From a bacterium (lineage in GTDB: Bacteria; BMS3Abin14): a stretch of DNA of 64,000 nucleotides. Position numbers and translations under genes: made by a program. Positions within the stretch are counted from its first letter, which is position 1, and each line of letters opens with the position of its first letter. Below, piece by piece: positions 1 through 64,000 of the stretch. The stretch covers positions 308,999-372,998 of the forward strand of contig CP070719.1 in assembly GCA_020350725.1 (NCBI GenBank), in the 5' to 3' direction. Below the pieces are notes generated by a model. That model saw nothing but the letters and a program-made list of their open reading frames with translations. It had not been told where the DNA came from and did not search any database.

Positions 1-376
1 TCGTCATGTCCTCCGGTAGGGAATGCCAGCCCGGCAGCTGTTTGTTGGTCTGAACGTTTACGTTGGAAAAGGACACGATGTCCCCGAAGTCCTTTCCGGG
101 AGGACCGTCGTAAAGGGTCCACATGCCGAATTCCTCCCTGACGGACCACCCGGGGTACTTTTTTCTGAACCATTCCCGAACCGCCTCGGGACTGTCCTTG
201 GTGGCGAACCGGACCCCCATGTCGGCGCTGCCGATGCAATAGACAGCCCCGGGGTAGACTTCAATTCCCGCCCCGTCGAGGTCCGCCTTCACCCCTGCCG
301 GGATGTCCGCGGCCAGTATCGGGACAGCCCACGTCAGCAAGCCGAGAAGGATAACCACTAAAGCTTTTCTCAACAC
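1..376 (-). CDS. hypothetical secreted protein (5' part; continues beyond window start)
   Basis: Minus-strand frame is open from a GTG at 376 (TTG at 373) to position 1 with no stops. GGAGGA sits just upstream. The N-terminus LRKALVVILLGLLTWAVPILAADIP looks like a signal peptide. It was missed by the ORF track because it has no in-window stop. Confidence 0.4.
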   Translation of the reverse strand, partial: MLRKALVVILLGLLTWAVPILAADIPAGVKADLDGAGIEVYPGAVYCIGSADMGVRFATKDSPEAVREWFRKKYPGWSVREEFGMWTLYDGPPGKDFGDIVSFSNVNVQTNKQLPGWHSLPEDMT

Positions 377-483
377 GCATCCTCCTTTTTTGTCGGTGAC
401 ATCCGAAGTGCTCTGACCCCGGGTGAACGCTGAACTCCGGTGGACATGGATACCATGTCCGCGCCCTTTGAGATCTTCTTCAG

Positions 484-678
484 TTACTCCTGCCAGTGGA
501 TACACTCCGTTGGACACTCGTCGATGGCGCTCTCCTGGATCTCTTCTTCCGAGGCGCCCTCGGGATTAAAGCATTCCGCCAGACCGTCATCATCGAGACG
601 GAAAACGTCAGGCAGGTTCGCCACACAGAGGTTGCAGCCCGAACACTCGTCCTTGTCTACCCACGGAACTCTTGCCAT
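484..678 (-). CDS. small [4Fe-4S] ferredoxin
   Basis: 64 aa with CSGCNLC ... CPTEC cysteine motifs typical of single-cluster ferredoxins. Confidence 0.75.
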   Translation of the reverse strand: MARVPWVDKDECSGCNLCVANLPDVFRLDDDGLAECFNPEGASEEEIQESAIDECPTECIHWQE

Positions 679-1127
679 CTTCTGTCTCCTTTCCAGATCA
701 CGGCGTCGATTTTCCAGAACAAGCTCCTGGCGATGGATCGGCCTGCCGCCGGAAGCATTCGAACAGATATAATTATATACGATAGGATAATCCTAGAACA
801 TGTCGGACCGTGTCAAGGAATGGATAATAGCTCCGTCGAGCGGTCCGACTCCGACCGGGGATATCCGAAATTACACTTTACTCCTTCTCCCGCGGGGAAC
901 GAAGCCCATCGGATGTCGGAACCCGGCCGCGAATTGCGGCTGCTTCGGGCCGTTGCGGCCGGACCCGCCTTGCGCCCGTTTTCTCCATGCACTATCATTA
1001 GCACTCACGTTACGGCAGGTATCCCGGTTCACGAATTCTGACCTGCCAAAACCCGAAATCACCGTGTCGACACTGGATGACCGGCCGGTTTGACGGCTGC
1101 TGATGACAGGCGGGAGGAGGTATTGCC

Positions 1128-1730
1128 ATGCTCAAGGATTATCTGGACGTCCGGGAAATGCTTCACCGGGGTGATTATTCCGTAAACAAGAACTGGGAGA
1201 GGTTCGGCAACCTCCTCGTCCTGAACGAGGGTGGGACGGGAACCATCCGGTTCGGCGACGTGAAGTTCGGCGAGAACGTGCGGATCCGCATCGGTCCGGT
1301 GGGCCTGGTGGAGATCGGGGACTACTCGTTCCTCAACGACCGGACCGAGGTCCACTGCAAGAAACACGTGTCCATCGGCCGATACTGCCTCATCGCGTGG
1401 GCGGTGACCATCATGGACACGGATTACCACGGCATCGGGAAAAACGCCCGTCAGACGGCGCCCACAATCGTCGAGGACGGCGTCTGGATCGGCAACAACT
1501 CGCTCATCACCAAGGGCCTCACCCTGGGCAAGGGCTGTGTGGTAGCGGCCGGAAGCGTCGTCACCAAGGACGTCCCCCCGTTCACCATCGTGGGCGGCAA
1601 CCCGGCCAAGGTCATCAGGGAGATCGAACCCTTCGAGGGGAGACACGGCATGGATTATGAGCCCAAGTGGTGGGATCCCTCCTTTGTCCCCAAGCCACAG
1701 GAGGACGGGTGTCCGGACCCGTCCCCCTAG
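1128..1730 (+). CDS. hexapeptide-repeat (left-handed beta-helix) acetyltransferase, maltose/galactoside O-acetyltransferase-like
   Basis: RBS GGGAGGAGG lies upstream. Repeated [LIV]G-x4 hexapeptide pattern (IGDYSFLNDRTEV, IGRYCLIAW, IGNNSLITKG, GNPAKVI). Confidence 0.8.
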   Translation: MLKDYLDVREMLHRGDYSVNKNWERFGNLLVLNEGGTGTIRFGDVKFGENVRIRIGPVGLVEIGDYSFLNDRTEVHCKKHVSIGRYCLIAWAVTIMDTDYHGIGKNARQTAPTIVEDGVWIGNNSLITKGLTLGKGCVVAAGSVVTKDVPPFTIVGGNPAKVIREIEPFEGRHGMDYEPKWWDPSFVPKPQEDGCPDPSP

Positions 1731-1772
1731 GTCCTGAAGCGGGGTTCCCGTTGGGACAATAACGGCCACAAC

Positions 1773-1798
1773 GTAAAGGCCCCGTCAGGGGCCTTTAC
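1773..1798. terminator. palindromic hairpin between convergent genes (bidirectional terminator candidate)
   Basis: GTAAAGGCCCC-gtca-GGGGCCTTTAC is a perfect 11-bp stem, sitting between the + gene ending at 1730 and the - gene ending at 1853. Confidence 0.5.
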
Positions 1799-1852
1799 AT
1801 TCAGCGGCAGGTTCCGGTTCGGGACAGCGGTGACAGCGGACATTGACCGGCC

Positions 1853-3091
1853 TCAGGCAACGACCTCCTGCAGGAGAGGGTGGATCTTCTCGACGAATAT
1901 CCTTTCCCACCGGTAGGACCCCAGGACCCTTCGGAACATCCTGTGGGGGGCCAGGCTCTGGGTGAATTCCACCAGCCTGGAGGCGACTGCGGCCGGAGGG
2001 TCCTGGGCGGATATGGTGCAGACGTCCGAACCGCCGATCTCCAGGAAGGGGGCGATGTCCGAGCAGACGATGGGCAGCTTTGCCAGGCCCGCCTCCAGCA
2101 GGGGCAGGCCGAAGCCCTCGTGGAGGCTGGGCAGGAAGAGAAGATCAGCGATCAGATAGAGATCCCGGATGAGGGCTTTGGTCAAAGAGGATTCCCCGTC
2201 GCTCCGGAAAAAGTATTCGGCCAGGAAAAGGATGTCGTCCTCCAGGTCGAGATCGGCCGTCAGATCCTTGAGTTCCTTCAGGTAGGAGATCGTTCCATCC
2301 TCGTGGGGGTCGTACGACCCAAGGAGGAGGAGCCGTGCCCGGAGCCCCCGATCCCTCAGGGCCCTGACCACCCGTATGGAGAATGGGATGTTCTTCCTCG
2401 GGTGCAGTCGGGCCGGCTGGAGAAGGAGGAGGTCGGCCTCGAGAAGATCCCACTCCCGGATCAGGCTCTCGATTCCCGGTTCCAGGACAAGGAACTCCCC
2501 CGGGTCGATGCCGTTGGGGATGACCGAGACCTGGACATCTTCACCGAAAAGGGAGGTAAAGCGCCCCCGGCGGGCTTCACAGATGGTCACGTAGCGGATG
2601 TTGGGGTTGCCGCTCCTCAATATCCGCCAGGCCTCTCCAGTCAGAGTGTCGGGATAGCTGTCGTAGAAGAAGGGAGAATCGTGGCACCATCCGATCACCC
2701 TCACAGCATCCGAATCGGCCAGGCGATGGAGGGCCCGGGTGAGGGGGAGGTTGTAGGGCATGGTCAGGACGTTGTGGGCGATGAGGACATCGACTCCGGG
2801 GAGGACGCCGGTCAGGAACTCGAGGATGCGGTCCGTGATGGCCTCCACCGGCCCGCTGCCGGATGGGATCTCCCGGTGGGCGGCCAGGACGTCCGGATGA
2901 CGGGAGCCGAGGAGTGGATTGATCTCGATGGGAAACCTGTCGCTGAATACCCCTCCGCTGCCGGCCAGAAGGCGCAGAGGATGACCGTGACGGTGGAAGA
3001 GGAAGGCCTGCTGAGCCATCACCTCCTCCACTCCGCCAACCACCGGGGGACAGGAATAATGAAGGAGTGCGATGTGCGTGTGCGGCCCCAT
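1853..3091 (-). CDS. GT4-family glycosyltransferase
   Basis: 412 aa with the HEGFGLPLLEAG...PIVCSD motif of retaining GT-B glycosyltransferases. ATG start with GGGAGG RBS. Confidence 0.8.
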   Translation of the reverse strand: MGPHTHIALLHYSCPPVVGGVEEVMAQQAFLFHRHGHPLRLLAGSGGVFSDRFPIEINPLLGSRHPDVLAAHREIPSGSGPVEAITDRILEFLTGVLPGVDVLIAHNVLTMPYNLPLTRALHRLADSDAVRVIGWCHDSPFFYDSYPDTLTGEAWRILRSGNPNIRYVTICEARRGRFTSLFGEDVQVSVIPNGIDPGEFLVLEPGIESLIREWDLLEADLLLLQPARLHPRKNIPFSIRVVRALRDRGLRARLLLLGSYDPHEDGTISYLKELKDLTADLDLEDDILFLAEYFFRSDGESSLTKALIRDLYLIADLLFLPSLHEGFGLPLLEAGLAKLPIVCSDIAPFLEIGGSDVCTISAQDPPAAVASRLVEFTQSLAPHRMFRRVLGSYRWERIFVEKIHPLLQEVVA

Positions 3092-3158
3092 GGCTCACCT
3101 CCCGGCGTCAGACCGCCCCGGAGAAAACACCTGCTCTCTCGTTAATTCCCGATGTCCG

Positions 3159-4460
3159 TCATTCCGGTGGGCCATTGGAGAAGACCTCCAGCAGACGGCT
3201 GAGCTTCTCCTCCAGAACACGGTAGGAGAAGTGCTTCTCGGCCAGGGCAAAATTCTTCCTCACCATCTCCAGGCGGCGCTCTCTGTCCGACAGGACCTCC
3301 CGAATCTTCACGATGTTCTGAACGCTGACGAAACCGTCCATCAGGATAACGTCGAAACCCTTGGGCTCGATGTCCCTGACGTAGGTCGAATAACGGTTCA
3401 CGACAATGGGTCTCTCGTAGTAGACGGCCTCCAGAAACGCGTTGCCGAAACCCTCATAGCCGCTGGGATAGGTGACAAGGTCCGCGCAGCGGTAGACGTC
3501 GCCGATTGTGTAGAGCTTCTCCCCCCTGGCATCTGTCCCCCTCTCGGGAGCGATCATGTCATCGATGTGGATGATCTCGACCCTCATATTTCGTGCATAT
3601 TCCTGGATTCTTCGGTTGTAATCGTCTCCCTCGTCCCCGGAGGCGTGGGAGATGATCAGGAAAGGTTTTGCCAGCTCGAGGTTGTTGACGATCTCGATAG
3701 ACCGTTCGATCCACTTCCTGGGCACCACTCGCGTCGGCTGCAGGACGAGGACATCGTTATCATCGAGACCGACCCTGCGGCGAAGGTCCTTATGATAGGA
3801 ATCAACCCCAGGGGGGATGCTGTCGAAGTCGAGGACGTTGGGGACGATGGTGTTGGAGATGCCCCGGCGATGGCTCAACTGCTCCGAGGCCAGGGAATTG
3901 ATCACCACATGCTCTATTGAGGGAAGATCGGGAGGAAAGGCCATGCTGAGGTAGTCCTCGCAGGCGTTGACCAGGAAGCGGATCCGCTCCCAGGAGAAAT
4001 CGTGATGGTGGGCGATGGTGGGGATGCCGGTTTCCGCGATCAATTCGGTCAGGGCGATTCCCAGGGGGATGTTCATGGGGATGGCCAGGATATTCTCCGG
4101 AACGATCAGATCGATGGAGAACCTCTCGATGTACCGGTAGAGCTCCTCCTTGAGTTCCTCCTTTATGCGATGGACGCTGTCAGTGACGCCTCGGCTGCGG
4201 ACCCGTCGGCCGAAAACTTCTCCGTTAATGGCCAGGATGTCGGGGTGATCGAAGTGGGCCCTGGGGACGAAGCAGGAGACCTCCTCGGGCCTGTCCAGCT
4301 CTCCTGCGAAGTAATAGCACCTGCCGCCGATGCGGGAGAGCACGTCAGCCCACTTGGCGATCTCAAGGGACACACCGTCTGTGCCGGCGATGCGGGTGGA
4401 GATGAAGCCGATGTTCTCTAAGGGTTTTGGTGCGGACCGGGACTTTTCAGTGGGTGTCAT
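3159..4460 (-). CDS. GT4-like glycosyltransferase (second, longer paralog)
   Basis: YPSGYEGFGNAFLEAVYYERPIVV motif. The track ORF begins at a TTG; an ATG at 4460 (MTPTEKS) with a GAGAGG RBS is the more likely start. Only 68 bp separate it from the downstream GT4 gene. Confidence 0.65.
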   Translation of the reverse strand: MTPTEKSRSAPKPLENIGFISTRIAGTDGVSLEIAKWADVLSRIGGRCYYFAGELDRPEEVSCFVPRAHFDHPDILAINGEVFGRRVRSRGVTDSVHRIKEELKEELYRYIERFSIDLIVPENILAIPMNIPLGIALTELIAETGIPTIAHHHDFSWERIRFLVNACEDYLSMAFPPDLPSIEHVVINSLASEQLSHRRGISNTIVPNVLDFDSIPPGVDSYHKDLRRRVGLDDNDVLVLQPTRVVPRKWIERSIEIVNNLELAKPFLIISHASGDEGDDYNRRIQEYARNMRVEIIHIDDMIAPERGTDARGEKLYTIGDVYRCADLVTYPSGYEGFGNAFLEAVYYERPIVVNRYSTYVRDIEPKGFDVILMDGFVSVQNIVKIREVLSDRERRLEMVRKNFALAEKHFSYRVLEEKLSRLLEVFSNGPPE

Positions 4461-4576
4461 GGGACGGCCTCTCGGCAAGGTTTGGATATTTGGGTTCTTT
4501 CATGCGCCCGCTATTTTGCGCACCACCCATTATTCAGAAGAATGGCGGGAGAGGCAAGTCCTGTTCAGCCGCATCA

Positions 4577-4640
4577 GGTTCCAGATTCCAGGCTCCGGGT
4601 CCGAGGTTTCCGGATGATCTGAGAGTGCTCTGACCCCGTT
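4577..4640. repeat. heptamer tandem array (GGTTCCA-like x5) plus conserved tail GGATGATCTGAGAGTGCTCTGACCCCGT
   Basis: ggttcca gattcca ggctccg ggtccga ggtttcc, then ggatgatctgag + gtgctctgaccccgt. The same architecture recurs at 8284-8340. Confidence 0.6.
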
Positions 4641-4670
4641 ACGTTACCCCGTTACCCTCTGACTCTTAAT

Positions 4671-4707
4671 CCGTAGGTACGGGGTTCGATTCCCTGGCGG
4701 CTCACCA
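4671..4707 (+). other. tRNA 3'-half-like fragment (T-arm + acceptor 3' strand + ACCA); no matching 5' half
   Basis: cgggg-TTCGATT-ccctg followed by gcggctc-a-CCA. No complementary 5' acceptor strand (gagccgc) is found upstream. Confidence 0.35.
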
Positions 4708-4717
4708 GCCAATAAAA

Positions 4718-4752
4718 GGAGCCACTTCAGTCATCTGGAGCGGCTCTTTTTT
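4718..4752 (+). terminator. rho-independent terminator-like hairpin with T6 run
   Basis: gagccac...gagcggctc stem followed by tttttt. Confidence 0.45.
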
Positions 4753-4927
4753 AGGAGTTCCAAGTTTCAGGTTCAAGGTTCCAAGTTAGAGCGTAGTCGG
4801 ACTTGTCACGGCGCACCTCGATGAGCGAAGCCGGATTGCCCTTTAAAACCTCGATTATAAACACTTTATGAGCCCGGAATGAATGACCACCGGACCCATT
4901 CGCGGCGAGCATTCTGTTTGAGGCAGG

Positions 4928-5800
4928 TTAATAGGCAATAAACCGATAACGGACGATTCGGTTGTTGTAGGTGTCGGCGAACCAGATGACGTTGCCTGCG
5001 ATCTCGACGCCCTCCGGTCGGTTAAACAGGCCCTCGCCTTTCCCCGGATTCTTCGTTCCAAGCACATGGAGGAGCTCCCCTCCCCGGGAAACGACTTTGA
5101 TCTGATTGCTGTTTTTGTCCGCCACGTACATCCGGCCCTCGGTATCAAAATCCATGTACCTGGGTCCGTTAAATGCGTACTCGGACCCTGCCAGGGTCGC
5201 GGTGATCTGAAGGGCCTCGTCAAGGCGGACCACGCGGTCATTACCGGCGTCGGCCACCCAAACCGAGCCGTCCGGAGCAAACTCGACATCGTGGGGTGCC
5301 GAGAAACCTCCGGTCTCGCCGGCGACCTCCCCATCACGGTAAACAACCAGATTATTTGAGGCCGCTCCCGTGGCAAACACCCGGCCGTCATCGTGAACCG
5401 CAACCCCTTCAGGTCGGTTGATCCGCCCCCGCAGTTCGCCGACCAACCTGCCGCCGGTGCCGGAAACCTCGTAAATCGAAATCCGGCTGTTGCCGGTATC
5501 CGCGACCAGCAGGCGTCCTTTCCGATCGAAGGCCACGTCGTGGGGCTCACGCACTTCGCCTCGGCCGAAGATCCCGATCTCCTTGAGAGTCTGGCCGTCG
5601 AGTACGGCAATCCGGTGGTTGCCGTTGTCGGCCACGTACAACTTTTTCCCATCCGGTGACAGGACGATGTCATGAGGATGAGCGTAGAATTCGGTACTTA
5701 CCGCCTCCAGCTCGAAAGTGAATGACTCTGCCAAAGCGACAGGCGTCGAAAAAAAAGCGACTACCGCAAAAATTAATGAAATATAAATACGGCTGAACAT
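4928..5800 (-). CDS. secreted NHL-repeat (six-bladed beta-propeller) protein
   Basis: ATG at 5800 with GGAGG RBS and a signal peptide MFSRIYISLIFAVVAFFSTPVALA. Repeated NHL-like units (YVADxGNxRIxV, LLVADTGNSRI, WVADAGNDRVVR, YVADKNSNQIKV). Confidence 0.8.
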   Translation of the reverse strand: MFSRIYISLIFAVVAFFSTPVALAESFTFELEAVSTEFYAHPHDIVLSPDGKKLYVADNGNHRIAVLDGQTLKEIGIFGRGEVREPHDVAFDRKGRLLVADTGNSRISIYEVSGTGGRLVGELRGRINRPEGVAVHDDGRVFATGAASNNLVVYRDGEVAGETGGFSAPHDVEFAPDGSVWVADAGNDRVVRLDEALQITATLAGSEYAFNGPRYMDFDTEGRMYVADKNSNQIKVVSRGGELLHVLGTKNPGKGEGLFNRPEGVEIAGNVIWFADTYNNRIVRYRFIAY

Positions 5801-5984
5801 GGAAACCTCCAATGTTTTAATCCAGAGTCCGTAATTCGCTTTTTATAATTCACTGCCTACTTTCTCAATGTAATGCTCAAAATTCCGGATTCAAGGTAGA
5901 AGCTCCAAGGTCGCAGCTTGAATTTTAACCGATGTTGAAATCCAAGTTACGACCCCGGCCGGGGATAAATCACTCCGCGGATTC

Positions 5985-6023
5985 TTGACAGGGATCTATT
6001 TAATACTGTACAGTACGGTACTA
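5985..6023 (+). promoter_or_regulatory. TTGACA -35-like hexamer plus GTAC-rich operator-like site upstream of tetR
   Basis: TTGACA at 5985-5990. tACTGTACAGTACGGTACT at 6004-6022 nearly matches the sites at 6927-6972. Confidence 0.45.
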
Positions 6024-6118
6024 AATTGAGTCTTTGCCCGGGCACTAACATTCGGTGATTCGCATGCGTCGTGCGGGCTATAAAAATTCGATTCGGAAGC
6101 CGGCAAGGAGGAAGCCCT

Positions 6119-6757
6119 TTGACCAGAGATGAGAGCACCGGAATATCGATGAACACGGCGGGGGAGAAAAGGCGCAAGGCCATCCTCGACGCGGCGTGGT
6201 CCCTTTTCCTCGAGAAGGGGTACGCCGCGGTCAGCGTGGATGAGATCATCCGCGCCTCAGGCGGGTCAAAGTCCTCTCTGTATAAATACTTCGGAAGCAA
6301 GGAGGGTATTCTCAAGGAACTCATAGAATCGTTTGCCGAAGACATGCTGACGGAAGTAAAGCTCCCGTTTCCGCTGGACAAAACCCCCGAGGCCACGCTC
6401 AAAAGAATTGGTCTTCGCATCGGTGGCATGGCTCTGTCCCCGTTCGCGATCAATCAATACAGACTTGCCGTATCCAACGCCAATCCTTTCCCGGAAATTG
6501 CCAGAATGTGGTATGAATTCGGCCCCAAAAAGACCTTTGACGGCCTTGCGGAGTATATGGAGAAGGTAGCTGAAGCAGGAAAGCTGACGATTAAAAACCC
6601 GGAAAGGGCTGCCCTGTTTTTCTTCGGGATGATCATATTCAAGGACAACATGGCCATGTCCATCGGAGCTCCACCTCCAACGGAAGCGGAACTGGAGGAG
6701 ATCGTGGATGAGGCAGTGAGGGTTTTTCTCGCCGCCTACGGGAGGGAGGAAGTCTAA
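6119..6757 (+). CDS. TetR/AcrR-family transcriptional regulator
   Basis: N-terminal HTH KRRKAILDAAWSLFLEKGYAAVSVDEIIRASGGSKSSLYKYF. A TTG at 6119 with an AAGGAGGA RBS 6 nt upstream is the likely start; the track GTG at 6071 has no RBS. Confidence 0.8.
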   Translation: MTRDESTGISMNTAGEKRRKAILDAAWSLFLEKGYAAVSVDEIIRASGGSKSSLYKYFGSKEGILKELIESFAEDMLTEVKLPFPLDKTPEATLKRIGLRIGGMALSPFAINQYRLAVSNANPFPEIARMWYEFGPKKTFDGLAEYMEKVAEAGKLTIKNPERAALFFFGMIIFKDNMAMSIGAPPPTEAELEEIVDEAVRVFLAAYGREEV

Positions 6758-6918
6758 CCTCCATCCAGGATAACGCTCTCCGTATTGGAAGTTGGATCCA
6801 AACAGGGAGCTGGCAGCCCCGGCGAGGCGTCCAATATCTTTTTCTCCATTCAGCTGATCCTCCATTACCTGACACTGTCCACCTGCCGGTTATTTTCACG
6901 AAGATAAAAAATAGTGGT

Positions 6919-6972
6919 TGACAAAGACTGTACGGTACGGTACTTATCTTTTTAGTACTGTACCGTACAGTC
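6919..6972 (+). promoter_or_regulatory. promoter (-35 TTGACA) overlapped by a large inverted repeat GACTGTACGGTACGGTACT / AGTACTGTACCGTACAGTC (operator)
   Basis: Near-perfect 19-nt inverted repeat at 6927-6944 and 6954-6972 around a TATCTTTTT centre. It lies immediately downstream of TTGACA (6919-6924) and upstream of the cytochrome gene at 7113. Confidence 0.55.
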
Positions 6973-7112
6973 TTTAGCGATATGCGCCGGCAAATGCATT
7001 TGAACTGAGGAGGTGACGCTGAAAGCAGATAGATAAAAAGAGGATTCAGTCCCATTGAGGAAGCAGAAGGAAACGGATCAATGAACATGACGACTTGACT
7101 TGAGAGGTACAG

Positions 7113-7970
7113 ATGATGCGCACTTTAACCCTAGTAGTAATTGGAATACTGCTTACTGTTACACCGGCCTTGAACGGCACCGCAGCTCAGATCCAGCGAG
7201 TCCCGGATCAACAGGCCGCGACCGCCCTGCCCGCCTCCCTCGACTCGTTCTACCCGCCCAGCACCGACCGGCCGGTATATCTGATGGACATGCTGAAACT
7301 CGACACCCTCTTCTCGGGCATCGCGGCCGACGTTATGGAGGGGGACCACCAGGGTGCGAAGAGCACGTTCCGGCAGTTCAGATCCCAATATGTGGACGTC
7401 GGGAAAATGGTCCCGGAATGGAGAGAATACTACCCGATGGAACCGGTGGAAAAACTCGGAGCCGAGGTGTCCAGCGGAGAACCGGGAAGGATCATGGCCG
7501 CCATCAGTGAGGTGGGCAGGCTCTGTCACGAATGCCACTTCGTTTCAATGGTCCCCGTTCAGCAGAAGTACCACTGGGGGACTTTCACCGAGGTGAGAGT
7601 CGACGACCCGCTGAGCCGGGAGGAGGTGGACTTCTCACTGTTCAAGAAGTACCTTTCCACTAACCTGGCGGGAATCAGCATTAACCTTCGACAGGGTCAG
7701 ACGGAAAATGCCCGTCGGCAGTTTGCGGGATTCGAGGCGAGATTCCAGGCACTGAAAGGGTCCTGCCTGAATTGCCATGATCAGGAAAACAGGTACTTCG
7801 TCGATGGTGTGGTGGAGGACCTTTTGGGCAGGCTGGGCAGTGCCCTGGGGGACCAGAAGGTCAACACTGAAGCGGTGGAATCCCTGATCCAGGGTATCGG
7901 AAGGGAGAGCTGTTCCAAATGCCACCTCGTCCACGTGCCCGCTGCCTTAGCCGGAGTCAAGTATCAATGA
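7113..7970 (+). CDS. secreted triheme c-type cytochrome
   Basis: Signal peptide MMRTLTLVVIGILLTVTPALNGTAAQ. Three CXXCH motifs: CHECH, CLNCH, CSKCH. Confidence 0.7.
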   Translation: MMRTLTLVVIGILLTVTPALNGTAAQIQRVPDQQAATALPASLDSFYPPSTDRPVYLMDMLKLDTLFSGIAADVMEGDHQGAKSTFRQFRSQYVDVGKMVPEWREYYPMEPVEKLGAEVSSGEPGRIMAAISEVGRLCHECHFVSMVPVQQKYHWGTFTEVRVDDPLSREEVDFSLFKKYLSTNLAGISINLRQGQTENARRQFAGFEARFQALKGSCLNCHDQENRYFVDGVVEDLLGRLGSALGDQKVNTEAVESLIQGIGRESCSKCHLVHVPAALAGVKYQ

Positions 7971-8167
7971 CCTTCGGTCCCGTCCGATGCGGTAGAGGGA
8001 TCCTGGACCGGCCCTGATACCCTAAGACACCCTGAATACAGAAGCAGTCAACAAAGGGCCGTGGCCTGCGCGATGGGGGAAAGTAAGCCCCGAGGAAGCC
8101 GCAGGTCACGGCCCGGATCCATTGGACCAGTCTTGCGCCCGTGTTTTCCATCCAGTGATGGAGTGAA

Positions 8168-8242
8168 TGGTGCTCTGACCCCGTATACCGTGATGGTGCT
8201 CTGACCCCGTATACCCGCCGTATACCTGACCCCGTATACGTC
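8168..8242. repeat. tandem copies of GGTGCTCTGACCCCGTATACC (dispersed GTGCTCTGACCCCGT motif)
   Basis: ggtgctctgaccccgtatacc x2, then tgaccccgtatacg. The same 15-mer occurs at 401-415, 4626-4640 and 9980-9994, and as a TGCTCTGACCCCT variant at 9838-9870. Confidence 0.6.
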
Positions 8243-8283
8243 GCCACTCAGGGGAGGCTGTGAACTGGGACCTGGGTAATCGT

Positions 8284-8340
8284 TCCAGGCTCCCAGTTCC
8301 AGGTCCCAAATTGCAGGTTGCAGGTTTCCGGCTGATCTCA
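8284..8340. repeat. heptamer tandem array (x7) plus GGCTGATCTCAGG tail
   Basis: cgttcca ggctccc agttcca ggtccca aattgca ggttgca ggtttcc, then ggctgatctcagg. Confidence 0.6.
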
Positions 8341-8343
8341 GGA

Positions 8344-8556
8344 TTATACCGACAGGTCCTTTAACCCGTAGACTCTCGTGTGAGCTGCCCAGGCGGGGCA
8401 CCAGGTCCGGTGCCAGGCCATCAGCCTCCCGAAGGGAGAATTCGGTGTGCGGTTGGCGATGGGGCAGATCCGGCAGCTGTGGCAGACGCCCGCCAGGACC
8501 TTGGTGGTTATTCCAAACCGCCCCGCAGCCTTAGTGCTGTATTCCCTCGTCATCAT
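8344..8556 (-). CDS. small Cys/Trp-rich hypothetical protein (~70 aa), translationally coupled to the upstream gene
   Basis: ATGATGA overlap with the stop of the 8553-8975 gene, preceded by GGAGG. MMTREYSTKAAGRFGITTKVLAGVCHSCRICPIANR...WCPAW. Confidence 0.35.
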   Translation of the reverse strand: MMTREYSTKAAGRFGITTKVLAGVCHSCRICPIANRTPNSPFGRLMAWHRTWCPAWAAHTRVYGLKDLSV

Positions 8557-8975
8557 GATAAACCTCCCCTGTCCGTTCTCATCGCTTTTAGGAAGATCGA
8601 GATGCCCGCCACCGCCAGCAGCAGAGGCAGGATCAGGTTCCAGCCCCCGAGGCCGATCCCCAGGAGGATGGAGCCGAAAAACAGTCCGAAACCGATGCCC
8701 TTTCGATATTCGGGCATGAGTATCCGGAACGTTGTCTCCACCAGAACGATCGCACCCGCTCCGGCGAGGAAAACTCCCCAGCCATCCTTCCACCAGGCAA
8801 AGTTCGATGCGTAGCCCGTGCTCTGGGCGAGGAGCACAAAAGCAGCCCAGAGAAAGATCGCCCCCCATCCCAGTGTGTCGAGTCTGTCATGGCGCATCCA
8901 TTCCCCGCACCATCCGCAGCAGTCCCTCCAGAATTGATCTTCCTTGTCCCTCTCTTCCATTGCGTGTTCAACCAT
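8553..8975 (-). CDS. membrane protein with N-terminal cytoplasmic Cys cluster (CCGWCGEW)
   Basis: ATG at 8975 with an AAGGAGAGG RBS. Three to four hydrophobic helices. Transcribed divergently from the ECF sigma factor gene. Confidence 0.55.
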   Translation of the reverse strand: MVEHAMEERDKEDQFWRDCCGWCGEWMRHDRLDTLGWGAIFLWAAFVLLAQSTGYASNFAWWKDGWGVFLAGAGAIVLVETTFRILMPEYRKGIGFGLFFGSILLGIGLGGWNLILPLLLAVAGISIFLKAMRTDRGGLS

Positions 8976-9147
8976 GATCCTCTCCTTTTCCAACAAGATC
9001 TATCTAAAGTGGCCTTCTTGTCCCGTTTAACCCTATAGACGGAAGAACGGTCGAAAAGGATACAGGCATGTTGCTGTTGCCAAACGCTGATCGACCCATT
9101 AAACTCTACGGAAAAGATGTGGGAGAAAAACAATTAAGGGAAACTTC

Positions 9148-9176
9148 GGGCCACCTTTGGCAGGGTGGCCTTTTTC
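9148..9176 (+). terminator. rho-independent terminator-like hairpin (GGGCCACC-tttggcag-GGTGGCC + TTTTT) just upstream of the sigma factor start
   Basis: Perfect 7-8 bp GC-rich stem followed by a T5 run on the + strand. No annotated + strand CDS lies upstream, so it may end a short transcript from the 8997-9147 region. Confidence 0.45.
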
Positions 9177-9201
9177 AGGGGGAAGATCAGTGGTGAATGG
9201 T

Positions 9202-9780
9202 ATGCGGAGCTTTGAGGAGATCTACGAGGGTTTCGGACCCCAGATAATCAGGTATCTGGCACGGCTGGTGAGCGAGAGCGAAGCCGAGGATCTGGCTCAG
9301 GAGACCTTCCTGAGAGTCCACAGGGGGCTGGAAGAGTTCCGGGGGGATTCCCGGATATCCACGTGGATCTACAGGATCGCCACGAATGTAGCGAGGGACA
9401 GGCTGAGGAAAGCCTCCTCGATGAGCGGAGGGGCGGTCACCAGCCTGGAAGAGGGGATGGACGTCGAGGACGGCAACGTGTGGACCGACGAGAAAGCCAG
9501 GAACACAGAGGGGATGACCATCAGAAAGGAGATGAACGACTGTATCCGCCGGTTCATCGACGACCTGCCGGAGGATTATCGGACCGTCCTGATCCTTCAG
9601 GATCTCGAGGGGTTCAAGAACCAGGAGATCGCGGACATCCTCGGGATAAGCCTGGACAATGTGAAAATCCGCCTCCACCGTGCCCGCACCCGGCTGCGAG
9701 AGGAGCTTCAGACCGGCTGCAGTTTTCACCGGGACGAGGAGGACGAACTGGGCTGCGATCTCAAGCAGCCGCAGGACTGA
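9202..9780 (+). CDS. ECF (sigma-70 family, RpoE-like) RNA polymerase sigma factor
   Basis: Region 2 (DLAQETFLRVHRGLEEFRG...STWIYRIATNVARDRLRK) and region 4 (YRTVLILQDLEGFKNQEIADILGISLDNVKIRLHRARTRLREEL). C-terminal extension with two Cys. Confidence 0.85.
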   Translation: MRSFEEIYEGFGPQIIRYLARLVSESEAEDLAQETFLRVHRGLEEFRGDSRISTWIYRIATNVARDRLRKASSMSGGAVTSLEEGMDVEDGNVWTDEKARNTEGMTIRKEMNDCIRRFIDDLPEDYRTVLILQDLEGFKNQEIADILGISLDNVKIRLHRARTRLREELQTGCSFHRDEEDELGCDLKQPQD

Positions 9781-9837
9781 TCTCTGACAGCAACCCGGCC
9801 TGCGGCCTGAGCGGCCGTCACTCCGGTTTCCGGTTTC

Positions 9838-9880
9838 TGCTCTGACCCCTTTTCTCTGCTCTGACCCCTTTTCTCTTTTT
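9838..9880. repeat. tandem CTGCTCTGACCCCTTTTCTC x2
   Basis: Direct tandem duplication; a variant of the dispersed GTGCTCTGACCCC motif. Confidence 0.55.
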
Positions 9881-9896
9881 TCTTTTCCGAGATCAT

Positions 9897-9935
9897 CGTT
9901 CCAGGGTCCAGGTTCCATGTTCCAGGTTTCCCCGT
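9897..9935. repeat. heptamer tandem array (CGTTCCA GGGTCCA GGTTCCA TGTTCCA GGTTTCC)
   Basis: Period-7 degenerate repeats, same family as 4577 and 8284. Confidence 0.55.
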
Positions 9936-10114
9936 CCGGAGGACCGCGGTGGCGCGATAGGGATGGTGCTCAGGGATGGTGCTCTGACCCCGTTGTCCGT
10001 TGTCAGGCTCCGGGCCATTCCAACTCAAACTGCCGTTGCCTCCTGGCATCGGCAGCCTGGAAGAGGGTGGATGGCGAAGGTGGATGTTCTCTGTGGCAAA
10101 TCTCATTGCCCGCA

Positions 10115-11219
10115 TCAGGCCAGCAATGCGGCGGAGGTAGAAGCCGCCGTTTTTATGTCAATCCCCTGGCTGCACTCGACCGTACACCCCTCGCATTCTG
10201 CACACACCTTTAGCCCGGAAGCGAAGACCGCCCTCTCCGACGCCAAGCGGAGGTCCTTGTAGCCGTCAAGATACATGGCGATGCGGACCGCATCCAGACC
10301 TCCCACGCCGTAACGGCATTGGTCGATGCACCCTGAGCAGAAGGCACAAGCCTTTCCCATGAGGTCCGCCCGGAAGGCGTCCAGGAGAAAGAGATCGGAA
10401 AGCCCTCCCTTCCTCAGGACGGCAGCGAGGTTCTCGTCCACCATCCTCCGGCTGAGCATGCCGGGAACGGCCGTGTGAATACCGGGCCTTTCCAAAACGA
10501 AGCGGAGGGCCGACTGATGTGAATTCAGCTCAGGGTAGGTTCCACTGGGGAAGCCCCCGCTCTGGGTCTTCATGGCGATGATGCCGACTCCCCCGCGGGC
10601 TGTTTTCTCGATAATCTCGAAAAGAGCCGGGGGAGAGCGGAAGTTTACAGCCACCAGGACCGTGTCGTAGAAGCCGTCCGCCATGACGGCCTCGAGCACT
10701 TCCCGCTGGTTGGAGTGGGTGGTCACCCCGGCGAATCGGATCTTCCCCTCGGCCTTCATCGCCTCCAGGATCCTCTGGACGCCCTTGTCCTCAATCTGGC
10801 GTCGCGATGACATTCCGTGGAGCTGCATCAGGTCCACCGAGGTGACCCCCAGAGAGGACAGGCTCCTGTCCACCGATGACCTCATCCTGGCTTCGCTGCC
10901 CATGTGGACCTTGGTGGCGATGAACACCCTGTCCCTTATACCGGCGACCGCGCGCCCCACGATCTTCTCGTTCCTTCCCCCCATGTAGCAATCCGCCGTA
11001 TCGATGTAGGTGATCCCCTGGTCCAAACCATGTCGGATAGTTGACGGGTCGCTGCACTGCATGGCGCCGTAGCCGAGCACGGAAACCCGGACTCCGGTAC
11101 GTCCGAGGATCCTGGCGGGCATACTGTTGTCTGCAGCGGCGAGGGCCTGGCCGGGGAACACCAGGGTTCCCACCAAGCCGGCCGTTTTTTTCAGGAATTC
11201 TCGCCGCCCGATACTCATC
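10115..11219 (-). CDS. TAT-exported aldo/keto reductase-family oxidoreductase with C-terminal Fe-S (ferredoxin-like) Cys-rich domain
   Basis: ATG at 11219 (MSIGRREFLKKTAGLVGTL, twin-arginine motif). AKR core (GYGAMQ, ITYIDTADCYMGG). C-terminal CAFCSGCIDQC...CAECEGCTVEC. Confidence 0.7.
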
Positions 11220-12015
11220 GGTGGGCCTCCGTTACTGTGCCAAGGACTTCCCGGAGATATTGCGATATCCCAGGGGTCCGATCCCGCGACCAGGCCACGG
11301 CCCTCCCGATCGTGACAAGTCCCCTGACGCCCTTTTCCGTGAGGGCTGCGGCGAGGCCCCCCGCTTCGGCTGGTGTCTCCAGGAGTCTCATGAAACAGGC
11401 CTGGCCTCCAGGGGCTGTCCAGAGGTATCCGGGGCCGGCCCCGAGATCGTAATCCACATCCTCCGGGTGATAACCCACATCGCACGGGGCTCTGGCGGCA
11501 TGCTGTAGAACACCCACGACATCGGGAAGCGGCTGGGAAACGGGGAAAGTCCCGGAAAGGCCCGTGAGAAACTCACGGGTTACGGATGCACCGTCATCAG
11601 AGTCCACGTCGATCCGGATGAAAAAGGGGCCGTTGCGTGCGTAGGAGGTATATGTTCCCGGGAACACATGAGTCCCAGAGATTTCCTCGGGACTGCCCTC
11701 ACAGCCGGAATACAGGGCCAGCAGTCCGAAAGCGTTCAGGGGGGTGCCCAAATCGACAATGTCCACGCTCAGGGTGGTCCCGCCGGGACCCTCGTAAAGG
11801 GCGTTGGACAGGGAAACGGCTCCGTAACGCCTGAGGAGCTCCGCCTCTCCGTTGATGTGCTCGTACATGGTCTCCGGAGCCCATTCCCGGACATCCCCAG
11901 TCCTGTGCATCCGGATGGCCTCACCGAAAGTCTCCGGAGGGATGACGGAGGCGGCCCGGGCCGGATGGAGGGTGAAGGCGATAAACAACGGGATGAGAAG
12001 GGGGAGAGCGGACAT
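11215..12015 (-). CDS. secreted hypothetical protein
   Basis: ATG at 12015 with signal peptide MSALPLLIPLFIAFTLHPARA. Its stop overlaps the AKR start (ATGA), so the two are co-transcribed. Confidence 0.5.
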   Translation of the reverse strand: MSALPLLIPLFIAFTLHPARAASVIPPETFGEAIRMHRTGDVREWAPETMYEHINGEAELLRRYGAVSLSNALYEGPGGTTLSVDIVDLGTPLNAFGLLALYSGCEGSPEEISGTHVFPGTYTSYARNGPFFIRIDVDSDDGASVTREFLTGLSGTFPVSQPLPDVVGVLQHAARAPCDVGYHPEDVDYDLGAGPGYLWTAPGGQACFMRLLETPAEAGGLAAALTEKGVRGLVTIGRAVAWSRDRTPGISQYLREVLGTVTEAHR

Positions 12016-12142
12016 GGTTAATGTGAAATGATAACCGTTTGGGCCTGGATGGTCTAGATATTTTTCGGGTCGGGTCGGGATCAATGGATCGCACTTTCGC
12101 ATGTGCCCTGGACCACCTACCGGGGAAATATTGGAATCCATG

Positions 12143-12180
12143 AGTTCCGGATTCCAGGTTCCGGGTTCAACGTTCACGGT
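12143..12180. repeat. heptamer tandem array (GTTCCGG ATTCCAG GTTCCGG GTTCAAC GTTCACG)
   Basis: Same period-7 family. Confidence 0.5.
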
Positions 12181-12400
12181 GCCGAGTCGCTCCCTCTCCC
12201 ATGATCCCCTCCCTCCTGAGAGTCACAGAGGAGATCATGCATTTCTGGCCTCCGGGTTTTGGTCCCGCAAAAACCCTTATCCCCGTCAGTCCTCTCTGGC
12301 CCTCTGTGCTGTGGCATCGGGACTCTTAAGATGAATGTAAAAAGGAGGCCGAAAGGCCTCCTGAATTGGGAATCTGGGATTTGGACGCTGGAATCCGTCC

Positions 12401-12631
12401 TCACCACCCTTCCGGTGCCTTGGGCGGATCCGGCCACCTTTCGGAATCGTACATGTTGTCCTCCCTTTCCCAGCACTCCTTGGAGCAGAAGTGGACCGGT
12501 TCGAAAACACAGCACCAACCGGAGAAGCTGGTGTCGTATGGGTCCCCCTCGATCTTATGACCGCACTGTTCACACCACAGGTCTACGGTTCCGGTGTTGT
12601 TCAGGGTTGATTCCTTGAAGTTGGTGGACAT
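12401..12631 (-). CDS. small Cys-rich zinc-ribbon-like protein
   Basis: GGAGGG RBS. Cys pairs: CEQCGH ... GWCCVFEPVHFCSKEC. Confidence 0.5.
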   Translation of the reverse strand: MSTNFKESTLNNTGTVDLWCEQCGHKIEGDPYDTSFSGWCCVFEPVHFCSKECWEREDNMYDSERWPDPPKAPEGW

Positions 12632-12902
12632 GAAAACCCTCCGATCAGAGAATTAGAATATGGTTGCCCATAAAATTGAGTAGTTTTGTTTATAATACAA
12701 AGGGCCCGGAAAAAGCAAGCAAAAATATCAGAGTTTGCTAATATTCCGATGCCATTTTCGGGGAGGATTCGGCACGAGGCCCTTAAAATAGAGGAGTTGA
12801 CAGGTGCCGCAATCGGGATAGAATGAGATCCTCTCCTATTATAAAAGGGGGCTCAGCCGGATCATCCTTCTGCCCCCCCATGGCAATACTGTTGGCGGCC
12901 GT

Positions 12903-13856
12903 GTGCGCCGGGTGGTGGGGCTTATGGGCGATATATGGGCTGTTCTCCTGATCGCAGGTTTACTGGTCAACCCCCTTGTTTTTTTCGGTTCCATCTTCCT
13001 TGTCGTGTTCCTGAACAGGCGGATCAGGCTCTTTGAACCCGGATACAGGGGAGGGTGGATGGTTGTGCTCCACCTTGTCCTCATCGCCGCTATCGGGCTC
13101 TTCGTCGAGACGGTCGCAAACTCTTTTGCCGGAAGGTCAGTCCGGAACTGGTTCCTGCTTCCCATAAGGGCGGCCCCACTTTTGGTGGTGCCGGGCCTTC
13201 TGTATGTGAAGCTGAGAAGGCGGCGGGCGGCTGTGCCGGCACCGAAAAGGGCATCTGAGGCTGCGGGAGCCGACGTCGTCTGGGAAGCCACTCCAGCCCC
13301 TCCCGCGGCCGCGGCACTCCCGGAGGGGAGATACAGGACGGTGGCGGTCCGGACCGCATGGGCCATCGCCCTGTCCGGTATGGCCATGCCTTGGCTGGTG
13401 GGGCTTGGGGTCAAGGTGTATCTGATGCACATGGGCCATCCCACCTGGCCCATCTCATCCTTCCTGGAGCCGGTCATGATACCGGTCCTCCTGGGTTCCA
13501 CGGCGTCTCTCTGGTCCTCGCCGTTCCTGGTCCTGGCCCTTCTGGCCCGCTACAGGATCCTTGCCGGGGACGTTACCAGGATGGCATTCAGGGACCGCCT
13601 GTGGATCGTCGGATTGACCCATCTGGGCGGCATGGGATCGGCCGTCCTCCTGTTCACCGGCGTGTTCTGGGAGTTCGACATCCTTTACCTGTTCGCACCC
13701 ATGGGCCTGTTCCTCCTGCCTCCCATGCTGCTGGCTTACGGTGCCGGCCTCCTCGCCGTCAAGTTCCGGAGGAGGACCCCTGATCGGTCGAGGGACACCT
13801 CTTTCGACAGACGGACTGCCGCAGCTGAACAACCGGGGTTCAGAGATGAGGAATGA
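12903..13856 (+). CDS. hypothetical polytopic membrane protein
   Basis: About 8 hydrophobic segments with an Ala/Pro-rich loop; no recognisable motif. Confidence 0.5.
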   Translation: MRRVVGLMGDIWAVLLIAGLLVNPLVFFGSIFLVVFLNRRIRLFEPGYRGGWMVVLHLVLIAAIGLFVETVANSFAGRSVRNWFLLPIRAAPLLVVPGLLYVKLRRRRAAVPAPKRASEAAGADVVWEATPAPPAAAALPEGRYRTVAVRTAWAIALSGMAMPWLVGLGVKVYLMHMGHPTWPISSFLEPVMIPVLLGSTASLWSSPFLVLALLARYRILAGDVTRMAFRDRLWIVGLTHLGGMGSAVLLFTGVFWEFDILYLFAPMGLFLLPPMLLAYGAGLLAVKFRRRTPDRSRDTSFDRRTAAAEQPGFRDEE

Positions 13857-13907
13857 GGATATCCGGGACCGGGGGCGAAGGGTCTGCGGCTAAAATAAGG
13901 CAGATCT

Positions 13908-15197
13908 CTATTGAGCCGGTAGTTGGATGAATGCGGCCGACGGCTTGATGAACTGCTGACGAAGGCTCAGGGTGTAGGCGCCCTGTCCGGGCAGCAGGAG
14001 GACGTCTCCCGGCTCGATGCCGTCACCGAAATAGGACCATCCCCAGACGTCGTGTGGGGTGCACAGGGAGCCGGCGATCAGGCATGGGTGCTCGTCGAGG
14101 GAGGGCCGGCTGAGGTTGATCACCGGCACGTAATCTGTCTCGTATCGTTCCCACCCCACGATATTGGTTCCAGCGTCGGTGACGACGAGGTCGTCGGCCT
14201 TCCTGTCGGCCACCCGGATCATGATGTGCATGGCGTCGTTGACGATCCAACGCCCTGGCTCGGCGTAGACTGCCGGCGATGAGAAGGGAAAGATCCGGTC
14301 GTGGAGGGTTCGGGAGATCTCACGGGCGAAGTCCTCGATGGACGCCGCCTCAAGACATCGGCTCCCCCTTACGCCTGAGCCGCCTCCCGGCGATCGGATC
14401 TCCTCGGTCAGGAGCCACTCGCCGTCCCGGGGCCAGTAGCCGCCACCGATGTCAAGAAATTCAAGGCGGTTGCCATGCACCGGATCCAGGTCCCTCCAGA
14501 CATCCCCCAGCCGGCGGATGAAGCCGGTCTGGGCTTCAGGGGTGAGGTTCCAGCTCGTGTGGAACTGAAGGCCCCTGAGAAGGACGCCGGGACAGCCTGC
14601 CGCCCGGTCAAGGAAGGTCTCGAGATCGGAGAGGGGGATGCCGAATTTGCGCCACAGGCCCTCCTCCTGGGTGGTGAGGCGGACGCCGGAGGTGATCTCG
14701 ACGGCGGCGCGTTGCGCCGCATTCGTGAGACGGTCCAGCTCCCCGAAACTGTCCATGAGAACCGTCACTCGCTCATGGTGGGCAGCGGCCAGATCCAGTT
14801 CCTCCTCTGTCTTACCGGGACCGGAGAAGAGGATCCGACGGCACCCTGTCTCCAGGGCCAGCTTGAGCTCCAGACCGCTTGAGACATCGAGGCCGAGGCC
14901 GGAACGAACCGCTTCGGCCGCCACCTGAGGGTGGTTGTTGCACTTGACGGCGAAGAACGCTTCGAAAGCCGGCAGACGCTGTCTGAAGGCGTCGAGGAAG
15001 GACCGTGCCCTGTCCCTCAGAACAGCAGGCTCGAAGAGGTAGAGGGGTACCGATTCCTGCCGGGCAATCCCCTCGAGTTCAGCCGCCCGGTCAAGGAATT
15101 TCCTTACCAGATCCCTTGCCTTCTTCCGGCAGTCCGCGTCCTCCCGCATGAGACGGGAAAGGTCTGCCGATTGACGCCTGTCGGGAGCGCCGGTCAC
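13908..15197 (-). CDS. fold-III PLP-dependent decarboxylase (ornithine/diaminopimelate/carboxynorspermidine decarboxylase family)
   Basis: FAVKCNNHP lysine motif, GLGLDVSS, EPGRW and CTPHD motifs. GTG start overlaps the upstream stop (GTGA). Confidence 0.75.
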   Translation of the reverse strand: MTGAPDRRQSADLSRLMREDADCRKKARDLVRKFLDRAAELEGIARQESVPLYLFEPAVLRDRARSFLDAFRQRLPAFEAFFAVKCNNHPQVAAEAVRSGLGLDVSSGLELKLALETGCRRILFSGPGKTEEELDLAAAHHERVTVLMDSFGELDRLTNAAQRAAVEITSGVRLTTQEEGLWRKFGIPLSDLETFLDRAAGCPGVLLRGLQFHTSWNLTPEAQTGFIRRLGDVWRDLDPVHGNRLEFLDIGGGYWPRDGEWLLTEEIRSPGGGSGVRGSRCLEAASIEDFAREISRTLHDRIFPFSSPAVYAEPGRWIVNDAMHIMIRVADRKADDLVVTDAGTNIVGWERYETDYVPVINLSRPSLDEHPCLIAGSLCTPHDVWGWSYFGDGIEPGDVLLLPGQGAYTLSLRQQFIKPSAAFIQLPAQ

Positions 15198-16477
15198 GAG
15201 GCGATCTCCACCTCGGCAAGCTCCTCGAGGCAGGCGCCCTCTTCAGACAGCCGGCTTCGGTCTCCCGGCCGGAAGACAACGTGACCCAGAACGCGCGAGA
15301 AATAATCGTCGGGCGGCAGGGCCACCCGGTGCCCGGGTTTTCTGTAAAAAACCACCTCGAGGACCTTCGGGTCCGTCTGGAGCCGGCCGTTGGCGAGATT
15401 CTGGAGGAGACCCTCCCGGCGGGCGAACATGCGGAACGCCGCGAGGAATTCATGGGATTCCAGTTTCGGCAGGAAGATCGTCCGACCCTCGGCCACGTCC
15501 AAAGCCAGGCCCAGAGTGTCGATGCCGCTGCTGGCCTTCACCAGCCAGGGAAGACAATCCCCCGCAGGCCGCGCCGAGACCTCCAGGAAATAGGGGCGTC
15601 CCCGGTGGACGATGAAATCGGCCATGAATATCCCCTGTTCGAATCCCATGGAGCTGGCCGAATTTCGCAGCTGGGCCTCGAGATCTCTCTGGCTGATACC
15701 CGTCTCCTCCATGTCGGCGACGTAATAGAGAAGAGCTGTTCCCGTGCCGATCTCAGGTGCCAGGATCTTGCCGGAAAGACGCACGAGCTGCGCCCGATGG
15801 CCGGAGAGGACAAAGTCGCAGCTGAACTCGGGACCTGTGAAGCCCTCCTCAAGGACGACGTCCTGCCTTGGATCCAGACCCCGGCCCGGGGGGGAAAAGC
15901 TCCGGTACATCCGGTCGTCGGTATGGTTGGCCAGCCTCCTGGTGATGATCCGGAACGCCTTTCTGGCGTCTTCCCGCTTACGGCACCAGAAGACCAGTTC
16001 GCTTCCCGATCCGGTAAGAGGTTTGAGGACCAGGGGGAATCCCAGCTTGTCCATGACCGTCTCGAGGTCATCCCTGTCACGGGCGGTCAGGGATCTCGGG
16101 CAGCACACACCCGAGCGAAGCCATGCCCTCTTGGAGTGGAATTTGCTGCGGCTTGTCCGCACAGCCTCCAGTGAATGAAAGGGGAGCTTCCAACGATCGG
16201 CAAGATCGGAGGCGAGGATCAGGGATTCGTCGTCGTAGCAGGTAAGGCCGCTGAGTTCGATGTCGTAACGGACAAGATGGCCGGAAAGCGCCTCCGCCGA
16301 CCCCCGGGCATCCCGAAGGTCGAAGGTGACCTCCTCTTCAGGACCCGGCGTTTCCTCCGACGCCTCAAGACGCATCCTCTCATCGGTGAGAAAGAGGGCT
16401 CGTCCCGGGTATCTCCGCCGTATGATGTCGACGTAATCGGGAGTCGTGCCGACTACGAGGACCCGTCTTGAGCTCAT
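15194..16477 (-). CDS. ATP-grasp domain ligase
   Basis: FPLVLKPLTGSGSELVF..., EEGFTGPEFSCDF..., FLEVSARPAG: ATP-grasp fold signature order. Confidence 0.6.
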   Translation of the reverse strand: MSSRRVLVVGTTPDYVDIIRRRYPGRALFLTDERMRLEASEETPGPEEEVTFDLRDARGSAEALSGHLVRYDIELSGLTCYDDESLILASDLADRWKLPFHSLEAVRTSRSKFHSKRAWLRSGVCCPRSLTARDRDDLETVMDKLGFPLVLKPLTGSGSELVFWCRKREDARKAFRIITRRLANHTDDRMYRSFSPPGRGLDPRQDVVLEEGFTGPEFSCDFVLSGHRAQLVRLSGKILAPEIGTGTALLYYVADMEETGISQRDLEAQLRNSASSMGFEQGIFMADFIVHRGRPYFLEVSARPAGDCLPWLVKASSGIDTLGLALDVAEGRTIFLPKLESHEFLAAFRMFARREGLLQNLANGRLQTDPKVLEVVFYRKPGHRVALPPDDYFSRVLGHVVFRPGDRSRLSEEGACLEELAEVEIAS

Positions 16478-16489
16478 GGGATTTCCTTT

Positions 16490-17404
16490 TCAGGCTGCCC
16501 GAACACCGGCTTCGGCCAGCAGGTAGAGGGGGCGCTCCTGGAGGTGAAACATCTTCTTCCAGTTGAAGTCGCCGCAGAGGAAATCCACCTCGAGCATCCG
16601 CTCCTCGCAGGCCCGCCTCATGTGATGCAGATTGATGAGCTTGGCGATGCCGGGATAGAAGGCGCTGGTGCCCCCCGCCATGAGCGTGTACACGCCGTTG
16701 TAAAGCACCCCGATGTCAACCGCGGCGGTCTCGCCTGCGATGAGGACCGTCGTCACCCGGAGCCAGCCTTGCTGGTCAAAGAAGCTGACCATGTCCCGGA
16801 ATCCCCTCCTGAAGCGGGGATCGCTGAAATAGGAGTCATGGCCGAACCGGGAGACGTTCATGGTCACCATGGAATCGAAATCCTCGATCCGGTTTTGACG
16901 CCAGGAGATCCCCATGGCTTCGATGGCCTCGATCTCACGGCCGATCCTCTTGATCGATTTGCTCGAGAACTGGCCCATAAACCGATCGAATTCGAATCCG
17001 AAATGGGGGGGGCGGAAGAGATAGCCGATTTCGTCCACCGTCCTGTTGGCGGGAAGAGCCGCAGACCTGTTCGACAGGTACCTGATGTGAAAGGGGCCGG
17101 GGACAGCGGCCAGCAGACGCTCGGGGTCCCTGGCAGTCAGGATGTTCTGCTCCAGCCAGGTCCTGCCCTTCCACGTTTCACCGGGGAAAAAGGCGTAGCA
17201 GCCCTGTTCCTCCACCCAGGACAGGGGAAGGAGGCCTGAGAGACGGCCGCCGGTTTCCTCTACCAGAAAGTGGATAGGTCTGGAGAAATGGCGGTGAAAG
17301 GAGGAGCGCACCTCCCAGAGATCGGTGATCATCTCCCGGGGCATGATGGCCTCCCAGAGGCTCCTGGCCTCCTCCAGGTCCCGGACCACCCTGAGGCCGT
17401 CCAT
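16490..17404 (-). CDS. FemAB-like GNAT (Acetyltransf_6 / BioF2-like) family protein
   Basis: About 300 aa with the two-subdomain GNAT pattern typical of FemX/CelD-like proteins. Family assignment is by recollection. Confidence 0.5.
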   Translation of the reverse strand: MDGLRVVRDLEEARSLWEAIMPREMITDLWEVRSSFHRHFSRPIHFLVEETGGRLSGLLPLSWVEEQGCYAFFPGETWKGRTWLEQNILTARDPERLLAAVPGPFHIRYLSNRSAALPANRTVDEIGYLFRPPHFGFEFDRFMGQFSSKSIKRIGREIEAIEAMGISWRQNRIEDFDSMVTMNVSRFGHDSYFSDPRFRRGFRDMVSFFDQQGWLRVTTVLIAGETAAVDIGVLYNGVYTLMAGGTSAFYPGIAKLINLHHMRRACEERMLEVDFLCGDFNWKKMFHLQERPLYLLAEAGVRAA

Positions 17405-17406
17405 CC

Positions 17407-17811
17407 CTACCTCCGGAAGGTGATGCTGGTTTCCACCCTCGACCCGCCGAAGTAACGGCGCGCGAATTCGGCCACGATCTCCGGGTCGTAAGGCTTACAG
17501 CTGAACACGTCCAGGTAGGTCGTGTTGGTGAGGTTGGCGAAGTGAGCCGAGATGAGGGAGGTTTCGATGAGCTGGACCATGGAGAAGCCGGCTACCCTCT
17601 CGTCCTCCCCGAAGTGGATCACCTGCGTCTCGCCGAACCGTTTCATCTCGATGAGGTCGCACAGTTGAACAACGAACCGGCGGATGGCGTCCGCGTCCCG
17701 AATGGTATCCGGGCAGCAGTCGTAGATGTCGATGGCCGTGGCAATGCCCCAAACGTTCTCAGCGGCGGCGCGCTCCGGCACGCTCATGGGTACGGGCTGA
17801 ATTCCCATCAT
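17407..17811 (-). CDS. S-adenosylmethionine decarboxylase-like pyruvoyl proenzyme (SpeD/SpeH family)
   Basis: 134 aa alignable to the Bacillus SpeH core (DIYDC...; IETSLISAHF vs ISESHLTIHSFPE; YLDVFSC). AAGGAGG RBS. Confidence 0.6.
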   Translation of the reverse strand: MMGIQPVPMSVPERAAAENVWGIATAIDIYDCCPDTIRDADAIRRFVVQLCDLIEMKRFGETQVIHFGEDERVAGFSMVQLIETSLISAHFANLTNTTYLDVFSCKPYDPEIVAEFARRYFGGSRVETSITFRR

Positions 17812-17885
17812 CTTATTTTTCCTCCTTTCTTGCCTTTAGGTGGCCTGTGGCCTTGCCGCTGAGATGGCGTTGGGGCTGGTCACCG

Positions 17886-18542
17886 CTAGGTTTCCTCCTG
17901 ACGGAGGGCTCCGTTGATGAACCGCGCCATGCTGCTCACCAGGACCCCCCTCAGGGACTGCAGATTAGCGTCCACGTCATCGTCCTCCGAGGCGATGACG
18001 GCGAACGAGTAGTAGCCGGAAAGAAAACCCGCCACCGCGCAGCCCATGCGGCGCAGAAGGGGTTTGTCGAGACGCTGTTTGACCACTGCGTCCACCAGTG
18101 CCTCGATGGACTCCAGGTATTCGATGAAGGGCAGCTCCAGGCCGGAATAGCCCTCCTTGAGCTTCAGGTCCGCACGGCCCTGATAGTAGAGGACAAACTC
18201 CTCCCATCGTGTGCTGAAGAAATCGATGTGAACCTGGATGATGGATTCCAGCAGGGACGTCAGGTCGTCAGCCCCGGTGCATCGCTTCTCCATGAGCGAG
18301 GTCAGCTCTTCAAGGACCTGCCGGATCAGGTCGGCGATGATCTCGTTCTTGTCGGAAAAGTGGTAGTAGAAGGTTCCCTTCCCCACGTCCGCCCGCTGGG
18401 TGATCTCGTCGATCGTGGTCAGATCGATCCCCTTCTCGGCGAACAGCTCCCTCGCCGCAATGAGGAGCCGGCGGCGGGTGGCACGGACCCTTCTGGTCTG
18501 GCGGGTGGCCTGTTCCCTGCGGACATTATCCACACCGGTCAT
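17886..18542 (-). CDS. TetR/AcrR-family transcriptional regulator
   Basis: HTH RRRLLIAARELFAEKGIDLTTIDEITQRADVGKGTFYYHF. GGGAGG RBS. Confidence 0.85.
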   Translation of the reverse strand: MTGVDNVRREQATRQTRRVRATRRRLLIAARELFAEKGIDLTTIDEITQRADVGKGTFYYHFSDKNEIIADLIRQVLEELTSLMEKRCTGADDLTSLLESIIQVHIDFFSTRWEEFVLYYQGRADLKLKEGYSGLELPFIEYLESIEALVDAVVKQRLDKPLLRRMGCAVAGFLSGYYSFAVIASEDDDVDANLQSLRGVLVSSMARFINGALRQEET

Positions 18543-18565
18543 GATGATTTTTTCCTCCCATTTTT

Positions 18566-18600
18566 TCGACTAGATAGTCAATTTTGACCATTTAGTCAAC
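18566..18600. promoter_or_regulatory. cluster of overlapping inverted repeats (GACTA-N2-TAGTC, GTCAA-N2-TTGAC, TTGAC-N6-GTCAA): TetR operator candidate
   Basis: cGACTAGATAGTCAATTTTGACCATTTAGTCAAc lies directly upstream of the tetR start at 18542. Confidence 0.55.
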
Positions 18601-18773
18601 AAAAAATTGGACCTTCCGGAAGTTTTTTTCCGACGGAAAAACAGGGGCAGTTAGAAACGAAATTTCCCCTTTAATTTAAACAGTTAGAATGGATCCGGTT
18701 TGTGTGATCCGATCGTCCGGCGGCCGGCCGGGTCCTTCCCTTGGGGCTGCCGGAGAAAAGGGGTGGTGCGGTC

Positions 18774-18805
18774 AGAAAAAAAGCCCGGTTCATCTCGAAC
18801 CGGGC
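18774..18805 (-). terminator. rho-independent terminator downstream of pycB
   Basis: On the minus strand GCCCGGTTC-gagat-GAACCGGGC is followed by T7. Confidence 0.7.
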
Positions 18806-18903
18806 CTATCGTTGATTTGGCATTTCTGAAGCCCGTGGACTGTGATCCACTCCATCCACACACTATTACAATAGACTATATCCTTTATTTCTTTACTTTT
18901 CCC

Positions 18904-20928
18904 CTATCCCCCGTCCTCCTCCAGCACGAACAGCAGCTGGTTCTCGATCACCGGTTCGTTCAGGCCGATGCAGATCTCGGCTATCCGACCGTTGATAGGG
19001 GCGGCGATGACGTTTTCCATCTTCATCGCCTCGATGTTGGCGATCTCCTCCCCTTCGTGGACGATGTCTCCCACGGCGATATCACCGCGCTTGGGATTGC
19101 CCATCCGCCACACGGAGCCGGTGATGGGTGAGCCGACCTCGTTGGTGGCCTTGGCCATGCGGATCTCGGCCTTGACCACCCGGGGCGTCTCCACCGTAAA
19201 CACCTTGGCCTGGTTGTTGATCCTCAGGACCACCGGGACGTAGCCGTCGTACTCGTCGCCCACCGAGACCATCTCGACGGTATGGGGCTTGTCTCTCATC
19301 TGAAAGTCCACCTTGTCGCCGGGGCGGGGGAGCCCGGAGTGCCACACGTTGGTGGGCAGGACGATGGAGGATTCCCCGTACTCCTCCCGAAACTCGATCA
19401 TCTCCACCGTGTCCTTGGGGTGCATGAGAAAGAGGATGAACTCCTCCTCGGAGGGATGCCAGCCCAGCTTCGCGGCAAGATCCTCCCTCAGGCCGTCAAG
19501 ATCCTCATCCTCCAGGGCGTCGAGGGGAGAGTCCCCGATCCTCCTGGCCAGATTCTCCTGCCATTGATCTCCGAACGCGCTCTGGTAGACCCAGTCGGCC
19601 GGCCATCCGGCAGGAAGCCTGCCGTACCCTCCCAGGATAAGGTTCTTGAAATCCCCCGGCGCGGTGACGAAGAACTCCATGAGCTCCTCCCTCTCCTCGG
19701 GGGCCAGCCTGTCCAGGTCCTGGTCGACTTCCTCGGTGAACTTCTTCAGGAGGGCGATGAGGCGGTTGACGCCTGTTAAACCGAACTCTTTGGCGTAGCG
19801 GTTCACGGTGCCGCTGCAGGTGACCCAGGTCATCTGGCTGCCGGGGGTGACGTCAAAGTAGTGGACGATTCGGTTGTACAGGGACATCACCTGCAGGATC
19901 TGGGGCATAAGGTGGAGAAAACCGCCCCTCTCGGCCTGCTCGAAGGAACTGGGAAAGGCCCCTCCGGGCATCCTGTGCTGGACGACGTTATGATCGAAGC
20001 CCTTGAAAGGCGACTCGGCCCAGCCGTATTGGCGCACCCAGTCCCGGGCCTTCTGGACGGCGGCCTCCGCCTCAGGGCGGTTCAGGAGCACCGGGATCCC
20101 GGCCTCCTCGAGATAGGCGTGGAGAGAGAGTATAGGAGCCTGACCGTAGAATCGGGTTAAAGAGTCCTCCTGGGCGTCCAGGAGTTTGGCGCCGGCCTGG
20201 GCGGCAGCCAGCAGGGCGGGAAGGGCCAGCCCGTCCGTCGAGTGGCGGTGGTACTGAACCACTGCCTCCGGGTACTTCTGCAGGATGGCGTCAACCAGCT
20301 CCCGGATCCTCTCCGGACTCCCCACTCCCGCCATGTCCTTGATGCAGAGGACGACCTCCTCCACGCCGCCGCACAGGTCAACCATGTCGTCGACGACTCC
20401 GAGGTAATAGTCGTTGGTCGCCCAGTCCGCCTGGGTAAAGGAAACAGCCGGTTCGAACAGGAGGCCTCTTTCCATGACCACCTCGCAGATGGTACGCATA
20501 TTGCGGACGTCGTTGAGAAAGGAGAAGCACCTCCAGACATCGATGTCCACCTTGGACACCACATATTCGATGACGTTCCGGGGGTAGGGCCGGTACCCCC
20601 ACAGGCTGGTCTCGCGGATCAGGGTCTGAAGGAGAACGCTGGGCATTCTCTCACGAAGGATAGCCGTCTCCTCAAAGGGACTCTCCCGGCGGTTGAGGAT
20701 CCCCACGTGCCAGCGTGCCCCTCCGTGGACCTCTGCGGAAAAAAGGTTCATCCGGTCGTAGTGGGGAGCCAGGGTGGCCTGGTCGTGGATCCGGAGCCGG
20801 TTCTTGAAGTCCGACTGGCCGGCGTCCCTCATTCCCGTGGAGGTGATGGCTACCCCCGGCAGGGCTCTTACCTTCCTGATGATCTCCGCAGGGGTCATGC
20901 CTGGTCTGAAAACTGTCCGATCACTCAT
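18904..20928 (-). CDS. pycB: pyruvate carboxylase subunit B (carboxyltransferase + biotinyl carrier domain)
   Basis: TxxRDAGQS N-terminus, HxH metal site region. C-terminal biotinyl domain EAMKMEN. Confidence 0.85.
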   Translation of the reverse strand: MSDRTVFRPGMTPAEIIRKVRALPGVAITSTGMRDAGQSDFKNRLRIHDQATLAPHYDRMNLFSAEVHGGARWHVGILNRRESPFEETAILRERMPSVLLQTLIRETSLWGYRPYPRNVIEYVVSKVDIDVWRCFSFLNDVRNMRTICEVVMERGLLFEPAVSFTQADWATNDYYLGVVDDMVDLCGGVEEVVLCIKDMAGVGSPERIRELVDAILQKYPEAVVQYHRHSTDGLALPALLAAAQAGAKLLDAQEDSLTRFYGQAPILSLHAYLEEAGIPVLLNRPEAEAAVQKARDWVRQYGWAESPFKGFDHNVVQHRMPGGAFPSSFEQAERGGFLHLMPQILQVMSLYNRIVHYFDVTPGSQMTWVTCSGTVNRYAKEFGLTGVNRLIALLKKFTEEVDQDLDRLAPEEREELMEFFVTAPGDFKNLILGGYGRLPAGWPADWVYQSAFGDQWQENLARRIGDSPLDALEDEDLDGLREDLAAKLGWHPSEEEFILFLMHPKDTVEMIEFREEYGESSIVLPTNVWHSGLPRPGDKVDFQMRDKPHTVEMVSVGDEYDGYVPVVLRINNQAKVFTVETPRVVKAEIRMAKATNEVGSPITGSVWRMGNPKRGDIAVGDIVHEGEEIANIEAMKMENVIAAPINGRIAEICIGLNEPVIENQLLFVLEEDGG

Positions 20929-20937
20929 GATATGTCC

Positions 20938-22392
20938 TTATATCCAGGACCGCGGTCCCAGGGCTGAAACCTCCGCCAGGTATTTGGCGATCTTGAGCAG
21001 CTCGTCCTCAGTGCTTGGTTCCCGGAAGGCCTTGACCAGGTCCTGGAGGTTGTCGTCGATGAACCGGGTGGAAAAATCCCCGGCCCGGAAGGCCGGGTGG
21101 CGGATGATGCTCATGAGAAGGGGTTTGAGAGTCTTGACCCCTTCCACCCTCAGGCTGCGTCCCAAAGCCCGGTCCATGACGTTGAGGGCATCCTCGCGGT
21201 TATGGCCGGCGCTCATGATGAGCATGAGCAGGGAGTCGTAATAGGGCGGGACCGAGGCACCGTGGTATACGCCGGTGGCGATCCTCAGGTTGGGCCCGTC
21301 GGGTGTCCGCAGGCGGGTGATCGTGCCGAAGGAGGGTCCGAAGGTCTCCGGATCCTCGGCATTGAGCCTGACCTCCATGGCCCACCGGTTGGGTTTGACG
21401 TCGTCCTGTGAAAACCCCAGGGGTTTGCCCTCGGCCACGTCCAGCATGAGGCCCACCAGATCGTATCCGGTGGTCAGTTCCGTGAGGCCGTGCTCCACCT
21501 GCAGCCTGGTGTTGACCTCAAGGAAATAGTAACTGCCCGCACTCTGGTCGAAGATGAACTCCACAGTCCCCGCGGACTGGTAGTCGATCTCCCTCATCAG
21601 GGCAACCGCCTTGCCGCAGATCTCCTGCCGGAGGTCCTCGCTCAGGGACGGAGAGGGCGATTCCTCGATGACCTTCTGGTTGCGCCTCTGAATGCTGCAT
21701 TCCCTCTCGTAGAGGTGAACGACGTTCCCATGCTGGTCGCCCAGGATCTGGACCTCAATGTGGCGGGCATTCTGGATGAACTTCTCCAGGATGAGCGTGC
21801 CGCTCCCGAAGGCCTTTTCGGCCTCTGAGCTTGCCTGGGACAGAGCCTGTTCGAGATCCTTCGCCCGGTCCACCCGGACGAGGCCCCGCCCCCCTCCACC
21901 CGAGGCGGCCTTGATCATAATGGGGTATTCGATGCCGGCTTTTCTGATCCAGTCCAGGGCTTCTTCTGAGGTGGTGACATTCTCCCTCCCGGGGATAGTG
22001 GGTACGCCTGCTCTCTGGGCCATCTGCCTGGCATGGGCCTTGTCACCCATACTGCGGATCACACCGGGAGGTGGACCCACCCAGATGAGGCCTTCGTCCT
22101 GGACCATCTGGGCGAAATCACCGTTCTCGGCCAGAAATCCCCAGCCGGGATGAATGGCATCGGACCCCGTCTCGAAGGCTGCCCGCAGGACGTTCTCCAT
22201 GTTCAGGTAGGACTCGGCGGGAGGTGCTTCACCGATGTGCACCGCCCTGTCTGCCATGACCACGTGGTGTCCCAGGCGGTCCGGCGTGCTGTAGACAGCG
22301 GTGGTTGGGATCTTCCTGTCGCGGCAGGTATGCATGACCCTGACCGCCGAAACTCCCCGGTTGGCCACTAGAAGCCGTTCGATTTTCTTCAC
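20938..22392 (-). CDS. pycA: pyruvate carboxylase subunit A (biotin carboxylase)
   Basis: ATP-grasp biotin carboxylase motifs (GGGGRG, EVNTRLQVEH). Directly upstream of pycB. Confidence 0.85.
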   Translation of the reverse strand: MKKIERLLVANRGVSAVRVMHTCRDRKIPTTAVYSTPDRLGHHVVMADRAVHIGEAPPAESYLNMENVLRAAFETGSDAIHPGWGFLAENGDFAQMVQDEGLIWVGPPPGVIRSMGDKAHARQMAQRAGVPTIPGRENVTTSEEALDWIRKAGIEYPIMIKAASGGGGRGLVRVDRAKDLEQALSQASSEAEKAFGSGTLILEKFIQNARHIEVQILGDQHGNVVHLYERECSIQRRNQKVIEESPSPSLSEDLRQEICGKAVALMREIDYQSAGTVEFIFDQSAGSYYFLEVNTRLQVEHGLTELTTGYDLVGLMLDVAEGKPLGFSQDDVKPNRWAMEVRLNAEDPETFGPSFGTITRLRTPDGPNLRIATGVYHGASVPPYYDSLLMLIMSAGHNREDALNVMDRALGRSLRVEGVKTLKPLLMSIIRHPAFRAGDFSTRFIDDNLQDLVKAFREPSTEDELLKIAKYLAEVSALGPRSWI

Positions 22393-22771
22393 TTTACAGA
22401 CCTCTCTTCTCCATCATCTGCCGGCCCCATCGCCGTTCGAGTGCCGCCGGAGGTGCAGCACACCCACCGCCCGCGGCGGCTTCCCCCGGAGGGGCAAATG
22501 GACGCTCCGGATAACGTCGGGTGCCGTTCAGGTCCGCGCACTGGGTTTTGTCCTACACCTTTTGTGGCAGGGTGGATCTCATGCGGAGGGTGAAATATTA
22601 ATTGGCCCGACGGAGGAAATCAAGAGGATAAGAAATCGATCTCCGGATTCGAAGGGCGGTCTTGGAGTGTCGATCCCCCGTGGTGCGAACGGCAAAGATG
22701 GTCCGTGTTGGAGGGAGGGCAAGTAGGAGCAGAATCGAGGTCGACACCAAAGTGAGAGACAGGATCGAGGG

Positions 22772-23299
22772 CTAGATTCTGGTCAGGAGGGTTTCGTATT
22801 GAAATTTCCTCCGGTTGAATACGTTTGACCCGTGGATCAGGGTTAATCTTGCCGTGATGCTGTCGAAGTCCTTGTGCTTTTCGGAAAACTCAATTGCGAA
22901 GGGGAGAGTGATATCCTCTATGGTCGCGTGAGGGCCGATGTTCAAAGAACCGTCTGCCCGATCATACAGGGAAGACGGCTGAGTCTGAAGGGATATTTGG
23001 TCCCCTGTTTCCAACCTGATATGATCTAAGGACGCTGGGACGATATTTGCCGTCTTCAGATCAAATTCGTCAATCTCAATTTCGTATCCCCGTATCGAGG
23101 CGTCCGAAAGAGGTTCAGTCTGGATGCTGAACCGGAAGACCAACCAGGTCCTCAGGTACTTTTTCTCCTTCTTCTTAACCCACAGCCTGTTTTTGATCTG
23201 ATGCCCGAAGGCCGGCCGGGACCCGCCGTTTGAAGGGAGAAAATGGAGTTTCGGTTTCCTGAAAACGGCCCGGAGGGGATGGAAATAAGCACGTGCCAT
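22772..23299 (-). CDS. hypothetical protein in a low-GC islet
   Basis: ORF with markedly lower GC (~50%) than its neighbours (~62%). No recognisable motif. An AT-rich promoter region lies upstream (23340-23480). Confidence 0.4.
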   Translation of the reverse strand: MARAYFHPLRAVFRKPKLHFLPSNGGSRPAFGHQIKNRLWVKKKEKKYLRTWLVFRFSIQTEPLSDASIRGYEIEIDEFDLKTANIVPASLDHIRLETGDQISLQTQPSSLYDRADGSLNIGPHATIEDITLPFAIEFSEKHKDFDSITARLTLIHGSNVFNRRKFQYETLLTRI

Positions 23300-23906
23300 A
23301 GGACATCTCCCTGATCCCCTCCCAATGGAATTCAAGGCTAGAAGAATAAAGTCAAAAAATAAACAGGCACCTTACTCAACTAAAATGCTAGTATATATTT
23401 GGGCAGTTGTCAAGTTAAATGTTTACCATAGCAATCAGGTAATTAATCGGTAAGCTTTCGCAATTTCACCTTAAAGTGGGGTATTTTGTCCCTCCTGTAA
23501 CAGGCCGGGTTCCCAATGACCGCCGGCCCGTTTGCAAGCGAACGGGCCGGCAAGGACGAAAAAGGTCATGAGTCGAATTGGGGCGGGAGAATCCGTGACG
23601 GAGCGGAAGTCGAGCCCGAATCCCTTTCCCCGGGAGTCAATGCCTATCAATGATTTAAACCTTATATCAAATCCGGGTGTCTACAGTAGTAAGGGATGGG
23701 GTGCAGGACCATGATTGCCTGCCGGTCATCGAGTACCTGTCCGGCAGGGTGTTGGAGAGGAGGTGATCGATCCCCCAGAATGTGTTCTTCAGGTCTCTGC
23801 CCGCCGGTTGGATTCCGGGGAGCAGTTGACCGACTGTATTGTGCTCTTCGGAAAGCGACACAGTCCGAAAGCGAGGAGCTTGCAGCGAAAGCTGAGGAGG
23901 AAGAAG

Positions 23907-24227
23907 ATGAAGATCACAGTGAGAAAAGACCTGTTCTGGGTCCTGTCCCTTGCCATGGCTTTCCTTCTGATCGCTCCCGCTTCGGTCCTATCTGACGACC
24001 AGGATCAGACACAGGATCGGATACGGGAAGGTCAGTACCAGGAAGAACAGGCCCGGCACCGCTTGATGATCAGGGTCCAACAGGATGCGGAGCTGGGCGT
24101 TACGGAATCGGACACCACGGAACCCGAGCAGAACCGGGAGCAGAACCAGGAGCAAAACCAGGAACAGTCTCAGGAACAGAACCAGGAGGGACCGGGCGGC
24201 GACAGCGGCAATGGCAACGGTAAGTGA
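23907..24227 (+). CDS. small secreted low-complexity protein with EQNQ repeats
   Basis: GAGGAGGAAG RBS, signal-like MKITVRKDLFWVLSLAMAFLLIAPASVLS, then Q/E-rich repeats (EQNREQNQEQNQEQSQEQNQE). Confidence 0.5.
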   Translation: MKITVRKDLFWVLSLAMAFLLIAPASVLSDDQDQTQDRIREGQYQEEQARHRLMIRVQQDAELGVTESDTTEPEQNREQNQEQNQEQSQEQNQEGPGGDSGNGNGK

Positions 24228-24458
24228 GACAAAGGCCGGCTATCGATCCTGAGTTCACGGACAGAGGCGGCACCGGGAGGCGCCGCCTCTGTCATGCAGA
24301 GAGGTTGTTACACGCTGCCGACCGGGCGGAAGGGGCGGCAGTCTGTCATCGGAGCAAGAAAAGGGCTGCAGATTGTGAGGGCAGCCCTCCTTTGAGATGA
24401 ATTCCGGGGGGGAGCACCCGGGATCTCCAGGGCGGGGAGGTCCCAACCACACCCTCTC

Positions 24459-25343
24459 CTAGAAGTGCCAGACGCCCCGAAGATTGAAACGCTCGCCCTC
24501 GGGTCTCCACTTGGCCGAGGACTCGACGTAGGCATTAAAGAAGAAATGCGTATCCTTGTTGGCATGCCAAACGGCACCTGGTCCGATGGCGAAGATCTTC
24601 TCCTTGTCCACGGAACCCAGTCCGACGCCGTTGACCTCCGTGTCGGAGATCTGGTCGAAGAAGTAGCCGTTGACACCGAGGCGCAGCTTGCCGGGGTCCA
24701 CCTCGTAGGCGGCGGTGAAGTTGGCGTGCCAGGCCGTACCGGGCTTGACGCCGGTGTCGTCGTTCTCGTCGTTCCACAGATAGTGGATACGCCAGGACGT
24801 GGTGAACCTCGGCGCGACGAACACAGTGGCCGCCCAGTAGGGGTTGAAGGAGAAGTGATTGCTCCCCGGGTTCAGGTCCCTGTCACTATCGTACTTTCCA
24901 GTGGGCCAGATGGTCTGAAACTCCACCCGGTTGAGCATCTTGGGGCCGTTTGGTCCCATGACCGGCGCCCACTGGATGTAGGGACCGATGAGCAGGTCGC
25001 CGAGGCCGGCACCGTTGTCGGTCAGCGGCGGATTGACATCGAGGGAAACGATGGGCAGGATGACGTTCAGGCCCCACTTGCCCTGGGACTGGTAGATGAA
25101 CTGGTTGAGGCTGACCCAAACATCGACGCCGGGATCGGGAAGGCCCGCGTCGGCGATCTCATCGGCCGTATAGAACTGGATGTACTCGGTGAAATAGTAG
25201 CCGGGACCCGCCGGGGGACCGCCGTCCAGGAAGCTGGTGAAGCCGAGGTTCACTGCCGGCTGGCTCAGGGCAAACGCGGATGAAACCCCCATCACACCTG
25301 TTACGAGAAGACACCCGAGAACAACAGATAGCGATTTGCGCAT
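24459..25343 (-). CDS. outer-membrane beta-barrel protein (MetA-pathway/phenol-degradation-like transporter family)
   Basis: ATG at 25343 with signal peptide MRKSLSVVLGCLLVTGVMGVSSAFA. C-terminal aromatic residue (F). Alternating amphipathic strands. Confidence 0.55.
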   Translation of the reverse strand: MRKSLSVVLGCLLVTGVMGVSSAFALSQPAVNLGFTSFLDGGPPAGPGYYFTEYIQFYTADEIADAGLPDPGVDVWVSLNQFIYQSQGKWGLNVILPIVSLDVNPPLTDNGAGLGDLLIGPYIQWAPVMGPNGPKMLNRVEFQTIWPTGKYDSDRDLNPGSNHFSFNPYWAATVFVAPRFTTSWRIHYLWNDENDDTGVKPGTAWHANFTAAYEVDPGKLRLGVNGYFFDQISDTEVNGVGLGSVDKEKIFAIGPGAVWHANKDTHFFFNAYVESSAKWRPEGERFNLRGVWHF

Positions 25344-25620
25344 CGTGGACCTCCTGTCAGAAAGGTCTGGAGCATGGCCGGACAATAGGGGTCTGATGCC
25401 CCCTCCCCCCGCCGTGCCGGGAATTTTCATCGTTAAAGGAGACTTCTGACGCCCGGCAAAAAAGGTCGCCCATGATGACACGTTTGGCGGCTAAATGGAA
25501 GGCGGATTTCCCCTGTTCGGTCCAGGCTGGCTCCCCTTTTTCCATAGAGAGAGTCCTCCCCGGCGGCACCCGGGGATTGGGGAGCCAGGCTGTCCGTTGG
25601 CCGCTCGGGTGGGCCCATCT

Positions 25621-26616
25621 CTACGTCCCGCCCTCGGAGCCCATCTCCGTGCTCAGAAATGTGGCCAGGTTGACGTCGCTGTTGATGATGCCCAGTTTGC
25701 GTCTGACCCGCTCCCGATGCCTGTTGATGGTGGCCGGGGAGACCCCCCGCAGTTCGGCGATCTCCTTGGTTCTCAGGCCGTTCTTGATCATTGTGCAGAT
25801 CTGGATCTCGGTGGGGGTCAGGGAATGGAAGGTTCCCGACAGACGGCTGACGAAGGGTGATGTGATCTCCTCGAGGTTGTCCCGGAGGAGCTCCACATAC
25901 TTCCTCTGAGGTCTGCCCACGGTCATGTAGAGTTCGTGGAGAATGGGCATGAGCACCTTCTCCACGTTGTCCCGGATGTCACGGTAGATCTCCCTTTTCT
26001 CCTCCTCGATCCTGGCCATGAGGGTCCGCAGGGCCGTATTGGTCTCCTGGAGAGCTTGACGTTCGACCTTGAGCTGCTGATTCATCTCCTGGAGTTCCCG
26101 TTCGGCGTTGATGCGCATGGCGATGGCGCCGATCCGTTCGGCCACCGCGTCGAGCAGCACCCTCTCCTCGTGAAGAAAGGGTCCCTCGTAGGCCGCCGGC
26201 TTCTCCTCGAGGTAGCAGACGGTCACTTCTCCCACCGGTTCCCCGTAGAGATGGATAGGGGATGACTGATGCCAGGCGGTCAGACGGAAACCGGGACTCC
26301 AATACACCCTGTCGAGGAAGGTGATGCGGGCACAGGTGATATCGGGGTACTGCCAGGAGGGCGGGATAATGGTGACCACCACTTCCAGGACATCCTCGAT
26401 AGGGCCGTCGCCGGCTTCGGCCAACTGAGCGATGGCGTAGAGACAGTTCAGTTCCTTGATCCGCTCCTGGAGGGCCCACACCACCCGTGCCGGATCCCTC
26501 TCCTCGCTCGGGGTCAGTCTCCATCTGAAGGGAACGGACGGCTTGACCGTGTTATCGATCTCGGGAAGATCGGCCGGGTCCATGTGCGGCGGTTTCCGTG
26601 GCATGAGGACCTCCAT
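25621..26616 (-). CDS. LuxR-family transcriptional regulator with N-terminal sensory domain
   Basis: C-terminal LuxR HTH LTPTEIQICTMIKNGLRTKEIAELRGVSPATINRHRERVRRKLG. N-terminal domain of ~230 aa with a coiled-coil segment. Confidence 0.75.
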   Translation of the reverse strand: MEVLMPRKPPHMDPADLPEIDNTVKPSVPFRWRLTPSEERDPARVVWALQERIKELNCLYAIAQLAEAGDGPIEDVLEVVVTIIPPSWQYPDITCARITFLDRVYWSPGFRLTAWHQSSPIHLYGEPVGEVTVCYLEEKPAAYEGPFLHEERVLLDAVAERIGAIAMRINAERELQEMNQQLKVERQALQETNTALRTLMARIEEEKREIYRDIRDNVEKVLMPILHELYMTVGRPQRKYVELLRDNLEEITSPFVSRLSGTFHSLTPTEIQICTMIKNGLRTKEIAELRGVSPATINRHRERVRRKLGIINSDVNLATFLSTEMGSEGGT

Positions 26617-26772
26617 CCTTGCCTAATCGATGTAGGTATTTGATAGGCAATAACTTGGCACAAAAAATACCTACATTTTATAGGCACTCTATGTGCATTC
26701 AAACAGTATTTACCTGACAATCATTACCACATTACCCTTAGGGGCATCAACCGTCAATTTTCCGGACAGGAG

Positions 26773-27255
26773 GTGCATATGGCCGGGTCATTCGCTGCCA
26801 TTCTCGAGGGGCGCAGGAGTCAGCCCCATCAGCTGATCGAGGTTCTCCAGGACATCCAGGTGATGCACGGTTACATTTCCCGGGACGCTGTGGATCTCGT
26901 CTCCCGGGAACTGGGGGTGCCGATAATGGAGGTCTACCGCGTCGCGAACTTCTACAAGGCCTTCTTTCTTGAACCCAGGGGCAAGCATGTCGTCACCCTC
27001 TGCCGCGGGACGGCATGCCACGTCAGGGGGGCCAATCCCCTTCTCGAGCAGGCCCTCGGGCTCCTCGGTGTGGAGGACGGGGAGACGACCGAGGACGGCC
27101 TCTTCACCGTGGAGAGTGTGAACTGCATCGGAGCCTGCGCCCTCGCTCCGGTGGTCATCCTCGACGGGGTCTACTATCCCCACATGACACCCGGCAAGCT
27201 GCGGGCTCTTATCAGCGGGGTGAGGCGGAAAGAGGAGGGACCTGGACATGCCTAG
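26773..27255 (+). CDS. NuoE/HoxE-like [2Fe-2S] thioredoxin-like ferredoxin subunit
   Basis: CRGTACHVRG ... CIGACALAP motifs. GGAGG RBS. Confidence 0.8.
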   Translation: MHMAGSFAAILEGRRSQPHQLIEVLQDIQVMHGYISRDAVDLVSRELGVPIMEVYRVANFYKAFFLEPRGKHVVTLCRGTACHVRGANPLLEQALGLLGVEDGETTEDGLFTVESVNCIGACALAPVVILDGVYYPHMTPGKLRALISGVRRKEEGPGHA

Positions 27256-29101
27256 GATATCGACCGTCGATGATCTGAAGGCCCTGAACGACCGGCTCGC
27301 AGCCGAGCGCAACGACGGGACCATTCTGATGACCGTTTGCGGGGGGCCCGGATGCCAGGCCTCGCGTTGCCAGGACGTCGCAGCCGAGGTGAGGAAGGGG
27401 CTCGACGGAAACGGACTCGATGGAAAGGTGCGCCTGAGGGTAACGGGGTGCCATGGCTTCTGCGAGGTGGGTCCCATCATCGTTATCGACCCCAGCAACA
27501 CCTTTTACTGCAGGGTGAAGCCATCCGATGTCGAGGAGATCTTCGACCAGACCCTTCGGAAGGGGGAGATCATCCCGAGACTGCTATACACCGACCCGGT
27601 AAGGGGCGAGACGGTACAGACCGAGGCCGAGGTTCCCTTCTACCGGGCCCAGACCCCTACTCTCCTCTCCCAGAACCGGCTGGTGGATCCCCTGTCCATC
27701 GAGGACTATCTCGCCATCGGCGGTTACCGCGGATTGGCCAAGGTCCTCACCGAAATGACGCCCGAGTCGGTCATCGGTGAGATCGAGGCTTCAGGCCTGC
27801 GCGGCAGGGGAGGGGGCGGATTCCCCACGGCGCGGAAATGGGCGGCCTGCCGCGCCGCGCGGGGTGAGGAGAAGTACGTTATCTGTAACGCCGACGAGGG
27901 CGATCCGGGTGCCTTCATGGACCGGGGTATCCTCGAGGGTAATCCCCATGCGGTCCTGGAGGGGATGATCATCGGCGCCTTCGCCATCGGCTCCGAGACG
28001 GGTTACATCTACGTCCGCAACGAGTATCCCATAGCGGTGGAACATTCAAGGGAAGCGATCCGGCAGGCCCGGGAATACGGTCTGCTCGGCGACGACATCC
28101 TCGGCTCCGGAATGCGGTTCGACATACAGGTTGCCCGGGGCGGGGGGGCCTTTGTCTGCGGGGAATCAACGGCTCTCATGGCCTCCCTCGAGGGGAAGGT
28201 GGGTGAGCCGAGGCCCAAGGATATTCACACCGTGGAGCAGGGACTCTGGAACAAACCCTCCACCCTCAACAATGTCGAGACCTGGGCCAACGTGCCTTCG
28301 ATCATCAACAAGGGTTCCGGCTGGTTCGCCGGCATGGGAACGGACGGCAGCAAGGGGACCAAGATCCTGGCCCTCACCGGACAGGTTAAGAACACGGGCC
28401 TGGTGGAAGTGGCCTTTGGCACCTCCATCCGGACCATCCTCGATGAGATCGGCGGCGGTGGACGCAACGGAAAAAACATCAAGGCCGTTCAAACGGGTGG
28501 TCCCTCCGGGGGATGTCTTCCGGCCTCCATGTTCGACCTTCCGGTAGACTTCGACGTGCTCTGGGATGCGGGATCGATGATCGGATCGGGCGGTTTGGTC
28601 GTCATGGACGAAAAGACCTGCATGGTGGATGTGGCCAAATACTTCCTCAATTTCCTCCAGGACGAATCGTGCGGCAAGTGCGTTCCCTGCCGGGTCGGTG
28701 TGAGTCGACTGCTGGAGATCGTCGACGACATCACCGAGGGCAGGGGGAGGCCGGAGCAGGTTGACCTTCTGCTGGAACTCGGTGACACGGTGGCCCAGAC
28801 GGCCCTTTGCGGCCTGGGCAAGACGGCTCCCAACCCGGCTCTGTCCACCCTGCGTTATTTCCCGGAGGAGTACGAGGCCCACATCAGGGATCATCGATGT
28901 CCGGCGGGCGTCTGCACCGCCCTCATCCATTATTCCATCCGCACCGAGGTCTGCGACGCTTGCGGGGCCTGTTTAAAGGCGTGCCCATATGGTGCCATTC
29001 ACGAAGACGATGAGGGGTTTTTCGCCATTGACCAGCAGATCTGCAACAAATGCGGAATCTGCCCGACCGCCTGCAACCACGAAGCCATAGTCGTCCAGTA
29101 A
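27248..29101 (+). CDS. NuoF/HoxF/HndC-like NAD(P)H-binding flavoprotein subunit with N-terminal 2Fe-2S and C-terminal 4Fe-4S domains
   Basis: GGFPTARKW (FMN/NADH site), CGKCVPCRVG, C-terminal 2x[4Fe-4S] (CDACGACLKACP, CNKCGICPTAC). Confidence 0.85.
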   Translation: MPRISTVDDLKALNDRLAAERNDGTILMTVCGGPGCQASRCQDVAAEVRKGLDGNGLDGKVRLRVTGCHGFCEVGPIIVIDPSNTFYCRVKPSDVEEIFDQTLRKGEIIPRLLYTDPVRGETVQTEAEVPFYRAQTPTLLSQNRLVDPLSIEDYLAIGGYRGLAKVLTEMTPESVIGEIEASGLRGRGGGGFPTARKWAACRAARGEEKYVICNADEGDPGAFMDRGILEGNPHAVLEGMIIGAFAIGSETGYIYVRNEYPIAVEHSREAIRQAREYGLLGDDILGSGMRFDIQVARGGGAFVCGESTALMASLEGKVGEPRPKDIHTVEQGLWNKPSTLNNVETWANVPSIINKGSGWFAGMGTDGSKGTKILALTGQVKNTGLVEVAFGTSIRTILDEIGGGGRNGKNIKAVQTGGPSGGCLPASMFDLPVDFDVLWDAGSMIGSGGLVVMDEKTCMVDVAKYFLNFLQDESCGKCVPCRVGVSRLLEIVDDITEGRGRPEQVDLLLELGDTVAQTALCGLGKTAPNPALSTLRYFPEEYEAHIRDHRCPAGVCTALIHYSIRTEVCDACGACLKACPYGAIHEDDEGFFAIDQQICNKCGICPTACNHEAIVVQ

Positions 29102-29114
29102 GGGAGGGAGAAAA

Positions 29115-29801
29115 ATGCAGTCACAAGTGACACTTACCATAGACGGGTCAACCGTACGCGCCCCGAAGGGAGCGAGCGTCCTGGAAGCCGCCCTCAGTTA
29201 CTCCATCTGCATCCCCCACCTCTGTCATCTCCCCACCCTCTCCGATGTCGGCGCCTGCCGGCTTTGCATCGTCGAACACGCCATGAACGGACGGTCGAAG
29301 ATCACCACATCCTGCACCCTCCTCGTGCAGGAGGGGATGGTGATCCACGCCAACTCTGATCGGGTCAGATCGCTGCGCCGGAACATCGCTGAACTCCTGG
29401 TGGCCCAGGCGCCCAATTCCCGGGCCATCCAGGACATAGCGATGCGCTGCGGTGTCAAGGAGGTCCGCTATCCCTTCCGCCAGGACGACTGCATCCTCTG
29501 CGGACGGTGTGTGAGGACGTGCAAGGAATCCTACCGGGCGAACGCCATCGATTTCGTGGGCCGGGGCCGGGAACGCCGGGTGGACTATCCTTACGGGGAG
29601 CGCCCTGAATCCTGCGTGATGTGCCGGGCCTGCGTGTCCCTCTGCCCGATGGCGATCACACCGTGTGACGGTCCGATGAAGCCGGGAGAGGAGTACCTGT
29701 GCGGAAAATGCGAGTCGGTTACCCAGACCCCTCAGTACAGTGTAGGAGACTGTATCCGGTGCGACCTGGGTAAGGGATTCGACTGTGTGCGCCACCGCTG
29801 A
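29115..29801 (+). CDS. HoxU/NuoG-N-terminal-like Fe-S subunit (2Fe-2S + 4Fe-4S), no catalytic domain
   Basis: 228 aa. Cys pattern CHLPTLSDVGACRLCIV, then CILCGRCVRTC and CVMCRACVSLCP. Confidence 0.65.
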   Translation: MQSQVTLTIDGSTVRAPKGASVLEAALSYSICIPHLCHLPTLSDVGACRLCIVEHAMNGRSKITTSCTLLVQEGMVIHANSDRVRSLRRNIAELLVAQAPNSRAIQDIAMRCGVKEVRYPFRQDDCILCGRCVRTCKESYRANAIDFVGRGRERRVDYPYGERPESCVMCRACVSLCPMAITPCDGPMKPGEEYLCGKCESVTQTPQYSVGDCIRCDLGKGFDCVRHR

Positions 29802-30080
29802 TATCCCATCAAGCCCAGATCATAGTGCCGCTGAGACAGGATGGCCCCCCTGACCCGGGGGGCCTCCTGTTTTCGGCCATCGGTTCCCGGTCCGGCTGCG
29901 GCCTTCGCGATCCTTGGAATCGGAGCTTTAGCGTTCAGGATCGTTGCCTCCCCGAGTGCGGTTCCAGGTTCCATCCCTCCCCTTCGACAGGGGGCCGGTG
30001 CGGGGGCAGTCCACCCCGCTCTCACCCGTTGTCGCCTTCCCCGGTTCCCTTATTTCCTCTTCGGGGTATAATAGCTGCGT

Positions 30081-30165
30081 GCGAGAATGGCGGAACTGGC
30101 AGACGCGCTGGATTTAGGATCCAGTACCTAGCGGTGTGGGGGTTCGAATCCCCCTTCTCGCACCA
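30081..30165 (+). tRNA. tRNA-Leu (anticodon TAG)
   Basis: Acceptor gcgagaa/ttctcgc, anticodon stem ctgga/tccag with loop ttTAGga, long variable arm, T-loop GGTTCGAATCC, 3' ACCA. Confidence 0.85.
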
Positions 30166-30414
30166 CCCTTCGACAGGTTCAGGGTTGAAAATGAGTCAAC
30201 GATTGGATATCAGGGGGATGAGAACCCTGACCGAAGGTCACCGGTGAGCCTGTCCTGAACGGAGTGAAGGAAATCCCCCTTCTCGCACCACCCTTCGACA
30301 GGCTCAGGGTTGAAAATGGGTCTTCGATTGGATATCAGGGGGATGAGAACCCTGACCGAAGGTCACCGGTGAGCCTGTCCTGAACGGAGTGAAGGAAATC
30401 CCCCTTCTCGCACC
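30166..30414 (+). repeat. two tandem ~125-bp direct repeats, each ending in a copy of the tRNA-Leu 3' end (ATCCCCCTTCTCGCACC)
   Basis: Unit cccttcgacagg(t/c)tcagggttgaaaatg...gaaggaaatcccccttctcgcacc occurs twice (30166-30290, 30291-30414) with only a few substitutions. Confidence 0.8.
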
Positions 30415-30662
30415 GGCAGCGTCCCTGCCGGACTACGGGTGTAAAGTATAATAGGGATAAGGGCAAAGGGGACATCACAGCCCGTTTTCTTGACCATATT
30501 TTCTCTTTCTACTTTCGACGCTAACCTTTTCCCTCTGACATCTCTTGCTCAATGTGTCTTTTTTTTGTAGCATCAGCCACCCACACTGGGAGTTCAGGGT
30601 TCTGGAACCTGAAATCCGGAATTTGTAACGAAGTCCTAACCTTTACAGGGATACCATATTAA

Positions 30663-32051
30663 ATGAAGATCAACGTTGAGAAGACGAGTGAGGTCGAGAG
30701 AAAGTTGAACGTGGAGATACCCTGGGAGACGGTCAGGGAGGAGATCGACCGAAGCCTGACAAAGATCCGCAGGACAGCCACCCTCAAGGGCTTCCGCAAG
30801 GGCAAGGCGCCCCTTGATCTGGTCCGCAGGATCTATTCCGATGACGCCCGCCAGGAGGCGATCAACGCCCTCGTCATGCGGGCCACAAGGCAGGCCCTGG
30901 ACCAACACAACCTGGAGCCCTACGGCAATCCCTACCTGACGGACGTCAGATCTGAAGACAATGAGCCGATGGTCTTTGAGGCGATGGTGGAGCTGTCCCC
31001 GAGATTCGAGGTGTCCGATTATCGCGGCCTGGTCCTGGAAAGGCCTTTCAGGGAGGTCACGAGCGGGGACGTGGATGGTTTTCTCTTCACGCTGAGAGAG
31101 CGCAATGCAGAGGCTGTCCCGGTTGAGGATGCAAGAGCCCTGAGGGACGGGGACGTGGCCACCGTGCACTTCAAGGGGTCCAAGGGCGGCGAGGTTCTCC
31201 AGGGTATGGATATCGATGACTTCGAGATCCGGCTGGGCAGAGAGCAGCTCATCCCGGGTTTCGAGGAGCAGATCGTCGGGATGAAAGCCGGCGAGAAGAG
31301 GGAGTTCGATCTTCCCTTCCCTGAGGAATACCCCCAGGAAAACCTTGCCGGAGAGACCGTCCACTTCGAGGTACTTCTCAAAGAGGTCAAAGAGATGAAG
31401 ATCCCGGACCTCAACGATGATTTCGCGAGGACCATTGGGGAGTTCGAAACTCTGGAAGATCTGAGAAAAAACATTCAGGATGACATGGATGAGGCGGCCA
31501 ATACCGAAGCGGAGAAAGCCCTGCGGGCCAACCTCACCCGAAGCCTTTTGGACAGCAACGTCTTCGAAGTTCCTCCCTCTCTCGTCGATAAGGAGATACG
31601 CTACCTGACCCAGGAGTATGGCGAGAATCTCCTGCGGGGAGGGCTCTCCAATGAAAAGGTCAGGGAGCTGATAATGGCCAATGAGGCTGATATCAAGAGG
31701 GCGGCCGGGGAGCACGTGCGCCTGATGTACCTGGTGAACAGGATCGCCGAAAAGGAGGAGATCAAAGCCGAACAGAAGGAGATCCTGAGTGTTGTCGCAC
31801 AGGCTGCCCAGCAGATGGGACGGCCGGTGAACGAACTCATGGACCAGTACAGCGAGGACGGCACGGTTAACGAGATCGCCTTCAATATCATCAGGAACAA
31901 GGTTTTCGACACCATCCTGGAGAGCGCAACGGTCAGTGACGTGAGATTGAAGGAAGGGGATACGGGTAAGACCGAGAACAGGTCCCAGGCGAAGACCAGG
32001 ACAAAGACAAAGCCTAAAAAGAAGGCTGATGCTGACGCGGAGTCGCGGTGA
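30663..32051 (+). CDS. tig: trigger factor
   Basis: MKINVEKTSEVERKLNVEIP..., PPIase domain GFRKGKAP. Conserved position upstream of clpP-clpX. Confidence 0.9.
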   Translation: MKINVEKTSEVERKLNVEIPWETVREEIDRSLTKIRRTATLKGFRKGKAPLDLVRRIYSDDARQEAINALVMRATRQALDQHNLEPYGNPYLTDVRSEDNEPMVFEAMVELSPRFEVSDYRGLVLERPFREVTSGDVDGFLFTLRERNAEAVPVEDARALRDGDVATVHFKGSKGGEVLQGMDIDDFEIRLGREQLIPGFEEQIVGMKAGEKREFDLPFPEEYPQENLAGETVHFEVLLKEVKEMKIPDLNDDFARTIGEFETLEDLRKNIQDDMDEAANTEAEKALRANLTRSLLDSNVFEVPPSLVDKEIRYLTQEYGENLLRGGLSNEKVRELIMANEADIKRAAGEHVRLMYLVNRIAEKEEIKAEQKEILSVVAQAAQQMGRPVNELMDQYSEDGTVNEIAFNIIRNKVFDTILESATVSDVRLKEGDTGKTENRSQAKTRTKTKPKKKADADAESR

Positions 32052-32131
32052 CACGGAGACACGGAGATTGTTCTCCCTGTCTTCCTGTCACCCCCCCTGT
32101 CGTTGAGCGAAAGAATCATTAGGAGCGAGAC

Positions 32132-32731
32132 ATGAATCTGATACCCATGGTAATCGAACAGACAGGCCGTGGCGAAAGGGCCTACGATATCTACTCGAGG
32201 CTTCTGAAGGACCGGATCATCTTTCTGGGTACGGCCATCGACGACACGGTGTCGAACCTTCTGATCGCCCAGCTTCTCTACCTCGAGGCGGAGAGCCCGG
32301 ATCAGGACGTCCACATCTACATCAACAGCCCGGGCGGTTCCGTTTCAGCCGGTCTTGCTATCTATGACACCCTGCGTTACATTAAACCGGAAATTGAAAC
32401 CATTTGCATCGGGCAGGCAGCCAGCATGGCGGCTTTGATCCTGTCCGCCGGGACGAGGGGAAAGAGACTGGCCCTGCCCCACGCTAGGATCATGATCCAC
32501 CAGCCGATGGGAGGTTTCTCGGGCCAGGCTTCGGATATAGATATCCACGCCAGGGAGATCCTGAGGATCAAATCCGAGATCAACAGGATCCTGTCCGAGG
32601 CCACGGGACAGCCCATAGAGAGGATCGAAGCCGATACGGACAGGGATTTCTTCATGTCGGGTGCGCAGGCCATCGAATACGGGCTGGTTGACAGAGTCAT
32701 CTCCAGCCGTCTGACACCAGAAGCCGTCTAG
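32132..32731 (+). CDS. clpP: ATP-dependent Clp protease proteolytic subunit
   Basis: Catalytic triad context ([14 protein letters not shown]). Confidence 0.95.
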
Positions 32732-32745
32732 TACAGGGAGATAAA

Positions 32746-34017
32746 ATGGGCGATTCGACGACAAAAGACAGCAGCGTCCTGAGATGCTCCTTCTGCGGCA
32801 AGACCCAGGACGAGGTGCGCAAACTGATTGCCGGACCGACGGTGTACATCTGCAACGAGTGTGTCGAGCTCTGTACCGACATCATCGAGGAGGAGTGGGA
32901 GAGAGAAGAGGGAGAGCGTATCTCCAAGGGGCTCCTGAAGCCCGAACAGATCAAGGCGGCCCTGGACGAGTACGTCATCGGTCAGATCAGGGCCAAGAAG
33001 ATCCTGTCCGTGGCCGTTTACAATCATTACAAACGCATAGAGGCGAACTCGGACGACGTTGAGCTCCAGAAGAGCAATATTTTCCTCATCGGGCCCACTG
33101 GCTCCGGCAAGACGCTGCTGGCTCAGACCCTGGCCAAGATCCTCAATGTCCCCTTCGCCATCGTTGACGCGACCACGCTGACGGAAGCCGGGTACGTGGG
33201 AGAAGACGTCGAAAATATCATACTCAGGCTTCTTCAGAATGCCGACTACGACGTGAGCCGCGCCGAGAAGGGGATCGTATACATCGACGAGATCGACAAG
33301 ATAGCGAGGAAGAGCGACAACCCCTCCATTACCAGGGACGTGTCGGGTGAAGGTGTGCAGCAGGCCCTTCTGAAGATCATCGAGGGCACTGTGGCCAACG
33401 TGCCGCCGCAGGGAGGGCGGAAGCATCCGCAGCAGGAGTTCATCGCCGTCAACACAGACAACATCCTGTTTATCTGCGGCGGAGCTTTCGTGGGCCTCGA
33501 GGCGGTCATCGAACAGAGGATCGGCGCCAAGAACCTCGGGTTCGGGGCGGATGTCAAGTCCCCAACCGAGAAGGATATCGGTGAGATCCTCTCCCAGATG
33601 CAGCCCGAGGATCTGATACGCTTCGGGATGATCCCCGAGTTCGTGGGCAGGGTCCCCGTGGTAGCCACCCTCCACGACCTTGACGAGGAGTCACTGGTAA
33701 GGATCCTGACGGAACCGAAGAACGCTCTCGTCAAGCAGTACCAGAAGTTCTTCGAGTTCGAGAACACGCTGCTGAAATTTACCGATGGAGCCCTCAAGGC
33801 CGTTTCCAAAGAGGCCATAAAGCGTAAATCCGGGGCCAGGGGTCTCAGGGCCATACTGGAGGACGTCATGCTGGACATCATGTATGACCTTCCCTCCCAG
33901 CCCAATGTCCGGGAGTGCATCGCCAATGAGGACGTTGTTCTTCGCGGGGCCGACCCCATCCTGCTTTACGATTCCGGGCCGGGAGAAGAGGAAGATACGG
34001 AGAAGCAGGTATCGTAG
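32746..34017 (+). CDS. clpX: ATP-dependent Clp protease ATP-binding subunit ClpX
   Basis: N-terminal zinc binding CSFCGK...CNEC, Walker A GPTGSGKT. Confidence 0.95.
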
Positions 34018-34170
34018 ATATTCCCCCGGCGCCTGTACACACCGGCCGGCGCTATTTGTTCCGCCGGAAGGGCTGGTTTTTGATAACCTTGTACTAAATA
34101 GCTTCTGCTATTATCTCAGCCTCGCGAAGGCAGATTGACCCGCGAGGTGCGATTGGAGAGTGATCCATCC

Positions 34171-36594
34171 ATGGCTGACAATATCGGAAACACCATAATC
34201 ACCCAGGCACTGCCTGTCCTGCCGTTGAGGGACATCGTCGTCTTCCCCCATATGATCGTGCCCCTCTTTGTGGGCAGGCCCAAATCCATCCGGGCTCTCG
34301 AAGAGGCCATGGAGGCGGAGAAGAATATCCTCCTCTCGGCCCAGAAGGACGCAAAGGTCGACGATCCCACCCCCGAGGAGATCCATCAGGTGGGGACATT
34401 GTCCTCCATACTCCAGATGCTTCGCCTGCCCGATGGGACGGTGAAGGTCCTGGTTGAGGGTCAGACGAGGGTCCGCCTGTCCAATTTCCAGGAGACGGAG
34501 GAATATTTCTCCGCCGAGTATGAGGAGCTGGACTTCTACTGCCCGAGGGACCCGGAGCTGGAGGCCCTCATGCGAAGCATCGTGGACCGCTTTGAGCGCT
34601 ACTCCAAGCTGAACAAGAAAGTGCCCCAGGAGATCCTCGCCTCCCTGAACACGGTCGATGAACCCGGGAAGTTCGCCGACACGGTGGCTGCCCACATGCT
34701 TCTCAAGGTAGAGGATAAGCAGGAGCTCCTGGAGACTGTGGAGGTTCCCCAGCGACTGGAGAATGTCCTCCAGATCCTCGAGTCCGAGATCGAGATCCTG
34801 CAGATCGAGAGAAAGATCCGCAGCCGCGTCAAGCGCCAGATGGAGCGAACCCAGAAGGAATACTATCTCAATGAACAGATGAGGGCGATCCAGAAGGAGC
34901 TCGGCGAGAAGGATGAAGCCAAACAGGAGGTCCAGGAGCTCGAGGAGAAGATCAAGAAGGCCGGCATGCCCGAGGAGGTCCACGAGAAGGCCATGAAGGA
35001 ACTCCGCCGCCTCAAGATGATGGCTCCCATGGCCGCCGAGGCCACCGTGGTGCGCAATTACATCGACTGGCTGATCTCCATTCCCTGGAAGGACCGGACG
35101 GATGACAAGCTGGATATAACTGAGGCCGAGCGGATCCTGGAGGAGGACCATTACGGGCTGAAGAAGGTCAAGGAGAGGATCCTGGAGTACCTGGCTGTCC
35201 ACCAGCTTGTCGGCAAGCTGAAGGGTCCGATCCTCTGTTTCGTCGGTCCTCCCGGGGTCGGTAAAACGTCCCTGGCAAAATCCATCGCCCGGGCGCTGGG
35301 ACGCAACTTCGTCAGGCTTTCACTGGGCGGCGTCAGAGACGAGGCCGAGATAAGGGGTCATCGCAGGACCTACATCGGGGCTCTGCCGGGAAGGATCATC
35401 CAGTCCATGAAGAGGGCTAAAACGGTCAACCCGGTCTTCCTCCTCGATGAGGTGGACAAGATGAGCATGGACTTCAGGGGCGACCCGTCATCGGCCCTGC
35501 TGGAGGTCCTCGATCCGGAGCAGAACAATTCCTTTTCGGACCATTATCTGGAGGTTGACTACGACCTCTCGGAGATCATGTTCATCACGACGGCCAACAC
35601 CCTCGATCCCATCCCGGCTCCCCTCAAGGACAGGATGGAGATCATCCGCATCGCGGGATACACGGAGCCGGAGAAGCTGAACATCGCCAAGAAGTTCCTG
35701 GTCAAGAAGCAGCTCGACACCCACGGTCTGACGAACTCCCAGCTGAGGTTCAACGACAGCGGCATCCTCTCCATTATCAGGGGCTACACAAGGGAGAGCG
35801 GCGTTCGAAGTCTGGAGAGGGAGATCGCCTCAGTTTGCCGTAAGGTGGCGAGGGAGGTCGTGAAGGTCGGCAGGGACAAGGCCAGGCAGATGAGAATCAA
35901 CTCCAAAATCATCCCCAGGTATCTCGGCGTTGCCAAGTTCCAGCACGGGGTCATCGAGGAGAAGGACCGGGTCGGTCTGACCACGGGCCTCGCCTGGACG
36001 GAGACGGGCGGAGAACTTCTCCAGACGGAAGTGACTGTTCTGGACGGAAAGGGGAACCTCACCCTGACCGGAAAGCTCGGTGACGTCATGCAGGAATCCG
36101 CCAGGGCAGCGGTGAGCTACGTCCGATCGAAGGCGGACGAACTGGGCATCCCCAGGGACTTCTATCAGAAGATCGACATCCACATCCACGTCCCGGAAGG
36201 GGCGATCCCCAAGGACGGGCCGTCGGCAGGGATCACCATTGCCACATCCCTCGCATCGGCCCTGACCGGGCGGCCGGTTCGCCATGACGTGGCCATGACC
36301 GGAGAGATCACTCTGCGGGGAAGGATCCTCAAGATCGGCGGTCTCAAGGAGAAACTTCTTGCTGCCAACCGGGGCGGTGTCACGGATGTCATCATTCCCA
36401 AAGAGAATCTCATGGACCTCAGGGAGGTTCCCAAGGAGATCCTGAAGGGTCTGACCATCCACAACTTCGAGAGCATGGACGATGTCCTTGGCCTGGCCCT
36501 CAGGCAGGCGGTCGAGGAGCCGCTCCTGAAGGCCCTCCGGAAGACCGAAACCGGTGAGATCGGGGGAGACTCGGATTCCGTCCACGCGCACTAG
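34171..36594 (+). CDS. lon: ATP-dependent protease Lon
   Basis: [24 protein letters not shown]-domain, Walker [10 protein letters not shown], catalytic Ser-Lys domain (DGPSAGIT). ATG at 34171 with GGAGAG RBS is preferred over the track start at 34135. Confidence 0.9.
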
Positions 36595-36790
36595 AGCGGG
36601 CTTTGCCCTGCACCGTCGGAATCATAAGATCCAAAGGCCGAATACCCAAGGTAAAGGGGTGTCGACCTGCCGGTAAATTACTCCAAAAGAACAGGATCCC
36701 GGGTTTGGAATCCGGATCTGAAATTTGGCATGAAATACATTTTGTATTATTGACATCACCGGACAAGATTATTATAAACAGTCTGCTCAT

Positions 36791-36866
36791 GGGCGGTTAG
36801 CTCAGTTGGGAGAGCATCGGCCTTACAAGCCGGGGGTCACAAGTTCGAGCCTTGTACCGCCCACCA
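36791..36866 (+). tRNA. tRNA-Val (anticodon TAC)
   Basis: gggcggt/accgccc acceptor, D-loop tagctcagttgggagagc, anticodon loop ctTACaa, T-loop GGTTCGAGCC, 3' ACCA. Confidence 0.85.
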
Positions 36867-36906
36867 CGTTCGGATACGCCGTAAAAGGTGGTAGAGTAAA
36901 ATATAC

Positions 36907-36983
<77 letters not shown>

Positions 36984-36992
36984 GAATCCTAA

Positions 36993-37025
36993 AGGGGGAT
37001 TGCATGTTGCGATCCCCCTTTTTCC
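36993..37025 (+). terminator. rho-independent terminator after the tRNA pair
   Basis: AGGGGGAT-tgcatgttgc-ATCCCCCT followed by TTTTT. Confidence 0.7.
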
Positions 37026-37043
37026 CTCAGCGAGGACGGAGAA

Positions 37044-37613
37044 ATGATGTCGAGAAAGATGATGCTTTGCGGTGTCCTGTCGGTCTTCCTTCTGGTGTCG
37101 GTCGCTTCCTTGACGGGTGCGTCCGACCAGGGGGGATTGAGCTCGGACGTCTCCCTGGCGGAAAAGGCCATCGAGGAAGAACGTTACGACGACGCCGTCG
37201 GCCTGATGGAGAAGCACGTCGAGGCCAGGCAGGAAAAAGCCCAGGGCGCTCAGGTGCGCTACCTCCTGGCGCTCGCCCTCTTTCACAGGACACGCCTGGA
37301 TATCAACGAGTGCCGGGAGCGGGGGGAGATAGGGTCTCGTCTGAAGACCGAGCAGGCGGACGAAATGAAGAGGGCGGAGAGGTATTTTCTCGAGAGCCAG
37401 GAGATGGATCCCGACGGTCCGAGAGCCGATGCCTGTCTCTACTTCGCGGGCGTCATCCAGGATTACGGCTGTCTCAACCATTTTGAGGATGCCAAGGACA
37501 CCTTCAATAAACTGGTTGACCTGTATCCGGAATCGGAATACGCCGAGGAAGCGAGGTTTCGGGCGGACAGGCTTGGCGGGCACGGCGGAGTGCCGAAAAG
37601 GGGATTCCATTAA
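37044..37613 (+). CDS. secreted TPR-like helical repeat protein
   Basis: Signal peptide MMSRKMMLCGVLSVFLLVSVASLTGA, then helical repeats (YLLALALF..., CLYFAGVIQDYGCLNHFEDAKDTFNKLVDLYPESEYAEEA). Confidence 0.55.
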   Translation: MMSRKMMLCGVLSVFLLVSVASLTGASDQGGLSSDVSLAEKAIEEERYDDAVGLMEKHVEARQEKAQGAQVRYLLALALFHRTRLDINECRERGEIGSRLKTEQADEMKRAERYFLESQEMDPDGPRADACLYFAGVIQDYGCLNHFEDAKDTFNKLVDLYPESEYAEEARFRADRLGGHGGVPKRGFH

Positions 37614-37654
37614 ACCTCTGAAGTCCAGGCCCCGCCGGCCGGCACTGTGTCCCA

Positions 37655-38284
37655 ATGGCGCGTCATAGAGTGAACATCCTGCCCTGGAGATCGACTGCCC
37701 CGAGGGTCTTCAGGACGATCCCTGCAGGCCTTGCCGCCATAGTGACCCTCTCGGTATCCATGTCCGCCTGTTCCAGGGCGCTGGTCGCACCGAGTGATCC
37801 CTCTGCGGATCTGGCAAAGGCTCAACAATACCTGGCAAGCGGGTCCTATCACCTGTCAGAGGCCTACCTGGATCCTTACCTCGAACAGGACCTGGATACC
37901 GAAACAGCATCGAAGGTCCATTTCACACTCGGGCTCGCCGTCTTCTATTCGGTCAGGGATGACCTCGAGAGGCAAAGTCAGGGGATCGGCAGGGCTATGG
38001 GCTTTCTCAGCGAGCGCCAGGTTGACGACCTCCTCGAGGCGGCAGCCCATTTCAGCGCCGCCGTTCGGCACAATCCCCTGGGCAATGAGGCGCCAGAGGC
38101 CCTCTATCTGCTGGGGGTCATCCACGATATCGGGTACCTTCAGAGGTTTGAAGAGGCCATGATCTTCTATCGCCGGTGCCTGGATGAATACCCGGACACC
38201 GAAGGTGCTCGGCGAGCGGAAGAACGGTTCAGGATCCTCGAGGAGATCTACGGGGGGATCAAAGGGACGTCGCACGGGAGATAG
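37655..38284 (+). CDS. secreted/lipoprotein TPR-like paralog of the preceding gene
   Basis: Shares motif order with 37044-37613 (HFTLGLAVFY vs YLLALALFH; LYLLGVIHDIGYLQRFEEA vs CLYFAGVIQDYGCLNHFEDA; YPDTEGARRAEERF vs YPESEYAEEARFR). Lipobox-like SACS. Confidence 0.55.
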   Translation: MARHRVNILPWRSTAPRVFRTIPAGLAAIVTLSVSMSACSRALVAPSDPSADLAKAQQYLASGSYHLSEAYLDPYLEQDLDTETASKVHFTLGLAVFYSVRDDLERQSQGIGRAMGFLSERQVDDLLEAAAHFSAAVRHNPLGNEAPEALYLLGVIHDIGYLQRFEEAMIFYRRCLDEYPDTEGARRAEERFRILEEIYGGIKGTSHGR

Positions 38285-38359
38285 ATCGGTACAAAGTGCA
38301 AAGAGCTGAGGCGGAGTGCAAAGTGCTTTGTTCCTCGTGCTTTGTCCTTCGTGCTGATT

Positions 38360-38608
38360 CTACTTCCCACGTATCCGATTGTACTTTTCCAGCAGCCCCC
38401 CTTCCGTCTCCTGACGATCGGGGTCCTGTCTGCAGACGTCCACCGGGCAGACCTCTGCGCACCGCGGTTCGGAGAAGGCCCCCACGCACTCCGAGCACAG
38501 GTCAGGGTCGATGACGTAGATCTCCTCGCCCTCCGTAATGGCATCGTTTGGGCATTCCGGTTCGCATGCTCCGCAGGCGATGCACTCGACGTCGATCTTC
38601 AGGGCCAC
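38360..38608 (-). CDS. 2x[4Fe-4S] ferredoxin
   Basis: [12 protein letters not shown] and [18 protein letters not shown] motifs. Confidence 0.8.
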
Positions 38609-38766
38609 GATCTTCTCCTTGAGGAAATTCCAGATCCCGGGTTGCCGGTTCCAAACAATAAATTCACAGCTAAGTACAGAATAAGTCTGCCTTGAGACGG
38701 TCAGAAGGTACCCTTCTCGGTCAGGTGAATGCTGATTTTATCACCATCACCTGATATATAAACACC

Positions 38767-39459
38767 ATGGTCGATATAGGAAAGAACCTTGACATTCTGA
38801 GACGGGGGATCGCCGCAGCGGCTGACCGGGCCGGGCGGGATCCGGGGGAGGTTCTCATTCTCGCCGTCAGCAAGACCATACCCCTCGAGGTGATCCGCGA
38901 GGCAGCTGAGGCGGGTCAGGTTCACTTCGGGGAGAACCGCGTTCAGGAAGCGAGGGATAAGATACCCCTGCTTCCTTCCGGCCTGACCTGGCACCTGGTC
39001 GGGCACCTGCAGAGCAACAAGGCCAAATACTGCCCGGATCTCTTCTCCTGGATCCACTCAATAGATTCGACGGCCCTCGCCCGGGAGGTAGCCAGACGGT
39101 ACCGGGAGAGTTCCGCTGTCTGCAGGGCCCTGATCCAGGTCAATGTGTCAGGGGAGGACGCCAAGTTCGGCTGCTCCCCCGACGAGACACCCGGCATCCT
39201 CTCGGTCCTCCTCGAGGAGGATGCGACTGAACCTGTGGGACTCATGACCATGCCGCCCTTCACGGACGATCCGGAGGATGCCCGACCCCATTTCAGGAGC
39301 TTGCGGGTCCTGAGGGACAGACTCGTCGGGGAGGGTTACCCCAAAGAGAACCTCAGGGAGCTGTCAATGGGCATGACCGGGGATTTTGAGGTCGCCGTCG
39401 AGGAGGGAGCAACCATCGTCAGGATCGGGACGGCCATCTTCGGACCGAGGGGACTTTGA
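38767..39459 (+). CDS. yggS: YggS-family pyridoxal phosphate homeostasis protein
   Basis: AVSKTIPLEVIREA (PLP-binding Lys), TIM-barrel racemase N-domain-like pattern. Confidence 0.8.
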   Translation: MVDIGKNLDILRRGIAAAADRAGRDPGEVLILAVSKTIPLEVIREAAEAGQVHFGENRVQEARDKIPLLPSGLTWHLVGHLQSNKAKYCPDLFSWIHSIDSTALAREVARRYRESSAVCRALIQVNVSGEDAKFGCSPDETPGILSVLLEEDATEPVGLMTMPPFTDDPEDARPHFRSLRVLRDRLVGEGYPKENLRELSMGMTGDFEVAVEEGATIVRIGTAIFGPRGL

Positions 39460-39968
39460 CAGTGGATGCCGGCATCACCATGTCCGCCGCCACCGTCCAC
39501 TTTAGGCTGAGCAGGTGGGACCTCTATCAGATCGTCCGTCTGACCGCTTCCCAGAGGCCCCTCAGGAGAGTGGCCCTGCCGGGCCTTGCGGGGTTCGTTT
39601 TTCTCGGCCACGCTGTGGACGGAAATTACCTCAGGGGCGCCGTCTGGGCATGTGTCGTCGCTGCCCTTTACTGGGGTATCTCAAACCTGATGTACCTGCT
39701 CTACGTCTATGGGGGCGGCAACGAAACCCTGCTGGTACCCCAGGAGATATCCCTTTTCGACGACCGGATGGTGGTCCAGAGCGAGTACTCCCGCGAGGAG
39801 TTCCCGAAACCGAGGCCCCAGGATGTGAGATCGGCCGGTAACAGCCTGATCCTTGTCCGGGACGATGGTACCCGACTCATCTTTATCAGGAGCAGCTTCG
39901 AGGACCCTGAGGGTTTCGAGCAGGTCAGGAAGTGGGCAAAGAGCCATTGGGGCAGTGCTGAGAACTAA
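39456..39968 (+). CDS. hypothetical membrane protein
   Basis: ORF overlapping the yggS stop; two hydrophobic helices. Start is uncertain: TTG at 39456 or ATG at 39480. Confidence 0.4.
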   Translation: MTVDAGITMSAATVHFRLSRWDLYQIVRLTASQRPLRRVALPGLAGFVFLGHAVDGNYLRGAVWACVVAALYWGISNLMYLLYVYGGGNETLLVPQEISLFDDRMVVQSEYSREEFPKPRPQDVRSAGNSLILVRDDGTRLIFIRSSFEDPEGFEQVRKWAKSHWGSAEN

Positions 39969-40071
39969 GTCCTGAGTCCATGAAATCCTGTAACTCGGCG
40001 CAACCGCCCGGATGAGGGGGCCCGACCCTCTCGGCGATGGATCCTCTTGCCCGTCTTCTCACTCCCGGCCC

Positions 40072-40890
40072 CTAGTCCTTACTTTTACCAAGCTCCCTCG
40101 AACGCTCCACGGCAGCCCTGACACCTGCCCTGACCGCATCCTCGAAACCCGCTTCGGCCATGGCTTTCAGGCCGGCCTCCGTGGTGCCGCCCGGCGAGGT
40201 CACCATACCGCGCAGCTCCCGGGGAGATATCTCCGTCTCCAGTATCATCTTCCCGGCACCGAGGATGGTCTGTCCGACCAGCTCAGCCGCAGCCTCTTCC
40301 GGGAGGCCGGCCGCAGTTCCCTCCCGAATGAGGACCTCGGCCAATCGGAACACGTAGGCGGGACCGCTGCCGGAAAGGCCGGTGACGGTGTCCAGGAGCG
40401 ATTCGGGGAGGACAAGGCAGGATCCTACGGAGTGAAAGATCTCCACCGCCCAGTGAGTCATTTCAGCGTTGACCCTGCTTCCCGGAACGACGACCGTGGC
40501 GCCGCATCCGATGAGAGCCGGTGTGTTGGGCATCGATCTTATGATGGGGGAGCGGGGAAGGATCTTCTCGAGGAAGGACAGGGTTGTTCCCGCGGCGATG
40601 GAGATGATCAGCTGCCTGGGTGCCGGAATCTTTCGGATCTCCGCGAGGACTTCCGGCAGGACCTGGGGTTTGGTGGCGAGGAAGATCGTTCCGCTGATCT
40701 TGACCGGGACCCGGTTGTCCTCGGTCACCCTGACACCGTAGGTCTTCGCCAGAAAGTCGCGGCGGTCGGCCCTGGGCTCGGAGATAGTGATGTTGAGGCC
40801 ATCGCAGATGCCCGCCCGGATGATCCCCCCGGCGAGGGCCTCGGCCATGTTTCCGCCTCCGATAAATCCGATTGTTTTTCGATAGCTCAT
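40072..40890 (-). CDS. proC: pyrroline-5-carboxylate reductase
   Basis: IGFIGGGNMAEAL Rossmann motif and a ProC C-terminal dimerisation domain. Confidence 0.9.
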   Translation of the reverse strand: MSYRKTIGFIGGGNMAEALAGGIIRAGICDGLNITISEPRADRRDFLAKTYGVRVTEDNRVPVKISGTIFLATKPQVLPEVLAEIRKIPAPRQLIISIAAGTTLSFLEKILPRSPIIRSMPNTPALIGCGATVVVPGSRVNAEMTHWAVEIFHSVGSCLVLPESLLDTVTGLSGSGPAYVFRLAEVLIREGTAAGLPEEAAAELVGQTILGAGKMILETEISPRELRGMVTSPGGTTEAGLKAMAEAGFEDAVRAGVRAAVERSRELGKSKD

Positions 40891-41055
40891 TGAGCACCGC
40901 CCTTTCCTCGCCGATCCCGGTCAGTTGAATATTACCTTTCACTGGAAAAGCTGTCCATCCCCGTGACGGAAGGTATGCAACTTATGGATGTTTGACATTT
41001 ATCGTTGGTAATTTTATATTTAGAGCCGATTCTTAAGGTAAAATCGGAGGTCTGT

Positions 41056-41355
41056 ATGTACGTATTCGGGAATTTCCTGGCCGCCCTTGCCAAGGTCATC
41101 GACATGCTGCTGACCATCTACATGTGGCTCATCATTATTCGGGCGCTCGCCTCCTGGTTTTCACCTGACCCCTATAATCCCATATACCAGTTCCTGTACA
41201 GGGTAACTGAGCCGGTATTGAGATACATCCGGAGATTGCTGCCCGTGCGGGCAGGCATGGTCGACCTGTCGCCCTTTGTTGCCATCCTCATTATCATTTT
41301 CCTGCAGGCAGCCGTGGTTCAGTCTCTTTATCAGTTCGCCCTCTCTCTCCGGTAG
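41056..41355 (+). CDS. yggT: YggT-family membrane protein
   Basis: GGAGG RBS. Typical YggT pattern (IDMLLTIYMWLIIIRALASWF...). Confidence 0.75.
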   Translation: MYVFGNFLAALAKVIDMLLTIYMWLIIIRALASWFSPDPYNPIYQFLYRVTEPVLRYIRRLLPVRAGMVDLSPFVAILIIIFLQAAVVQSLYQFALSLR

Positions 41356-41382
41356 GAAGTACCCAGCGAAAGGAGGTCTGAA

Positions 41383-41892
41383 ATGCGCCTTTCTCCCCTG
41401 GATATCCAGAGCCAGCAGTTCAGAGTAAAGATGAGGGGCTATGAAGCCAGGGAGGTCGATAATTTCCTTGAACTTGTAGCCGCGGAGTTCGAGGAACTCA
41501 TCCGTGAGAACAGCAAACACAAGGAGAAGCTTGTCCGGCTGACCAATCATCTCGACGAACTCCGTCAGAGGGAGCAGACCCTCAAGGAGACCATGATCAC
41601 CGCTCAGAAGGTGACCGAAGACATGAAGATCGCGGCCCGGAAAGAGGCCGAGATGATCCTCTCTGAAGCGGAGCTGAAGGCTGAGCGGATGATCGAGGAC
41701 GCCCACCGCAAGCTGGCTGCCCTGAACGACCAGATCGTCGAGATAAAGAGATTGAGAGCCCACTTTGAAACCCAGGTCCGGTCGGCAGCGGAAAGCCACC
41801 TGAAGATCCTCGAGATCTCCTCAGAGGAGATCCAGGAGGAGATGGCCCGGTCGGAGAACGTGAAGTATCTGGTCAGCAAGGACAAGGAATAG
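41383..41892 (+). CDS. divIVA: DivIVA-domain cell division protein
   Basis: MRLSPLDIQSQQFRVKMRGYEAREVDNFLELVAAEFEEL N-terminal DivIVA motif plus a coiled coil. Confidence 0.85.
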   Translation: MRLSPLDIQSQQFRVKMRGYEAREVDNFLELVAAEFEELIRENSKHKEKLVRLTNHLDELRQREQTLKETMITAQKVTEDMKIAARKEAEMILSEAELKAERMIEDAHRKLAALNDQIVEIKRLRAHFETQVRSAAESHLKILEISSEEIQEEMARSENVKYLVSKDKE

Positions 41893-42096
41893 GAAAATCC
41901 TGCTTTCGGTCGGATGGATTTCCGGCAGCCCGCCGATCGAGGACTCCTTCTTCCCGAATGACGCACCCGGATGTGCCTTTTTGAAACAGGACGCTCCGGG
42001 TGTTTCTCTCTTTCTTTTTCCTGGAACAGCGGATATCGTACCCGGAAGGGTCTGTTAGAGGGCCGGGCGGTGGGGACCGGGGGGAGGGGAGATACC

Positions 42097-42375
42097 ATGG
42101 GCCGGACGGATTCCAGGGCGCGGATCACAGTGAGGGTAAGGCCGCGTTCGTCCAGGGAGGCTGTGGAGGGATGGCAGGAGGGCATGCTTATGGTCCGCCT
42201 CACCAGCCCTCCCGTTGAGGGAGCAGCCAACAGCGCCCTGGTGAAACTCCTGGCGAAGAGGCTGGGCATTGCCACACGAAGGGTGAAGATCGTGGGGGGC
42301 GAACGATCGAAGACAAAGATCATCGAGGTTGAAGGCCTCACTCTTGACGAGGTCTCCAGGGAGCTGAATTGCTAG
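42097..42375 (+). CDS. DUF167 (YggU) family protein
   Basis: VRVRPRSSREAVEG...RLTSPPVEGAANSALVKLLAKRLGI matches the YggU pattern. Confidence 0.7.
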   Translation: MGRTDSRARITVRVRPRSSREAVEGWQEGMLMVRLTSPPVEGAANSALVKLLAKRLGIATRRVKIVGGERSKTKIIEVEGLTLDEVSRELNC

Positions 42376-43364
42376 GCCCCGGTCCCCTAAGAATCGCCGC
42401 CTTCCTGTTTCTCCTCCTGGCAATTTTCAATCCGACCGCGGCCGATCACCTCCTCGATCGGGCGGAATGGGAGGTCCTGGCCGATTTTCCCCTGGAGGTC
42501 AGGTTTCGGCACGAGCACAGGACGCTGGCCGAGGACATTCTTGGCCGGTCCAGGGTGTTCCTCGACAGGGTTTCCAACTTTCTGGGGATCCCTGTAGGGG
42601 GTCCCTACACTATCCTCATTGCCGGCAGCAGGGATGAGTTCGTGGAACTTCAGCCGGAGGCGTCCTCCGTCCCCGAGTGGGCCGGCGCTCTCACATATCC
42701 GCAGTTCGGAGTCGTCATCCTCATGACTCCAGGCGCCATGGATATTGACCCTCAGGATTTCTGGTCCCTGCTCGAGCATGAAATGGTTCACCTGGTTATG
42801 GGAGAGCAGGAGAACATCCGTCAGGCCCGGTTTCCGCGCTGGCTCAGCGAGGGGATCGCGACATATGCCTCCGGGGAGATGAGGCTGTCCCGTCTGCTTC
42901 ACCTTTCCTGGGCTCAAGTGACAAGCAGAACCATACCCTTTCGGGATCTCCTCACGGATTTCCCAAAGGATCCCGGCGAGGCCGAGGTGGCCTACGCTCA
43001 GAGCTATCTCTTCGTCCAGTATCTCGTCCGCAAATACGGTGAGGGAGCTGTTGCCACGCTGGTGGAATCGGTTCTCGAGCAGGGGGACATGGCACGGGCC
43101 GTGAATAGGTCTTTTGATGTTTCCATGGGCGAACTTCTGGACGGTTTCGACCAGTACGCCCGGGTGAAGGCGACCTGGATACCTGTGATCACCAGCTCCG
43201 CGGTCCTGTGGGGCGCTATCACCCTCCTCTTCCTCTACACTTACGCCTGGAAGAAGATGGTGGGCTATCGACGAATGAGGTACTGGGATGAGGAGGAGTC
43301 TCAGAGCAATGCCCTTTCCAACGGACAACTTAAAGAAGGTGAGGAACCGCCGACCGTTCACTAG
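42369..43364 (+). CDS. membrane-anchored HExxH zinc metallopeptidase-like protein
   Basis: N-terminal signal/TM, HEMVHL motif, C-terminal TM helix (VITSSAVLWGAITLLFLYTYAW). TTG start overlapping the upstream stop. Confidence 0.5.
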   Translation: MLGPGPLRIAAFLFLLLAIFNPTAADHLLDRAEWEVLADFPLEVRFRHEHRTLAEDILGRSRVFLDRVSNFLGIPVGGPYTILIAGSRDEFVELQPEASSVPEWAGALTYPQFGVVILMTPGAMDIDPQDFWSLLEHEMVHLVMGEQENIRQARFPRWLSEGIATYASGEMRLSRLLHLSWAQVTSRTIPFRDLLTDFPKDPGEAEVAYAQSYLFVQYLVRKYGEGAVATLVESVLEQGDMARAVNRSFDVSMGELLDGFDQYARVKATWIPVITSSAVLWGAITLLFLYTYAWKKMVGYRRMRYWDEEESQSNALSNGQLKEGEEPPTVH

Positions 43365-44616
43365 GCTCGTCGCTCTGATCCTGGCTCCGCTGCTTGTCGT
43401 TGGCCCCACGGGGCCTTCCCTGGCGGAGACTTCGTTCCGGAAGGTGGCTGTCCTCGACCCACCTCCAAACCTTCCCCCCGCGCAGGTGGCCCTCTGGCAG
43501 ACGGCAATTGCCAAGGTCCGTTCGAATCCCAGGATCCTGTTGAAGGACGAGGAAACCGTTAGGGCGATCCTCGTTGAGTGGGTCGATAAAACGGCGGCGA
43601 AGGAGGCAGAGCTTCTCTCCGAGGCCATGTCCCTCCGGGGGGCTGTGCGTCTGCAGATAGACAGGGCATGGGATCATTATTATCGTTTCGATTTTCCTGC
43701 ATCCAGGCAGGCTCTCGCCGCTGCAGAGCCAGTGCTGGACGATCTCCCTTCCACGGACATCCAGGCCGGTCTCCTGTTCGAGATCCTTCTCCTTGACGGC
43801 ATGGTCCTGAGGGCCATGAGGGACCCGGACTACCGGCAGAGCTTTCAGAGAGCGGCGTCCCTGAAGCCCGGGGCCGTTCTCGAACCGGAGAGGTATTCCC
43901 CCGACGTCATCGGGGACTTCCAGGAGGCGAAGAGAACAGTTCAAGACGGGCCGAAGGCCACCGTCTCCGTGACCGTCCCGTCCCTGGGGGGGACGGTCCT
44001 GATCGACGGCCGCCGGGCGGGGGACGTGCCCCTCTCAGGGTTTGAGACCTTTCCGGGGGTTCACTTTGTGGAGGTGGTCCATGAGGGGTTCCGGTCCCCG
44101 GCCACGAGGATCGAGCTGGCGGACTGGCAGTCGGTGAACCTGTCCTTCGATCTGACCCCTAAGGGGCCCACGGATCCGCCCCAGGCTTTCTTTGCCCAGA
44201 GAGTCTGGGCAGGAGACAGCCGGTTCTTCCGGGAGCTGGCCCGCAGACTGAACGTTGATCTCGTGGTTCTGGGAAGCTGGGACGGCAGGGACATGAGGGT
44301 GTGGCTGATCGACGGGGAGGGAATGGTCAACACTGAGGGGATGCTCTGGTCCGGGGATTCGGATAAGGGCCGGGAAGACCTCCTCTCGGACATGCTTCGC
44401 CAACCGGAGGACGAATGGGCAAGGGACGAACCGGTCATGGGGATATCGGTCAACGTACCCGAAGCGCCGGAGCAGGAAGTGGAAACGGAGGATGACCGCC
44501 TGGAGGGCCGACGCAGGAAGTGGTACCTGATCCTCGGCGGCGCTCTGCTCCTCGCCGTGGCGGCAGGGGCGATGAAGGATGAGGGAGGGGGCACGAGGGT
44601 GGAGGTGACCTGGTGA
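43309..44616 (+). CDS. secreted hypothetical protein with C-terminal TM anchor
   Basis: Signal peptide, beta-rich middle (possible PEGA-like), C-terminal WYLILGGALLLAVAAGA helix. Start is uncertain (43288 or 43309). Confidence 0.45.
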   Translation: MPFPTDNLKKVRNRRPFTRLVALILAPLLVVGPTGPSLAETSFRKVAVLDPPPNLPPAQVALWQTAIAKVRSNPRILLKDEETVRAILVEWVDKTAAKEAELLSEAMSLRGAVRLQIDRAWDHYYRFDFPASRQALAAAEPVLDDLPSTDIQAGLLFEILLLDGMVLRAMRDPDYRQSFQRAASLKPGAVLEPERYSPDVIGDFQEAKRTVQDGPKATVSVTVPSLGGTVLIDGRRAGDVPLSGFETFPGVHFVEVVHEGFRSPATRIELADWQSVNLSFDLTPKGPTDPPQAFFAQRVWAGDSRFFRELARRLNVDLVVLGSWDGRDMRVWLIDGEGMVNTEGMLWSGDSDKGREDLLSDMLRQPEDEWARDEPVMGISVNVPEAPEQEVETEDDRLEGRRRKWYLILGGALLLAVAAGAMKDEGGGTRVEVTW

Positions 44617-46016
44617 TCTCCGGCATCCGGACCAGGTTTGTGTTTCTCTCCCTGGCCGCGGCGGTCTTTCTCTCCGCATGCGGTGGTGAAGAGGAGAAGG
44701 GGAGGCTGACCGTCGGTCTGAGCCTTCCCCCCGGTTGGCAGGACAGGCTAGACATGGGCGTCCTGTCAGCGCAGGGTTCGACGCCGTACATAGGCACGGT
44801 CAGGATCAGGATAACCTGCGGAGGGGTCGAAAGTTCGTGGGAGGCCCCCTGGGCCACGAGGAGCCTCTCTCTGGACGGTTTGGATCTTAAGGGAGGATGC
44901 GACATCCTGGCCCAGGCCGTCACCGCCGGAGCCGTCATCATGGAGCGGCAGCTGATCGACGTCCGGGTCGGGGATGGGGCGGACGTGCCGCTCGATATTC
45001 AGCTCGAGGAATCCGAGGGGTTCTCCGCGGCCGGAAGCCTGATAAATCCCAGACAGTACCACTCGGCGACGCCTCTCCCCGGTGGGGTCCTGATCGTCGG
45101 CGGCACCCTGGATACGGGCGCCATCGAGAGTATCTCCGCCACCGGCAGAGCATTGGCGGCTTCCGCCTACGGCTGTTCCCTTGTTACACCCAGGACCCGC
45201 CAGAGGGTCCTCCACGACGACGCCAACGGCCAGTTGTTTGTCTTCCTCGGCGGAATGGACGACAGCCAATATGAAATAATTTCTACTGATGATGGACAAT
45301 GCTATGGATATTCAATAGAAGGAAATAGAAAGAACTTCTTTCCGGCAATATATAAGCAATCAGTATTTTTGTTTGGTGGATACGATGTAATTAATGAGTG
45401 GATCATTAACACATTAGAGATTAATTCGAATTCTTTATCCGAAAATACGGTTTTTACCATGGGCATTCCGTCACCTAGACAAAATTTGCATTGTTTGGTT
45501 TCAGGTGTTTATCTGTCTTGTTTAGGTGGGATGGATGGTTCAAATTACCTCGCTGAAGTAAGTGTTATGGACTTAGAAAATGAAGTTAATAGAACGCAGC
45601 GTAGTTTATCTAAACCAAAAACCTCATTTGGAATGACGTCCTTGTCTGATGGGAGATTTTTACTAACTGGGGGTATAAATGGAAGTGGTTTCTTAAAAGA
45701 TGTTGAAATATTTGATCCAAATAATGGTCAAGTTATCGATTTTGGTGAAGCCTTGATATACCCAAGGACACGACATTCCGCAACTCTATTGTTAAATGAT
45801 ACAGTATTAGTTGTTGGTGGATTAGAATATACCGGTCCCTCTATATCAGCAGAGATCTTCGACCCCGCAACCGGCATCTCACGGGAGCTGCCTTGGCGGA
45901 TGCGGGTGCCGAGGGTAGGCCACACGGCCACCCTCCTTCCCGACGGAAGGGTCCTGATCGTCGGTGGGAATATGGGTGATAAAACCATCGAGGTGTTCAA
46001 TCCGAGGATAGACTGA
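44613..46016 (+). CDS. Kelch-repeat beta-propeller lipoprotein (mosaic composition)
   Basis: Lipobox LSACGG. Repeated GG-x-Y/F Kelch-like units (VGGTLDTG, LGGMDDS, FGGYD, LGGMDGS, TGGINGSG, VGGLEYTG, VGGNMGDK). An internal block at 45268-45855 is strongly AT-rich but in frame. Confidence 0.7.
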   Translation: MISGIRTRFVFLSLAAAVFLSACGGEEEKGRLTVGLSLPPGWQDRLDMGVLSAQGSTPYIGTVRIRITCGGVESSWEAPWATRSLSLDGLDLKGGCDILAQAVTAGAVIMERQLIDVRVGDGADVPLDIQLEESEGFSAAGSLINPRQYHSATPLPGGVLIVGGTLDTGAIESISATGRALAASAYGCSLVTPRTRQRVLHDDANGQLFVFLGGMDDSQYEIISTDDGQCYGYSIEGNRKNFFPAIYKQSVFLFGGYDVINEWIINTLEINSNSLSENTVFTMGIPSPRQNLHCLVSGVYLSCLGGMDGSNYLAEVSVMDLENEVNRTQRSLSKPKTSFGMTSLSDGRFLLTGGINGSGFLKDVEIFDPNNGQVIDFGEALIYPRTRHSATLLLNDTVLVVGGLEYTGPSISAEIFDPATGISRELPWRMRVPRVGHTATLLPDGRVLIVGGNMGDKTIEVFNPRID

Positions 46017-46040
46017 TCCAAAATCCAAAGTCCGAAACCC

Positions 46041-46067
46041 CAAAATAAAAACCGGCCACAGGCCGGT
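46041..46067 (-). terminator. hairpin ACCGGCC-aca-GGCCGGT with T-rich tract on the minus strand (bidirectional terminator candidate)
   Basis: Located between convergent genes ending at 46016 (+) and 46147 (-). Confidence 0.55.
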
Positions 46068-46146
46068 CTCTTGTTACGTGATCCAAAATGCTTTTTTCCC
46101 GTTAGCCCGTTACCCTGTTACCCGACATCCGGCTGCCGGCCGAACG

Positions 46147-46743
46147 TCATCCCGGCGTGGACGCGCACCCGGTCGTTTTTCGGGTGTCGTCAGACGGTTC
46201 GGCTTCCTCTTCCTCCTCGGTCCTCCGAACCGTTCTCGAGTAGAGGATCTCGTCAACCTTGGCCGAGAACAGGCTCTCGTCACCGTCGTTGAACCCCTTC
46301 TTCCGGAAGAACTCATTTCCACGGCGATCGAAGATAATGATGGTGGGAATGTAATCGACACCGAGGTACTTGGGAATATCGCTGCTCGAGTCAATGAGGA
46401 TGTTGTCCAGCTGGAAATCGTAAAATTCCAGATACCTCTCGATCCTGGCCAGACCGTGACGGTCCACAAAGGCGGCCGAGACGCTTATGCTGTCCCTGTA
46501 CTTCGCCTTGAGAAGCTCCAGGGCCCTCAGTTCCTTGATGCAGGAGTAGCAGGTGGTCTCGGTGACGACCAGGAGGTTGGCCGGGGCAAGGTGCACCCTT
46601 TCGAACTCCACGCGCTCCCCGCTCAGATACTCCAGGACGGTAAAGTCAGGTTGGGTCTCGGGCCTGCCGAAGGACACCCCGATGGAAAGGGTGGAGAGGT
46701 AGAGCAGGATGATGAGAAGGGATATATTCCTGGCGATATTCAT
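46147..46743 (-). CDS. secreted thioredoxin-like (TlpA/redoxin family) protein
   Basis: Signal/TM MNIARNISLLIILLYLSTLSIGVSFG. CxxC-type motif TCYSC. Thioredoxin-fold order. Confidence 0.6.
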   Translation of the reverse strand: MNIARNISLLIILLYLSTLSIGVSFGRPETQPDFTVLEYLSGERVEFERVHLAPANLLVVTETTCYSCIKELRALELLKAKYRDSISVSAAFVDRHGLARIERYLEFYDFQLDNILIDSSSDIPKYLGVDYIPTIIIFDRRGNEFFRKKGFNDGDESLFSAKVDEILYSRTVRRTEEEEEAEPSDDTRKTTGCASTPG

Positions 46744-47045
46744 CCGGTAATTGAAAGCGGCTCCGACTAAATGTATCAGGTTTCTGTCTGCGCAGACTTC
46801 TCGTATAAGCGGTGGGCAGTGCTGACCCTTTAGCCTCTCTGTATAGTCCTACAGGGGCATCCTTGTCAAGGAAACTTGTGAAACTGGTAACATTCCCGGC
46901 CCTGTCAGCTGAGCACCGGCGATCGGGTGCTGTAAGTGAGGACCTGTCCGGGACGAGACCGGCGGGGGGAAATCGAGAAAAGCTGTACACCAGGGCTTTG
47001 TGCCCGGGGCCGGCCACGGCCATGGTGGCAGCCGGGGGTGCGGTC

Positions 47046-49292
47046 TCATATCACCCTCAGGTTGGCGTACTTCGCGATGAGTTTCTTCTTTCCACCCTTG
47101 GGAAAATAGACGGTGATCCTGGCGTCGCCTCCCTCTCCCTCGACTCCCATGACCTGGCCGACGCCGAACATGGGGTGGCTGACCTCTGTTCCGGGCAGGA
47201 GAGTTTCCTCTCCCTCTACCGGTTCCGGCTCGTAGTGGAACTCGCTTATGGCGATGGTTCCTTCGGAGGGTATACGGGAAGGCCCTCCGCGGCCGGTCAG
47301 GCCGAGGATGGGGAAGGCCGATTCGCTGTGAAGTTCGACATTTTCATCGGGGAGTTCAGAGAAGAACCTCGAGGGATGCGTGTGATCGTACTGACCGAAG
47401 ATCCTCCTCCGCCTGGCGAGGGTCAGAAAGAGCCGCTCCCTGGACCGTGTCATGCCGACATAACAGAGGCGTCTTTCCTCCTCGAGCTCCGCCGGCTCTC
47501 CCTGGGACCGGTAGTGGGGCAGGAGGTCCTCCTCCATCCCCGCCAGGAATACCACCGGGAACTCCAGGCCCTTGGCCATGTGCAGTGTCATGAGTGTCAC
47601 GGCCGAACCCTTGTCCTCCCAGGAGTCGATATCGGACACCAGGGAGACCTGATCCAGGAAGGCCGACAGGGTGTCCGATCCCGATTCCTCGACGCCGGTG
47701 GAGATCTCGAGGAAATCGTGGACGACGGTGAGGAATTCCTGGAGGTTTTCGATCCTGTTCCTGGCCGCTTCCGTGTCCTCTGATTGCAGGGCGGGCAGGT
47801 AGCCGGTATCGTCCATGACACTGACAACGAGTTCATCGAGGGCCTGAACCTGGACCTTGTCGCGGAGACCTCCCATGGTCTCGAGGAAGGCGCTCAGGGC
47901 TGACGCGGCTTTCTTCGTGATCTTAACGCTCTTCAACGCCTCGAGAACCGCCTTTTCGGGCGGGGCATCCTTTGCCGCACAGGACCTGATCTTCTCGAGT
48001 GTCACCTTCCCGATGCCGCGGGCAGGGGCGTTGATAACCCTCTCGAAGCTCGTCCAGTCCGCCGGATTGAGGATCAGCCGGAGGTATGCCAAGGTGTCCC
48101 TGATCTCCATGCGGTCGTAAAAACGGACACCGCCGACAATGGCGTGAGGGATATTGTTCCTCCTCATGGAGTCCTCGATGGCCCTGGACTGGGCGTTGAT
48201 CCTGTAGAAGACCGCGAAATCCCCTGCCGCAAATCCCTCCCTCCGCATCAGGTCGAGGATAGTGGCGGAGATAAAATCGGCCTCGTCACGCTCGTCGACG
48301 GCGGCAAAGGCCGAGACCTTCAGGCCGTCGGGGCGCACCGCCCTCAGTTCCTTGTCCTTTCTTCCCAGGTTCCTGGATATCAGGCAGGAGGCCGCCTTCA
48401 GGATGTGGCCTGTGGATCGATAGTTTTCCATGAGGGAAACGACCTTGGCCTCCGGGAAGTCACTTTCAAAGGAGAGGATGTTGGTGATGTCCGCCCCTCT
48501 CCAGCGATAGATGCTCTGGTCGTCGTCCCCCACCACGCAGATGTTCCTCCTCCTGGCCGACAGGTGCCGGATGATCTGGTACTGGGCGTGATTGGTGTCC
48601 TGGTACTCGTCGACCATTATGAACTGCAGAATGTCCTCGAGATTATCCCTGATGTCCGGATGCCCCTCGAAGAGGCGAAAGGTGAAAAAGAGCAGATCAT
48701 CGAAATCAAGAGCCTGTGAGGCCCTGAGCCGTTCCTCGTAATGACCGTAGGCCAGGACCACCTTCTCCATCAGGTGGTCTCTGCGGACCTCCCCCAGGTC
48801 GGCCATCCCCTCGGGTTCCACGAGGGCATTCTTGGCCCGGCTGATGAGGTAGGAGACGCGCCGGGCTGGTAGAACCCTCTCGTCGACGTTCATCTCCTTG
48901 AGAATGCCCTTTATGATCCTGAGGGAGTCACTGTCATCCGCTATCGTGAAATGGCGGCTGATCCCCATCCGGTCCGCGTGCTGGCGCAGGATGCGCACGC
49001 ATGCCGAGTGAAAGGTGGAGATCCACACCATCCTGCCCTCCCTGCCCGCGAGAGATATAACCCTTTCCCTCATCTCCCCGGCGGCCTTGTTTGTGAACGT
49101 CACCGCCATAATGGCGTAGGGCGGGATATTTCTCTCCTGCAGGAGGTATGCGATCCGGTAGGTGATCACCCGGGTCTTGCCGCTGCCGGCCCCCGCCAGA
49201 ATGAGGAGAGGCCCGTCGACGGTGGTGACGGCGTCTCTCTGGCTGGGGTTGAGATCCTGAAGAGGGAAGAGGGGATTAGGTGGTCGTTTCAT
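47046..49292 (-). CDS. uvrD: ATP-dependent DNA helicase UvrD/PcrA family
   Basis: Walker A AGAGSGKT, helicase motifs (TFHSAC, DEYQDTN, VGDDDQSIYRWRGA). C-terminal extra domain. Confidence 0.9.
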   Translation of the reverse strand: MKRPPNPLFPLQDLNPSQRDAVTTVDGPLLILAGAGSGKTRVITYRIAYLLQERNIPPYAIMAVTFTNKAAGEMRERVISLAGREGRMVWISTFHSACVRILRQHADRMGISRHFTIADDSDSLRIIKGILKEMNVDERVLPARRVSYLISRAKNALVEPEGMADLGEVRRDHLMEKVVLAYGHYEERLRASQALDFDDLLFFTFRLFEGHPDIRDNLEDILQFIMVDEYQDTNHAQYQIIRHLSARRRNICVVGDDDQSIYRWRGADITNILSFESDFPEAKVVSLMENYRSTGHILKAASCLISRNLGRKDKELRAVRPDGLKVSAFAAVDERDEADFISATILDLMRREGFAAGDFAVFYRINAQSRAIEDSMRRNNIPHAIVGGVRFYDRMEIRDTLAYLRLILNPADWTSFERVINAPARGIGKVTLEKIRSCAAKDAPPEKAVLEALKSVKITKKAASALSAFLETMGGLRDKVQVQALDELVVSVMDDTGYLPALQSEDTEAARNRIENLQEFLTVVHDFLEISTGVEESGSDTLSAFLDQVSLVSDIDSWEDKGSAVTLMTLHMAKGLEFPVVFLAGMEEDLLPHYRSQGEPAELEEERRLCYVGMTRSRERLFLTLARRRRIFGQYDHTHPSRFFSELPDENVELHSESAFPILGLTGRGGPSRIPSEGTIAISEFHYEPEPVEGEETLLPGTEVSHPMFGVGQVMGVEGEGGDARITVYFPKGGKKKLIAKYANLRVI

Positions 49293-51048
49293 ACCTGAGG
49301 ATGGCTTTGTTGTAGGCGGTGAGGATGTCCCTCCTGGTCAGGATCCCCATGAGCTTCTTCTCGTTTCTCGAGTCGACTACGGGCAGCTGTTCCACACTCC
49401 GATAGGCCAGTTTTTCCAGAGCGTCCTTGAGGTTGTCGGAGGGAGTGACCGTGGTGACGTGGGGCGTGGCCAGGTCCTTGGCCACGACGATGTGATCCAG
49501 TTCGGACGTGAAGACGTGCTGACGGATGTCCTGGAAGGAGAGGATACCGGTCAGCTCACCGTCCCGGTTCACGACGGGGAAGTTGGAGTATTTGCTGTTG
49601 ACGAAGTGCTGGAGAATGTCCTTGAACCTCATGCTCTCGGGTATCACCTCGACCTTGGCGGTCATGGCGTCCCTGACTTTCAGGGACTGCAGGACATTGA
49701 CCTCTTTACCGGCCTCGATGGTGATCCCCCTTTTATGGAGGCGGATCGAATAGATGGAATGGGGTGAAAGGCCCCTGATGGTCAGGGTACTCATGATACA
49801 GGCTGCCATGATCGGCAGTATGATGTGGTAATCCCCTGTGAGCTCGAAGAGGATCAGGATGTTGGTCAGCGGCGCATGGGCCGCCGCTGCCACCGTGGCC
49901 CCCATTCCCACCAGGGCGTAGGCTCCCTTTGTGGCCGTGACCGAGGGAAAGAGAGAGTGGACGACAGAGCCGAAGGAACCGCCCAGCATTGCGCCAATGT
50001 AAAGGGAAGGGGCGAAGACGCCTCCCGAACCTCCTGAACCGAGGGTAATGGAAGTGGCGAGTATCTTGAGAAACACCAGAACGATCATTATCTGAAAGGC
50101 CATGTTGCCCATGAGGGCTTCCCCCATGGAGGGGTATCCGTTGCCGAATATCTGGGGGAAGATCAGGCCGACGACGCCGAGAATGAGTCCCCCGACAGCG
50201 GGCTTCAGCCAGGGATGGATCTTGACTTTGTTCTCGAAGAATTCCTCGAAGGTGTCGAGCGTGTGAATGAACAGGAGGGCCACGAGTCCCGCCAGGAGGC
50301 CCAGGATGATGTAGAAAACGATCTCCACCGGGTTGACCAGCTCGTAAAGGGGGACACCGAAAGCCGGTTCGTTTCCCATTATGTACCGGGCGGTGGTGGT
50401 GGCGATCACCGAGGACATGATGACCGGGCTGAATGTGGCCACCTGCCAGTCGCCGAGAACGATCTCCAGGGCGAAAAGCGCACCGGCGATAGGCGCGTTG
50501 AAAGTCGCCGCGATCCCGCCCGCCGCTCCGCAGCCAAGGAGGGTCCTGACATTGCTGGCCGACATCCTGAACACCTGACCGACGTAGGACCCGATAGCGC
50601 TGCCGATCTGGGCGATGGGGCCCTCCCGACCGGCTGATCCACCGGAACCGATACAGATGGCCGAAGCCAGGGCCCTGATGAAGACGGTGCGGACCTTCAG
50701 GACGCCGCCCCTGAGTACCACCGATTCCATGACCTCAGGAACTCCGTGCCCCTTGGCCTCCGTGGGGAAGATGGCGGAGATGGGGCCAAGGAGAAGCCCG
50801 CCGAGTGCGGGGAGGAGGGGGATCAGGAGGCTCGTAAGGTCTCCGGGTATGTATCCGCTGTATCCTCCCCAGGTGCTCCAGAAAAGAGTCCTGAACAGCT
50901 TGATGAGATTGATGAATCCCACCGCACCCAATCCGCTGAGCAGACCGATCATGATGGCAAGGGAGATGATGATGGTCCCCTCGGTGCTGATGAATTCCTT
51001 GATGGACCTCACGGAAAGGATCTTTCTGAGGCTCTTGCTCTCGCTCAT
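49276..51048 (-). CDS. ClC-family chloride channel / H+-Cl- antiporter with C-terminal CBS pair
   Basis: GSGGSAGREGP and GxFxP selectivity motifs; two CBS domains at the C-terminus. Confidence 0.85.
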   Translation of the reverse strand: MSESKSLRKILSVRSIKEFISTEGTIIISLAIMIGLLSGLGAVGFINLIKLFRTLFWSTWGGYSGYIPGDLTSLLIPLLPALGGLLLGPISAIFPTEAKGHGVPEVMESVVLRGGVLKVRTVFIRALASAICIGSGGSAGREGPIAQIGSAIGSYVGQVFRMSASNVRTLLGCGAAGGIAATFNAPIAGALFALEIVLGDWQVATFSPVIMSSVIATTTARYIMGNEPAFGVPLYELVNPVEIVFYIILGLLAGLVALLFIHTLDTFEEFFENKVKIHPWLKPAVGGLILGVVGLIFPQIFGNGYPSMGEALMGNMAFQIMIVLVFLKILATSITLGSGGSGGVFAPSLYIGAMLGGSFGSVVHSLFPSVTATKGAYALVGMGATVAAAAHAPLTNILILFELTGDYHIILPIMAACIMSTLTIRGLSPHSIYSIRLHKRGITIEAGKEVNVLQSLKVRDAMTAKVEVIPESMRFKDILQHFVNSKYSNFPVVNRDGELTGILSFQDIRQHVFTSELDHIVVAKDLATPHVTTVTPSDNLKDALEKLAYRSVEQLPVVDSRNEKKLMGILTRRDILTAYNKAILRYETTT

Positions 51049-51053
51049 CGTGC

Positions 51054-52883
51054 TTATTCCACCGTAACGCTCTTGGCCAGATTCCGAGGCTGGTCGACGT
51101 CTGTTCCCCGGAGAACAGCCACATGGTAGGCGAAGAGCTGGAGAGGAACCGTGGACAGTATGGGTGTCAGAAGGGGGTCCGTCTGGGGGATGGTGATGAG
51201 GTGGTCGGACTTCTCCACCAGGAACTCATCATCGTGGTCAGCGACCGTGATCACGACTCCGCCGCGGGCCTTCACCTCCTCGAGGTTCGCGAGGACCTTC
51301 TCGTACACACTGTCCCTGGGCGCCAGGAACACCACCGGCATGTTCTCGTCGATGAGGGCAATGGGGCCGTGTTTCATCTCGCCTGCAGGATAACCCTCCG
51401 CGTGAATGTAACTGATCTCCTTGAGTTTCAGAGCTCCTTCGAGGGCAATGGGAAAGTGAACCCCCCTGCCGAGGAAGAGGAAATTCGAATAACTGTAGAA
51501 TTGGCTTGCCAGTTTCTCAATGGCAGCCTCCTGGGCCAGGATGGTCTCCACCTGCTGAGGAACCGCGACAAGCCGGTCCATGACCTTATGGAAACGTGAG
51601 GCATCGATGGTTCCTCTTCGCCTGCCCAGGAAGAGCCCCAGAAGGACCAGGCAGGCAAGCTGGGTGGTAAAGGCCTTGGTGGAGGCCACTCCGATCTCCG
51701 GACCGGCATGGGTGTAGAGGATGTCATCGGACTCCCGCGTAACCATGCTTCCCACGACGTTGCAGATGGAAAGGATGCGGGCTCCCTTCTCCCGGCACTC
51801 GCGGACGGCGGCCAGCGTATCGGCGGTCTCCCCTGACTGGGTTATGGCAAGGGCCAGCGAACGGTCCCCGACGATGGGGTTCCGATAGCGGAATTCAGAG
51901 CCGTAATCGACCGTGGTAGGGATGCCGGCAAGCTCCTCGATGAGAAATTGACCCACCAGGCCGGCGTGCCAGGATGTCCCGCATGCGATGATGATGCAAC
52001 GGTCTATGCTTCGGGCAAAGTCCTCTGACAGCTCGAGGTCATCCAGCAAGACCCTCCCCTCACTCTCGAAGTATCTGCCCCTTAAAGTGTCGGCAAGCGC
52101 TTGGGGCTGCTCGTGGATCTCCTTCTGCATGAAATGTTTGTAGCCGCCCTTCTCCGCGCTCACCGGATCCCACAGTATTGTGATCGGCTGGTGGTCTACC
52201 GTTTCACCCGCCCGGTTCGTGATCCTGACCGAATCGGACGTCACCACGCCGATCTCGCCGTCACCGAGGTAGATGAACTCCCTCGTCCGGTGGAGGACTG
52301 CCGGTATATCGGAGGCGACGAACATCTCACCGGAGCCGAGACCGACCACCAGGGGAGGGCCGTATCGCGCGATCACCAGTTTGTCGGGCTCATCCGCATG
52401 CAGAGCGACCAGGGCGTATACACCCTCGATCCGGTCGAGGGACAACCTCACCGCCTCATAGAGGTTCCCATCGTAATGTTCCTCGATGATGTGGGCGATC
52501 ACTTCGGTGTCCGTCTCGGAAGCCATCCGGTGGTTATTTTTGACAAGGCTCTCCTTCAATGTCCGGTAGTTTTCGATGATGCCGTTATGGACGATGACCA
52601 GCCTCCCGGTGCAGTCACGGTGAGGGTGGGCGTTCTCCTCGCTGGGTTTGCCGTGGGTCGCCCATCGGGTGTGGCCGAGGCCGGGGGAGCCTCCAGCGGG
52701 GTTCTCAGACAGGACCCGTTCCAGCTCGATGATCTTCCCGACACTTCTCCTCGTCTGCAGGTTGGTCCCGTCCAGGACGGCTATCCCGGAGGAATCATAC
52801 CCCCGATACTCCAGGCGCCGGAGTCCGTCCAGGAGGATATCGGCGGCCCTGTCAGGACCGATGTATCCGACGATCCCGCACAT
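51054..52883 (-). CDS. glmS: glutamine--fructose-6-phosphate aminotransferase (isomerising)
   Basis: MCGIVGY N-terminal nucleophile; two SIS domains. Confidence 0.95.
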   Translation of the reverse strand: MCGIVGYIGPDRAADILLDGLRRLEYRGYDSSGIAVLDGTNLQTRRSVGKIIELERVLSENPAGGSPGLGHTRWATHGKPSEENAHPHRDCTGRLVIVHNGIIENYRTLKESLVKNNHRMASETDTEVIAHIIEEHYDGNLYEAVRLSLDRIEGVYALVALHADEPDKLVIARYGPPLVVGLGSGEMFVASDIPAVLHRTREFIYLGDGEIGVVTSDSVRITNRAGETVDHQPITILWDPVSAEKGGYKHFMQKEIHEQPQALADTLRGRYFESEGRVLLDDLELSEDFARSIDRCIIIACGTSWHAGLVGQFLIEELAGIPTTVDYGSEFRYRNPIVGDRSLALAITQSGETADTLAAVRECREKGARILSICNVVGSMVTRESDDILYTHAGPEIGVASTKAFTTQLACLVLLGLFLGRRRGTIDASRFHKVMDRLVAVPQQVETILAQEAAIEKLASQFYSYSNFLFLGRGVHFPIALEGALKLKEISYIHAEGYPAGEMKHGPIALIDENMPVVFLAPRDSVYEKVLANLEEVKARGGVVITVADHDDEFLVEKSDHLITIPQTDPLLTPILSTVPLQLFAYHVAVLRGTDVDQPRNLAKSVTVE

Positions 52884-54283
52884 CAGGTGCCCTCCCCGTC
52901 ACTCTTCTGGGTCATCTTCTTCCGCCACTTGACGGTCCATCCCTTTTTGATCTCCTGCCTTGCACGGGCTATGGCCAGGGAATCCTCAGGTATGTCGTGG
53001 GTGATCGTTGAGCCGGCTGCGACCATGCAGTTTGTCCCGAGGGTGACGGGTGCGACCATCATGGTCCCACTGCCGACGAAAACGCCATCCTGAATGGTCG
53101 TCCGGTGTTTGGCGAAGCCGTCGTAGTTGCAGGTGACGCAGCCGGCGCCGATGTTGACCTCTCTGCCAAGCGTGGCGTCACCGACGTAGGTGAGGTGGGA
53201 AACCTTGGTGCCCTCGCCGAGAACCGATTTCTTGACCTCGACGAAATTCCCGACCCGGGCTTTTTGACCGATGACGCTTCCTGCCCGGAGGTGGGCGAAA
53301 GGTCCAATAGCTGCCCCATCGGCAATTTCGGCCTCGATGATCACGGAGTAGGGCCTGATCTCCGCATTTTTCCCCACCACCGAGTCGGTGATGACTGCTC
53401 CGGGGAAGACCACCGTCCCTGACCCGATCCGGGTGTTGCCGTAGATAAAGGTGCAGGGGTGGATAACCGCGTCTGACCCGATCGTAACGGAATCATCTAC
53501 GAAGGTCGATGAGGGGTCCACGATCCGCACTCCGTTTTCCATCAATTTCCGGAGGATACTGTCACGCATCTCTTTCTCCACTTCCGCCAGTTCGGAGAGG
53601 GTGTTGATACCTCTCGCCTCTGTCGGTTCGGCCAGCTGTACCGTGAGGATCTTCCTGGACGTCCTGCCCGCCGCTTCGACCAGGTCGGTGAGGTAGAACT
53701 CACCCTGAACATTCTCATCGGAGAGGCTGGGGAGTTCATCAATGAGGAACGCGGAGTCGAAAACGTAGACGCCCGCGTTGATCTCCTTGATAGGCTCCTG
53801 ATCGGCCTGAAGGTCCTTCTGCTCGACAACAGACAGCGGATGGCCCGATCCGTCCCGGACGATCCTGCCGTATCCCGTTGGGTCTTCGAGGACGGCCGTC
53901 AGAACCGTCAAGCTGGCGGCCTCCTTCACATGACTGCGGAGCAGGCCTTCAAGTGTCTCCCCGGACAGGCCCGGCACGTCGCCCGACATAACCAGGACCG
54001 GCCCGCGATGTTCCGCCAGGTGCTTGAGGCACTGCATGAGCGCATGTCCGGTTCCCCTCTGTGGCTCCTGCAGAACGAACTCGGCGTTGCCGTGACGGTG
54101 CTCGATCGCCTTCCTTACCATTTCAGACTGACTGCCGATCACTACCAGGATCCTCTCCGAATTGACCGACTTGGCAAGGTGCAGGGGATATTCGATCAGG
54201 GGTTTCCCCCCGAGCTTATGGAGGACCTTCGGCAGATTGGATTTCATCCGGGTCCCCTTGCCGGCAGCAAGGATGATGGTCAT
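52883..54283 (-). CDS. glmU: bifunctional UDP-N-acetylglucosamine pyrophosphorylase / glucosamine-1-phosphate N-acetyltransferase
   Basis: MTIILAAGKGTRMKS nucleotidyltransferase motif; C-terminal left-handed beta-helix hexapeptide repeats. Start set at ATG 54283; an upstream ATG at 54310 is also possible. Confidence 0.9.
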   Translation of the reverse strand: MTIILAAGKGTRMKSNLPKVLHKLGGKPLIEYPLHLAKSVNSERILVVIGSQSEMVRKAIEHRHGNAEFVLQEPQRGTGHALMQCLKHLAEHRGPVLVMSGDVPGLSGETLEGLLRSHVKEAASLTVLTAVLEDPTGYGRIVRDGSGHPLSVVEQKDLQADQEPIKEINAGVYVFDSAFLIDELPSLSDENVQGEFYLTDLVEAAGRTSRKILTVQLAEPTEARGINTLSELAEVEKEMRDSILRKLMENGVRIVDPSSTFVDDSVTIGSDAVIHPCTFIYGNTRIGSGTVVFPGAVITDSVVGKNAEIRPYSVIIEAEIADGAAIGPFAHLRAGSVIGQKARVGNFVEVKKSVLGEGTKVSHLTYVGDATLGREVNIGAGCVTCNYDGFAKHRTTIQDGVFVGSGTMMVAPVTLGTNCMVAAGSTITHDIPEDSLAIARARQEIKKGWTVKWRKKMTQKSDGEGT

Positions 54284-54431
54284 CGGGGACCGATCTGGCG
54301 GGTGAACCATAATGAGATCAACTCCAATCGATGGTGAAGACGGTCCCCTGGGGACCGAACCGGGCGAAATATTCACTTCTATCAGAATTTTCGTTTCAGG
54401 GAAAGCACGGTGTCGGGAGAACCAGAAGCTG

Positions 54432-54462
54432 GTTCACCGTTCACGGTTCACAGTTGAGACCG
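54432..54462. repeat. heptamer tandem array (GGTTCAC CGTTCAC GGTTCAC AGTTGAG)
   Basis: Period-7 repeat in the 410-bp glmU-permease intergenic region. The region also contains short tandem repeats gtgattagtgattcgtaatttgtgattcg and ctctggaccctgacctctggactctggactc. Confidence 0.5.
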
Positions 54463-54816
54463 CCGTGATTAGTGATTCGTAATTTGTGATTCGTTTTTCC
54501 CCGCGTCCCCGCGTCTGATGTCCAGGTCCCACGTCTTATTTTCCAGGTATTGACTGTGAACCCTTCGACGGGCTCAGGGCAGGCTGTGAACTGGGAACCA
54601 TCTCCTTCGCCCCCTCGCATTTCCGTGTCTCCGCGCCCTCTCTGGACCCTGACCTCTGGACTCTGGACTCATTTCTTCCCCCCTCCCTATCATGCGGTAT
54701 CTTTGCCGGGATCATTTGTGTAAGATGTCCCGGGGTATCCGAGGAAGATCCACGACCGGCACAATCCGTCGCACAGAAGGGGAAACGTTATGGCGGGACA
54801 AGGGAGGGCCAACCAT

Positions 54817-55305
54817 ATGCTGATTCCGACGTCGGTATTTGCCGTACTAGCGGTGGTACTTCTCCTGGTCGGTTACTCGCGGGGCCAGGAGCAACACATC
54901 GCAGGTGTCAGGATCGCCTTTGGCATGATCGTGCAAGTCCTTCCCCTCCTGCTCTTCGCCTTCCTCGTCGCGGGGATGATCCAGGTTCTCATCCCGAGGG
55001 AGTATATTCTCAGGTGGATCGGGGCCGAGGCGGGTTTCAAAGGGATCCTCATAGGGTCGGTGGCTGGAGGTCTTACCCCTGGGGGGCCTTTCGTCAACCT
55101 GCCTCTGGCGGCGGCACTTTACCGTTCCGGTGCCGGCGTCGGCACAATGGTCGCATTCCTTACCGGGTGGTCCCTTTGGGCCGTGGCCAGGCTGCCCATG
55201 GAGATCGGTTTCCTGGGTTGGAGGCTGACGGCCATCCGGATCTTTTCCACTCTCCTCTTCCCACCCCTGGCGGGGATCATCGCCCATATTGCCTTTCGGG
55301 CTTGA
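54817..55305 (+). CDS. small predicted permease (YraQ/DUF318-like membrane protein)
   Basis: About 5 TM helices, Gly-rich (GSVAGGLTPGGPFVNLPLAAAL). Start is uncertain: 54790 or ATG 54817. Confidence 0.5.
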   Translation: MLIPTSVFAVLAVVLLLVGYSRGQEQHIAGVRIAFGMIVQVLPLLLFAFLVAGMIQVLIPREYILRWIGAEAGFKGILIGSVAGGLTPGGPFVNLPLAAALYRSGAGVGTMVAFLTGWSLWAVARLPMEIGFLGWRLTAIRIFSTLLFPPLAGIIAHIAFRA

Positions 55306-55642
55306 ACACGGAGCGGCATAAAGCACCTCCGCTTTCCGTTTTCAGGACAGTCCTGAGCAGAGACTCTGTCACCCTTCGCACCCCATACCCTGGTCCGCCT
55401 GTGAGACAGGGTTCGCCTGTCACGGAACGAAAAGTACCGGCGCACTCCCTTTTCCGGTAACAGGAGACCGAAGCTGCGGCCCGTCGGCTGCTAAAGCCTT
55501 TGCATTCCTCCTCGGCCCTCTGTTATCATTTCACTGTAGCGGGCGAACGGCTTTTCCAAGGATTGAGTGATATGCCCTGGGAAATTCAATGGGCGGTCTG
55601 TCGATCTGACGGACCGGGAGAAGGTCAACCCAAAGGGTGGAA

Positions 55643-56191
55643 ATGGAAAACAGGCTTAAAGCACTCGAGGGCAATATCAACAAGCTCAAGACGGAGTACG
55701 ATCAGTTCTTTCTCGGCGTATTGAAGACGCCGCCTGAGAAACTCGCCGGTGAAGTGGCCAGGGAAGTCCGACTTCTGTCGACCACCAGCGTCACCAATAC
55801 CGCCCTGCGATTCAGGATCCAGCAGGTTGTCTCCCGCTACAACACGTATCTCCAGTACTGGCAGAGGAACCTCCGGGATCTCGAGGAAGGCCGAACGCCC
55901 CGCCGGCGGATGGCATCCGCGGCTGCAGAGACCATTGGTCCCGGTATCGTAGTAATTTCCTCCACCGGTGGAAACGGCGAAGGGATGGAAACCCTCTATA
56001 GAGCCCTGAAACGGGAGTACAGGAAATGCGGGGCGGCTGCTCCGGACATCTCCAAGGTTCGCAGAATGGTTGAGAAGCAGACCGCCGAGATCAGGGACAA
56101 GTACGGGTGCGACAGGGTCTCATACCGAGTCACCACTGAAGGGGGAAAGGTGAAGGTCAAAGCCTCACCCGTTGGGGGAAAGGGGAGGTAA
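55643..56191 (+). CDS. hypothetical protein
   Basis: ATG at 55643 with AGGGTGG RBS (the track start at 55637 is a GTG). No motif recognised. Confidence 0.5.
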   Translation: MENRLKALEGNINKLKTEYDQFFLGVLKTPPEKLAGEVAREVRLLSTTSVTNTALRFRIQQVVSRYNTYLQYWQRNLRDLEEGRTPRRRMASAAAETIGPGIVVISSTGGNGEGMETLYRALKREYRKCGAAAPDISKVRRMVEKQTAEIRDKYGCDRVSYRVTTEGGKVKVKASPVGGKGR

Positions 56192-56418
56192 CCATTTGGA
56201 AACTGGTGTCCGGTGAAGGAAGACCGGTCCGCCGGAATGGATCATCCGATTTCAAGGATCCAATACTGCGAAACATCGCTCTGTTTGATACGCTCCCCGC
56301 TCAGCATGGAGATCCTTCCCGGGTTTGGGAATTGAGATGGACGATCGCTTCACGTGACCGCTGACCGCAGGCCGGTATTCTTTTGCGGCTTGGATCCCCT
56401 CGCCTGGAGGAGATGCCC

Positions 56419-56922
56419 ATGACCCGTCCCAAGGCTGCAGTGCTTCTCGAGAAGATCGCCCGGATTATCCCCGGGATCGCCGGTTACCAGGACAGGGAAA
56501 CATGCCGGAATACGGACAGGATTGTCAGGGAGAAGGCGGCACAATCGATCCGTCGCTGCCGCGAAGGTATTTCCAGGACCATTGACGGGCTTTCCCGGAA
56601 GCCGGGTGGTGCCGGCCTGACTTCCATCGGTCCCCTTGAGAATCTCTCCAATAGACTCGAGAGGCTCGAGGACGGTTTACGGTATGCAGTCTACGGCTAT
56701 GCCGGCTGGTTCAGCAGTACAGGGGTCATGCTTGAGGATCTGGAGAGGCTCTACCAGTACGACCTGGACCTTCTGGCCAGAGCGGAATCAATCTTTGACG
56801 TCCTGCCGGGACCCGGTGACACGGGCGGAGATGCCGGGTGGATCCCCCGGCTCTCCGAGGAGATCGATCTCCTGCTACAGGCCGTTGAGGACAGAAGGAA
56901 AGTGCTGGAGGGAGAGGGCTAG
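56419..56922 (+). CDS. hypothetical protein
   Basis: ATG at 56419 with GGAGG RBS at 8-nt spacing. Confidence 0.45.
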   Translation: MTRPKAAVLLEKIARIIPGIAGYQDRETCRNTDRIVREKAAQSIRRCREGISRTIDGLSRKPGGAGLTSIGPLENLSNRLERLEDGLRYAVYGYAGWFSSTGVMLEDLERLYQYDLDLLARAESIFDVLPGPGDTGGDAGWIPRLSEEIDLLLQAVEDRRKVLEGEG

Positions 56923-56955
56923 AGCCCCCTTTTCCTCAGGCGAGGGCAGAGCACA

Positions 56956-58089
56956 ATGAGTGAATTTATAGAGATCCTGAAATGGGTCGATGAGTCCGGA
57001 AATGAGATGGTCCACAGGGTTCCACCGGAGGGAATGGGTGAGATCAAGTTCGGTGCTCAGCTGATCGTCCACGAGAACCAGGCTGCTGTGTTCTTCCGCG
57101 ACGGAAAGGCGCTGGATGTCCTGGGTCCGGGAAGACACACCCTGACGACCCAGAATCTCCCCCTTCTCACCAAGGCTCTCAGTCTGCCCTTCACCTTTGA
57201 GAGCCCCTTCAAGGTTGCGGTCTACTTCGTAGCCATGAAAACCTTCACCAAGCTCACCTGGGGAACCCGTGATCCGGTGGCTTTCAGGGACAGCGAGCTG
57301 GGTATGGTGCGGCTGAGGGGTCACGGCAATTTCACCATCCGGATCGTGCAGCCCATGCTCTTTGTCAATGTCCTCGCCGGCACGCAGGGTATCTACGCAA
57401 CCGAGGAAATATCTGATTTCCTGAGGGCGATCATCGTATCGCGGATCAACGATCTTCTGGGTGAAAGCCTGGAGACGCTCATTGATCTGCCCCGGGTCTA
57501 CGATGAATTGGGTGCCGCCGTCAAGGCGAGGGTAAGGGATGAGTTCCTCAAATACGGTATAGAGTTGAGGGATTTGATCATCCGTTCCATTACCCCTCCG
57601 GATGATGTCCAGCGCATCATCGATGAACGCGGAAGCATGCGAGCCGTCGGGGAGAGGGACTATTTGCGTTTCAAAGCGGCCCAGTTCATGGGTGAAGCCG
57701 GACGGGGTGTGGGTGAGGAAGGGACAAGTACGGCCGAATCCGGGATGGGACTGGGACTCGGGGCCGGTTTCGGTATGATGGTCCCCGCATTCCTGAAAGG
57801 AGCCCTGGAGGGAAAGGTTCCGGGCGATATGGGGGGAAGCCAGTCGTGTCCGCAATGTCAGGTCACCTTGCCGGGCGAGGCCCGATTCTGTTTCCGGTGC
57901 GGAACGCCGGTCATCAGAGGGCAGGTTTGCTCCCTGTGCGGCCAGGATCTTCCATCTGACGCCAGGTTCTGCAGCCGATGCGGAGAGGAGATCAAGAAAC
58001 GGAAGGTCGACTGCCCCAACTGCGGGAAGAAGGCACCTGAAGGGGCCCGTTTCTGCCTCCACTGCGGAGGAAAGATGGGAGATGACTAG
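56956..58089 (+). CDS. SPFH/band-7 domain protein with C-terminal array of zinc ribbons (COG4260-like)
   Basis: N-terminal SPFH-like domain ([44 protein letters not shown]). Four CxxC pairs at the C-terminus (CPQCQ/CFRCG, CSLCG/CSRCG, CPNCG/CLHCG). Confidence 0.6.
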
Positions 58090-58195
58090 GGATTGGAGAT
58101 CAGACATTGAAGATTAGCGGTTAGGCATTGAAGATCAGACATTAGACATTAGAGATTAGGGATTGAGCGGTAGAGACAAGAGATTGGAAAAGAGA
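58088..58195. repeat. 15-copy heptamer tandem array (AGATTAG-like)
   Basis: agatcag acattga agattag cggttag gcattga agatcag acattag acattag agattag ggattga gcggtag agacaag agattgg. Strict period 7, degenerate. Confidence 0.7.
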
Positions 58196-58338
58196 GGGTG
58201 GAAAGCAGGAATCGCCGATCAGGGACCGGGATAGTCCTTTGTCCCGGCCTTAGCCCCTTTACCTCGGGTACCAGGTTCCCTTGCCCTCGGAGCGGGATCT
58301 CCGGGGCCCGGGCGGGGCCGTAAAGTGGGCACTCCATT

Positions 58339-59655
58339 GTGATCAAGTCGTGCTATGTTAGTCACATCTGCCCACGTTGCGGCGGAGAAGTGGTCTTTGA
58401 CCAGGAGGCCACGGCTACCAAGTGCCTCTATTGCGGCGCGGGTTTGATGGTGCTGGGAGGGCGCTCCTCCTGGCTGAATTTCCTCATTAAGCCCAAGATC
58501 GAGGTAAAAGATACCGTCGGAGCCATCACCACCATTGCCCAGAAAAACGGATGGAGACCACCCCTTGTCCGCTCCGTCATCCCCTTTTTCTATCCCTTTT
58601 ACCGGACCAGGGGACATGCCATAAAATGGACGAGAGGAGAGAAGAAAGCCCAGAGTGACCCGGTTGGCGAGATCGTCGAAGATGTGGTGACACGGAGTTA
58701 CGATATCATGAGATCGGCCCATGAGGACCTGTCCTGCGGGCTGTTCTCGCCGGGTTTCAGGGTGCAGACCCTCCACCTCTACCTCGCTACCAGGGAAAAC
58801 GCGGGCAAATGGCCCTTCCTCGAAAATCAGACTGACAGGAACACCTTTCTCGACAAGACAAGAGGGAACTCAGTCGATGGACTCGAATCACCCGGAGTGC
58901 AGGTGCGGGAGGAGATGGCCTTCCAGATCCGGGAGCGTCACTCCGTGGTCTATTTCCCCTTTTCCCTCGTGGAGATCCGCGAAGGAAACCAGATCAGGCA
59001 ACTCCTCATCGATGCCGTCGGCGGAGCGCTCGTCCGGCAGTTAGGCCACGAGGAGATGGAACTGCTGCTGGACAACATGGGCCAGAGTGGCGCCAAGTCG
59101 CCCGGAGAGGGCCGCCTGAAACTGATCCCTCTCATCTGTCCTGAGTGCGCCGGCGATCTCGATCCGAGCACCACCGCGGTTGTCCGATTCTGCAGGAGCT
59201 GCGGCAGGGCCTGGGAGGCCGGAGGAGCGCGCATGAGGGAACGGGAGTGTCTCTGGGCAGGCACTGAAGTGATCGTTCGTGGGGAGGGAACAATCTTCCT
59301 GCCTTTCTGGAGGAGGAGCGATGCGGAGAGGACCTTTTTGATACCGGCATTCGGTGTCCGTTCTCCCCAAAACCTGTATAATATCAGTCAGCGCTACTGC
59401 GAGGCCCGTTATCCCGCGGATCCCGTACCCTACGACAGCAGACTCCGCATCGAGGCCCTGAATGCCCAGATCCAGGCCGACGAGGCAGATGAGATGATCG
59501 AGATACTATCCTTAACAACAGACATAAAGCCCTTAAACAGACGTGCAGGTGGCCAGAATCTGGTCCTCATCCCGTTTCGGCGGCGGGGACCGGACCTGGT
59601 GGACCACTACCACGGCTTGGCCGTTCCTATCGGAACCCTGGAGGTCAGGCTATGA
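58339..59655 (+). CDS. hypothetical protein with N-terminal and internal zinc-ribbon motifs
   Basis: CPRCGG-x15-CLYCG at the N-terminus; CPECAG-x15-CRSCG internally. Confidence 0.5.
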   Translation: MIKSCYVSHICPRCGGEVVFDQEATATKCLYCGAGLMVLGGRSSWLNFLIKPKIEVKDTVGAITTIAQKNGWRPPLVRSVIPFFYPFYRTRGHAIKWTRGEKKAQSDPVGEIVEDVVTRSYDIMRSAHEDLSCGLFSPGFRVQTLHLYLATRENAGKWPFLENQTDRNTFLDKTRGNSVDGLESPGVQVREEMAFQIRERHSVVYFPFSLVEIREGNQIRQLLIDAVGGALVRQLGHEEMELLLDNMGQSGAKSPGEGRLKLIPLICPECAGDLDPSTTAVVRFCRSCGRAWEAGGARMRERECLWAGTEVIVRGEGTIFLPFWRRSDAERTFLIPAFGVRSPQNLYNISQRYCEARYPADPVPYDSRLRIEALNAQIQADEADEMIEILSLTTDIKPLNRRAGGQNLVLIPFRRRGPDLVDHYHGLAVPIGTLEVRL

Positions 59656-61241
59656 GACCGAGCAGTTGGGATGCAGGCAGACATCTGTCGAGGACATTCC
59701 TCTCACTGATCCTTTTTCTGCTGATGCTGGTCGGTGCCGGTATCACCCTGGCAACCGGCGAAGAAGGTGCCCCATCCGGCAGCAGTGAAACCCGGGCGGA
59801 AGGTGGTTCCGAGTCGGGCTCCGGCCGGATCATTCGGATCACCGTCGAGGGGCCCATCAACCCCATCACGGCGGAATACATTGAACACCACATACTGAAG
59901 GCGGAGGAAGAAAAGGCTACCTTCCTGATTCTCCAGCTCGACACGCCCGGGGGGCTCATGGAATCCACCCGCCAGATCGTAAAGGCGGAGTTCGCCTCCA
60001 AGGTGCCCATGGCCGTCTACGTGGCGCCCCCGGGAGCGCGTGCGGCTTCGGCCGGTGTATTCATAACGATGGCTGCCCATGTCGCTGCAATGGCACCGGG
60101 CACGAACATCGGTGCGGCCCATCCCGTCAATATAGGGGGAGGAGGATTCCCCGGCCAGCCCAGGAAGGAGGAGCCCTCGAAAGAACCCGCGCAGAGTCAA
60201 AAAGACCAGGATCAGGACGGTTCATCGGACTCTGGGCAGGAGAAAGAAGGCGACACAGGTAAGGAAGAGGAGGAAAAAGGGACCGAGGAGCCGGCTCCGA
60301 AGGGCGACGAGGTGATGGCTCAGAAGATTGTCAACGATACGGTGGCCTTCGTCCGTACCATAGCGGAGCGATATGGCAGAAACGCCGACTGGGCCGAGAG
60401 GGCCGTCAGGGAGAGCATCTCATCCACCGAAAAGGAAGCCCTCAGTGAGGGAGTTATCGACCTTATCGCTGAGGACGTGGATGAACTGCTCGAGATGATC
60501 GACGGACGGGTGGTAAAGGTCTCCGGAGAGGACCTGACCTTGAAGGTGGCAGGCTTGCCGATCATCGACAGACCCATGGACTGGCGAAGGAAGATCCTGG
60601 CAGCCGTTACCGATCCCAACGTGGCCTATATCCTCCTGATGCTCGGTATCTACGGTATCTTCTTCGAACTGGCCAATCCCGGCGTAGTCCTCCCCGGTGT
60701 GTTGGGGGGCATCTTCCTCATCCTGGCTTTTTTCTCATTCCAGGTCCTTCCTATTAATTACGCGGGGATTCTCCTCATCTTTCTGGCCATTATCCTCTTT
60801 ATCCTGGAGATCAAGGTCACTTCCTTCGGCATGCTCACCGTGGGCGGTATTGTCTCCCTCTTCCTGGGAAGCATTATGCTCTTTGACTCCCCCGAACCCT
60901 ATTTCCGGGTGTCCCGGTCCCTCATCGTGGGAGTCACCGGCTTCACCGCCCTCTTCTTTGTCCTGGGTGTGGGGTTGGCCGTCAGGGCTCACAGAAAGAG
61001 GCCGACGACGGGGTTCGAGGGGCTGATCGGTAAGACGGGAGTGGCGACCACCGACCTGATCCCCGCAGGCAAGATCAAGGTGCACGGCGAGATCTGGTCA
61101 GCCAGGAGCAATATTCCCGTCAGAGCCGGGGATGCGGTCCGGGTAGCGAGTGCGGACGGGATGCTGCTGGACGTGATCCCCCTGGACGATCCCGAAGGGG
61201 GGGATGCAGGCAGAGAGGAAACGGGGAAACAGGGGGAATAA
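59652..61241 (+). CDS. NfeD-family membrane-bound ClpP-class serine protease (long form) with acidic low-complexity insert
   Basis: ClpP-like fold motifs (LQLDTPGG, AASAGVFITMAAHVAAMAPGTNIGAAHPV), multi-TM segment, C-terminal OB-like domain. A D/E/K-rich insert lies at aa ~165-215. Confidence 0.75.
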   Translation: MRPSSWDAGRHLSRTFLSLILFLLMLVGAGITLATGEEGAPSGSSETRAEGGSESGSGRIIRITVEGPINPITAEYIEHHILKAEEEKATFLILQLDTPGGLMESTRQIVKAEFASKVPMAVYVAPPGARAASAGVFITMAAHVAAMAPGTNIGAAHPVNIGGGGFPGQPRKEEPSKEPAQSQKDQDQDGSSDSGQEKEGDTGKEEEEKGTEEPAPKGDEVMAQKIVNDTVAFVRTIAERYGRNADWAERAVRESISSTEKEALSEGVIDLIAEDVDELLEMIDGRVVKVSGEDLTLKVAGLPIIDRPMDWRRKILAAVTDPNVAYILLMLGIYGIFFELANPGVVLPGVLGGIFLILAFFSFQVLPINYAGILLIFLAIILFILEIKVTSFGMLTVGGIVSLFLGSIMLFDSPEPYFRVSRSLIVGVTGFTALFFVLGVGLAVRAHRKRPTTGFEGLIGKTGVATTDLIPAGKIKVHGEIWSARSNIPVRAGDAVRVASADGMLLDVIPLDDPEGGDAGREETGKQGE

Positions 61242-61329
61242 AATAGGGTAGGGGATTGACGAGGGGCAATTGACCCGGTTTTCCTCTCCCGTCATCCATT
61301 CCCTATTTCCGGAAAAGGAGGTCTAAAAG

Positions 61330-62106
61330 ATGTACTACCTGCTTACAAATCCTGTTGTCGTCATCGTCGTCATTGCCATAATGGCCATCTTCGCGAGTCT
61401 CAAGATCCTGAGGGAGTACGAGAGGGGTGTCATCTTCCGCCTGGGCCGCCTGGTCGCCGCGAGAGGCCCCGGGCTGATCATCGTCATCCCGGGACTGGAG
61501 AAGATGGTCAGGGTAAGCCTCCGTCTTGTGACAATGGATGTCCCGCCCCAGGACATCATCACGAGGGACAACGTCTCGGTAAAGGTCAACGCGGTGGTCT
61601 ACTTCAGGGTCATGGGTCCGGACAAGGCGATCGTGGAGGTGGAGGATTTCTTCTATGCCACCAGCCAGCTCGCTCAGACCACTCTGCGGAGCGTTCTCGG
61701 CCAGGTAGAGCTCGACGACCTGCTCTCGGAGCGGGAGAAGATCAACCATCAGCTCCAGGAGATCCTCGACACGGCAACGGACCCCTGGGGAGTAAAGGTG
61801 ACAACAGTTGAGATCAAGCACGTGGACCTTCCCCAGGAGATGCAGCGTGCCATGGCCAGACAGGCCGAGGCGGAACGTGAGAGAAGGGCCAAGGTCATCG
61901 CTGCGGAAGGTGAATTCCAGGCTGCTGACAAGCTGGGCCAGGCTGCCGAGATCATTGCCAGGAATCCCCAGGCCCTGCAGCTGAGATACCTCCAGACCCT
62001 GAGGGAGATCGCAACGGAGAACAATTCCACCACCCTCTTTCCCATCCCCATGGACCTTGTCAACGCGTTCATGACCCACCTGGGGAAAAAACCCGAGGGG
62101 ACATAG
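61330..62106 (+). CDS. SPFH/band-7 stomatin-like protein
   Basis: N-terminal TM plus stomatin core ([13 protein letters not shown]...[26 protein letters not shown]); Ala/Glu-rich coiled-coil C-terminus. Immediately downstream of NfeD. Confidence 0.85.
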
Positions 62107-62121
62107 ACGGGCGGGAGGAGC

Positions 62122-62865
62122 TTGGAAAGAATGGAATTACCATCACAGGTTGTTGCCCGCTTCCGCTATGTTTTCATCGCGGCTGTCCTCATTCTCCTCG
62201 TCCTCTCCCTTGCCAGCCTGGCAGCGGGTATCGTCAAGGGCGTATCGCTGATCCTGAGCCCGGCCGACCTGAAGCCGGGGTCAGGATCCCTGTTCCTGTC
62301 CTACTTCATACGCGCCGCCTTTCTCTACTTCCTTGCAGTGGCCTTCTCCACGCTCTTTCTTGGCGATCTTCCCGTCCCCCAATGGATGGTGGTCAGGAAT
62401 CTTTTCCATTTCAAGATCAAGGTCCTGACCTTTGTGGCAGTGATCATTGCCCTGAATTTTCTGCGCATCCTGGCCGATGGGGACAGGACATCCGCCGATC
62501 TGCTCCAGGCCGGAGGCGGTATATTCCTGGTGCTCGCCGGCATTTTTCTGGTCACCCGCATGGGGGGGCCGTCGGGTGATGAGATGCTTGCCAGGGAAGG
62601 CAACCGGCCTCACGGGACGCCGACCGGCGAGAGAAGGAGAAACAGCGAAAGGCGGAAGGCCGATCGGAGAAAGTCCGAGGACGGGGTCTGGCCGGAAGAG
62701 GCGAGAGACGGATTGAAATTCGAGAGGAAAACCATCCCCAATGGTGGGGATGTGGAGGAAAGCGGCAGACGCGAAGAAAGAGTCAACGGAAACGTGACAG
62801 TCAGACCGGGACCGAGGAGGCCGCCGCGACGGAGGTCGAGAAGCCGTAAGGAAGGTGGTCGGTGA
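62122..62865 (+). CDS. hypothetical membrane protein with Arg-rich C-terminal tail
   Basis: 4-5 TM helices, then a basic tail (RRRNSERRKADRRKSE...RRPPRRRSRSRKEGGR). Confidence 0.45.
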   Translation: MERMELPSQVVARFRYVFIAAVLILLVLSLASLAAGIVKGVSLILSPADLKPGSGSLFLSYFIRAAFLYFLAVAFSTLFLGDLPVPQWMVVRNLFHFKIKVLTFVAVIIALNFLRILADGDRTSADLLQAGGGIFLVLAGIFLVTRMGGPSGDEMLAREGNRPHGTPTGERRRNSERRKADRRKSEDGVWPEEARDGLKFERKTIPNGGDVEESGRREERVNGNVTVRPGPRRPPRRRSRSRKEGGR

Positions 62866-62880
62866 ATTTCAGGGGACAGC

Positions 62881-62950
62881 CCCAGATCCAAGATCCGAAG
62901 TCCAGAGGGTGTTTTCGAAGTCGAGCATAACTCAGCCTTGATTTTGGATC
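62881..62950. repeat. heptamer-period repeat with inverted copy
   Basis: agatcca agatccg aagtcca ... followed by ttggatcttgg (inverted). Confidence 0.4.
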
Positions 62951-63014
62951 TTGGAATTTACATGTTGGATTCAATTGGGGCCGCCGCACCTTCATAGAAA
63001 GGAAGAGAGAACGA

Positions 63015-63800
63015 ATGCAGATACTCAGAATCCACCCCAAGTACTATTCCGACGAGAGGTTGAACAGCGAGCACGACTTCCTTCACCAGCTGTTTGAGAG
63101 TCTCAGCGGGGAAGAGGGAGCTCTGACCGAGCATGCGGACTATTTCCGCTACAACGGAAGACGGGGCCTTCTTTATGAACGGCACAGGATCCTTGTGGAG
63201 GAGATGATCACCAGGGGCCTGTCCCATACCACTCTCATCGACCGCCGTAAGATCGAACCGGAGGAATGGAAGCCGTTGGAGACAACAGAAGATGAAGTCC
63301 TCGCCCATCGTGACCTGGTCAAGGAAGAGGGGGACGCCGGCAGGAAAGAGCTTCCCGATGACGACAACGTGATAGAACTCTCCGGGGAGGAAGAACTGCG
63401 CTCCGTACTGGTGGGGGTGACCGAGCAGGATGTCCTGTTCGGATTGTGGAAGCGATACAGGCACCTGGTCATGGAGCGTTCCTACGGCCGTTATCGAAAT
63501 CTGGCCGATCCCATCCAGGGCAAGGGGCGAGGGCAGGTGTGGATGCTTTTCGACCTGATGATCGAGGAGGCCTTCGCGTCGGACCCTGAAGACGGGGCCC
63601 CGAGGACAGCCTACGAGACGATCTGGGAGGAGGTGGAGGAAGGGGCGACAGCCGAGGAGAAGGAGGACTTCAACAGGCTTCTCGATGGCCTGGAGCCGGC
63701 AAAGGTCAGCCTTGCGATGCGCGGATTCCTTGCCGGCGTGGTCTCCCGGTGCCGTCACGAGGAGCTGCTCAAGTCCCAACTGTTCAAGGATTATCTCTAA
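63015..63800 (+). CDS. pyrimidine-dimer DNA glycosylase-like protein (Pyr_excise/T4 endonuclease V family) with acidic C-terminal extension
   Basis: N-terminus MQILRIHPKYYSDERL...L.....GALTEHADYFRY...LYERHRILVEEMITRG resembles the MRLWSLHPKYLD...GYKNHP...RF...Y...E...RG pattern of this family. Assignment is from memory only. Confidence 0.4.
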   Translation: MQILRIHPKYYSDERLNSEHDFLHQLFESLSGEEGALTEHADYFRYNGRRGLLYERHRILVEEMITRGLSHTTLIDRRKIEPEEWKPLETTEDEVLAHRDLVKEEGDAGRKELPDDDNVIELSGEEELRSVLVGVTEQDVLFGLWKRYRHLVMERSYGRYRNLADPIQGKGRGQVWMLFDLMIEEAFASDPEDGAPRTAYETIWEEVEEGATAEEKEDFNRLLDGLEPAKVSLAMRGFLAGVVSRCRHEELLKSQLFKDYL

Positions 63801-63841
63801 CCGGTGTGTGGAGTCTAGGATCAAGGCTCTGGAAGCCGGAC

Positions 63842-64000
63842 ATTACAGGCACTCATTGACCATCATCCGCTTCAGTTTCGCCGCCGCCGGAGGTCCCGAG
63901 CTGCCCGCCTCGTAGGTGAGAAGCCGTCCCGCCCTATCCGGGCAGGTTTCGCATTCTTTGAGGACCGGATCCATGAAGGCCCACGTTCTGTCGATGCCGT
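63842..64000 (-). CDS. C-terminal part of a hypothetical protein (continues beyond window end)
   Basis: Minus-strand frame is open to the window edge, ending ...PVLKECETCPDRAGRLLTYEAGSSGPPAAAKLKRMMVNECL at 63842. Confidence 0.3.

Follow-up and report, generated by a model that had tools for sequence, protein, structure and literature searches.

The intergenic DNA of the window (the whole 64,000-nucleotide stretch of bacterial DNA that was analysed) carries tandem arrays of degenerate 7-nt units, which we read, with a probability of roughly 0.6, as heptanucleotide simple-sequence repeats that arise by tandem duplication and then decay, in the same class as the STRR, GGGAATC, TAACTGA and four-heptad elements. 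The two parts of this reading differ in strength: the assignment to heptameric simple-sequence repeats is well supported, and the mode of origin is moderately supported. A preliminary description of the window had listed seven such loci; all seven proved to be 7-nt periodic, at or within 1-3 nt of where they had been placed, with the correction that one of them (62881-62950) is an inverted pair and not one array.

Period-7 arrays in the intergenic DNA of the window

A lag-7 region was scored wherever at least 15 of 21 bases equalled the base 7 positions further on, with first-order Markov shuffles as the control. Twelve such regions occur in the window (shuffle mean, 0.43), and three at a stricter 17/21 threshold, versus none in 50 shuffles. 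Lags of 4, 5, 8, 10, 11 and 13, which are not multiples of 3, gave 0-2 regions each, and lag 14 gave nine (≥15/21). Autocorrelation, set beforehand as the test that could refute the periodicity, gave a period of 7: in pooled intergenic DNA, base identity is 0.303 at lag 7, 0.293 at lag 14 and 0.276 at lag 21 (background, ~0.255), and in coding DNA the same autocorrelation returned period 3 only. Independently, TRF detected period 7 at seven places in the window (9898-9928, 12144-12168, 46016-46046, 54432-54455, 54465-54491, 54640-54670 and 58087-58164), with 61-88% matches among the degenerate units. Eleven of the 12 lag-7 regions are intergenic, versus an intergenic share of 14% for the window as a whole (on a rough gene call, later corrected). 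The 7-nt period is genuine and restricted to intergenic sequence, and the head-to-tail iteration of 7-nt units beyond chance places these arrays in the heptanucleotide class of long simple-sequence repeats (LSSR).

The arrays are spread over the window at 4.5-12.4, 46, 54, 58 and 63 kb (plus strand, unless stated otherwise). Five units, GGTTCCA GATTCCA GGCTCCG GGTCCGA GGTTTCC, make up the array at 4577-4611 (lag-7 scan), the end of which forms, with a tail, the stretch GGTTTCCGGATGATCTGAG (4605-4623); a terminator-like hairpin with a T-run (4712-4750) separates this array from a second one in the same spacer, of AGTTCCA type (about 4754-4790; lag-7 scan), which is new relative to the preliminary description. 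An array of about seven GTTCCAG-type units that ends in GGTTTCCGGCTGATCTCAG lies at 8282-8341 (lag-7 scan), and five units of GTTCCAG type, which end in GGTTTCC, at 9897-9931 (TRF and lag-7 scan), with an inverted copy of the tail (GAGATCATC, 9885-9893) on its 5' side. Some 40 nt upstream of a DUF6599 gene, the lag-7 scan located the units GTTCCGG ATTCCAG GTTCCGG GTTCAAC GTTCACG (12143-12177). Further arrays that had not been described before are GGATTCC AGCGTCC AAATCCC AGATTCC CAATTCA on the minus strand (12362-12396), an ATCCAAA-type array that starts at the stop codon of a Kelch gene (46015-46045; TRF and lag-7), a GTGATTA/GTGATTC-type array for which period 14 is the better fit (54465-54494; TRF and lag-7) and a CTCTGGA-type array (AGAGTCC on the minus strand; 54640-54670; TRF and lag-7); a GGTTCAC-type array occupies 54432-54459 (TRF and the 17/21 scan). 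The longest array of the window, about 15 AGATTAG-like units, runs from the stop codon of an SPFH gene (58087-58195; TRF and lag-7). It had been described as a 15-copy heptamer array; the array is present, but periods of 35 (82% matches) and 21 (71%) fit it better than 7 does (61%). The inverted pair at 62884-62958, to which no strand is assigned, consists of three AGATCCA-type units (62884-62904) and three of the complementary type (62940-62958), and forms a hairpin just past a stop codon.

Array length across the lineage has a median of 5.3 units, without a peak at four; the longest detected region spans 11.6 units, and the A+T content of the arrays exceeds that of the genome (55% vs 43%). 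That the arrays form a related family, as first proposed, was borne out by their units: consensus units lie at a mean minimal distance of 2.73, versus 3.20 +/- 0.05 for composition-matched random heptamers, rotations and strands considered, and AGGTTCC with at most one substitution covers six window arrays. A vocabulary of GATTCCA, GGTTCAA, GTCCAAG, GTGATTC, GGATCAC and GAGATCT recurs across genera; unrelated units (TGTACTA, CTTCGAA, AGTTTCT) are also used in many arrays. Within the window, the repeat scan showed the 4577 and 8284 arrays (the latter within 8282-8341) to be paralogous over 46 nt, non-repeat tail included. Their common 19-nt end, GGTTTCCGG(A/C)TGATCT(G/C)AG, had been noticed earlier and is real: it is found at exactly two loci of the window, where 0.07 are expected by chance. 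The tail corresponds to one and a half GAGATCT-type units, a type that forms whole arrays in two relatives (L005 and L006), and small modules such as GGCTGTGAACTGGGA recur beside arrays.

Another feature of the arrays is the order within them. Identity between units falls with their separation, from 0.69 for neighbours to 0.63, 0.58, 0.49 and 0.36 at two to five units, a trend that is partly inflated by edge effects and by array detection. Periods of 14, 21 or 35 beat 7 in several arrays (TRF), L006 displays block structures such as (GGAATAA)3(GGAATAG)4, and runs of three to four perfect units occur in L006 and L148. Taken together, the decay of identity, the blocks and the higher-order periods suggest local duplication of one or several units, followed by decay; this anatomy is what would be expected of tandem duplication, and probably not of units each independently selected for one binding motif.

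Several specific roles for the units were considered and set aside. Four-base palindromes are not enriched (0.0567 in arrays vs 0.0584), contrary to arrays of methylation or restriction sites; the main GGTTCCA and GATTCCA units contain no stop triplet on either strand, as a stop codon in all frames would require; and GGAAC, as a -35 box for an ECF sigma factor, has no matching -10 element, the arrays lying mostly at 3' ends.

Distribution, turnover and position in the host lineage

The window is ordinary chromosome (tig-clpP-clpX-lon, glmU, an SPFH/NfeD operon, an ECF sigma factor, a TetR gene and three tRNAs), and the genes that neighbour its arrays are housekeeping genes. Its ClpX is 85-95% identical to many environmental sequences, and among named groups the closest (72-76%) are Syntrophobacteria and other Thermodesulfobacteriota, and Tectomicrobia. 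The SPFH protein marks the same group as ClpX (≥74% identity, with the next drop to 58%). The host lineage is uncultured and Desulfobacterota-like.

We covered 64 kb of the source genome and ~125 kb of relatives, the related loci being retrieved via three genes, and these 189 kb contain 53 arrays. There are 11 arrays in 21 kb of L006 (CP070698.1, 'bin582'), 5 in 15 kb of L003 (GCA_029210965.1) and 13 in 21 kb of L145-147 (three JGI contigs), where nearly every larger spacer is occupied; heptamer arrays are abundant in L144 (GCA_041553975.1) and present at lower density in L148, L150, L005 and L022. Desulfobulbales-like outgroup loci that carry the same aldo-keto reductase yielded one array in ~0.21 Mb and lack the intergenic lag-7 peak, which is found only in the lineage. 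Unrelated metagenome contigs (675 kb) gave 17 arrays, no more than neighbouring lags give. Heptamer arrays are a trait of the whole lineage: they extend beyond one region and beyond one genome, and are not the purely local duplication that the preliminary description had kept in view. Bearing in mind that two Logan contigs from independent assemblies of the window's own population (L001 and L023) contain identical arrays, these are not assembly artefacts.

The comparative check that had been proposed at the outset found arrays in related genomes, with presence or absence varying at orthologous spacers. Synteny of the operon glmU ... SPFH - 438-aa gene - NfeD - band 7 extends over five genomes, in which the spacer after SPFH takes five forms. 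In the window it is 249 nt long and contains the 15-unit AGATTAG array; in L144 it is 158 nt, with an AGAATAG array that is orthologous and can be aligned; in L145 it is 210 nt, with another array (CCTTGGA); in L150 it is 19 nt, with no array; and in L148 the genes overlap by 4 nt, which leaves neither spacer nor array. The comparison of orthologous spacers thus indicates that arrays make up much of the spacer length. Between the convergent pyrimidine-dimer-glycosylase and G6PD genes, arrays occur in L145, L148 and L150, with different units in each; upstream of DUF6599, CCTGGAA-type arrays share orientation and position in the window and L003; and downstream of the aldo-keto reductase, arrays lie at or near the stop codon in L005 and L006 and are absent from L003. 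Arrays persist at a site over moderate divergence and are replaced over larger divergence; position is kept as sequence turns over.

Over the shortest distances, no change in unit number was detected. The arrays of the window and of L001 and L023 are 100% identical; L003 and L004 (99.93% identity) differ by no indels at all; and L145-147 (≥99.98%) have indels elsewhere and none in their 13 arrays. This constancy of unit number among close strains rules out hypermutable contingency loci, although all of these strains are too close to measure slower slippage.

Folding and position set two kinds of array apart. Inverted pairs were located in the window (62884/62940), in L006 (14025/14076 and 17228/17293), L145 (9895-9975), L148 (15801/15866) and L097, and the hairpins that they are predicted to form are more stable than those of shuffled sequences: z = -10.7 and -62 kcal/mol in L148 (15795-15925, followed by U8), -6.8 in L097, -4.3 in L006 (14018-14125), -4.0 in L145 (9890-9985, operon-internal) and -3.65 in the window (62866-62970). 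In contrast, single arrays have z-scores of +1.44 (58085-58200), +1.76 (9890-9940) and +0.57 (4570-4625), that is, they are as unstructured as shuffles, or more so. The folding check suggested earlier is thus answered differently for inverted pairs (z = -3.65 to -10.7) and for single arrays (z = +0.6 to +1.8), and the models point to two structural classes, hairpin-forming inverted pairs and unstructured single arrays.

Across the lineage, 45 of the 48 arrays that could be placed are intergenic. Convergent spacers contain 14 arrays in 2.4 kb, tandem spacers 23 in 16 kb and divergent spacers 8 in 4.8 kb; array density per nucleotide is about fourfold higher in convergent spacers, i.e., at gene 3' ends. 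Several arrays start at a stop codon or no more than 20 nt from it, ahead of a terminator: on the plus strand, the order is stop codon, array (46015-46045) and a separate GC-rich hairpin (46051-46067), and on the minus strand it is stop codon, array (12396-12362, unpaired in the fold) and an intrinsic terminator (12362-12343) with a hairpin z of -4.4. Strand bias had been thought worth checking in the preliminary description. Most window arrays lie nearer their 5' neighbour, in accord with the rule known from Xanthomonas (PMC4692102), but this rule fails across the lineage, where the 5' gene is the closer one for 16 arrays and the 3' gene for 17. A Rho-site composition was also rejected, the sense strand ranging from C-rich to purine-only.

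In a search of the whole window against Rfam, only the three tRNAs passed the gathering threshold, and between 4440 and 4860 nothing credible emerged at E ≤ 10. Neither ARAGORN nor Rfam recognised a tRNA or tmRNA at 4661-4710; this segment is a tRNA-like 3' fragment, an orphan with no relationship to the three tRNAs of the window.

Known heptamer repeats and competing explanations

The nearest counterparts of these arrays are the GGGAATC / GGGGA(C/T)T heptamers that Rehm et al. (2015, PMC4692102) described in Xanthomonas and Nostoc, which are likewise intergenic, single or in inverted pairs that form stem-loops, and placed near stop codons or upstream of genes. Xanthomonas campestris has 186 GGGAATC-type arrays of 2-26 units in a genome of ~5 Mb; 89% are intergenic, seventy are in close inverted pairs, and they often lie within 50 nt of a stop codon; they show no tie to gene class or mobile elements, are not phase-variable and have no known function (PMC4692102). 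Between related species, such arrays occupy the same spacer and vary in length and sequence; the same source also records that Helicobacter pylori has GTGATTA repeats and Calothrix three heptamers (PMC4692102). The units themselves are close: a single base separates GATTCCA of the window from GATTCCC, which is complementary to the Xanthomonas GGGAATC, exact GATTCCC/GGGAATC units occur in L005 and L097, and the GTGATTA at 54465 is the Helicobacter unit. The lineage differs from Xanthomonas in its density (0.19-0.62 arrays per kb vs ~0.04, about 5-17 times higher), in the larger number of unit types per genome, in phylum and in its small genome (2-2.8 Mb).

Comparable elements are known from other groups. 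TAACTGA forms abundant intergenic direct repeats of 2-6 copies in marine Beggiatoaceae (MacGregor 2015, PMC4679880), and is similarly present in one lineage and absent from close relatives; the units here are, however, diverse, and the arrays densest at gene 3' ends. Geobacter metallireducens has 49 copies of a four-heptad element with the consensus GGACCGG (Aklujkar et al. 2009, PMC2700814), again multicopy tandem heptanucleotides in a deltaproteobacterial-type genome, and absent in a relative; these differ in having a fixed four units, in being GC-rich and in lying also inside genes. As cited in PMC4679880, the Mrazek 2007 survey found that heptamers outnumber all other long simple-sequence repeats in most repeat-rich prokaryotes, and offered the idea that they are perhaps favoured because the polymerase interacts with a stretch of 7 nt. 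The 7-nt periodicity with a drifting sequence, at first thought unusual, is thus behaviour already published for heptameric repeats (PMC4692102, PMC4679880). One subclass does not extend to the window: its criterion, four or more GGG tracts in succession and a prevalence of four-unit arrays, describes potential G-quadruplexes, and window units have GG at most (TGGAACC, TGGAATC), so that an argument from four G-tracts is inapplicable to units with mostly GG. All features match published heptameric simple-sequence repeats, and we therefore assign the arrays to a known class and not to a new one.

In heterocystous cyanobacteria, the STRR heptanucleotides CCCCAGT, TTGGTCA and CAACAGT were reportedly described by Mazel et al. 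in 1990. As with the STRR, there are several heptamers per genome here, in tandem and non-coding, with no known function; the unit sequences are unrelated, and membership is by analogy only. Two other kinds of repeat invite comparison. Inverted array pairs resemble REP/BIME elements in their position at 3' ends and in convergent and operon-internal spacers, and in their stable hairpins. They lack, however, a 20-40-nt palindromic unit (none emerged from repeat scans of the window), a GTAG-type head and, among the window genes scanned, an associated RAYT gene, the hairpin arms being built of 7-nt tandem units, and the initial view that the arrays are not REP/BIME-like holds. Unlike the direct repeats read by SARP/OmpR-type regulators, heptamers ~11 bp apart upstream of promoters, the units here are contiguous, with a period of 7, and densest in convergent spacers.

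We hypothesize that the arrays would begin from a small seed set of expansion-prone heptamers, such as G[GA]TTCCA, GGTTCAA, GTGATTC and GAGATCT. Replication slippage or unequal exchange would duplicate one or several units in 7-nt register, and point mutation would erode the arrays and give rise to the drifting sequence. Arrays accumulate where they are tolerated or useful, in non-coding spacers and chiefly at gene 3' ends. There, inverted arrays could supply the arms of long hairpins, either terminator-like or RNA-stabilising stems of the REP type, and single arrays could serve as structure-free spacers from stop codon to true terminator, or upstream of a start codon; we infer these terminator and spacer roles only from position and predicted folding. 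The likeness of units across arrays and genera is above chance, a point against pure slippage from arbitrary seeds, and could stem from a factor that selects for sequence or from a shared template. Slippage was not seen in action, near-identical strains having the same unit number, in comparisons at ≥99.9% identity.

We also entertain, as an improbable speculation, that a dedicated 7-nt-register mechanism makes the arrays and uses them as modules, i.e., as hairpin arms and 3'-UTR spacers. Such a mechanism could be a property of replication or repair, or a protein able to recognise heptad-periodic nucleic acid with little regard to its sequence. If so, the nearly identical heptamers (GATTCCC/GGGAATC, GTGATTA) of Xanthomonas, Nostoc, Helicobacter and this lineage would share one molecular cause. 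The preference of many bacteria for heptamers, and whether such arrays have any role, have been open questions since 1990 (STRR) and 2007 (the LSSR survey). With many unit types and up to ~0.6 arrays per kb in a small genome, this lineage is unusually rich in them; since its members range from array-rich to array-poor, and have syntenic operons with arrays or without a spacer, it is a good comparative system in which to seek the source of the 7-nt register, and to ask if inverted arrays work as terminators. In annotation, arrays that are recognised as such will no longer be mistaken for regulatory sites, small RNAs or mobile elements.

Two readings of the arrays had been put forward in the preliminary description, as protein-binding arrays or a small-RNA family, and neither is favoured by these results: units change between orthologous spacers, identity decays along arrays, single arrays are poor in structure and Rfam returns no family. 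At the RNA level, the arrays would be unstructured repeats of 3' or 5' UTRs that recruit Rho, CsrA, Csp or an S1-like protein, if not a small-RNA family. This accords with the arrays that start no more than 20 nt from a stop codon and precede a terminator, and with single arrays less structured than shuffles; some sense strands are C-rich and G-poor (46015, the minus strand at 12396, and L006 at 5763), the pyrimidine tract and 15-mer copies at 9837-9889 resemble a Rho loading site, and a similar idea has been proposed for the TAACTGA repeats (PMC4679880). We nevertheless regard it as unlikely, given the even split of 16 vs 17 over strand, sense compositions that extend to purine-only (58087 and L144), and small RNAs that no promoter-plus-terminator units delimit. 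Similarly improbable is that the arrays are DNA platforms on which a lineage-specific nucleoid-associated protein or global regulator reads TTCCA/GTTCA-like heptads in a 7-bp register. A unit vocabulary common to arrays and genera beyond chance speaks for such a protein, and similar proposals exist for the four-heptad elements of Geobacter and the heptamers of Nostoc, but it would have to tolerate orthologous spacers with wholly different units (AGATTAG, CCTTGGA) or none, as well as the many arrays of unrelated units; furthermore, the arrays are densest between convergent genes, where promoters are lacking, and at a spacing of 7 bp one site and the next do not lie on the same face of the helix.

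Lower still in probability is a single composite element, mobile or REP/MITE-like, in which array, tail and 15-mer spread through spacers as one. The 46 nt common to the 4577 and 8284 arrays, the 15-mer that accompanies arrays in three spacers and the small modules that recur beside them could all be taken for its parts; their order, however, differs in each locus, neither terminal inverted repeats nor target duplications are present, most arrays (those at 46-63 kb and all those in relatives) are without the 15-mer, and no transposase or RAYT gene is among the window genes scanned. We give hardly any credence to contingency loci, i.e., to hypermutable gain and loss of units that switches neighbouring genes. 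Tandem repeats near the starts and ends of genes, and the perfect runs of three to four units in L006 and L148, are what would bring such switches to mind; the units are nonetheless degenerate, their number is the same in independent assemblies of the same populations, the neighbours are housekeeping genes, and the Xanthomonas repeats were likewise judged not to be phase-variable (PMC4692102). Tandem duplication followed by decay is the reading that we retain.

The 15-mer GTGCTCTGACCCCGT

The preliminary description had linked the arrays to the 15-mer GTGCTCTGACCCCGT. Its copies are present, at coordinates 1-3 nt away from those first reported, but the link to the arrays did not prove general. 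Seven or eight copies, variants included, all on the plus strand, are confined to four spacers in the first 10 kb of the window: one at 4625-4639; a variant, GTGCTCTGACCCCGG, with no array nearby (408-422); two full copies (8170-8184 and 8196-8210) with a short one, CTGACCCCGTATAC (8226-8239), in the stretch 8170-8239; variants at 9837-9851 and 9856-9870, within 2.2 copies of a 19-nt unit that includes CTGCTCTGACCCCTT (9836-9876; TRF), followed by the pyrimidine tract to 9889; and a copy at 9979-9993 that falls within a 13-nt tandem duplication (9959-9984; TRF). In the three spacers where it co-occurs with arrays, the order of modules varies: array, tail and 15-mer at 4577-4639; 15-mers, other sequence, array and tail at 8170-8341; variant 15-mers, inverted tail, array and 15-mer at 9837-9993. 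The motif is absent beside the window arrays at 46-63 kb and beside every array of the relatives, whose genomic loci lack it altogether. The 15-mer is a separate, local short repeat and not part of the arrays, and its association with them is local.

A metagenome scan for doublets of its 11-nt core, GCTCTGACCCC, returned at least 120 matches, and the contigs listed range from 35 to 71% G+C. Unselected DNA has 110-130 doubled 11-mer positions per Mb, so that tens of chance matches are expected for any 11-mer, to which redundancy among samples adds more; away from selected sites, the core is only about threefold enriched. Contigs that carry the core have no excess of heptamer arrays, and a literature search for the 11-mer found primer sequences only. 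Among the matches listed, the flanks of the core doublets belong to a small number of unrelated sub-families, some of which could form hairpins. In the window, the copies of the 15-mer are pyrimidine-rich, and all but one of the eight follow plus-strand genes, in the sense orientation; they may have a role in 3' UTRs or in Rho loading.

Density of the heptamer arrays and composition of their spacers

The density of the intergenic, degenerate 7-nt tandem arrays varies more than 10-fold among members of this lineage, on comparison of L016 (CP070682.1, 'bin676') with the window, L006 (CP070698.1, 'bin582') and L145, all from genomes of the same lineage: approximately one array per 21 kb is present in L016, as against 11–13 in L006 and L145, with three in each of two further lineage loci, L148 and L150. 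Among the lineage members compared, where spacers are free of arrays, the corresponding genes abut or overlap.

Additional short dispersed repeats are also present in array-bearing spacers: the module GGCTGTGAACTGGGA(A)CC occurs at 8258–8280 and 54585–54603 of the window, and CCCTTCGAC(A/G)GGCTCAGGG at 30167, 30292 and 54563. Array-bearing spacers look like mosaics of small repeats. Two other tandem repeats are not members of the heptamer family: four copies of the period-8 repeat GACACGGA in the tig–clpP spacer (32034–32093), and five copies of a 12-nt repeat within a small coding region (24126–24188).

tRNA-related sequences

At 30081–30414, a 125-bp unit is repeated 2.1 times with 97% identity. 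Each unit opens with the final 19 nt of tRNA-Leu(tag), which is why AATCCCCCTTCTCGCACCA appears three times (30147, 30272 and 30397); the unit also contains the inverted modules CCCTTCGACAGGCTCAGGG and GTGAGCCTGTCCTGAACGG. This repeat resembles a small insertion element, one that has twice duplicated the 3' end of the tRNA.

An orphan tRNA-like 3' fragment (within 4661–4750) lies beside a copy of the 15-mer, the short local repeat of the window's first 10 kb: it comprises a T-arm (GGGGTTCGATTCCC), the 3' strand of an acceptor stem and ACCA, followed by a strong terminator hairpin and T-run. Its 5' half is absent, and it was called neither as a tRNA nor as a tmRNA. This fragment could be what remains of the att site of an integrated element; alternatively, it could form the 3' terminus of a small transcript from the plus strand. 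The ACGGGGT of its T-arm is complementary to ACCCCGT in the adjoining 15-mer.

The 11-nt core of the 15-mer in metagenome contigs

Among the matches listed (L024–L143), the core GCTCTGACCCC forms tandem doublets or arrays in metagenome contigs of 35–71% G+C (e.g., L035 5680–7070; L084 4100–4240; L097 5077–5180), sometimes with copies on both strands, 110–150 bp apart. In several sub-families among these matches, the flanks pair around a CTCTGAC loop (AAAAGGG...CCCTTTT, AATCGGG...CCCGATT and CAAGGG...CCCTTG). The number of matches (at least 120 metagenome loci) is not clearly greater than chance, and we found no mention of this motif in the literature.

Candidate regulatory sequences

The 21-nt motif AATACTGTACAGTACGGTACT lies upstream (6002–6022) of a TetR-family gene (6071–6757), and recurs as a 22-nt inverted pair, 95% complementary, just 3' of that gene and before a cytochrome c'-like gene (6923–6975); these sites are probably operators of the TetR-family repressor. 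In the 3' region of an ECF sigma-factor gene, a 52-nt tract (9837–9889) consists of two 19-nt units and then a T/C run; being ~85% pyrimidine with only four G, its composition resembles that of a Rho loading site.

Follow-up and report, generated by a model that had tools for sequence, protein, structure and literature searches.

Layout of the operon

Within the window, that is, the whole 64-kb stretch of DNA analysed, the five minus-strand open reading frames of the original prediction are present at the coordinates it gave, and a Pfam profile search bore out all four enzyme families that it had foreseen. The first gene of the transcription unit, tetR (17886-18542), encodes a TetR-family repressor of 218 aa with a TetR_N helix-turn-helix (PF00440, 5e-16). 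It is followed, after a gap of 74 nt, by the gene for a SpeDC-type pyruvoyl-dependent decarboxylase proenzyme of 134 aa (17407-17811; assigned from Pfam and diagnostic residues), and then by those for a tandem-GNAT transferase of the Fem/Sbb17 structural class (304 aa, 16490-17404; Pfam and modelled fold), an ATP-grasp ligase of the L-amino-acid-ligase type (427 aa, 15194-16477; Pfam and fold) and a fold-type III PLP-dependent decarboxylase (429 aa, 13908-15197; Pfam and motifs).

Two stop/start overlaps had been described. The one between the ATP-grasp and PLP decarboxylase genes is a GTGA at 15197-15194, but that at 17407/17404 is not an overlap: the SpeDC stop codon TAG (17409-17407) is followed by 'gg' and the GNAT start codon ATG at 17404. 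The two genes are tightly coupled despite this 2-nt spacer. The reported 13-nt gap at 16490/16477 is essentially correct, with a spacer of 12 nt (16489-16478) from the GNAT stop to the ATP-grasp start. On the 5′ side the operon is bounded by a strong intrinsic terminator on the minus strand (18807-18781; a 12-bp stem with 7 GC pairs, then a T-run), which sets it apart from the upstream pyruvate carboxylase genes.

The region upstream of tetR had been said to carry three overlapping inverted repeats at 18566-18600. The repeats are real and beyond chance, but there are two palindromes, the third being merely their junction. These tandem 16-bp candidate operators, on the minus strand, are TTGACTAAATGGTCAA at 18599-18584 and, 18 bp from it, TTGACTATCTAGTCGA at 18581-18566; the pattern TTGAC-N6-GTCRA has no other occurrence in the 64-kb window, where 0.26 would be expected by chance. 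They overlap a promoter-like TTGACT (18599-18594) separated by a 17-nt spacer from TATCTA (18576-18571), hexamers that were read by eye and that a promoter consensus scan did not call. We read the unit as a putative TetR-autoregulated operon, with the palindromes as likely operators at the repressor's own promoter. An orthologous TetR (49-89% identity) is found at the corresponding place in 16 of the 80 related loci, as well as in L001 and L002, and the TetR-linked loci examined have two or three such palindromes upstream of tetR, mostly at the exact 18-bp spacing. About 45 loci have a divergent sigma-54 activator, and 19 of the 62 non-TetR loci show sigma-54 promoter elements upstream of SpeDC, compared with 0.011 expected per locus.

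The pyruvoyl enzyme

The SpeD-like protein matches PF02675 at 1.3e-22 and contains, at residues 82-91, the motif IETSLISAHF that had been noted earlier. Its Thr-Ser was then taken for an oddity of an AdoMetDC proenzyme, a view that does not hold. According to Li, Liang, Phillips and Michael (J Biol Chem 2023, PMC10407285), who studied SpeDC pyruvoyl L-ornithine decarboxylases and their polyamine gene clusters, four diagnostic residues, Gln, Thr, Phe and Tyr, define this enzyme group, and Thr at position -1 is one of them. The window protein has all four (Q80, T84, F91 and Y99 in vQLIETSLISAHFANLTNTTYLDVFSC), the positions being matched through the same pattern in the domains validated there (Fig. 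S5). It is also close to two validated ODC domains, the SpeD2 of Ca. Omnitrophica OLB16 (51% over 126 aa, E 3e-47) and that of D. phosphitoxidans (61% over 95 aa), both reference sequences coming from the OCR text of Fig. S5, which has some errors. Ser85, His90 (Ser+5) and Cys105 (His+15) are spaced as are S63/H68/C83 of the T. maritima enzyme, and this Ser/His/Cys motif is invariant in 27 orthologues.

Judged by its sequence, the 'AdoMetDC-like' protein is thus a member of the SpeDC group, with predicted self-cleavage between Thr84 and Ser85 and His90 and Cys105 as predicted catalytic residues. The reaction is probably the conversion of L-ornithine to putrescine. Because the protein belongs to the SpeDC pyruvoyl L-ornithine decarboxylases, the starting amine is most likely putrescine, so the earlier option of an 'aminopropylated' amine loses its basis and is unlikely. 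Ornithine is not certain, because the cassette-linked proteins form a subclade with a signature of its own, SCKPYDP, share only 51-61% identity with the assayed enzymes, and belong to a clade with one member known as an arginine decarboxylase (PMC10407285).

A bona fide AdoMetDC/SpeD (class 1b) was considered and rejected, the protein scoring 28 bits against TIGR03330, below that model's cut-off of 75.65. Bona fide AdoMetDC has an H-T-W-P-E segment after the catalytic His. Here the segment reads H-F-A-N-L, without the Pro and without the Glu, a Pro being described as fully invariant among bona fide enzymes (PMC10407285). Public annotation calls the cassette genes 'S-adenosylmethionine decarboxylase', 'GNAT family N-acetyltransferase' and 'hypothetical protein', the first of which is probably wrong for the cassette SpeDC.

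The amide-forming enzymes and the PLP decarboxylase

The prediction of a Fem-type GNAT is supported both by Pfam (PF13480, Acetyltransf_6, 1.3e-21) and by the fold. The protein models as a tandem GNAT whose nearest solved folds, Sbb17/Sba18, FemX and MprF, are all aminoacyl-tRNA-dependent transferases. PF13480 is its sole Pfam match, with none to the FemAB sequence family PF02388; no NCBIfam model matched, nor did any PDB sequence, even with a 40-sequence profile. Residues 251-255 form an invariant P-G-x-A-K loop at the place where CoA-dependent GNATs bind pyrophosphate. The modelled fold suggests that the enzyme probably N-acylates a small amine using aminoacyl-tRNA, an acyl-CoA donor being less likely.

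The ligase matches ATP-grasp_4 (PF13535) at 3.6e-6, has the C-terminal domain specific to L-amino acid ligases (LAL) and finds its closest structures among these ligases. It is of this type and not a housekeeping RimK or PurK, for it stays below the cut-offs of the curated families (rimK_fam 41.9 against 143.4, purT 16.2 against 502, Ddl 19.4 against 243), and its RimK Pfam match is confined to the ATP-binding N-terminal part. The dapdiamide ligase model DdaF matches at 4.9e-9, far below its cut-off. The enzyme is predicted to make an amide bond with ATP via an acyl phosphate.

For the last gene, too, the assignment to fold III stands: the protein matches PF02784 at 2e-28 and PF00278 at 1e-4, with BtrK (6e-19), DAPDC (4e-17) and FslC (2e-16) as best PDB matches. 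The catalytic motifs FAVKCN, QFHTSW, GGGYW, EPGR, SLCTPHD and GAYT are all present and are conserved in 58 orthologues, as is the segment GWERYETDY. In LysA the corresponding R-P-x-x-Y segment binds the distal carboxylate. DAP decarboxylase was rejected, since GWERYETDY replaces R-P-x-x-Y and the protein reaches 127 bits with TIGR01048, whose cut-off is 297.9. Among the NCBIfam models, none named carboxy(nor)spermidine decarboxylase matched, and no CASDH or other dehydrogenase gene is conserved with the cassette in related loci, so that the locus is not syntenic with the carboxyspermidine pathway. The enzyme is a separate lineage beside DAP decarboxylase, BtrK and FslC, and its substrate is probably an amino acid unit attached by its side chain.

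Distribution of the cassette

The gene order SpeDC, GNAT, ATP-grasp ligase, PLP decarboxylase is kept in 72 of 80 species-level genomes, which span at least 11 phyla; at four more of the 80 loci contig ends interrupt the cassette, which is consistent as far as it reaches. A scan with the SpeDC signature gave at least 596 matching places in the species-level genome collection. The GNAT and ATP-grasp families comprise 887 and 996 clusters respectively, a similarity in size that fits co-distribution, and SpeDC identity across cassettes is unusually high (67-91%). Apart from a regulator, no further partner gene is conserved in the 80 loci, and no transporter, exporter, self-resistance or tailoring gene is conserved with the cassette. 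The cross-phylum synteny strongly favours a single pathway, in support of the original prediction of one repressor-headed unit with two decarboxylases and two amide-forming enzymes. Our literature search found no paper describing the four-gene cassette.

Carriers include Desulfobacterota, Planctomycetota, Omnitrophota, Zixibacteria, Krumholzibacteriota, Deferribacterota and others. These lineages are anaerobic bacteria, environmentally abundant and mostly uncultured, although cultured carriers exist, such as Desulfoluna butyratoxydans and Desulfobacter latus. Two genomes have a second, partly decayed copy of the cassette, and in about 14-22 of the 80 loci a small, highly charged ORF lies just upstream of SpeDC.

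Proposed pathway and alternatives

Starting from the gene order, families, folds, catalytic motifs, synteny and operators demonstrated above, we propose with moderate confidence that the cassette is a self-contained, regulated biosynthetic unit that turns ornithine, together with one or two common amino acids, into a putrescine conjugate with amide linkages, a 'pseudo-polyamine'. All substrates, the order of the last three steps and the product are what we infer. SpeDC would self-cleave between Thr84 and Ser85 to form its pyruvoyl cofactor and convert L-ornithine to putrescine. The Fem/Sbb17-like GNAT would then place an aminoacyl group, most likely from aminoacyl-tRNA, on a primary amine, either putrescine's own or that of a later intermediate, and the ATP-grasp ligase would activate an amino-acid carboxylate as the acyl phosphate and couple it to an amine. 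Finally, the PLP decarboxylase could remove the α-carboxylate from a side-chain-attached amino-acid unit with a free α-amino acid end, leaving a new terminal amine, a type of reaction for which BtrK, FslC, carboxyspermidine decarboxylase and MccE are precedents. In this genome TetR would repress the unit by binding the two palindromic operators over the promoter, with release presumably by a pathway-related ligand. Our best guess for the product is an aminoacylated or decarboxylated putrescine amide. An 'undescribed modified polyamine or pseudo-peptide', as originally suggested, is plausible, though the aminopropylation part of that suggestion is unlikely.

The chemistry does not close uniquely. 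ATP-grasp ligases and Fem-type enzymes normally activate α-carboxylates, which would leave no free α-amino acid for the PLP enzyme, with two exceptions: the nucleophile is a side-chain amine, as for PylC, or the donor is diaminopimelate.

The same cassette could instead cap or protect one amine with a GNAT that uses acetyl-CoA or another acyl-CoA, in the manner of MshD in mycothiol synthesis, yielding an N-acylated putrescine conjugate. The invariant P-G-x-A-K loop leaves room for such a donor; we regard this reading as unlikely. It is quite improbable that putrescine or a short amino-acid bridge is attached to a macromolecule, such as a peptidoglycan precursor, a lipid or a protein. FemX and MprF, the structural neighbours of the GNAT, do act on peptidoglycan precursors and lipids, Ddl, RimK and LysX are ATP-grasp ligases, and the charged small ORF upstream of SpeDC in some relatives could be a scaffold peptide. 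However, that ORF is limited to the fraction of loci given above and the 74-nt tetR-SpeDC gap of the window leaves no room for it. Among the genes conserved with the cassette there is none for a Mur ligase, a membrane protein or a carrier protein; the structure of Sbb17, the best match of the GNAT, contains a small molecule; and the ATP-grasp enzyme lies nearest to ligases that act on free amino acids.

The locus could also be a secondary-metabolite cluster that makes a bioactive antimetabolite resembling a dipeptide, along the lines of tabtoxin, dapdiamide or bacilysin, whose pathways likewise pair L-amino acid ligases with LysA-like or GNAT enzymes. The ATP-grasp protein folds like BacD and RizA and matches the DdaF model, if far below cut-off, TetR control is common in such clusters, and a second, partly decayed copy in two genomes would fit. 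We nevertheless hold this very unlikely: the composition and order of the four genes are fixed in at least 11 phyla, exporter, self-resistance and tailoring genes are missing, and the unusual conservation of SpeDC fits conserved physiology better than strain-specific chemistry. Least credible, and in our judgement highly improbable, is a new route from putrescine to spermidine or homospermidine that replaces SpeD/SpeE, CASDH/CASDC or HSS. All SpeDC clusters reported earlier carry a triamine-forming module (PMC10407285), and the PLP enzyme is in the superfamily of carboxyspermidine decarboxylase, but the cassette lacks a reductase or dehydrogenase, its amide bonds could not become secondary amines, and both CASDH and a carboxy(nor)spermidine decarboxylase match are absent.

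Returning to the pseudo-polyamine, a wider version of that proposal, which we put forward only tentatively and consider rather unlikely, is that the cassette is a widespread, unrecognised polyamine branch in anaerobes. Putrescine from SpeDC would be aminoacylated with aminoacyl-tRNA as donor, extended by the ATP-grasp ligase and decarboxylated, to give an amide-linked oligo-amine that would do the cellular work of spermidine or homospermidine in lineages where their pathways are missing; this would be the first tRNA-dependent polyamine aminoacylation in core metabolism. SpeDC enzymes were recognised only in 2023 and have until now been linked only to classical triamine pathways; here a distinct, unusually conserved SpeDC subgroup is locked to three amide-chemistry enzymes. 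If the product is indeed a new polyamine-like compound, it would represent a new class of cellular polycations and a further use of aminoacyl-tRNA outside translation, and metabolic reconstructions of the carrier phyla would need correction. With four genes, cultured carriers and a defined putative TetR operator, the system is tractable.

Comparison with known systems

The exosortase A (PEP-CTERM) system reportedly includes a trio of a FemAB-related protein, the PLP decarboxylase TIGR03099 and an acyl-CoA ligase. Both systems combine a Fem-like protein of the PF13480 type with a DAPDC-like decarboxylase and a ligase that activates carboxylates, and TIGR03099 is the second-best NCBIfam match of the window decarboxylase (77 bits against a cut-off of 478). 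However, the ligase types differ, no ACP or exosortase genes lie near the cassette, and the exosortase system is not known to include a SpeDC. Among solved folds, the GNAT comes nearest to Sbb17/Sba18 (PDB 9wqw-9wqy), described as aminoacyl-tRNA-dependent peptide synthases and solved with the small amine streptothrisamine, and to Weissella viridescens FemX, at identities of only 11-17%, the Sbb17 type having 286 aa and the window protein 304 aa. The L-amino acid ligases BL00235, BacD/YwfE and RizA share 14-18% identity with the window ATP-grasp protein, whose nucleophile may, unlike theirs, be a diamine or side-chain amine and not an α-amino acid.

In Francisella rhizoferrin synthesis, FslC, a DAPDC-like PLP enzyme (N-citrylornithine decarboxylase), decarboxylates ornithine only after acylation of the side-chain amine, giving an N-acyl-putrescine. 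It ranks among the best PDB matches of the window decarboxylase, for which the NCBIfam FslC model gives 52 bits (cut-off 500), and the rhizoferrin ligase is a citrate-using NIS synthetase, unlike the window ATP-grasp. In the butirosin side-chain pathway an ATP-grasp ligase, BtrJ, stands beside a fold-III decarboxylase, BtrK, the BtrK substrate being the tethered γ-glutamyl-ACP. A CTP(E/H)D motif follows the active-site Cys in both BtrK and the window enzyme, and BtrK is the best PDB sequence match, although the similarity is no greater than to DAP decarboxylases. Genes for an acyl carrier protein, a monooxygenase and equivalents of BtrH/BtrG are absent here, BtrH being papain-like and not a GNAT (PMC2922099).

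The published SpeDC enzymes share with the window protein the four diagnostic residues, the Ser/His/Cys motif and, for the assayed ODC domains, 51-61% identity, and in both settings SpeDC heads a group of amine-metabolising genes. The published clusters contain speD/speE, casdh/casdc or hss, whereas the partners in the window are a Fem-like GNAT, an ATP-grasp ligase and a DAPDC-like PLP decarboxylase, a set that PMC10407285 does not mention. Compared with the published enzymes, the proteins linked to the cassette are a subgroup of their own, highly conserved and marked by SCKPYDP.

Organization of the operon

The cassette is real and widespread, and its first step is here corrected to SpeDC. 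All five minus-strand open reading frames of the original prediction are present in the window at the coordinates it assigned, and Pfam HMM searches confirmed the family predicted for each enzyme and for the regulator: TetR at 17886-18542 (TetR_N), the SpeD-like protein at 17407-17811 (AdoMet_dc, PF02675, at 1.3e-22), the GNAT at 16490-17404 (Acetyltransf_6, PF13480, at 1.3e-21), the ATP-grasp protein at 15194-16477 (PF13535) and the fold-III PLP decarboxylase at 13908-15197 (PF02784 at 2e-28, with a weak match to the C-terminal domain PF00278). At the junctions, the GTGA overlap between the ATP-grasp and decarboxylase genes holds and the spacer between the GNAT and ATP-grasp genes is 12 nt, but the claimed overlap of the SpeD-like and GNAT genes is really a 2-nt gap.

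A strong terminator with a 12-bp stem (18807-18781) closes the upstream genes of a two-subunit pyruvate carboxylase, so that a new transcription unit begins with the tetR gene; the 74 nt that separate tetR from SpeDC contain no terminator-like site. The pyruvate carboxylase genes, encoding the biotin carboxylase subunit (20938-22392, minus strand, directly upstream of the cassette region) and the carboxyltransferase plus biotin-carrier subunit (18904-20928, minus strand), seem to have no connection with the cassette, and relatives do not share this neighbourhood (18904-22392). No other polyamine genes were found in the surroundings of the cassette in the window (1.9-46 kb). At a distance of about 11 kb (6071-6757, plus strand) the window encodes a second, unrelated regulator of the TetR family, whose TetR_C_7 domain is AefR-like. 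Since none of the five proteins matched a PADLOC defence model, an anti-phage role is without support.

The first enzyme is SpeDC

SpeDC is a clade of AdoMetDC homologues that act as pyruvoyl-dependent L-ornithine decarboxylases, recognized by a diagnostic set of four residues flanking the processing serine, namely Gln, Thr, Phe and Tyr (Li et al. 2023, PMC10407285). In the window protein the relevant segment reads vQLIETSLISAHFANLTNTTYLDVFSC and contains all four: Gln80, Thr84 just ahead of Ser85, Phe91 next to the catalytic His90, and Tyr99. The catalytic cysteine is Cys105, and the Ser-His-Cys spacing equals that of T. maritima S63/H68/C83. From the catalytic histidine onward the segment reads HFANL, without the proline that is completely conserved in true AdoMetDCs (PMC10407285). 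Fig. S5 of the same paper gives the ODC domains that were assayed from two fusion proteins; although those sequences carry OCR errors, the window protein shows 61% identity to the domain from Desulfotignum phosphitoxidans and 51% to the one from Ca. Omnitrophica OLB16. Membership of the bona fide AdoMetDC family fails on the NCBIfam model, where the 28 bits of the protein fall short of the cut-off of 75.65; PDB sequence searches, profiles included, gave no match.

The Thr-Ser site, originally taken as an oddity of an AdoMetDC proenzyme, is thus a hallmark of the SpeDC family, given the diagnostic residues and the 51-61% identity to assayed ODC domains. Judged by its sequence, the first cassette enzyme is SpeDC and not an aberrant AdoMetDC, and its product is likely to be putrescine rather than decarboxylated AdoMet.

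Distribution and conservation of the cassette

A scan for SpeDC signature peptides in genomes reduced to a single representative of each species gave at least 596 matching places. Related loci are designated below by L numbers. Among the best 80 loci, 72 carry SpeDC, GNAT, ATP-grasp and PLP decarboxylase in this order on one strand; the remainder are four loci cut by contig ends, one truncated duplicate and three with a lone SpeDC. Clustering of all flanking ORFs revealed no further conserved partner except regulators. The carriers belong to Desulfobacterota, Planctomycetota, Omnitrophota, Zixibacteria, Krumholzibacteriota, Hydrogenedentota, Sumerlaeota, Lentisphaerota, Ignavibacteriales, Nitrospirota and Deferribacterota, and among them are two cultured organisms, Desulfoluna butyratoxydans and Desulfobacter latus, as well as MAGs attributed to Desulfosudis oleivorans and Desulfobacter postgatei.

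Across these phyla SpeDC is 67-91% identical, whereas the partner proteins show only about 28-79% identity to those of the window. Recent transfer is thereby ruled out as an explanation of the conservation. An alignment of SpeDC orthologues contains an invariant 30-residue core, and SpeDC may be under constraint beyond catalysis, for example from oligomer or partner contacts.

Two genomes hold two copies of the cassette, L001 and L007 in CP070682.1 and L013 and L009 in CP070689.1. The ATP-grasp ORF of L007 is broken and its TetR partial, while L009 has a truncated ATP-grasp gene and lacks the PLP decarboxylase; these apparently damaged copies may be decaying duplicates or reflect long-read frameshift errors. 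In L038, from a MAG attributed to Desulfosudis oleivorans, a gene for an IS200-like transposase (9673-10275) separates the ATP-grasp gene from the PLP-decarboxylase gene in a cassette that is otherwise intact. A few genomes have SpeDC of this same subgroup but lack the three partner genes (L022, 6968-7378; L079, ~7001-7357; L048, 7010-7399). In L022 it adjoins a glutamate dehydrogenase gene; the L048 contig is possibly chimeric or rearranged, since the ORF of its sigma-54 activator runs on into a dehydratase-like segment.

Two modes of regulation

A co-directional TetR gene, as in the window, is found at 16 of the 80 loci, while roughly 45 have no TetR and instead a divergent NtrC-type sigma-54 activator (within L010-L084; e.g. 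L058, 5063-6520, and L072, 4990-6414). One gene set is thus wired to two quite different regulators. The TetR-linked loci examined have two to three 16-bp palindromes (nTGAC-N6-GTCrn) upstream of tetR, with an exact 18-bp spacing in most. In the window the putative operators, 16 bp each, lie at 18599-18584 and 18581-18566 and overlap a promoter-like TTGACT, 17-nt spacer and TATCTA; the motif has no further occurrence within the 64 kb. Arrays, mostly of 18-bp period, are kept even where TetR is just 49-88% identical to that of the window (L005-L081), which suggests that TetR binds as several cooperating dimers.

Strict -24/-12 elements of the TGGCAC-N5-TTGCT type, 140-425 nt upstream of SpeDC, precede it at 19 of 62 non-TetR loci and at none of the TetR loci. 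An Rfam search of the long leaders of ten related loci found no riboswitch or other known RNA. Some sigma-54-type loci have a small ORF between promoter and SpeDC, encoding a very charged peptide of about 50-60 residues, for example MTREKFNRNKGKSPRFKESYDEDYDWEDQKEDQKRRKKMNKKPKRPTDTRDKW (L046, 2263-2502; L051, 6799-6960; L070, 6737-6934; L072, 6778-6939; L033, 1149-1310; L032, 6592-6774; also in L036, L039, L056, L034, L062 and L083). One subgroup conserves PKF(K/R), YDE..DW, RRK and a C-terminal (D/E/K)W; a second shares DEDED...KQKKSGKRFHRKK. The peptide might act as a leader that senses ornithine or polyamines, in the manner of E. coli SpeFL, or else as a scaffold. A LysW-like carrier or scaffold peptide as a core part was rejected, because only about 14-22 of the 80 loci have the ORF and the 74-nt tetR-SpeDC gap of the window leaves it no room; nor did any counterpart turn up when the small ORFs of the window were searched by HMM.

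The partner enzymes and a proposed pathway

The GNAT matched neither NCBIfam models nor, even with profiles, PDB sequences. Its AlphaFold model is a confident tandem GNAT (pLDDT 87.3), for which Foldseek placed aminoacyl-tRNA-dependent transferases nearest, the first CoA-dependent enzyme appearing only at rank 19. A butirosin-like reading with a BtrH-type transferase was rejected, since BtrH, being papain-like, is no GNAT.

The PLP decarboxylase keeps the Schiff-base lysine, the histidine, the GGG loop, EPGR, the Cys-x-x-x-Asp segment and GAY, all conserved in 58 orthologues. It fails the test for DAP decarboxylase, its score with the NCBIfam LysA model being 127 bits where 298 are required, and also that for carboxyspermidine decarboxylase, the NCBIfam carboxy(nor)spermidine decarboxylase model giving no match. 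Its best solved relatives in the PDB, at similar E-values, are BtrK, DAP decarboxylases and FslC.

Enzyme families and precedents suggest a pathway in which ornithine would be decarboxylated to putrescine, the Fem/Sbb17-like enzyme and the ATP-grasp ligase would each make one of two amide bonds, and the PLP enzyme would decarboxylate an amino-acid unit tethered by its side chain. BtrK and FslC catalyze this last type of reaction, as do carboxyspermidine decarboxylase and MccE.

All of the cassette enzymes fall into known superfamilies, and pathways to amine conjugates have precedents. Searches on the gene combination, SpeDC and names of possible products turned up no account of the cassette in the searchable literature. 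We therefore consider the cassette novel as a combination, not in its enzyme types, given also the published gene contexts of SpeDC: the only partners listed there are speD/speE, casdh/casdc or hss (PMC10407285), whereas SpeDC of the window is joined by a GNAT, an ATP-grasp enzyme and a PLP decarboxylase.

Follow-up and report, generated by a model that had tools for sequence, protein, structure and literature searches.

What are the two nearly identical repeats that directly follow a tRNA-Leu gene in the 64-kb stretch of bacterial DNA analysed here (the window), each of them ending in a copy of the 3′ end of that tRNA? The first-pass annotation read them as the footprint of a tRNA-targeting integrase or, alternatively, as small RNAs that mimic a tRNA 3′ end. 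We propose, with a probability of roughly 0.6, that they are a short, diverged and minimal distant member of the RtT-type tRNA-linked repeats. Repeats of this type have been present in E. coli sequence since the late 1970s, and one of them yields a stable small RNA.

Organization of the tRNA-Leu locus

The tRNA-Leu(TAG) gene, with its CCA encoded, is placed at 30081-30165 of the + strand by ARAGORN and Rfam alike. Its neighbours are housekeeping genes: a nuoF-like gene and an Fe-S protein gene upstream, and tig-clpP-clpX-lon downstream. The upstream operon is closed by a hairpin that resembles an intrinsic terminator, GGCCCCCC..GGGGGGCC and then a T-run (29843-29864, + strand), so that the tRNA and the repeats would form a separate transcription unit. 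The putative promoter is a -10-like hexamer, TATAAT (30067-30072, + strand), 8 nt 5′ of the tRNA; its -35 is weak and a consensus promoter scan made no call, and TATAAT stands at an equal distance before tRNA-Leu in the relatives L098/L099, L096 and L097.

The tandem array of ~125-bp units is real. Unit 1 (30166-30290, + strand, 125 nt) begins at the base after the tRNA CCA and is followed by unit 2 (30291-30415, + strand, 125 nt), each carrying the tRNA's last 18 nt at its end. Tandem Repeats Finder reports 30147-30414 with a period of 125, 2.1 copies, 97% matches and no indels, and the 18-mer AATCCCCCTTCTCGCACC occurs three times at 125-nt spacing, at 30147 (within the tRNA), 30272 and 30397. 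The units are 96% identical, with five differences (30178 T/C, 30194 A/G, 30198-30199 AA/TT and 30290 A/G), the last of which gives unit 1 a full CCA end (...AATCCCCCTTCTCGCACCA) and leaves unit 2 with ...GCACC and then G. Four independent short-read assemblies with an identical trigger factor all break within unit 2, and in one the break falls exactly behind the final base at which the units differ. The repeat is thus no assembly artefact of a single genome, the breaks being the behaviour of de Bruijn assemblers at a true tandem repeat.

Each unit opens with a left box, CCCTTCGACAGGYTCAGGG (30166-30184, + strand; copy 2 at 30291-30309), in which the T/C difference between the units exchanges a G-U for a G-C pair in + strand RNA. 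A core follows, AGGGGGAT-GA-GAACCC and then TGACCGAAGGT (30212-30238, + strand; copy 2 at 30337-30363), succeeded by the right box and pre-tail block, TGAGCCTGTC-CTGAACGGAGT-GAAGG-A (30245-30271, + strand; copy 2 at 30370-30396). The left box is complementary to the right box, and the two form a 15-bp inverted repeat. The tail (30272-30289 and 30397-30414, + strand, with the original at 30147-30164 inside the tRNA) comprises the end of the T-loop, the 3′ strands of the T-stem and of the acceptor, the discriminator and CC. An apparent extension of the tail, CGGAGTGAAGG/CGGTGTGGGGG, was non-significant, and no sense-orientation similarity to tRNA-Leu was found beyond the tail, which disposes of the unit as a decayed sense copy of this tRNA. 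Directly 3′ of the last tail lies a hairpin, CCGGCAG-CGTCC-CTGCCGG followed by ACTACGG (30413-30438, + strand), homologous to the post-CCA flank of relatives, where the stem sequence differs and the pairing is kept.

The boxes invite a reading of the array as a chance composite, in which short dispersed intergenic elements (REP-like palindromic repeats, possibly terminators or insulators) happen to lie beside a tRNA and resemble its end by microhomology. A further copy of the left box, which the first-pass annotation had put at 54568, does exist with one mismatch, its position being 54561-54579; 0.03 such matches are expected by chance, and with the preceding A the match extends to 19/20 (p<0.0005). 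A second, partial match is an exact 12-mer at 29980-29991. The right box together with AAATCCCCCT recurs in L013 amid other boxes of a widespread kind, and the inverted repeat formed by the boxes would also suit this reading; if RtT-type units are an old module, a reading considered below, dispersed GAACGGAGTGAAGGAATCC-type intergenic boxes in L013 could be degenerate relatives. Within the window the left box was the part of the unit that recurred, at 54561 and 29980. Against a composite, neither the 64 kb of the window nor 608 kb of related loci contained further copies of the core and right box. The tail identity moreover spans the whole acceptor strand and the CCA, and the core contains an antisense T-arm specific to the adjacent tRNA. 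We therefore hold a chance composite to be very improbable. A literature search with the box sequences found nothing.

An antisense T-arm and a cognate tail suggest a probable tie to RtT repeats

The core segment AGGGGGAT-GA-GAACCC is the reverse complement of the T-arm of its own tRNA, apart from a TC>GA exchange at two loop positions that turns the antisense loop AUUCGAA into AUGAGAA. The match is 14/16 in each unit, ~47 nt after the CCA (p ~0.012). E. coli rttR matches the T-arm of its own tRNA-Tyr in antisense over 19/22 positions (p<0.0002), and cross-controls for these matches were negative. The identical TC>GA exchange occupies the same two loop positions in tyrT, serX and the window element, the distances from the tRNA 3′ end across these loci being +58, +61, +59 and +47 nt. 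When tRNA loci, 40 plus 40, were scanned for own-tail copies and antisense T-arms, extra copies of the own tail outside tRNA genes were found only at the window locus and at E. coli tyrT/tyrV, serX and the arg cluster, and trailers holding the own T-arm in antisense only at the window locus, tyrT/tyrV and serX.

Consistent with the proposed affiliation, the best non-tRNA match in both known carriers, the window and the locus L012, is the Rfam RtT model (RF00391), to which window unit 2 scores 19.6 bits and the L012 unit 20.7 bits. Both lie far below the gathering score of 45 bits, and these values (19.6-20.7 bits) compare with 133-137 bits for the tyrT-tyrV repeats. On the same scale, E. coli arg-type units reach 22.8, 31.0 and 43.4 bits, and those of serX 46.3 bits. 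No other Rfam family, ribozymes included, was found at threshold. In their layout the window units lie on the same strand as the tRNA and directly 3′ of it, with no gene between, and form tandem units each closed by the cognate tRNA tail, as do the tyrT, serX and arg units. They also carry an upstream G-rich strand complementary to the tail, although this pairing is not part of the minimum-energy fold.

The sequence blocks shared with the E. coli units occur in the same order, namely the core, then CC.GAA.GG.G, then GA..AATCC with the tail. The shared core, GGATGAGAA.C..GACC.AAGGT, has p ~0.007 by shuffles; the right box and pre-tail block align in the same order with CCCGAAGGGCGA...GAGTAATCC of E. 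coli RtT-type units; and the most conserved RtT block, GGAUGAGAA (the antisense T-arm with loop AUGAGAA) is found in both window units, twice in L012, and in tyrT and serX. The window units lack the hairpins at the centre of the Rfam model (..AGCG..; CGUUGC-loop-GCAACG; a UUCG/CGAA stem): 43 model positions are reduced to 6 nt in the Rfam alignment, and the hairpins are equally missing in a MAFFT alignment.

The closest parallel in design is offered by the tyrT-tyrV RtT/RttR repeats, same-strand tandem units directly behind a tRNA with a cognate tail that includes the CCA. They too carry an antisense T-arm (loop AUGAGAA, or GUGAGAA in one copy) some 50-60 nt past the CCA, whose strand forms a helix of 8-10 bp with the tail, and they share the block order and a variable copy number. 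The window differs in its tRNA (Leu rather than Tyr), in its unit length (125 rather than 178 nt), in lacking the central hairpins (~40-70 nt) and in having the extra 15-bp inverted repeat of its left and right boxes. In E. coli K-12, the tRNA-Ser(GGA) gene serX is followed by three 181-nt units, each with a cognate tail end and with an antisense copy of its own T-arm that carries the identical exchange (GGGGGGAT-GA-GAAGCCCCGA) at +59; the serX T-stem is of the same G5/C5 type as that of the window tRNA. The serX units have a strong intrinsic terminator at each unit start and have kept the central hairpins, whereas the window units have neither. The array is covered by no feature of the RefSeq table and is assigned to RtT by Rfam at 46.3 bits.

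The argV-argY-argZ-argQ units (~134 nt at argV-argQ, against 178 nt at tyrT/tyrV, one of which yields RttR, and 181 nt at serX) end in a cognate tRNA-Arg tail and keep both the closing helix GGGAGGAT/ATCCTCCC and the 3′ blocks. Of the antisense T-arm they have only the 8-nt helix strand, without the GAGAA loop and GACC.AAGGT, and they lie between complete tRNA genes, whereas the window holds a pure tandem array. The arg units fall below the RtT threshold though clearly related, which shows that short, diverged RtT-type units exist. They also refute a restriction of the module to class II tRNAs (Tyr, Ser, Leu), and most class II tRNAs of K-12 are without it.

A further likeness is seen in sX4 of Xanthomonas (RF02223), judged here from the Rfam consensus, in which a tRNA-Ser(CGA) is followed ~52 nt later by GGGGGGUGAGA. 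Rfam pairs the G-run of GGGGGGUGAGA with the T-stem 3′ strand of the tRNA, so that a core of the same kind stands at the same distance; the window matches the sX4 model weakly, at 18.3 bits where the gathering score is 70. The sX4 transcript has been confirmed by Northern blot, at 280-300 nt rather than the expected 156 nt (PMC3300014). The E. coli 3′ETS-leuZ, annotated next to leuZ, is a functional small RNA cut from a tRNA trailer by the tRNA-processing machinery; compared with the window, it has no copy of the tRNA tail, no antisense T-arm and no tandem repeats.

The first 8 nt of the core are complementary to AUCCCCCU of the tail, and the antisense strand AGGGGGAU could thus pair with AUCCCCCU over 8 bp. 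Judged on aligned Tyr, Ser, Arg and Leu units, this closing helix covaries with the cognate tRNA: 62/64 cells are paired, both sides change at 3 positions, and the covariation score of 0.339, against 0.211 for shuffles, was matched by 1/500 shuffles. The covariation is partly forced, since the cognate T-arm dictates both strands. Predicted folding of the units was no better than that of shuffled sequence (z -0.55 and -0.78). The minimum-energy fold (-39.8 kcal/mol) is a stem between the left and right boxes, and it is mutually exclusive with the RtT-like closing helix (-32.3 kcal/mol).

Much of the likeness in sequence to RtT comes from the tail and from the antisense reading of the universal T-loop, and it could therefore reflect a convergent design rather than descent. 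Tentatively, and with considerable doubt, we consider that RtT-type units may instead be an old and widespread tRNA-linked module, not a peculiarity of enterobacteria, of which the 125-nt version would be the surviving minimal core, the antisense strand and the tail being re-tuned to each tRNA (Tyr, Ser, Arg, Leu). That core would consist of an antisense T-arm with its loop fixed as R-U-GAGA-A, possibly a GNRA-type hairpin, of GACC.AAGGU, of CC.GAA.GG.G and of the cognate tail.

Relatives, copy number and the origin of the array

The host belongs to an uncultured lineage distant from Enterobacterales; the nearest named trigger factors, at ~55% identity, are those of MAGs labelled Deltaproteobacteria. 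The window and L012, which are not sister lineages, are the known carriers of the unit, and the L012 trigger factor is 62% identical to that of the window. Between the two, unit blocks of 32 and 44 nt are 100% identical and a 24-nt block has one change, while the linkers between these blocks have diverged and are unequal in length. Perfect blocks joined by diverged linkers point to an old, constrained sequence rather than to a recent insertion. At the exact CCA site the window has two units and L012 one unit plus a second core, found in the flank after the unit (17/18, p<0.0005), and no unit is present in L098/L099, L102, L006-8, L010, L096 and L097. A degenerate unit or antisense T-arm relic was sought in the empty closest relative, L098/L099, where similarity stayed at background level.

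Relatives that vary between 0, 1 and 2 units are what the first-pass annotation, which proposed to compare empty sites and repeat numbers, would have expected of a mobile element, and they are equally expected from recombination between the tail repeats. The array would grow, shrink and vanish cleanly by unequal recombination or slippage between its 18-21-bp tail repeats, which may account for the 0, 1 or 2 units of the relatives. Within E. coli alone, the number of RtT copies in a genome runs from 0 to 9.

We accordingly weighed the possibility that the units are a miniature integrative element akin to cis-mobilisable ones, its tyrosine integrase encoded elsewhere, whose repeated insertion at the T-loop/3′ end of tRNA-Leu built up the tandem array. 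The locus does recall the attL/attR duplications and tandem accretion of integrative elements at tRNA genes: its tRNA 3′ end is directly repeated around intervening DNA, the repeats begin in the T-loop, where tRNA-targeting integrases are known to cross over, and filled and empty sites are precise. Insertion would be exact at the CCA, and clean empty sites exist even in sisters (L098/L099 for the window, L102 for L012). Inverted right and left boxes flank each internal tail; the two carriers are non-sister; and one unrelated metagenome contig holds an identical 35-nt block away from any tRNA. Yet no integrase, recombinase or transposase was found among the ~40 long ORFs of the 64-kb window, about a dozen of which have no Pfam match, and the 107 nt between tails are too small for cargo or arm sites. 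Blastn of the unit gave no match to plasmids or phages, and an exact-pattern scan for the core gave 0 matches in 185,579 species genomes and in viral contigs. A scan of metagenome contigs for the 3′ block pattern returned 1 match, without tRNA linkage. The divergence of the linkers between the two carriers speaks against recent spread, and the internal blocks, unlike those of att duplications, are deeply conserved. E. coli RtT arrays, moreover, have the same design and are not known to be mobile, and recombination between tails accounts for precise loss. The footprint of a tRNA-targeting integrase is thus not supported, for want of an integrase in the window and of any mobile-element match and given the old constrained blocks, and we regard such an element as improbable.

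Alternatively, the array may be a functionless by-product, the 3′ part of the tRNA and its trailer having been duplicated by slippage or unequal crossing-over, then homogenised and often lost, free of selection. The 96% identity of the units, the absence of the array from most relatives and the non-significant folding z-scores all agree with this, as does the second core copy in the L012 flank, expected if the trailer itself was duplicated. The serX units, too, carry their terminator along as blind DNA duplication would; the downstream units there may rarely be transcribed, a hint that it could be as DNA that the array is maintained. On the other hand, 32 + 23 non-tail nt are identical between carriers whose trigger factors are 62% identical, with diverged linkers between them, the antisense T-arm has the same two-base change behind Tyr and Ser in E. 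coli and behind Leu in the window, and outside its tail the unit bears no resemblance to the ancestral flank seen in the closest relative. A by-product of this kind is in our view unlikely.

Possible products and significance of the units

If the units are a minimal RtT-type array, as we favour, a likely course of expression can be proposed. The units would be co-transcribed with tRNA-Leu from the promoter just upstream, because no terminator lies between them. Enzymes that trim tRNA 3′ ends would then cut and trim at each CCA and release ~125-nt RNAs with a tRNA-like 3′ end, by analogy with RttR, whose annotation in E. coli K-12 starts 7 nt past the tyrV CCA and stops at the CCA of the first tail. 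In such an RNA the 8-bp AGGGGGAU/AUCCCCCU helix would leave the acceptor 3′ strand and ACCA exposed single-stranded as a tRNA-like end. RtT RNAs are visible in Klebsiella RNA-seq (PMC4147364). The alternative raised in the first-pass annotation, small RNAs that mimic a tRNA 3′ end, therefore comes close to the best-supported reading, RtT/RttR being such an RNA and transcription of the window units being predicted. The leading functional idea is that of a mimic or decoy of the uncharged tRNA 3′ end, acting in tRNA-end metabolism or the stringent response. The sequence offers no specific support for a CsrA-type GGA sponge, a retroviral-type primer-binding site or a hammerhead-like core.

A coding role, comparable to the protamine-like tpr ORF annotated in an E. 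coli RtT unit, would have the units specify a small basic peptide. An 18-codon ORF (MSQRLDIRGMRTLTEGHR in unit 1, MGLRLDIRGMRTLTEGHR in unit 2) does run through the core in the same frame as tpr (..RGRMRSFDQG..), but in L012 neither its start codon nor the part before it is conserved, and a stop codon in the same frame comes just 5′ of it; 3/5 of the differences between the units are non-synonymous, in codons 2-3; the ribosome-binding spacing is improper; and a six-frame search of 5.8 billion proteins gave no match. We find this peptide barely credible.

For annotation, the locus teaches that a duplicated tRNA 3′ end is not always an integrated element. It also suggests a search rule, an antisense copy of the own T-arm ~45-65 nt from the CCA together with a copy of the tail, which finds members missed by the Rfam model; it singled out the serX array of E. 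coli K-12, and the count of tail copies did the same for the arg units. As a distant, uncultured, 125-nt version behind another tRNA, the window array would reveal which parts of the unit are kept, namely the antisense T-arm with its two-base change, two short blocks and the tail, with the helix between antisense strand and tail apparently re-tuned to each tRNA. The 125-nt unit is therefore a concrete minimal construct for tests. Should RtT-type units prove to be an old module, a conserved role in the handling of tRNA 3′ ends would be implied, such as decoying enzymes or sensors of the uncharged CCA or guiding the folding of the precursor.

A tandem repeat between tRNA-Leu(TAG) and the trigger factor gene

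The first-pass annotation described a tRNA-Leu(TAG) gene followed by two near-identical units of about 125 bp that carry copies of the tRNA 3' end, a description on which ARAGORN, Rfam and Tandem Repeats Finder agree. The first two programs place the tRNA at 30081-30165 on the forward strand, and the third reports a repeat of period 125 at 30147-30414 (2.1 copies, 97% matches, zero indels). Sequence comparison delimits unit 1 at 30166-30290 and unit 2 at 30291-30415, both on the forward strand and differing at five positions; a complete CCA closes unit 1, and CC then G closes unit 2. The 18-mer AATCCCCCTTCTCGCACC is found at 30147, 30272 and 30397; it spans the end of the T-loop, the 3' strands of the T-stem and acceptor, the discriminator and CC. 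The population truly carries the repeat, since four independent short-read assemblies with an identical trigger factor all break off within unit 2, one of them exactly past the last base distinguishing the two units. The source is an uncultured MAG labelled 'bacterium', and a trigger factor more than 35% identical to that of the window is found in a single species-level genome of the GTDB set.

Upstream, an intrinsic terminator (29843-29864) closes an operon with a nuoF-like gene and an Fe-S protein. TATAAT lies 8 nt ahead of the tRNA, as it does in several relatives; because a consensus promoter scan did not call it, we only infer a candidate promoter here. No terminator lies between the tRNA and the units, and the array is followed by tig (trigger factor), clpP, clpX and lon, then tRNA-Val and tRNA-Asp. 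The 9-mer GTATAATAG at 30066-30075, which includes the putative -10 element of the tRNA promoter, recurs at 30446-30455, about 30 nt past unit 2; this copy may supply a -10 for tig or derive from duplication of part of the tRNA promoter.

Comparison of the orthologous tRNA-Leu-tig spacer of every reachable clade member, a check proposed with the original description, revealed 0, 1 or 2 units and clean empty sites. The closest relatives (L098/L099, Tig ~74-76% identical to that of the window) have no unit, their CCA being followed by GCCTTCGCTC-hairpin-GAGCTACGGCTGGCAGGCC. L012 (Tig 62% along the full alignment and 64% in BLAST) carries one unit of 157 nt, then the same type of flank (GCCTTCGCTC-hairpin-GAGCTACGGCTGGCAGGCC) and a second copy of the core, the antisense T-arm block of the unit (17/18, p<0.0005). 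Units are absent from L102, the sister of L012, from L006-L008 (Tig ~65-67%) and from L010, L096 and L097 (Tig ~53-56%). A recognisable form of the conserved flank also stands behind unit 2, so that the units lie precisely at the junction of the CCA with a flank older than they are. In a trigger-factor tree the window and L012 fall on opposite sides of the basal split of the clade, with empty sites beside each, which leaves two histories: an old element that was cleanly lost several times, or gains on more than one occasion.

Three blocks of the unit are conserved between the window and L012: CCCTTCGAC(A/G)GGCTCAGGGTTGAA (24 nt, one change), ATCAGGGGGATGAGAACCCTGACCGAAGGTCA (32 nt, identical) and AGCCTGTCCTGAACGGAGTGAAGGAAATCCCCCTTCTCGCACCA (44 nt, identical). 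Given that the remainder of the spacer is unalignable at this divergence, as for neutral intergenic DNA, the three blocks appear to be under constraint; the linkers separating them have diverged and are of unequal lengths, which argues against a recent transfer of the unit.

We note that in all three lineages a hairpin and then (C)TACGG come right behind the last CCA (hairpin at 30413-30438 in the window, 1058-1090 in L098, 630-662 in L099 and 188-220 in L012). The stems vary in sequence and keep their pairing (GCTCCC/GGGAGC in L098, GCTCAT/ATGAGC in L012, CCGGCAG/CTGCCGG in the window), the changes being compensatory; the hairpin has no T-run and could direct processing or termination of the tRNA transcript. 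The spacers of the clade are also rich in lineage-specific simple repeats (GGAGAATAGAAAATAGAGAATAG..., GTACTAGGTACTAAGTAC..., TGGACTCTGGACTTTGGA...), located ~60-200 nt upstream of tig in L014, L098 and L099 and downstream of the tRNA in L006, L012 and L102. Just upstream of them, TTTTCCGGTAGCATC is conserved in L098/L099, L012, L006, L102 and L094; the window keeps only GTAGCATC.

Anatomy and folding of the unit

The core, AGGGGGATGAGAACCC, was found by the repeat finder to be 88% complementary to the tRNA T-arm, and it matches the reverse complement of the T-arm of its own tRNA-Leu at 14/16 positions (p about 0.012). The sole mismatches are a mid-loop TC>GA (AUUCGAA>AUGAGAA), opposite tRNA positions 58 and 57. 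The octamer that opens it, AGGGGGAU, is complementary to AUCCCCCU in the tail (the tRNA 3' end copy), one base past the T-stem on each side. Beyond the tail, the sense strand of the unit does not resemble the tRNA. Two boxes, left (30166-30184) and right (30245-30270), make up an interrupted inverted repeat of 15 bp, in which one difference between units 1 and 2 and one in L012 turn G-C or A-U into G-U in forward-strand RNA, two events that hint weakly at pairing in a forward-strand transcript. The box stem and the core:tail helix interleave, so that they either exclude one another or form a pseudoknot; computed energies favour the box stem (-39.8 vs -32.3 kcal/mol), and against shuffled sequence neither unit shows an advantage in folding.

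The related box reported at 54568 exists, its true place being 54561-54579: an intergenic left-box copy, ACCCTTCGACGGGCTCAGGG, spans 54560-54579 (19/20, p<0.0005). An exact 12-mer of the left box, CCCTTCGACAGG, lies at 29980-29991 (p about 0.009), 186 nt upstream of unit 1 and ahead of the tRNA promoter. As neither extra copy precedes the rest of a unit, the left box behaves like a short dispersed repeat in its own right.

RtT-type units of E. coli

The best non-tRNA Rfam match of window unit 2 (19.6 bits) and, independently, of the L012 unit (20.7 bits) is RtT (RF00391), both below its gathering score of 45. The tyrT locus of E. coli K-12 contains four RtT units (133-137 bits), every one closed by a tRNA-Tyr tail; the annotated RttR RNA starts 7 nt past the tyrV CCA and ends where the first tail does, at its CCA. 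In reverse complement, the RtT core matches the tRNA-Tyr 3' region at 19/22 positions (p<0.0002), and its loop carries TC>GA at the two positions changed in the window core; cross-controls of each unit against the other's tRNA were negative. The blocks GACC.AAGGU, CC.GAA.GG.G and GA..AATCC follow in the same order in both. The bulk of the common GGAUGAGAAC is the universal T-loop region in antisense, which leaves the identical two-base change and the colinear blocks unexplained.

Among 40 non-redundant tRNA loci from relatives and distant trigger-factor loci, an antisense copy of the tRNA's own T-arm was found only in the trailers of tyrT (+58), tyrV (+61) and the window tRNA-Leu (+47). The same rule applied to 13 further K-12 tRNA loci found the module, GGGGGGAT-GA-GAAGCCCCGA, at +59 of serX, tRNA-Ser(GGA). 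Three tandem 181-nt RtT-type units with tRNA-Ser tails lie there on the minus strand (NC_000913.3 1097022-1097564), each opening with a strong intrinsic terminator, AAGAGCTCGTACGAAAGTACGGGCTTTTTTTT; Rfam calls RtT in only 2/3 of them, at 46.3 bits. Units of ~134 nt with tRNA-Arg tails occupy the 198-nt spacers of argV-argY-argZ-argQ and the argQ trailer (NC_000913.3 2817651-2818472, minus strand). They share the 3' half with RtT and keep the helix GGGAGGAT/ATCCTCCC, whereas the GAGAA loop is absent; standard annotation misses them because their scores (22.8, 31.0 and 43.4 bits) all fall under the RtT threshold. The remaining K-12 tRNAs for Leu, Ser and Tyr lack the module, which together with the tRNA-Arg units refutes a tie to class II tRNAs. 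Across Tyr, Ser, Arg and Leu units an 8-bp helix is paired in 62/64 cells with both-side changes at three positions, a covariation to be read knowing that each strand tracks the cognate T-arm. The window unit shows colinear similarity to RtT-type units found after four types of tRNA.

The other weak Rfam match, sX4 of Xanthomonas (RF02223), is a possible further relative and a lead: ARAGORN reads its consensus, last few bases padded by hand, as tRNA-Ser(CGA), and ~52 nt beyond lies GGGGGGUGAGA, paired in Rfam with the T-stem 3' strand. Northern blotting confirmed sX4 as a transcript, of greater length than originally mapped (PMC3300014). Its model seems to be a whole tRNA-Ser(CGA) plus a ~50-nt trailer ending in GGGGGGUGAGA, which would explain the sX4 'hits' reported amid tRNA genes of unrelated bacteria (PMC11124144, PMC6337395).

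Origin and proposed working

The duplicated tRNA ends had been read as att sites left by an integrase, and this origin found no support. A Pfam scan of ~40 long ORFs of the 64-kb window (about a dozen matchless) found no integrase, recombinase or transposase; the unit has zero matches in plasmids or phages, the core none in viral contigs and 185,579 species genomes, and a six-frame peptide proxy search of the unit returned nothing. A small residual probability attaches to a mini-element mobilised in trans at tRNA-Leu: filled and empty sites are precise, the tail repeat starts within the T-loop and inverted boxes surround each internal tail, but clean loss through recombination between tails, deep conservation of the unit blocks and a design in common with RtT account for these observations with no such element. 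RtT occurs in 4,726/5,426 complete E. coli genomes, at 1-9 places per genome, and a published comparison inferred its loss in some strains (PMC3318445); such arrays therefore grow, shrink and vanish without an integrase.

We note that some ten long window ORFs lack a Pfam match at E<=1e-6 (7113-7970, 12903-13856, 15194-16477, 17847-18587, 40012-40893, 43288-44616, 46812-47783, 58339-59655, 62122-62865 and 62958-63824), some perhaps being wrong-strand shadows of genuine genes.

The single metagenome match to the 3' block, 35 identical bases in contig L013 (Ga0187770_10429173), lies amid other short boxes, away from any tRNA and without the acceptor part of the tail. The match, within 805-925 (minus strand, intergenic), covers the right box plus AAATCCCCCT and adjoins two boxes of type GTTGTCATTCCGAACGGAGTGAGGAATCCC, which resemble a class of short intergenic boxes common to many phyla. 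The pre-tail block of serX units (GAGCGAAGCGAGTCAATCC) is similar to them too, a candidate link between dispersed boxes and tRNA-linked repeats.

Most likely, the array belongs with the RtT-type tRNA-linked repeats as a minimal and distant form, its units sharing the architectural features of RF00391 while falling outside that family by the Rfam threshold. Small RNAs mimicking a tRNA 3' end, the other suggestion of the first-pass annotation, fit this design better than an integrase does, the transcript itself being inferred. The tRNA and units would be co-transcribed and every CCA handled as a tRNA 3' end, freeing RNAs of ~125 nt whose final 10 nt, acceptor strand and CCA, would stay unpaired, held in place by the 8-bp helix; unequal recombination between tails would shift array size. 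More speculatively, TC>GA might create a GAGA tetraloop closed by U-A, stabilising a local hairpin, and block a perfect 16-bp duplex with real T-arms (core:T-arm duplex -14.0 vs -19.7 kcal/mol for the unmutated form), and the unit RNA might mimic an uncharged tRNA end. Such mimicry would agree with an old proposal, as cited in bioRxiv 10.1101/2024.07.17.603846, that rtT RNA modulates the stringent response. The serX unit terminators would argue against an RNA role everywhere.

While no new mechanism is revealed, the long-standing RtT puzzle is narrowed to a small conserved core, and a search rule is gained that has already recovered the E. coli K-12 serX array, a stretch without any feature in the RefSeq table.
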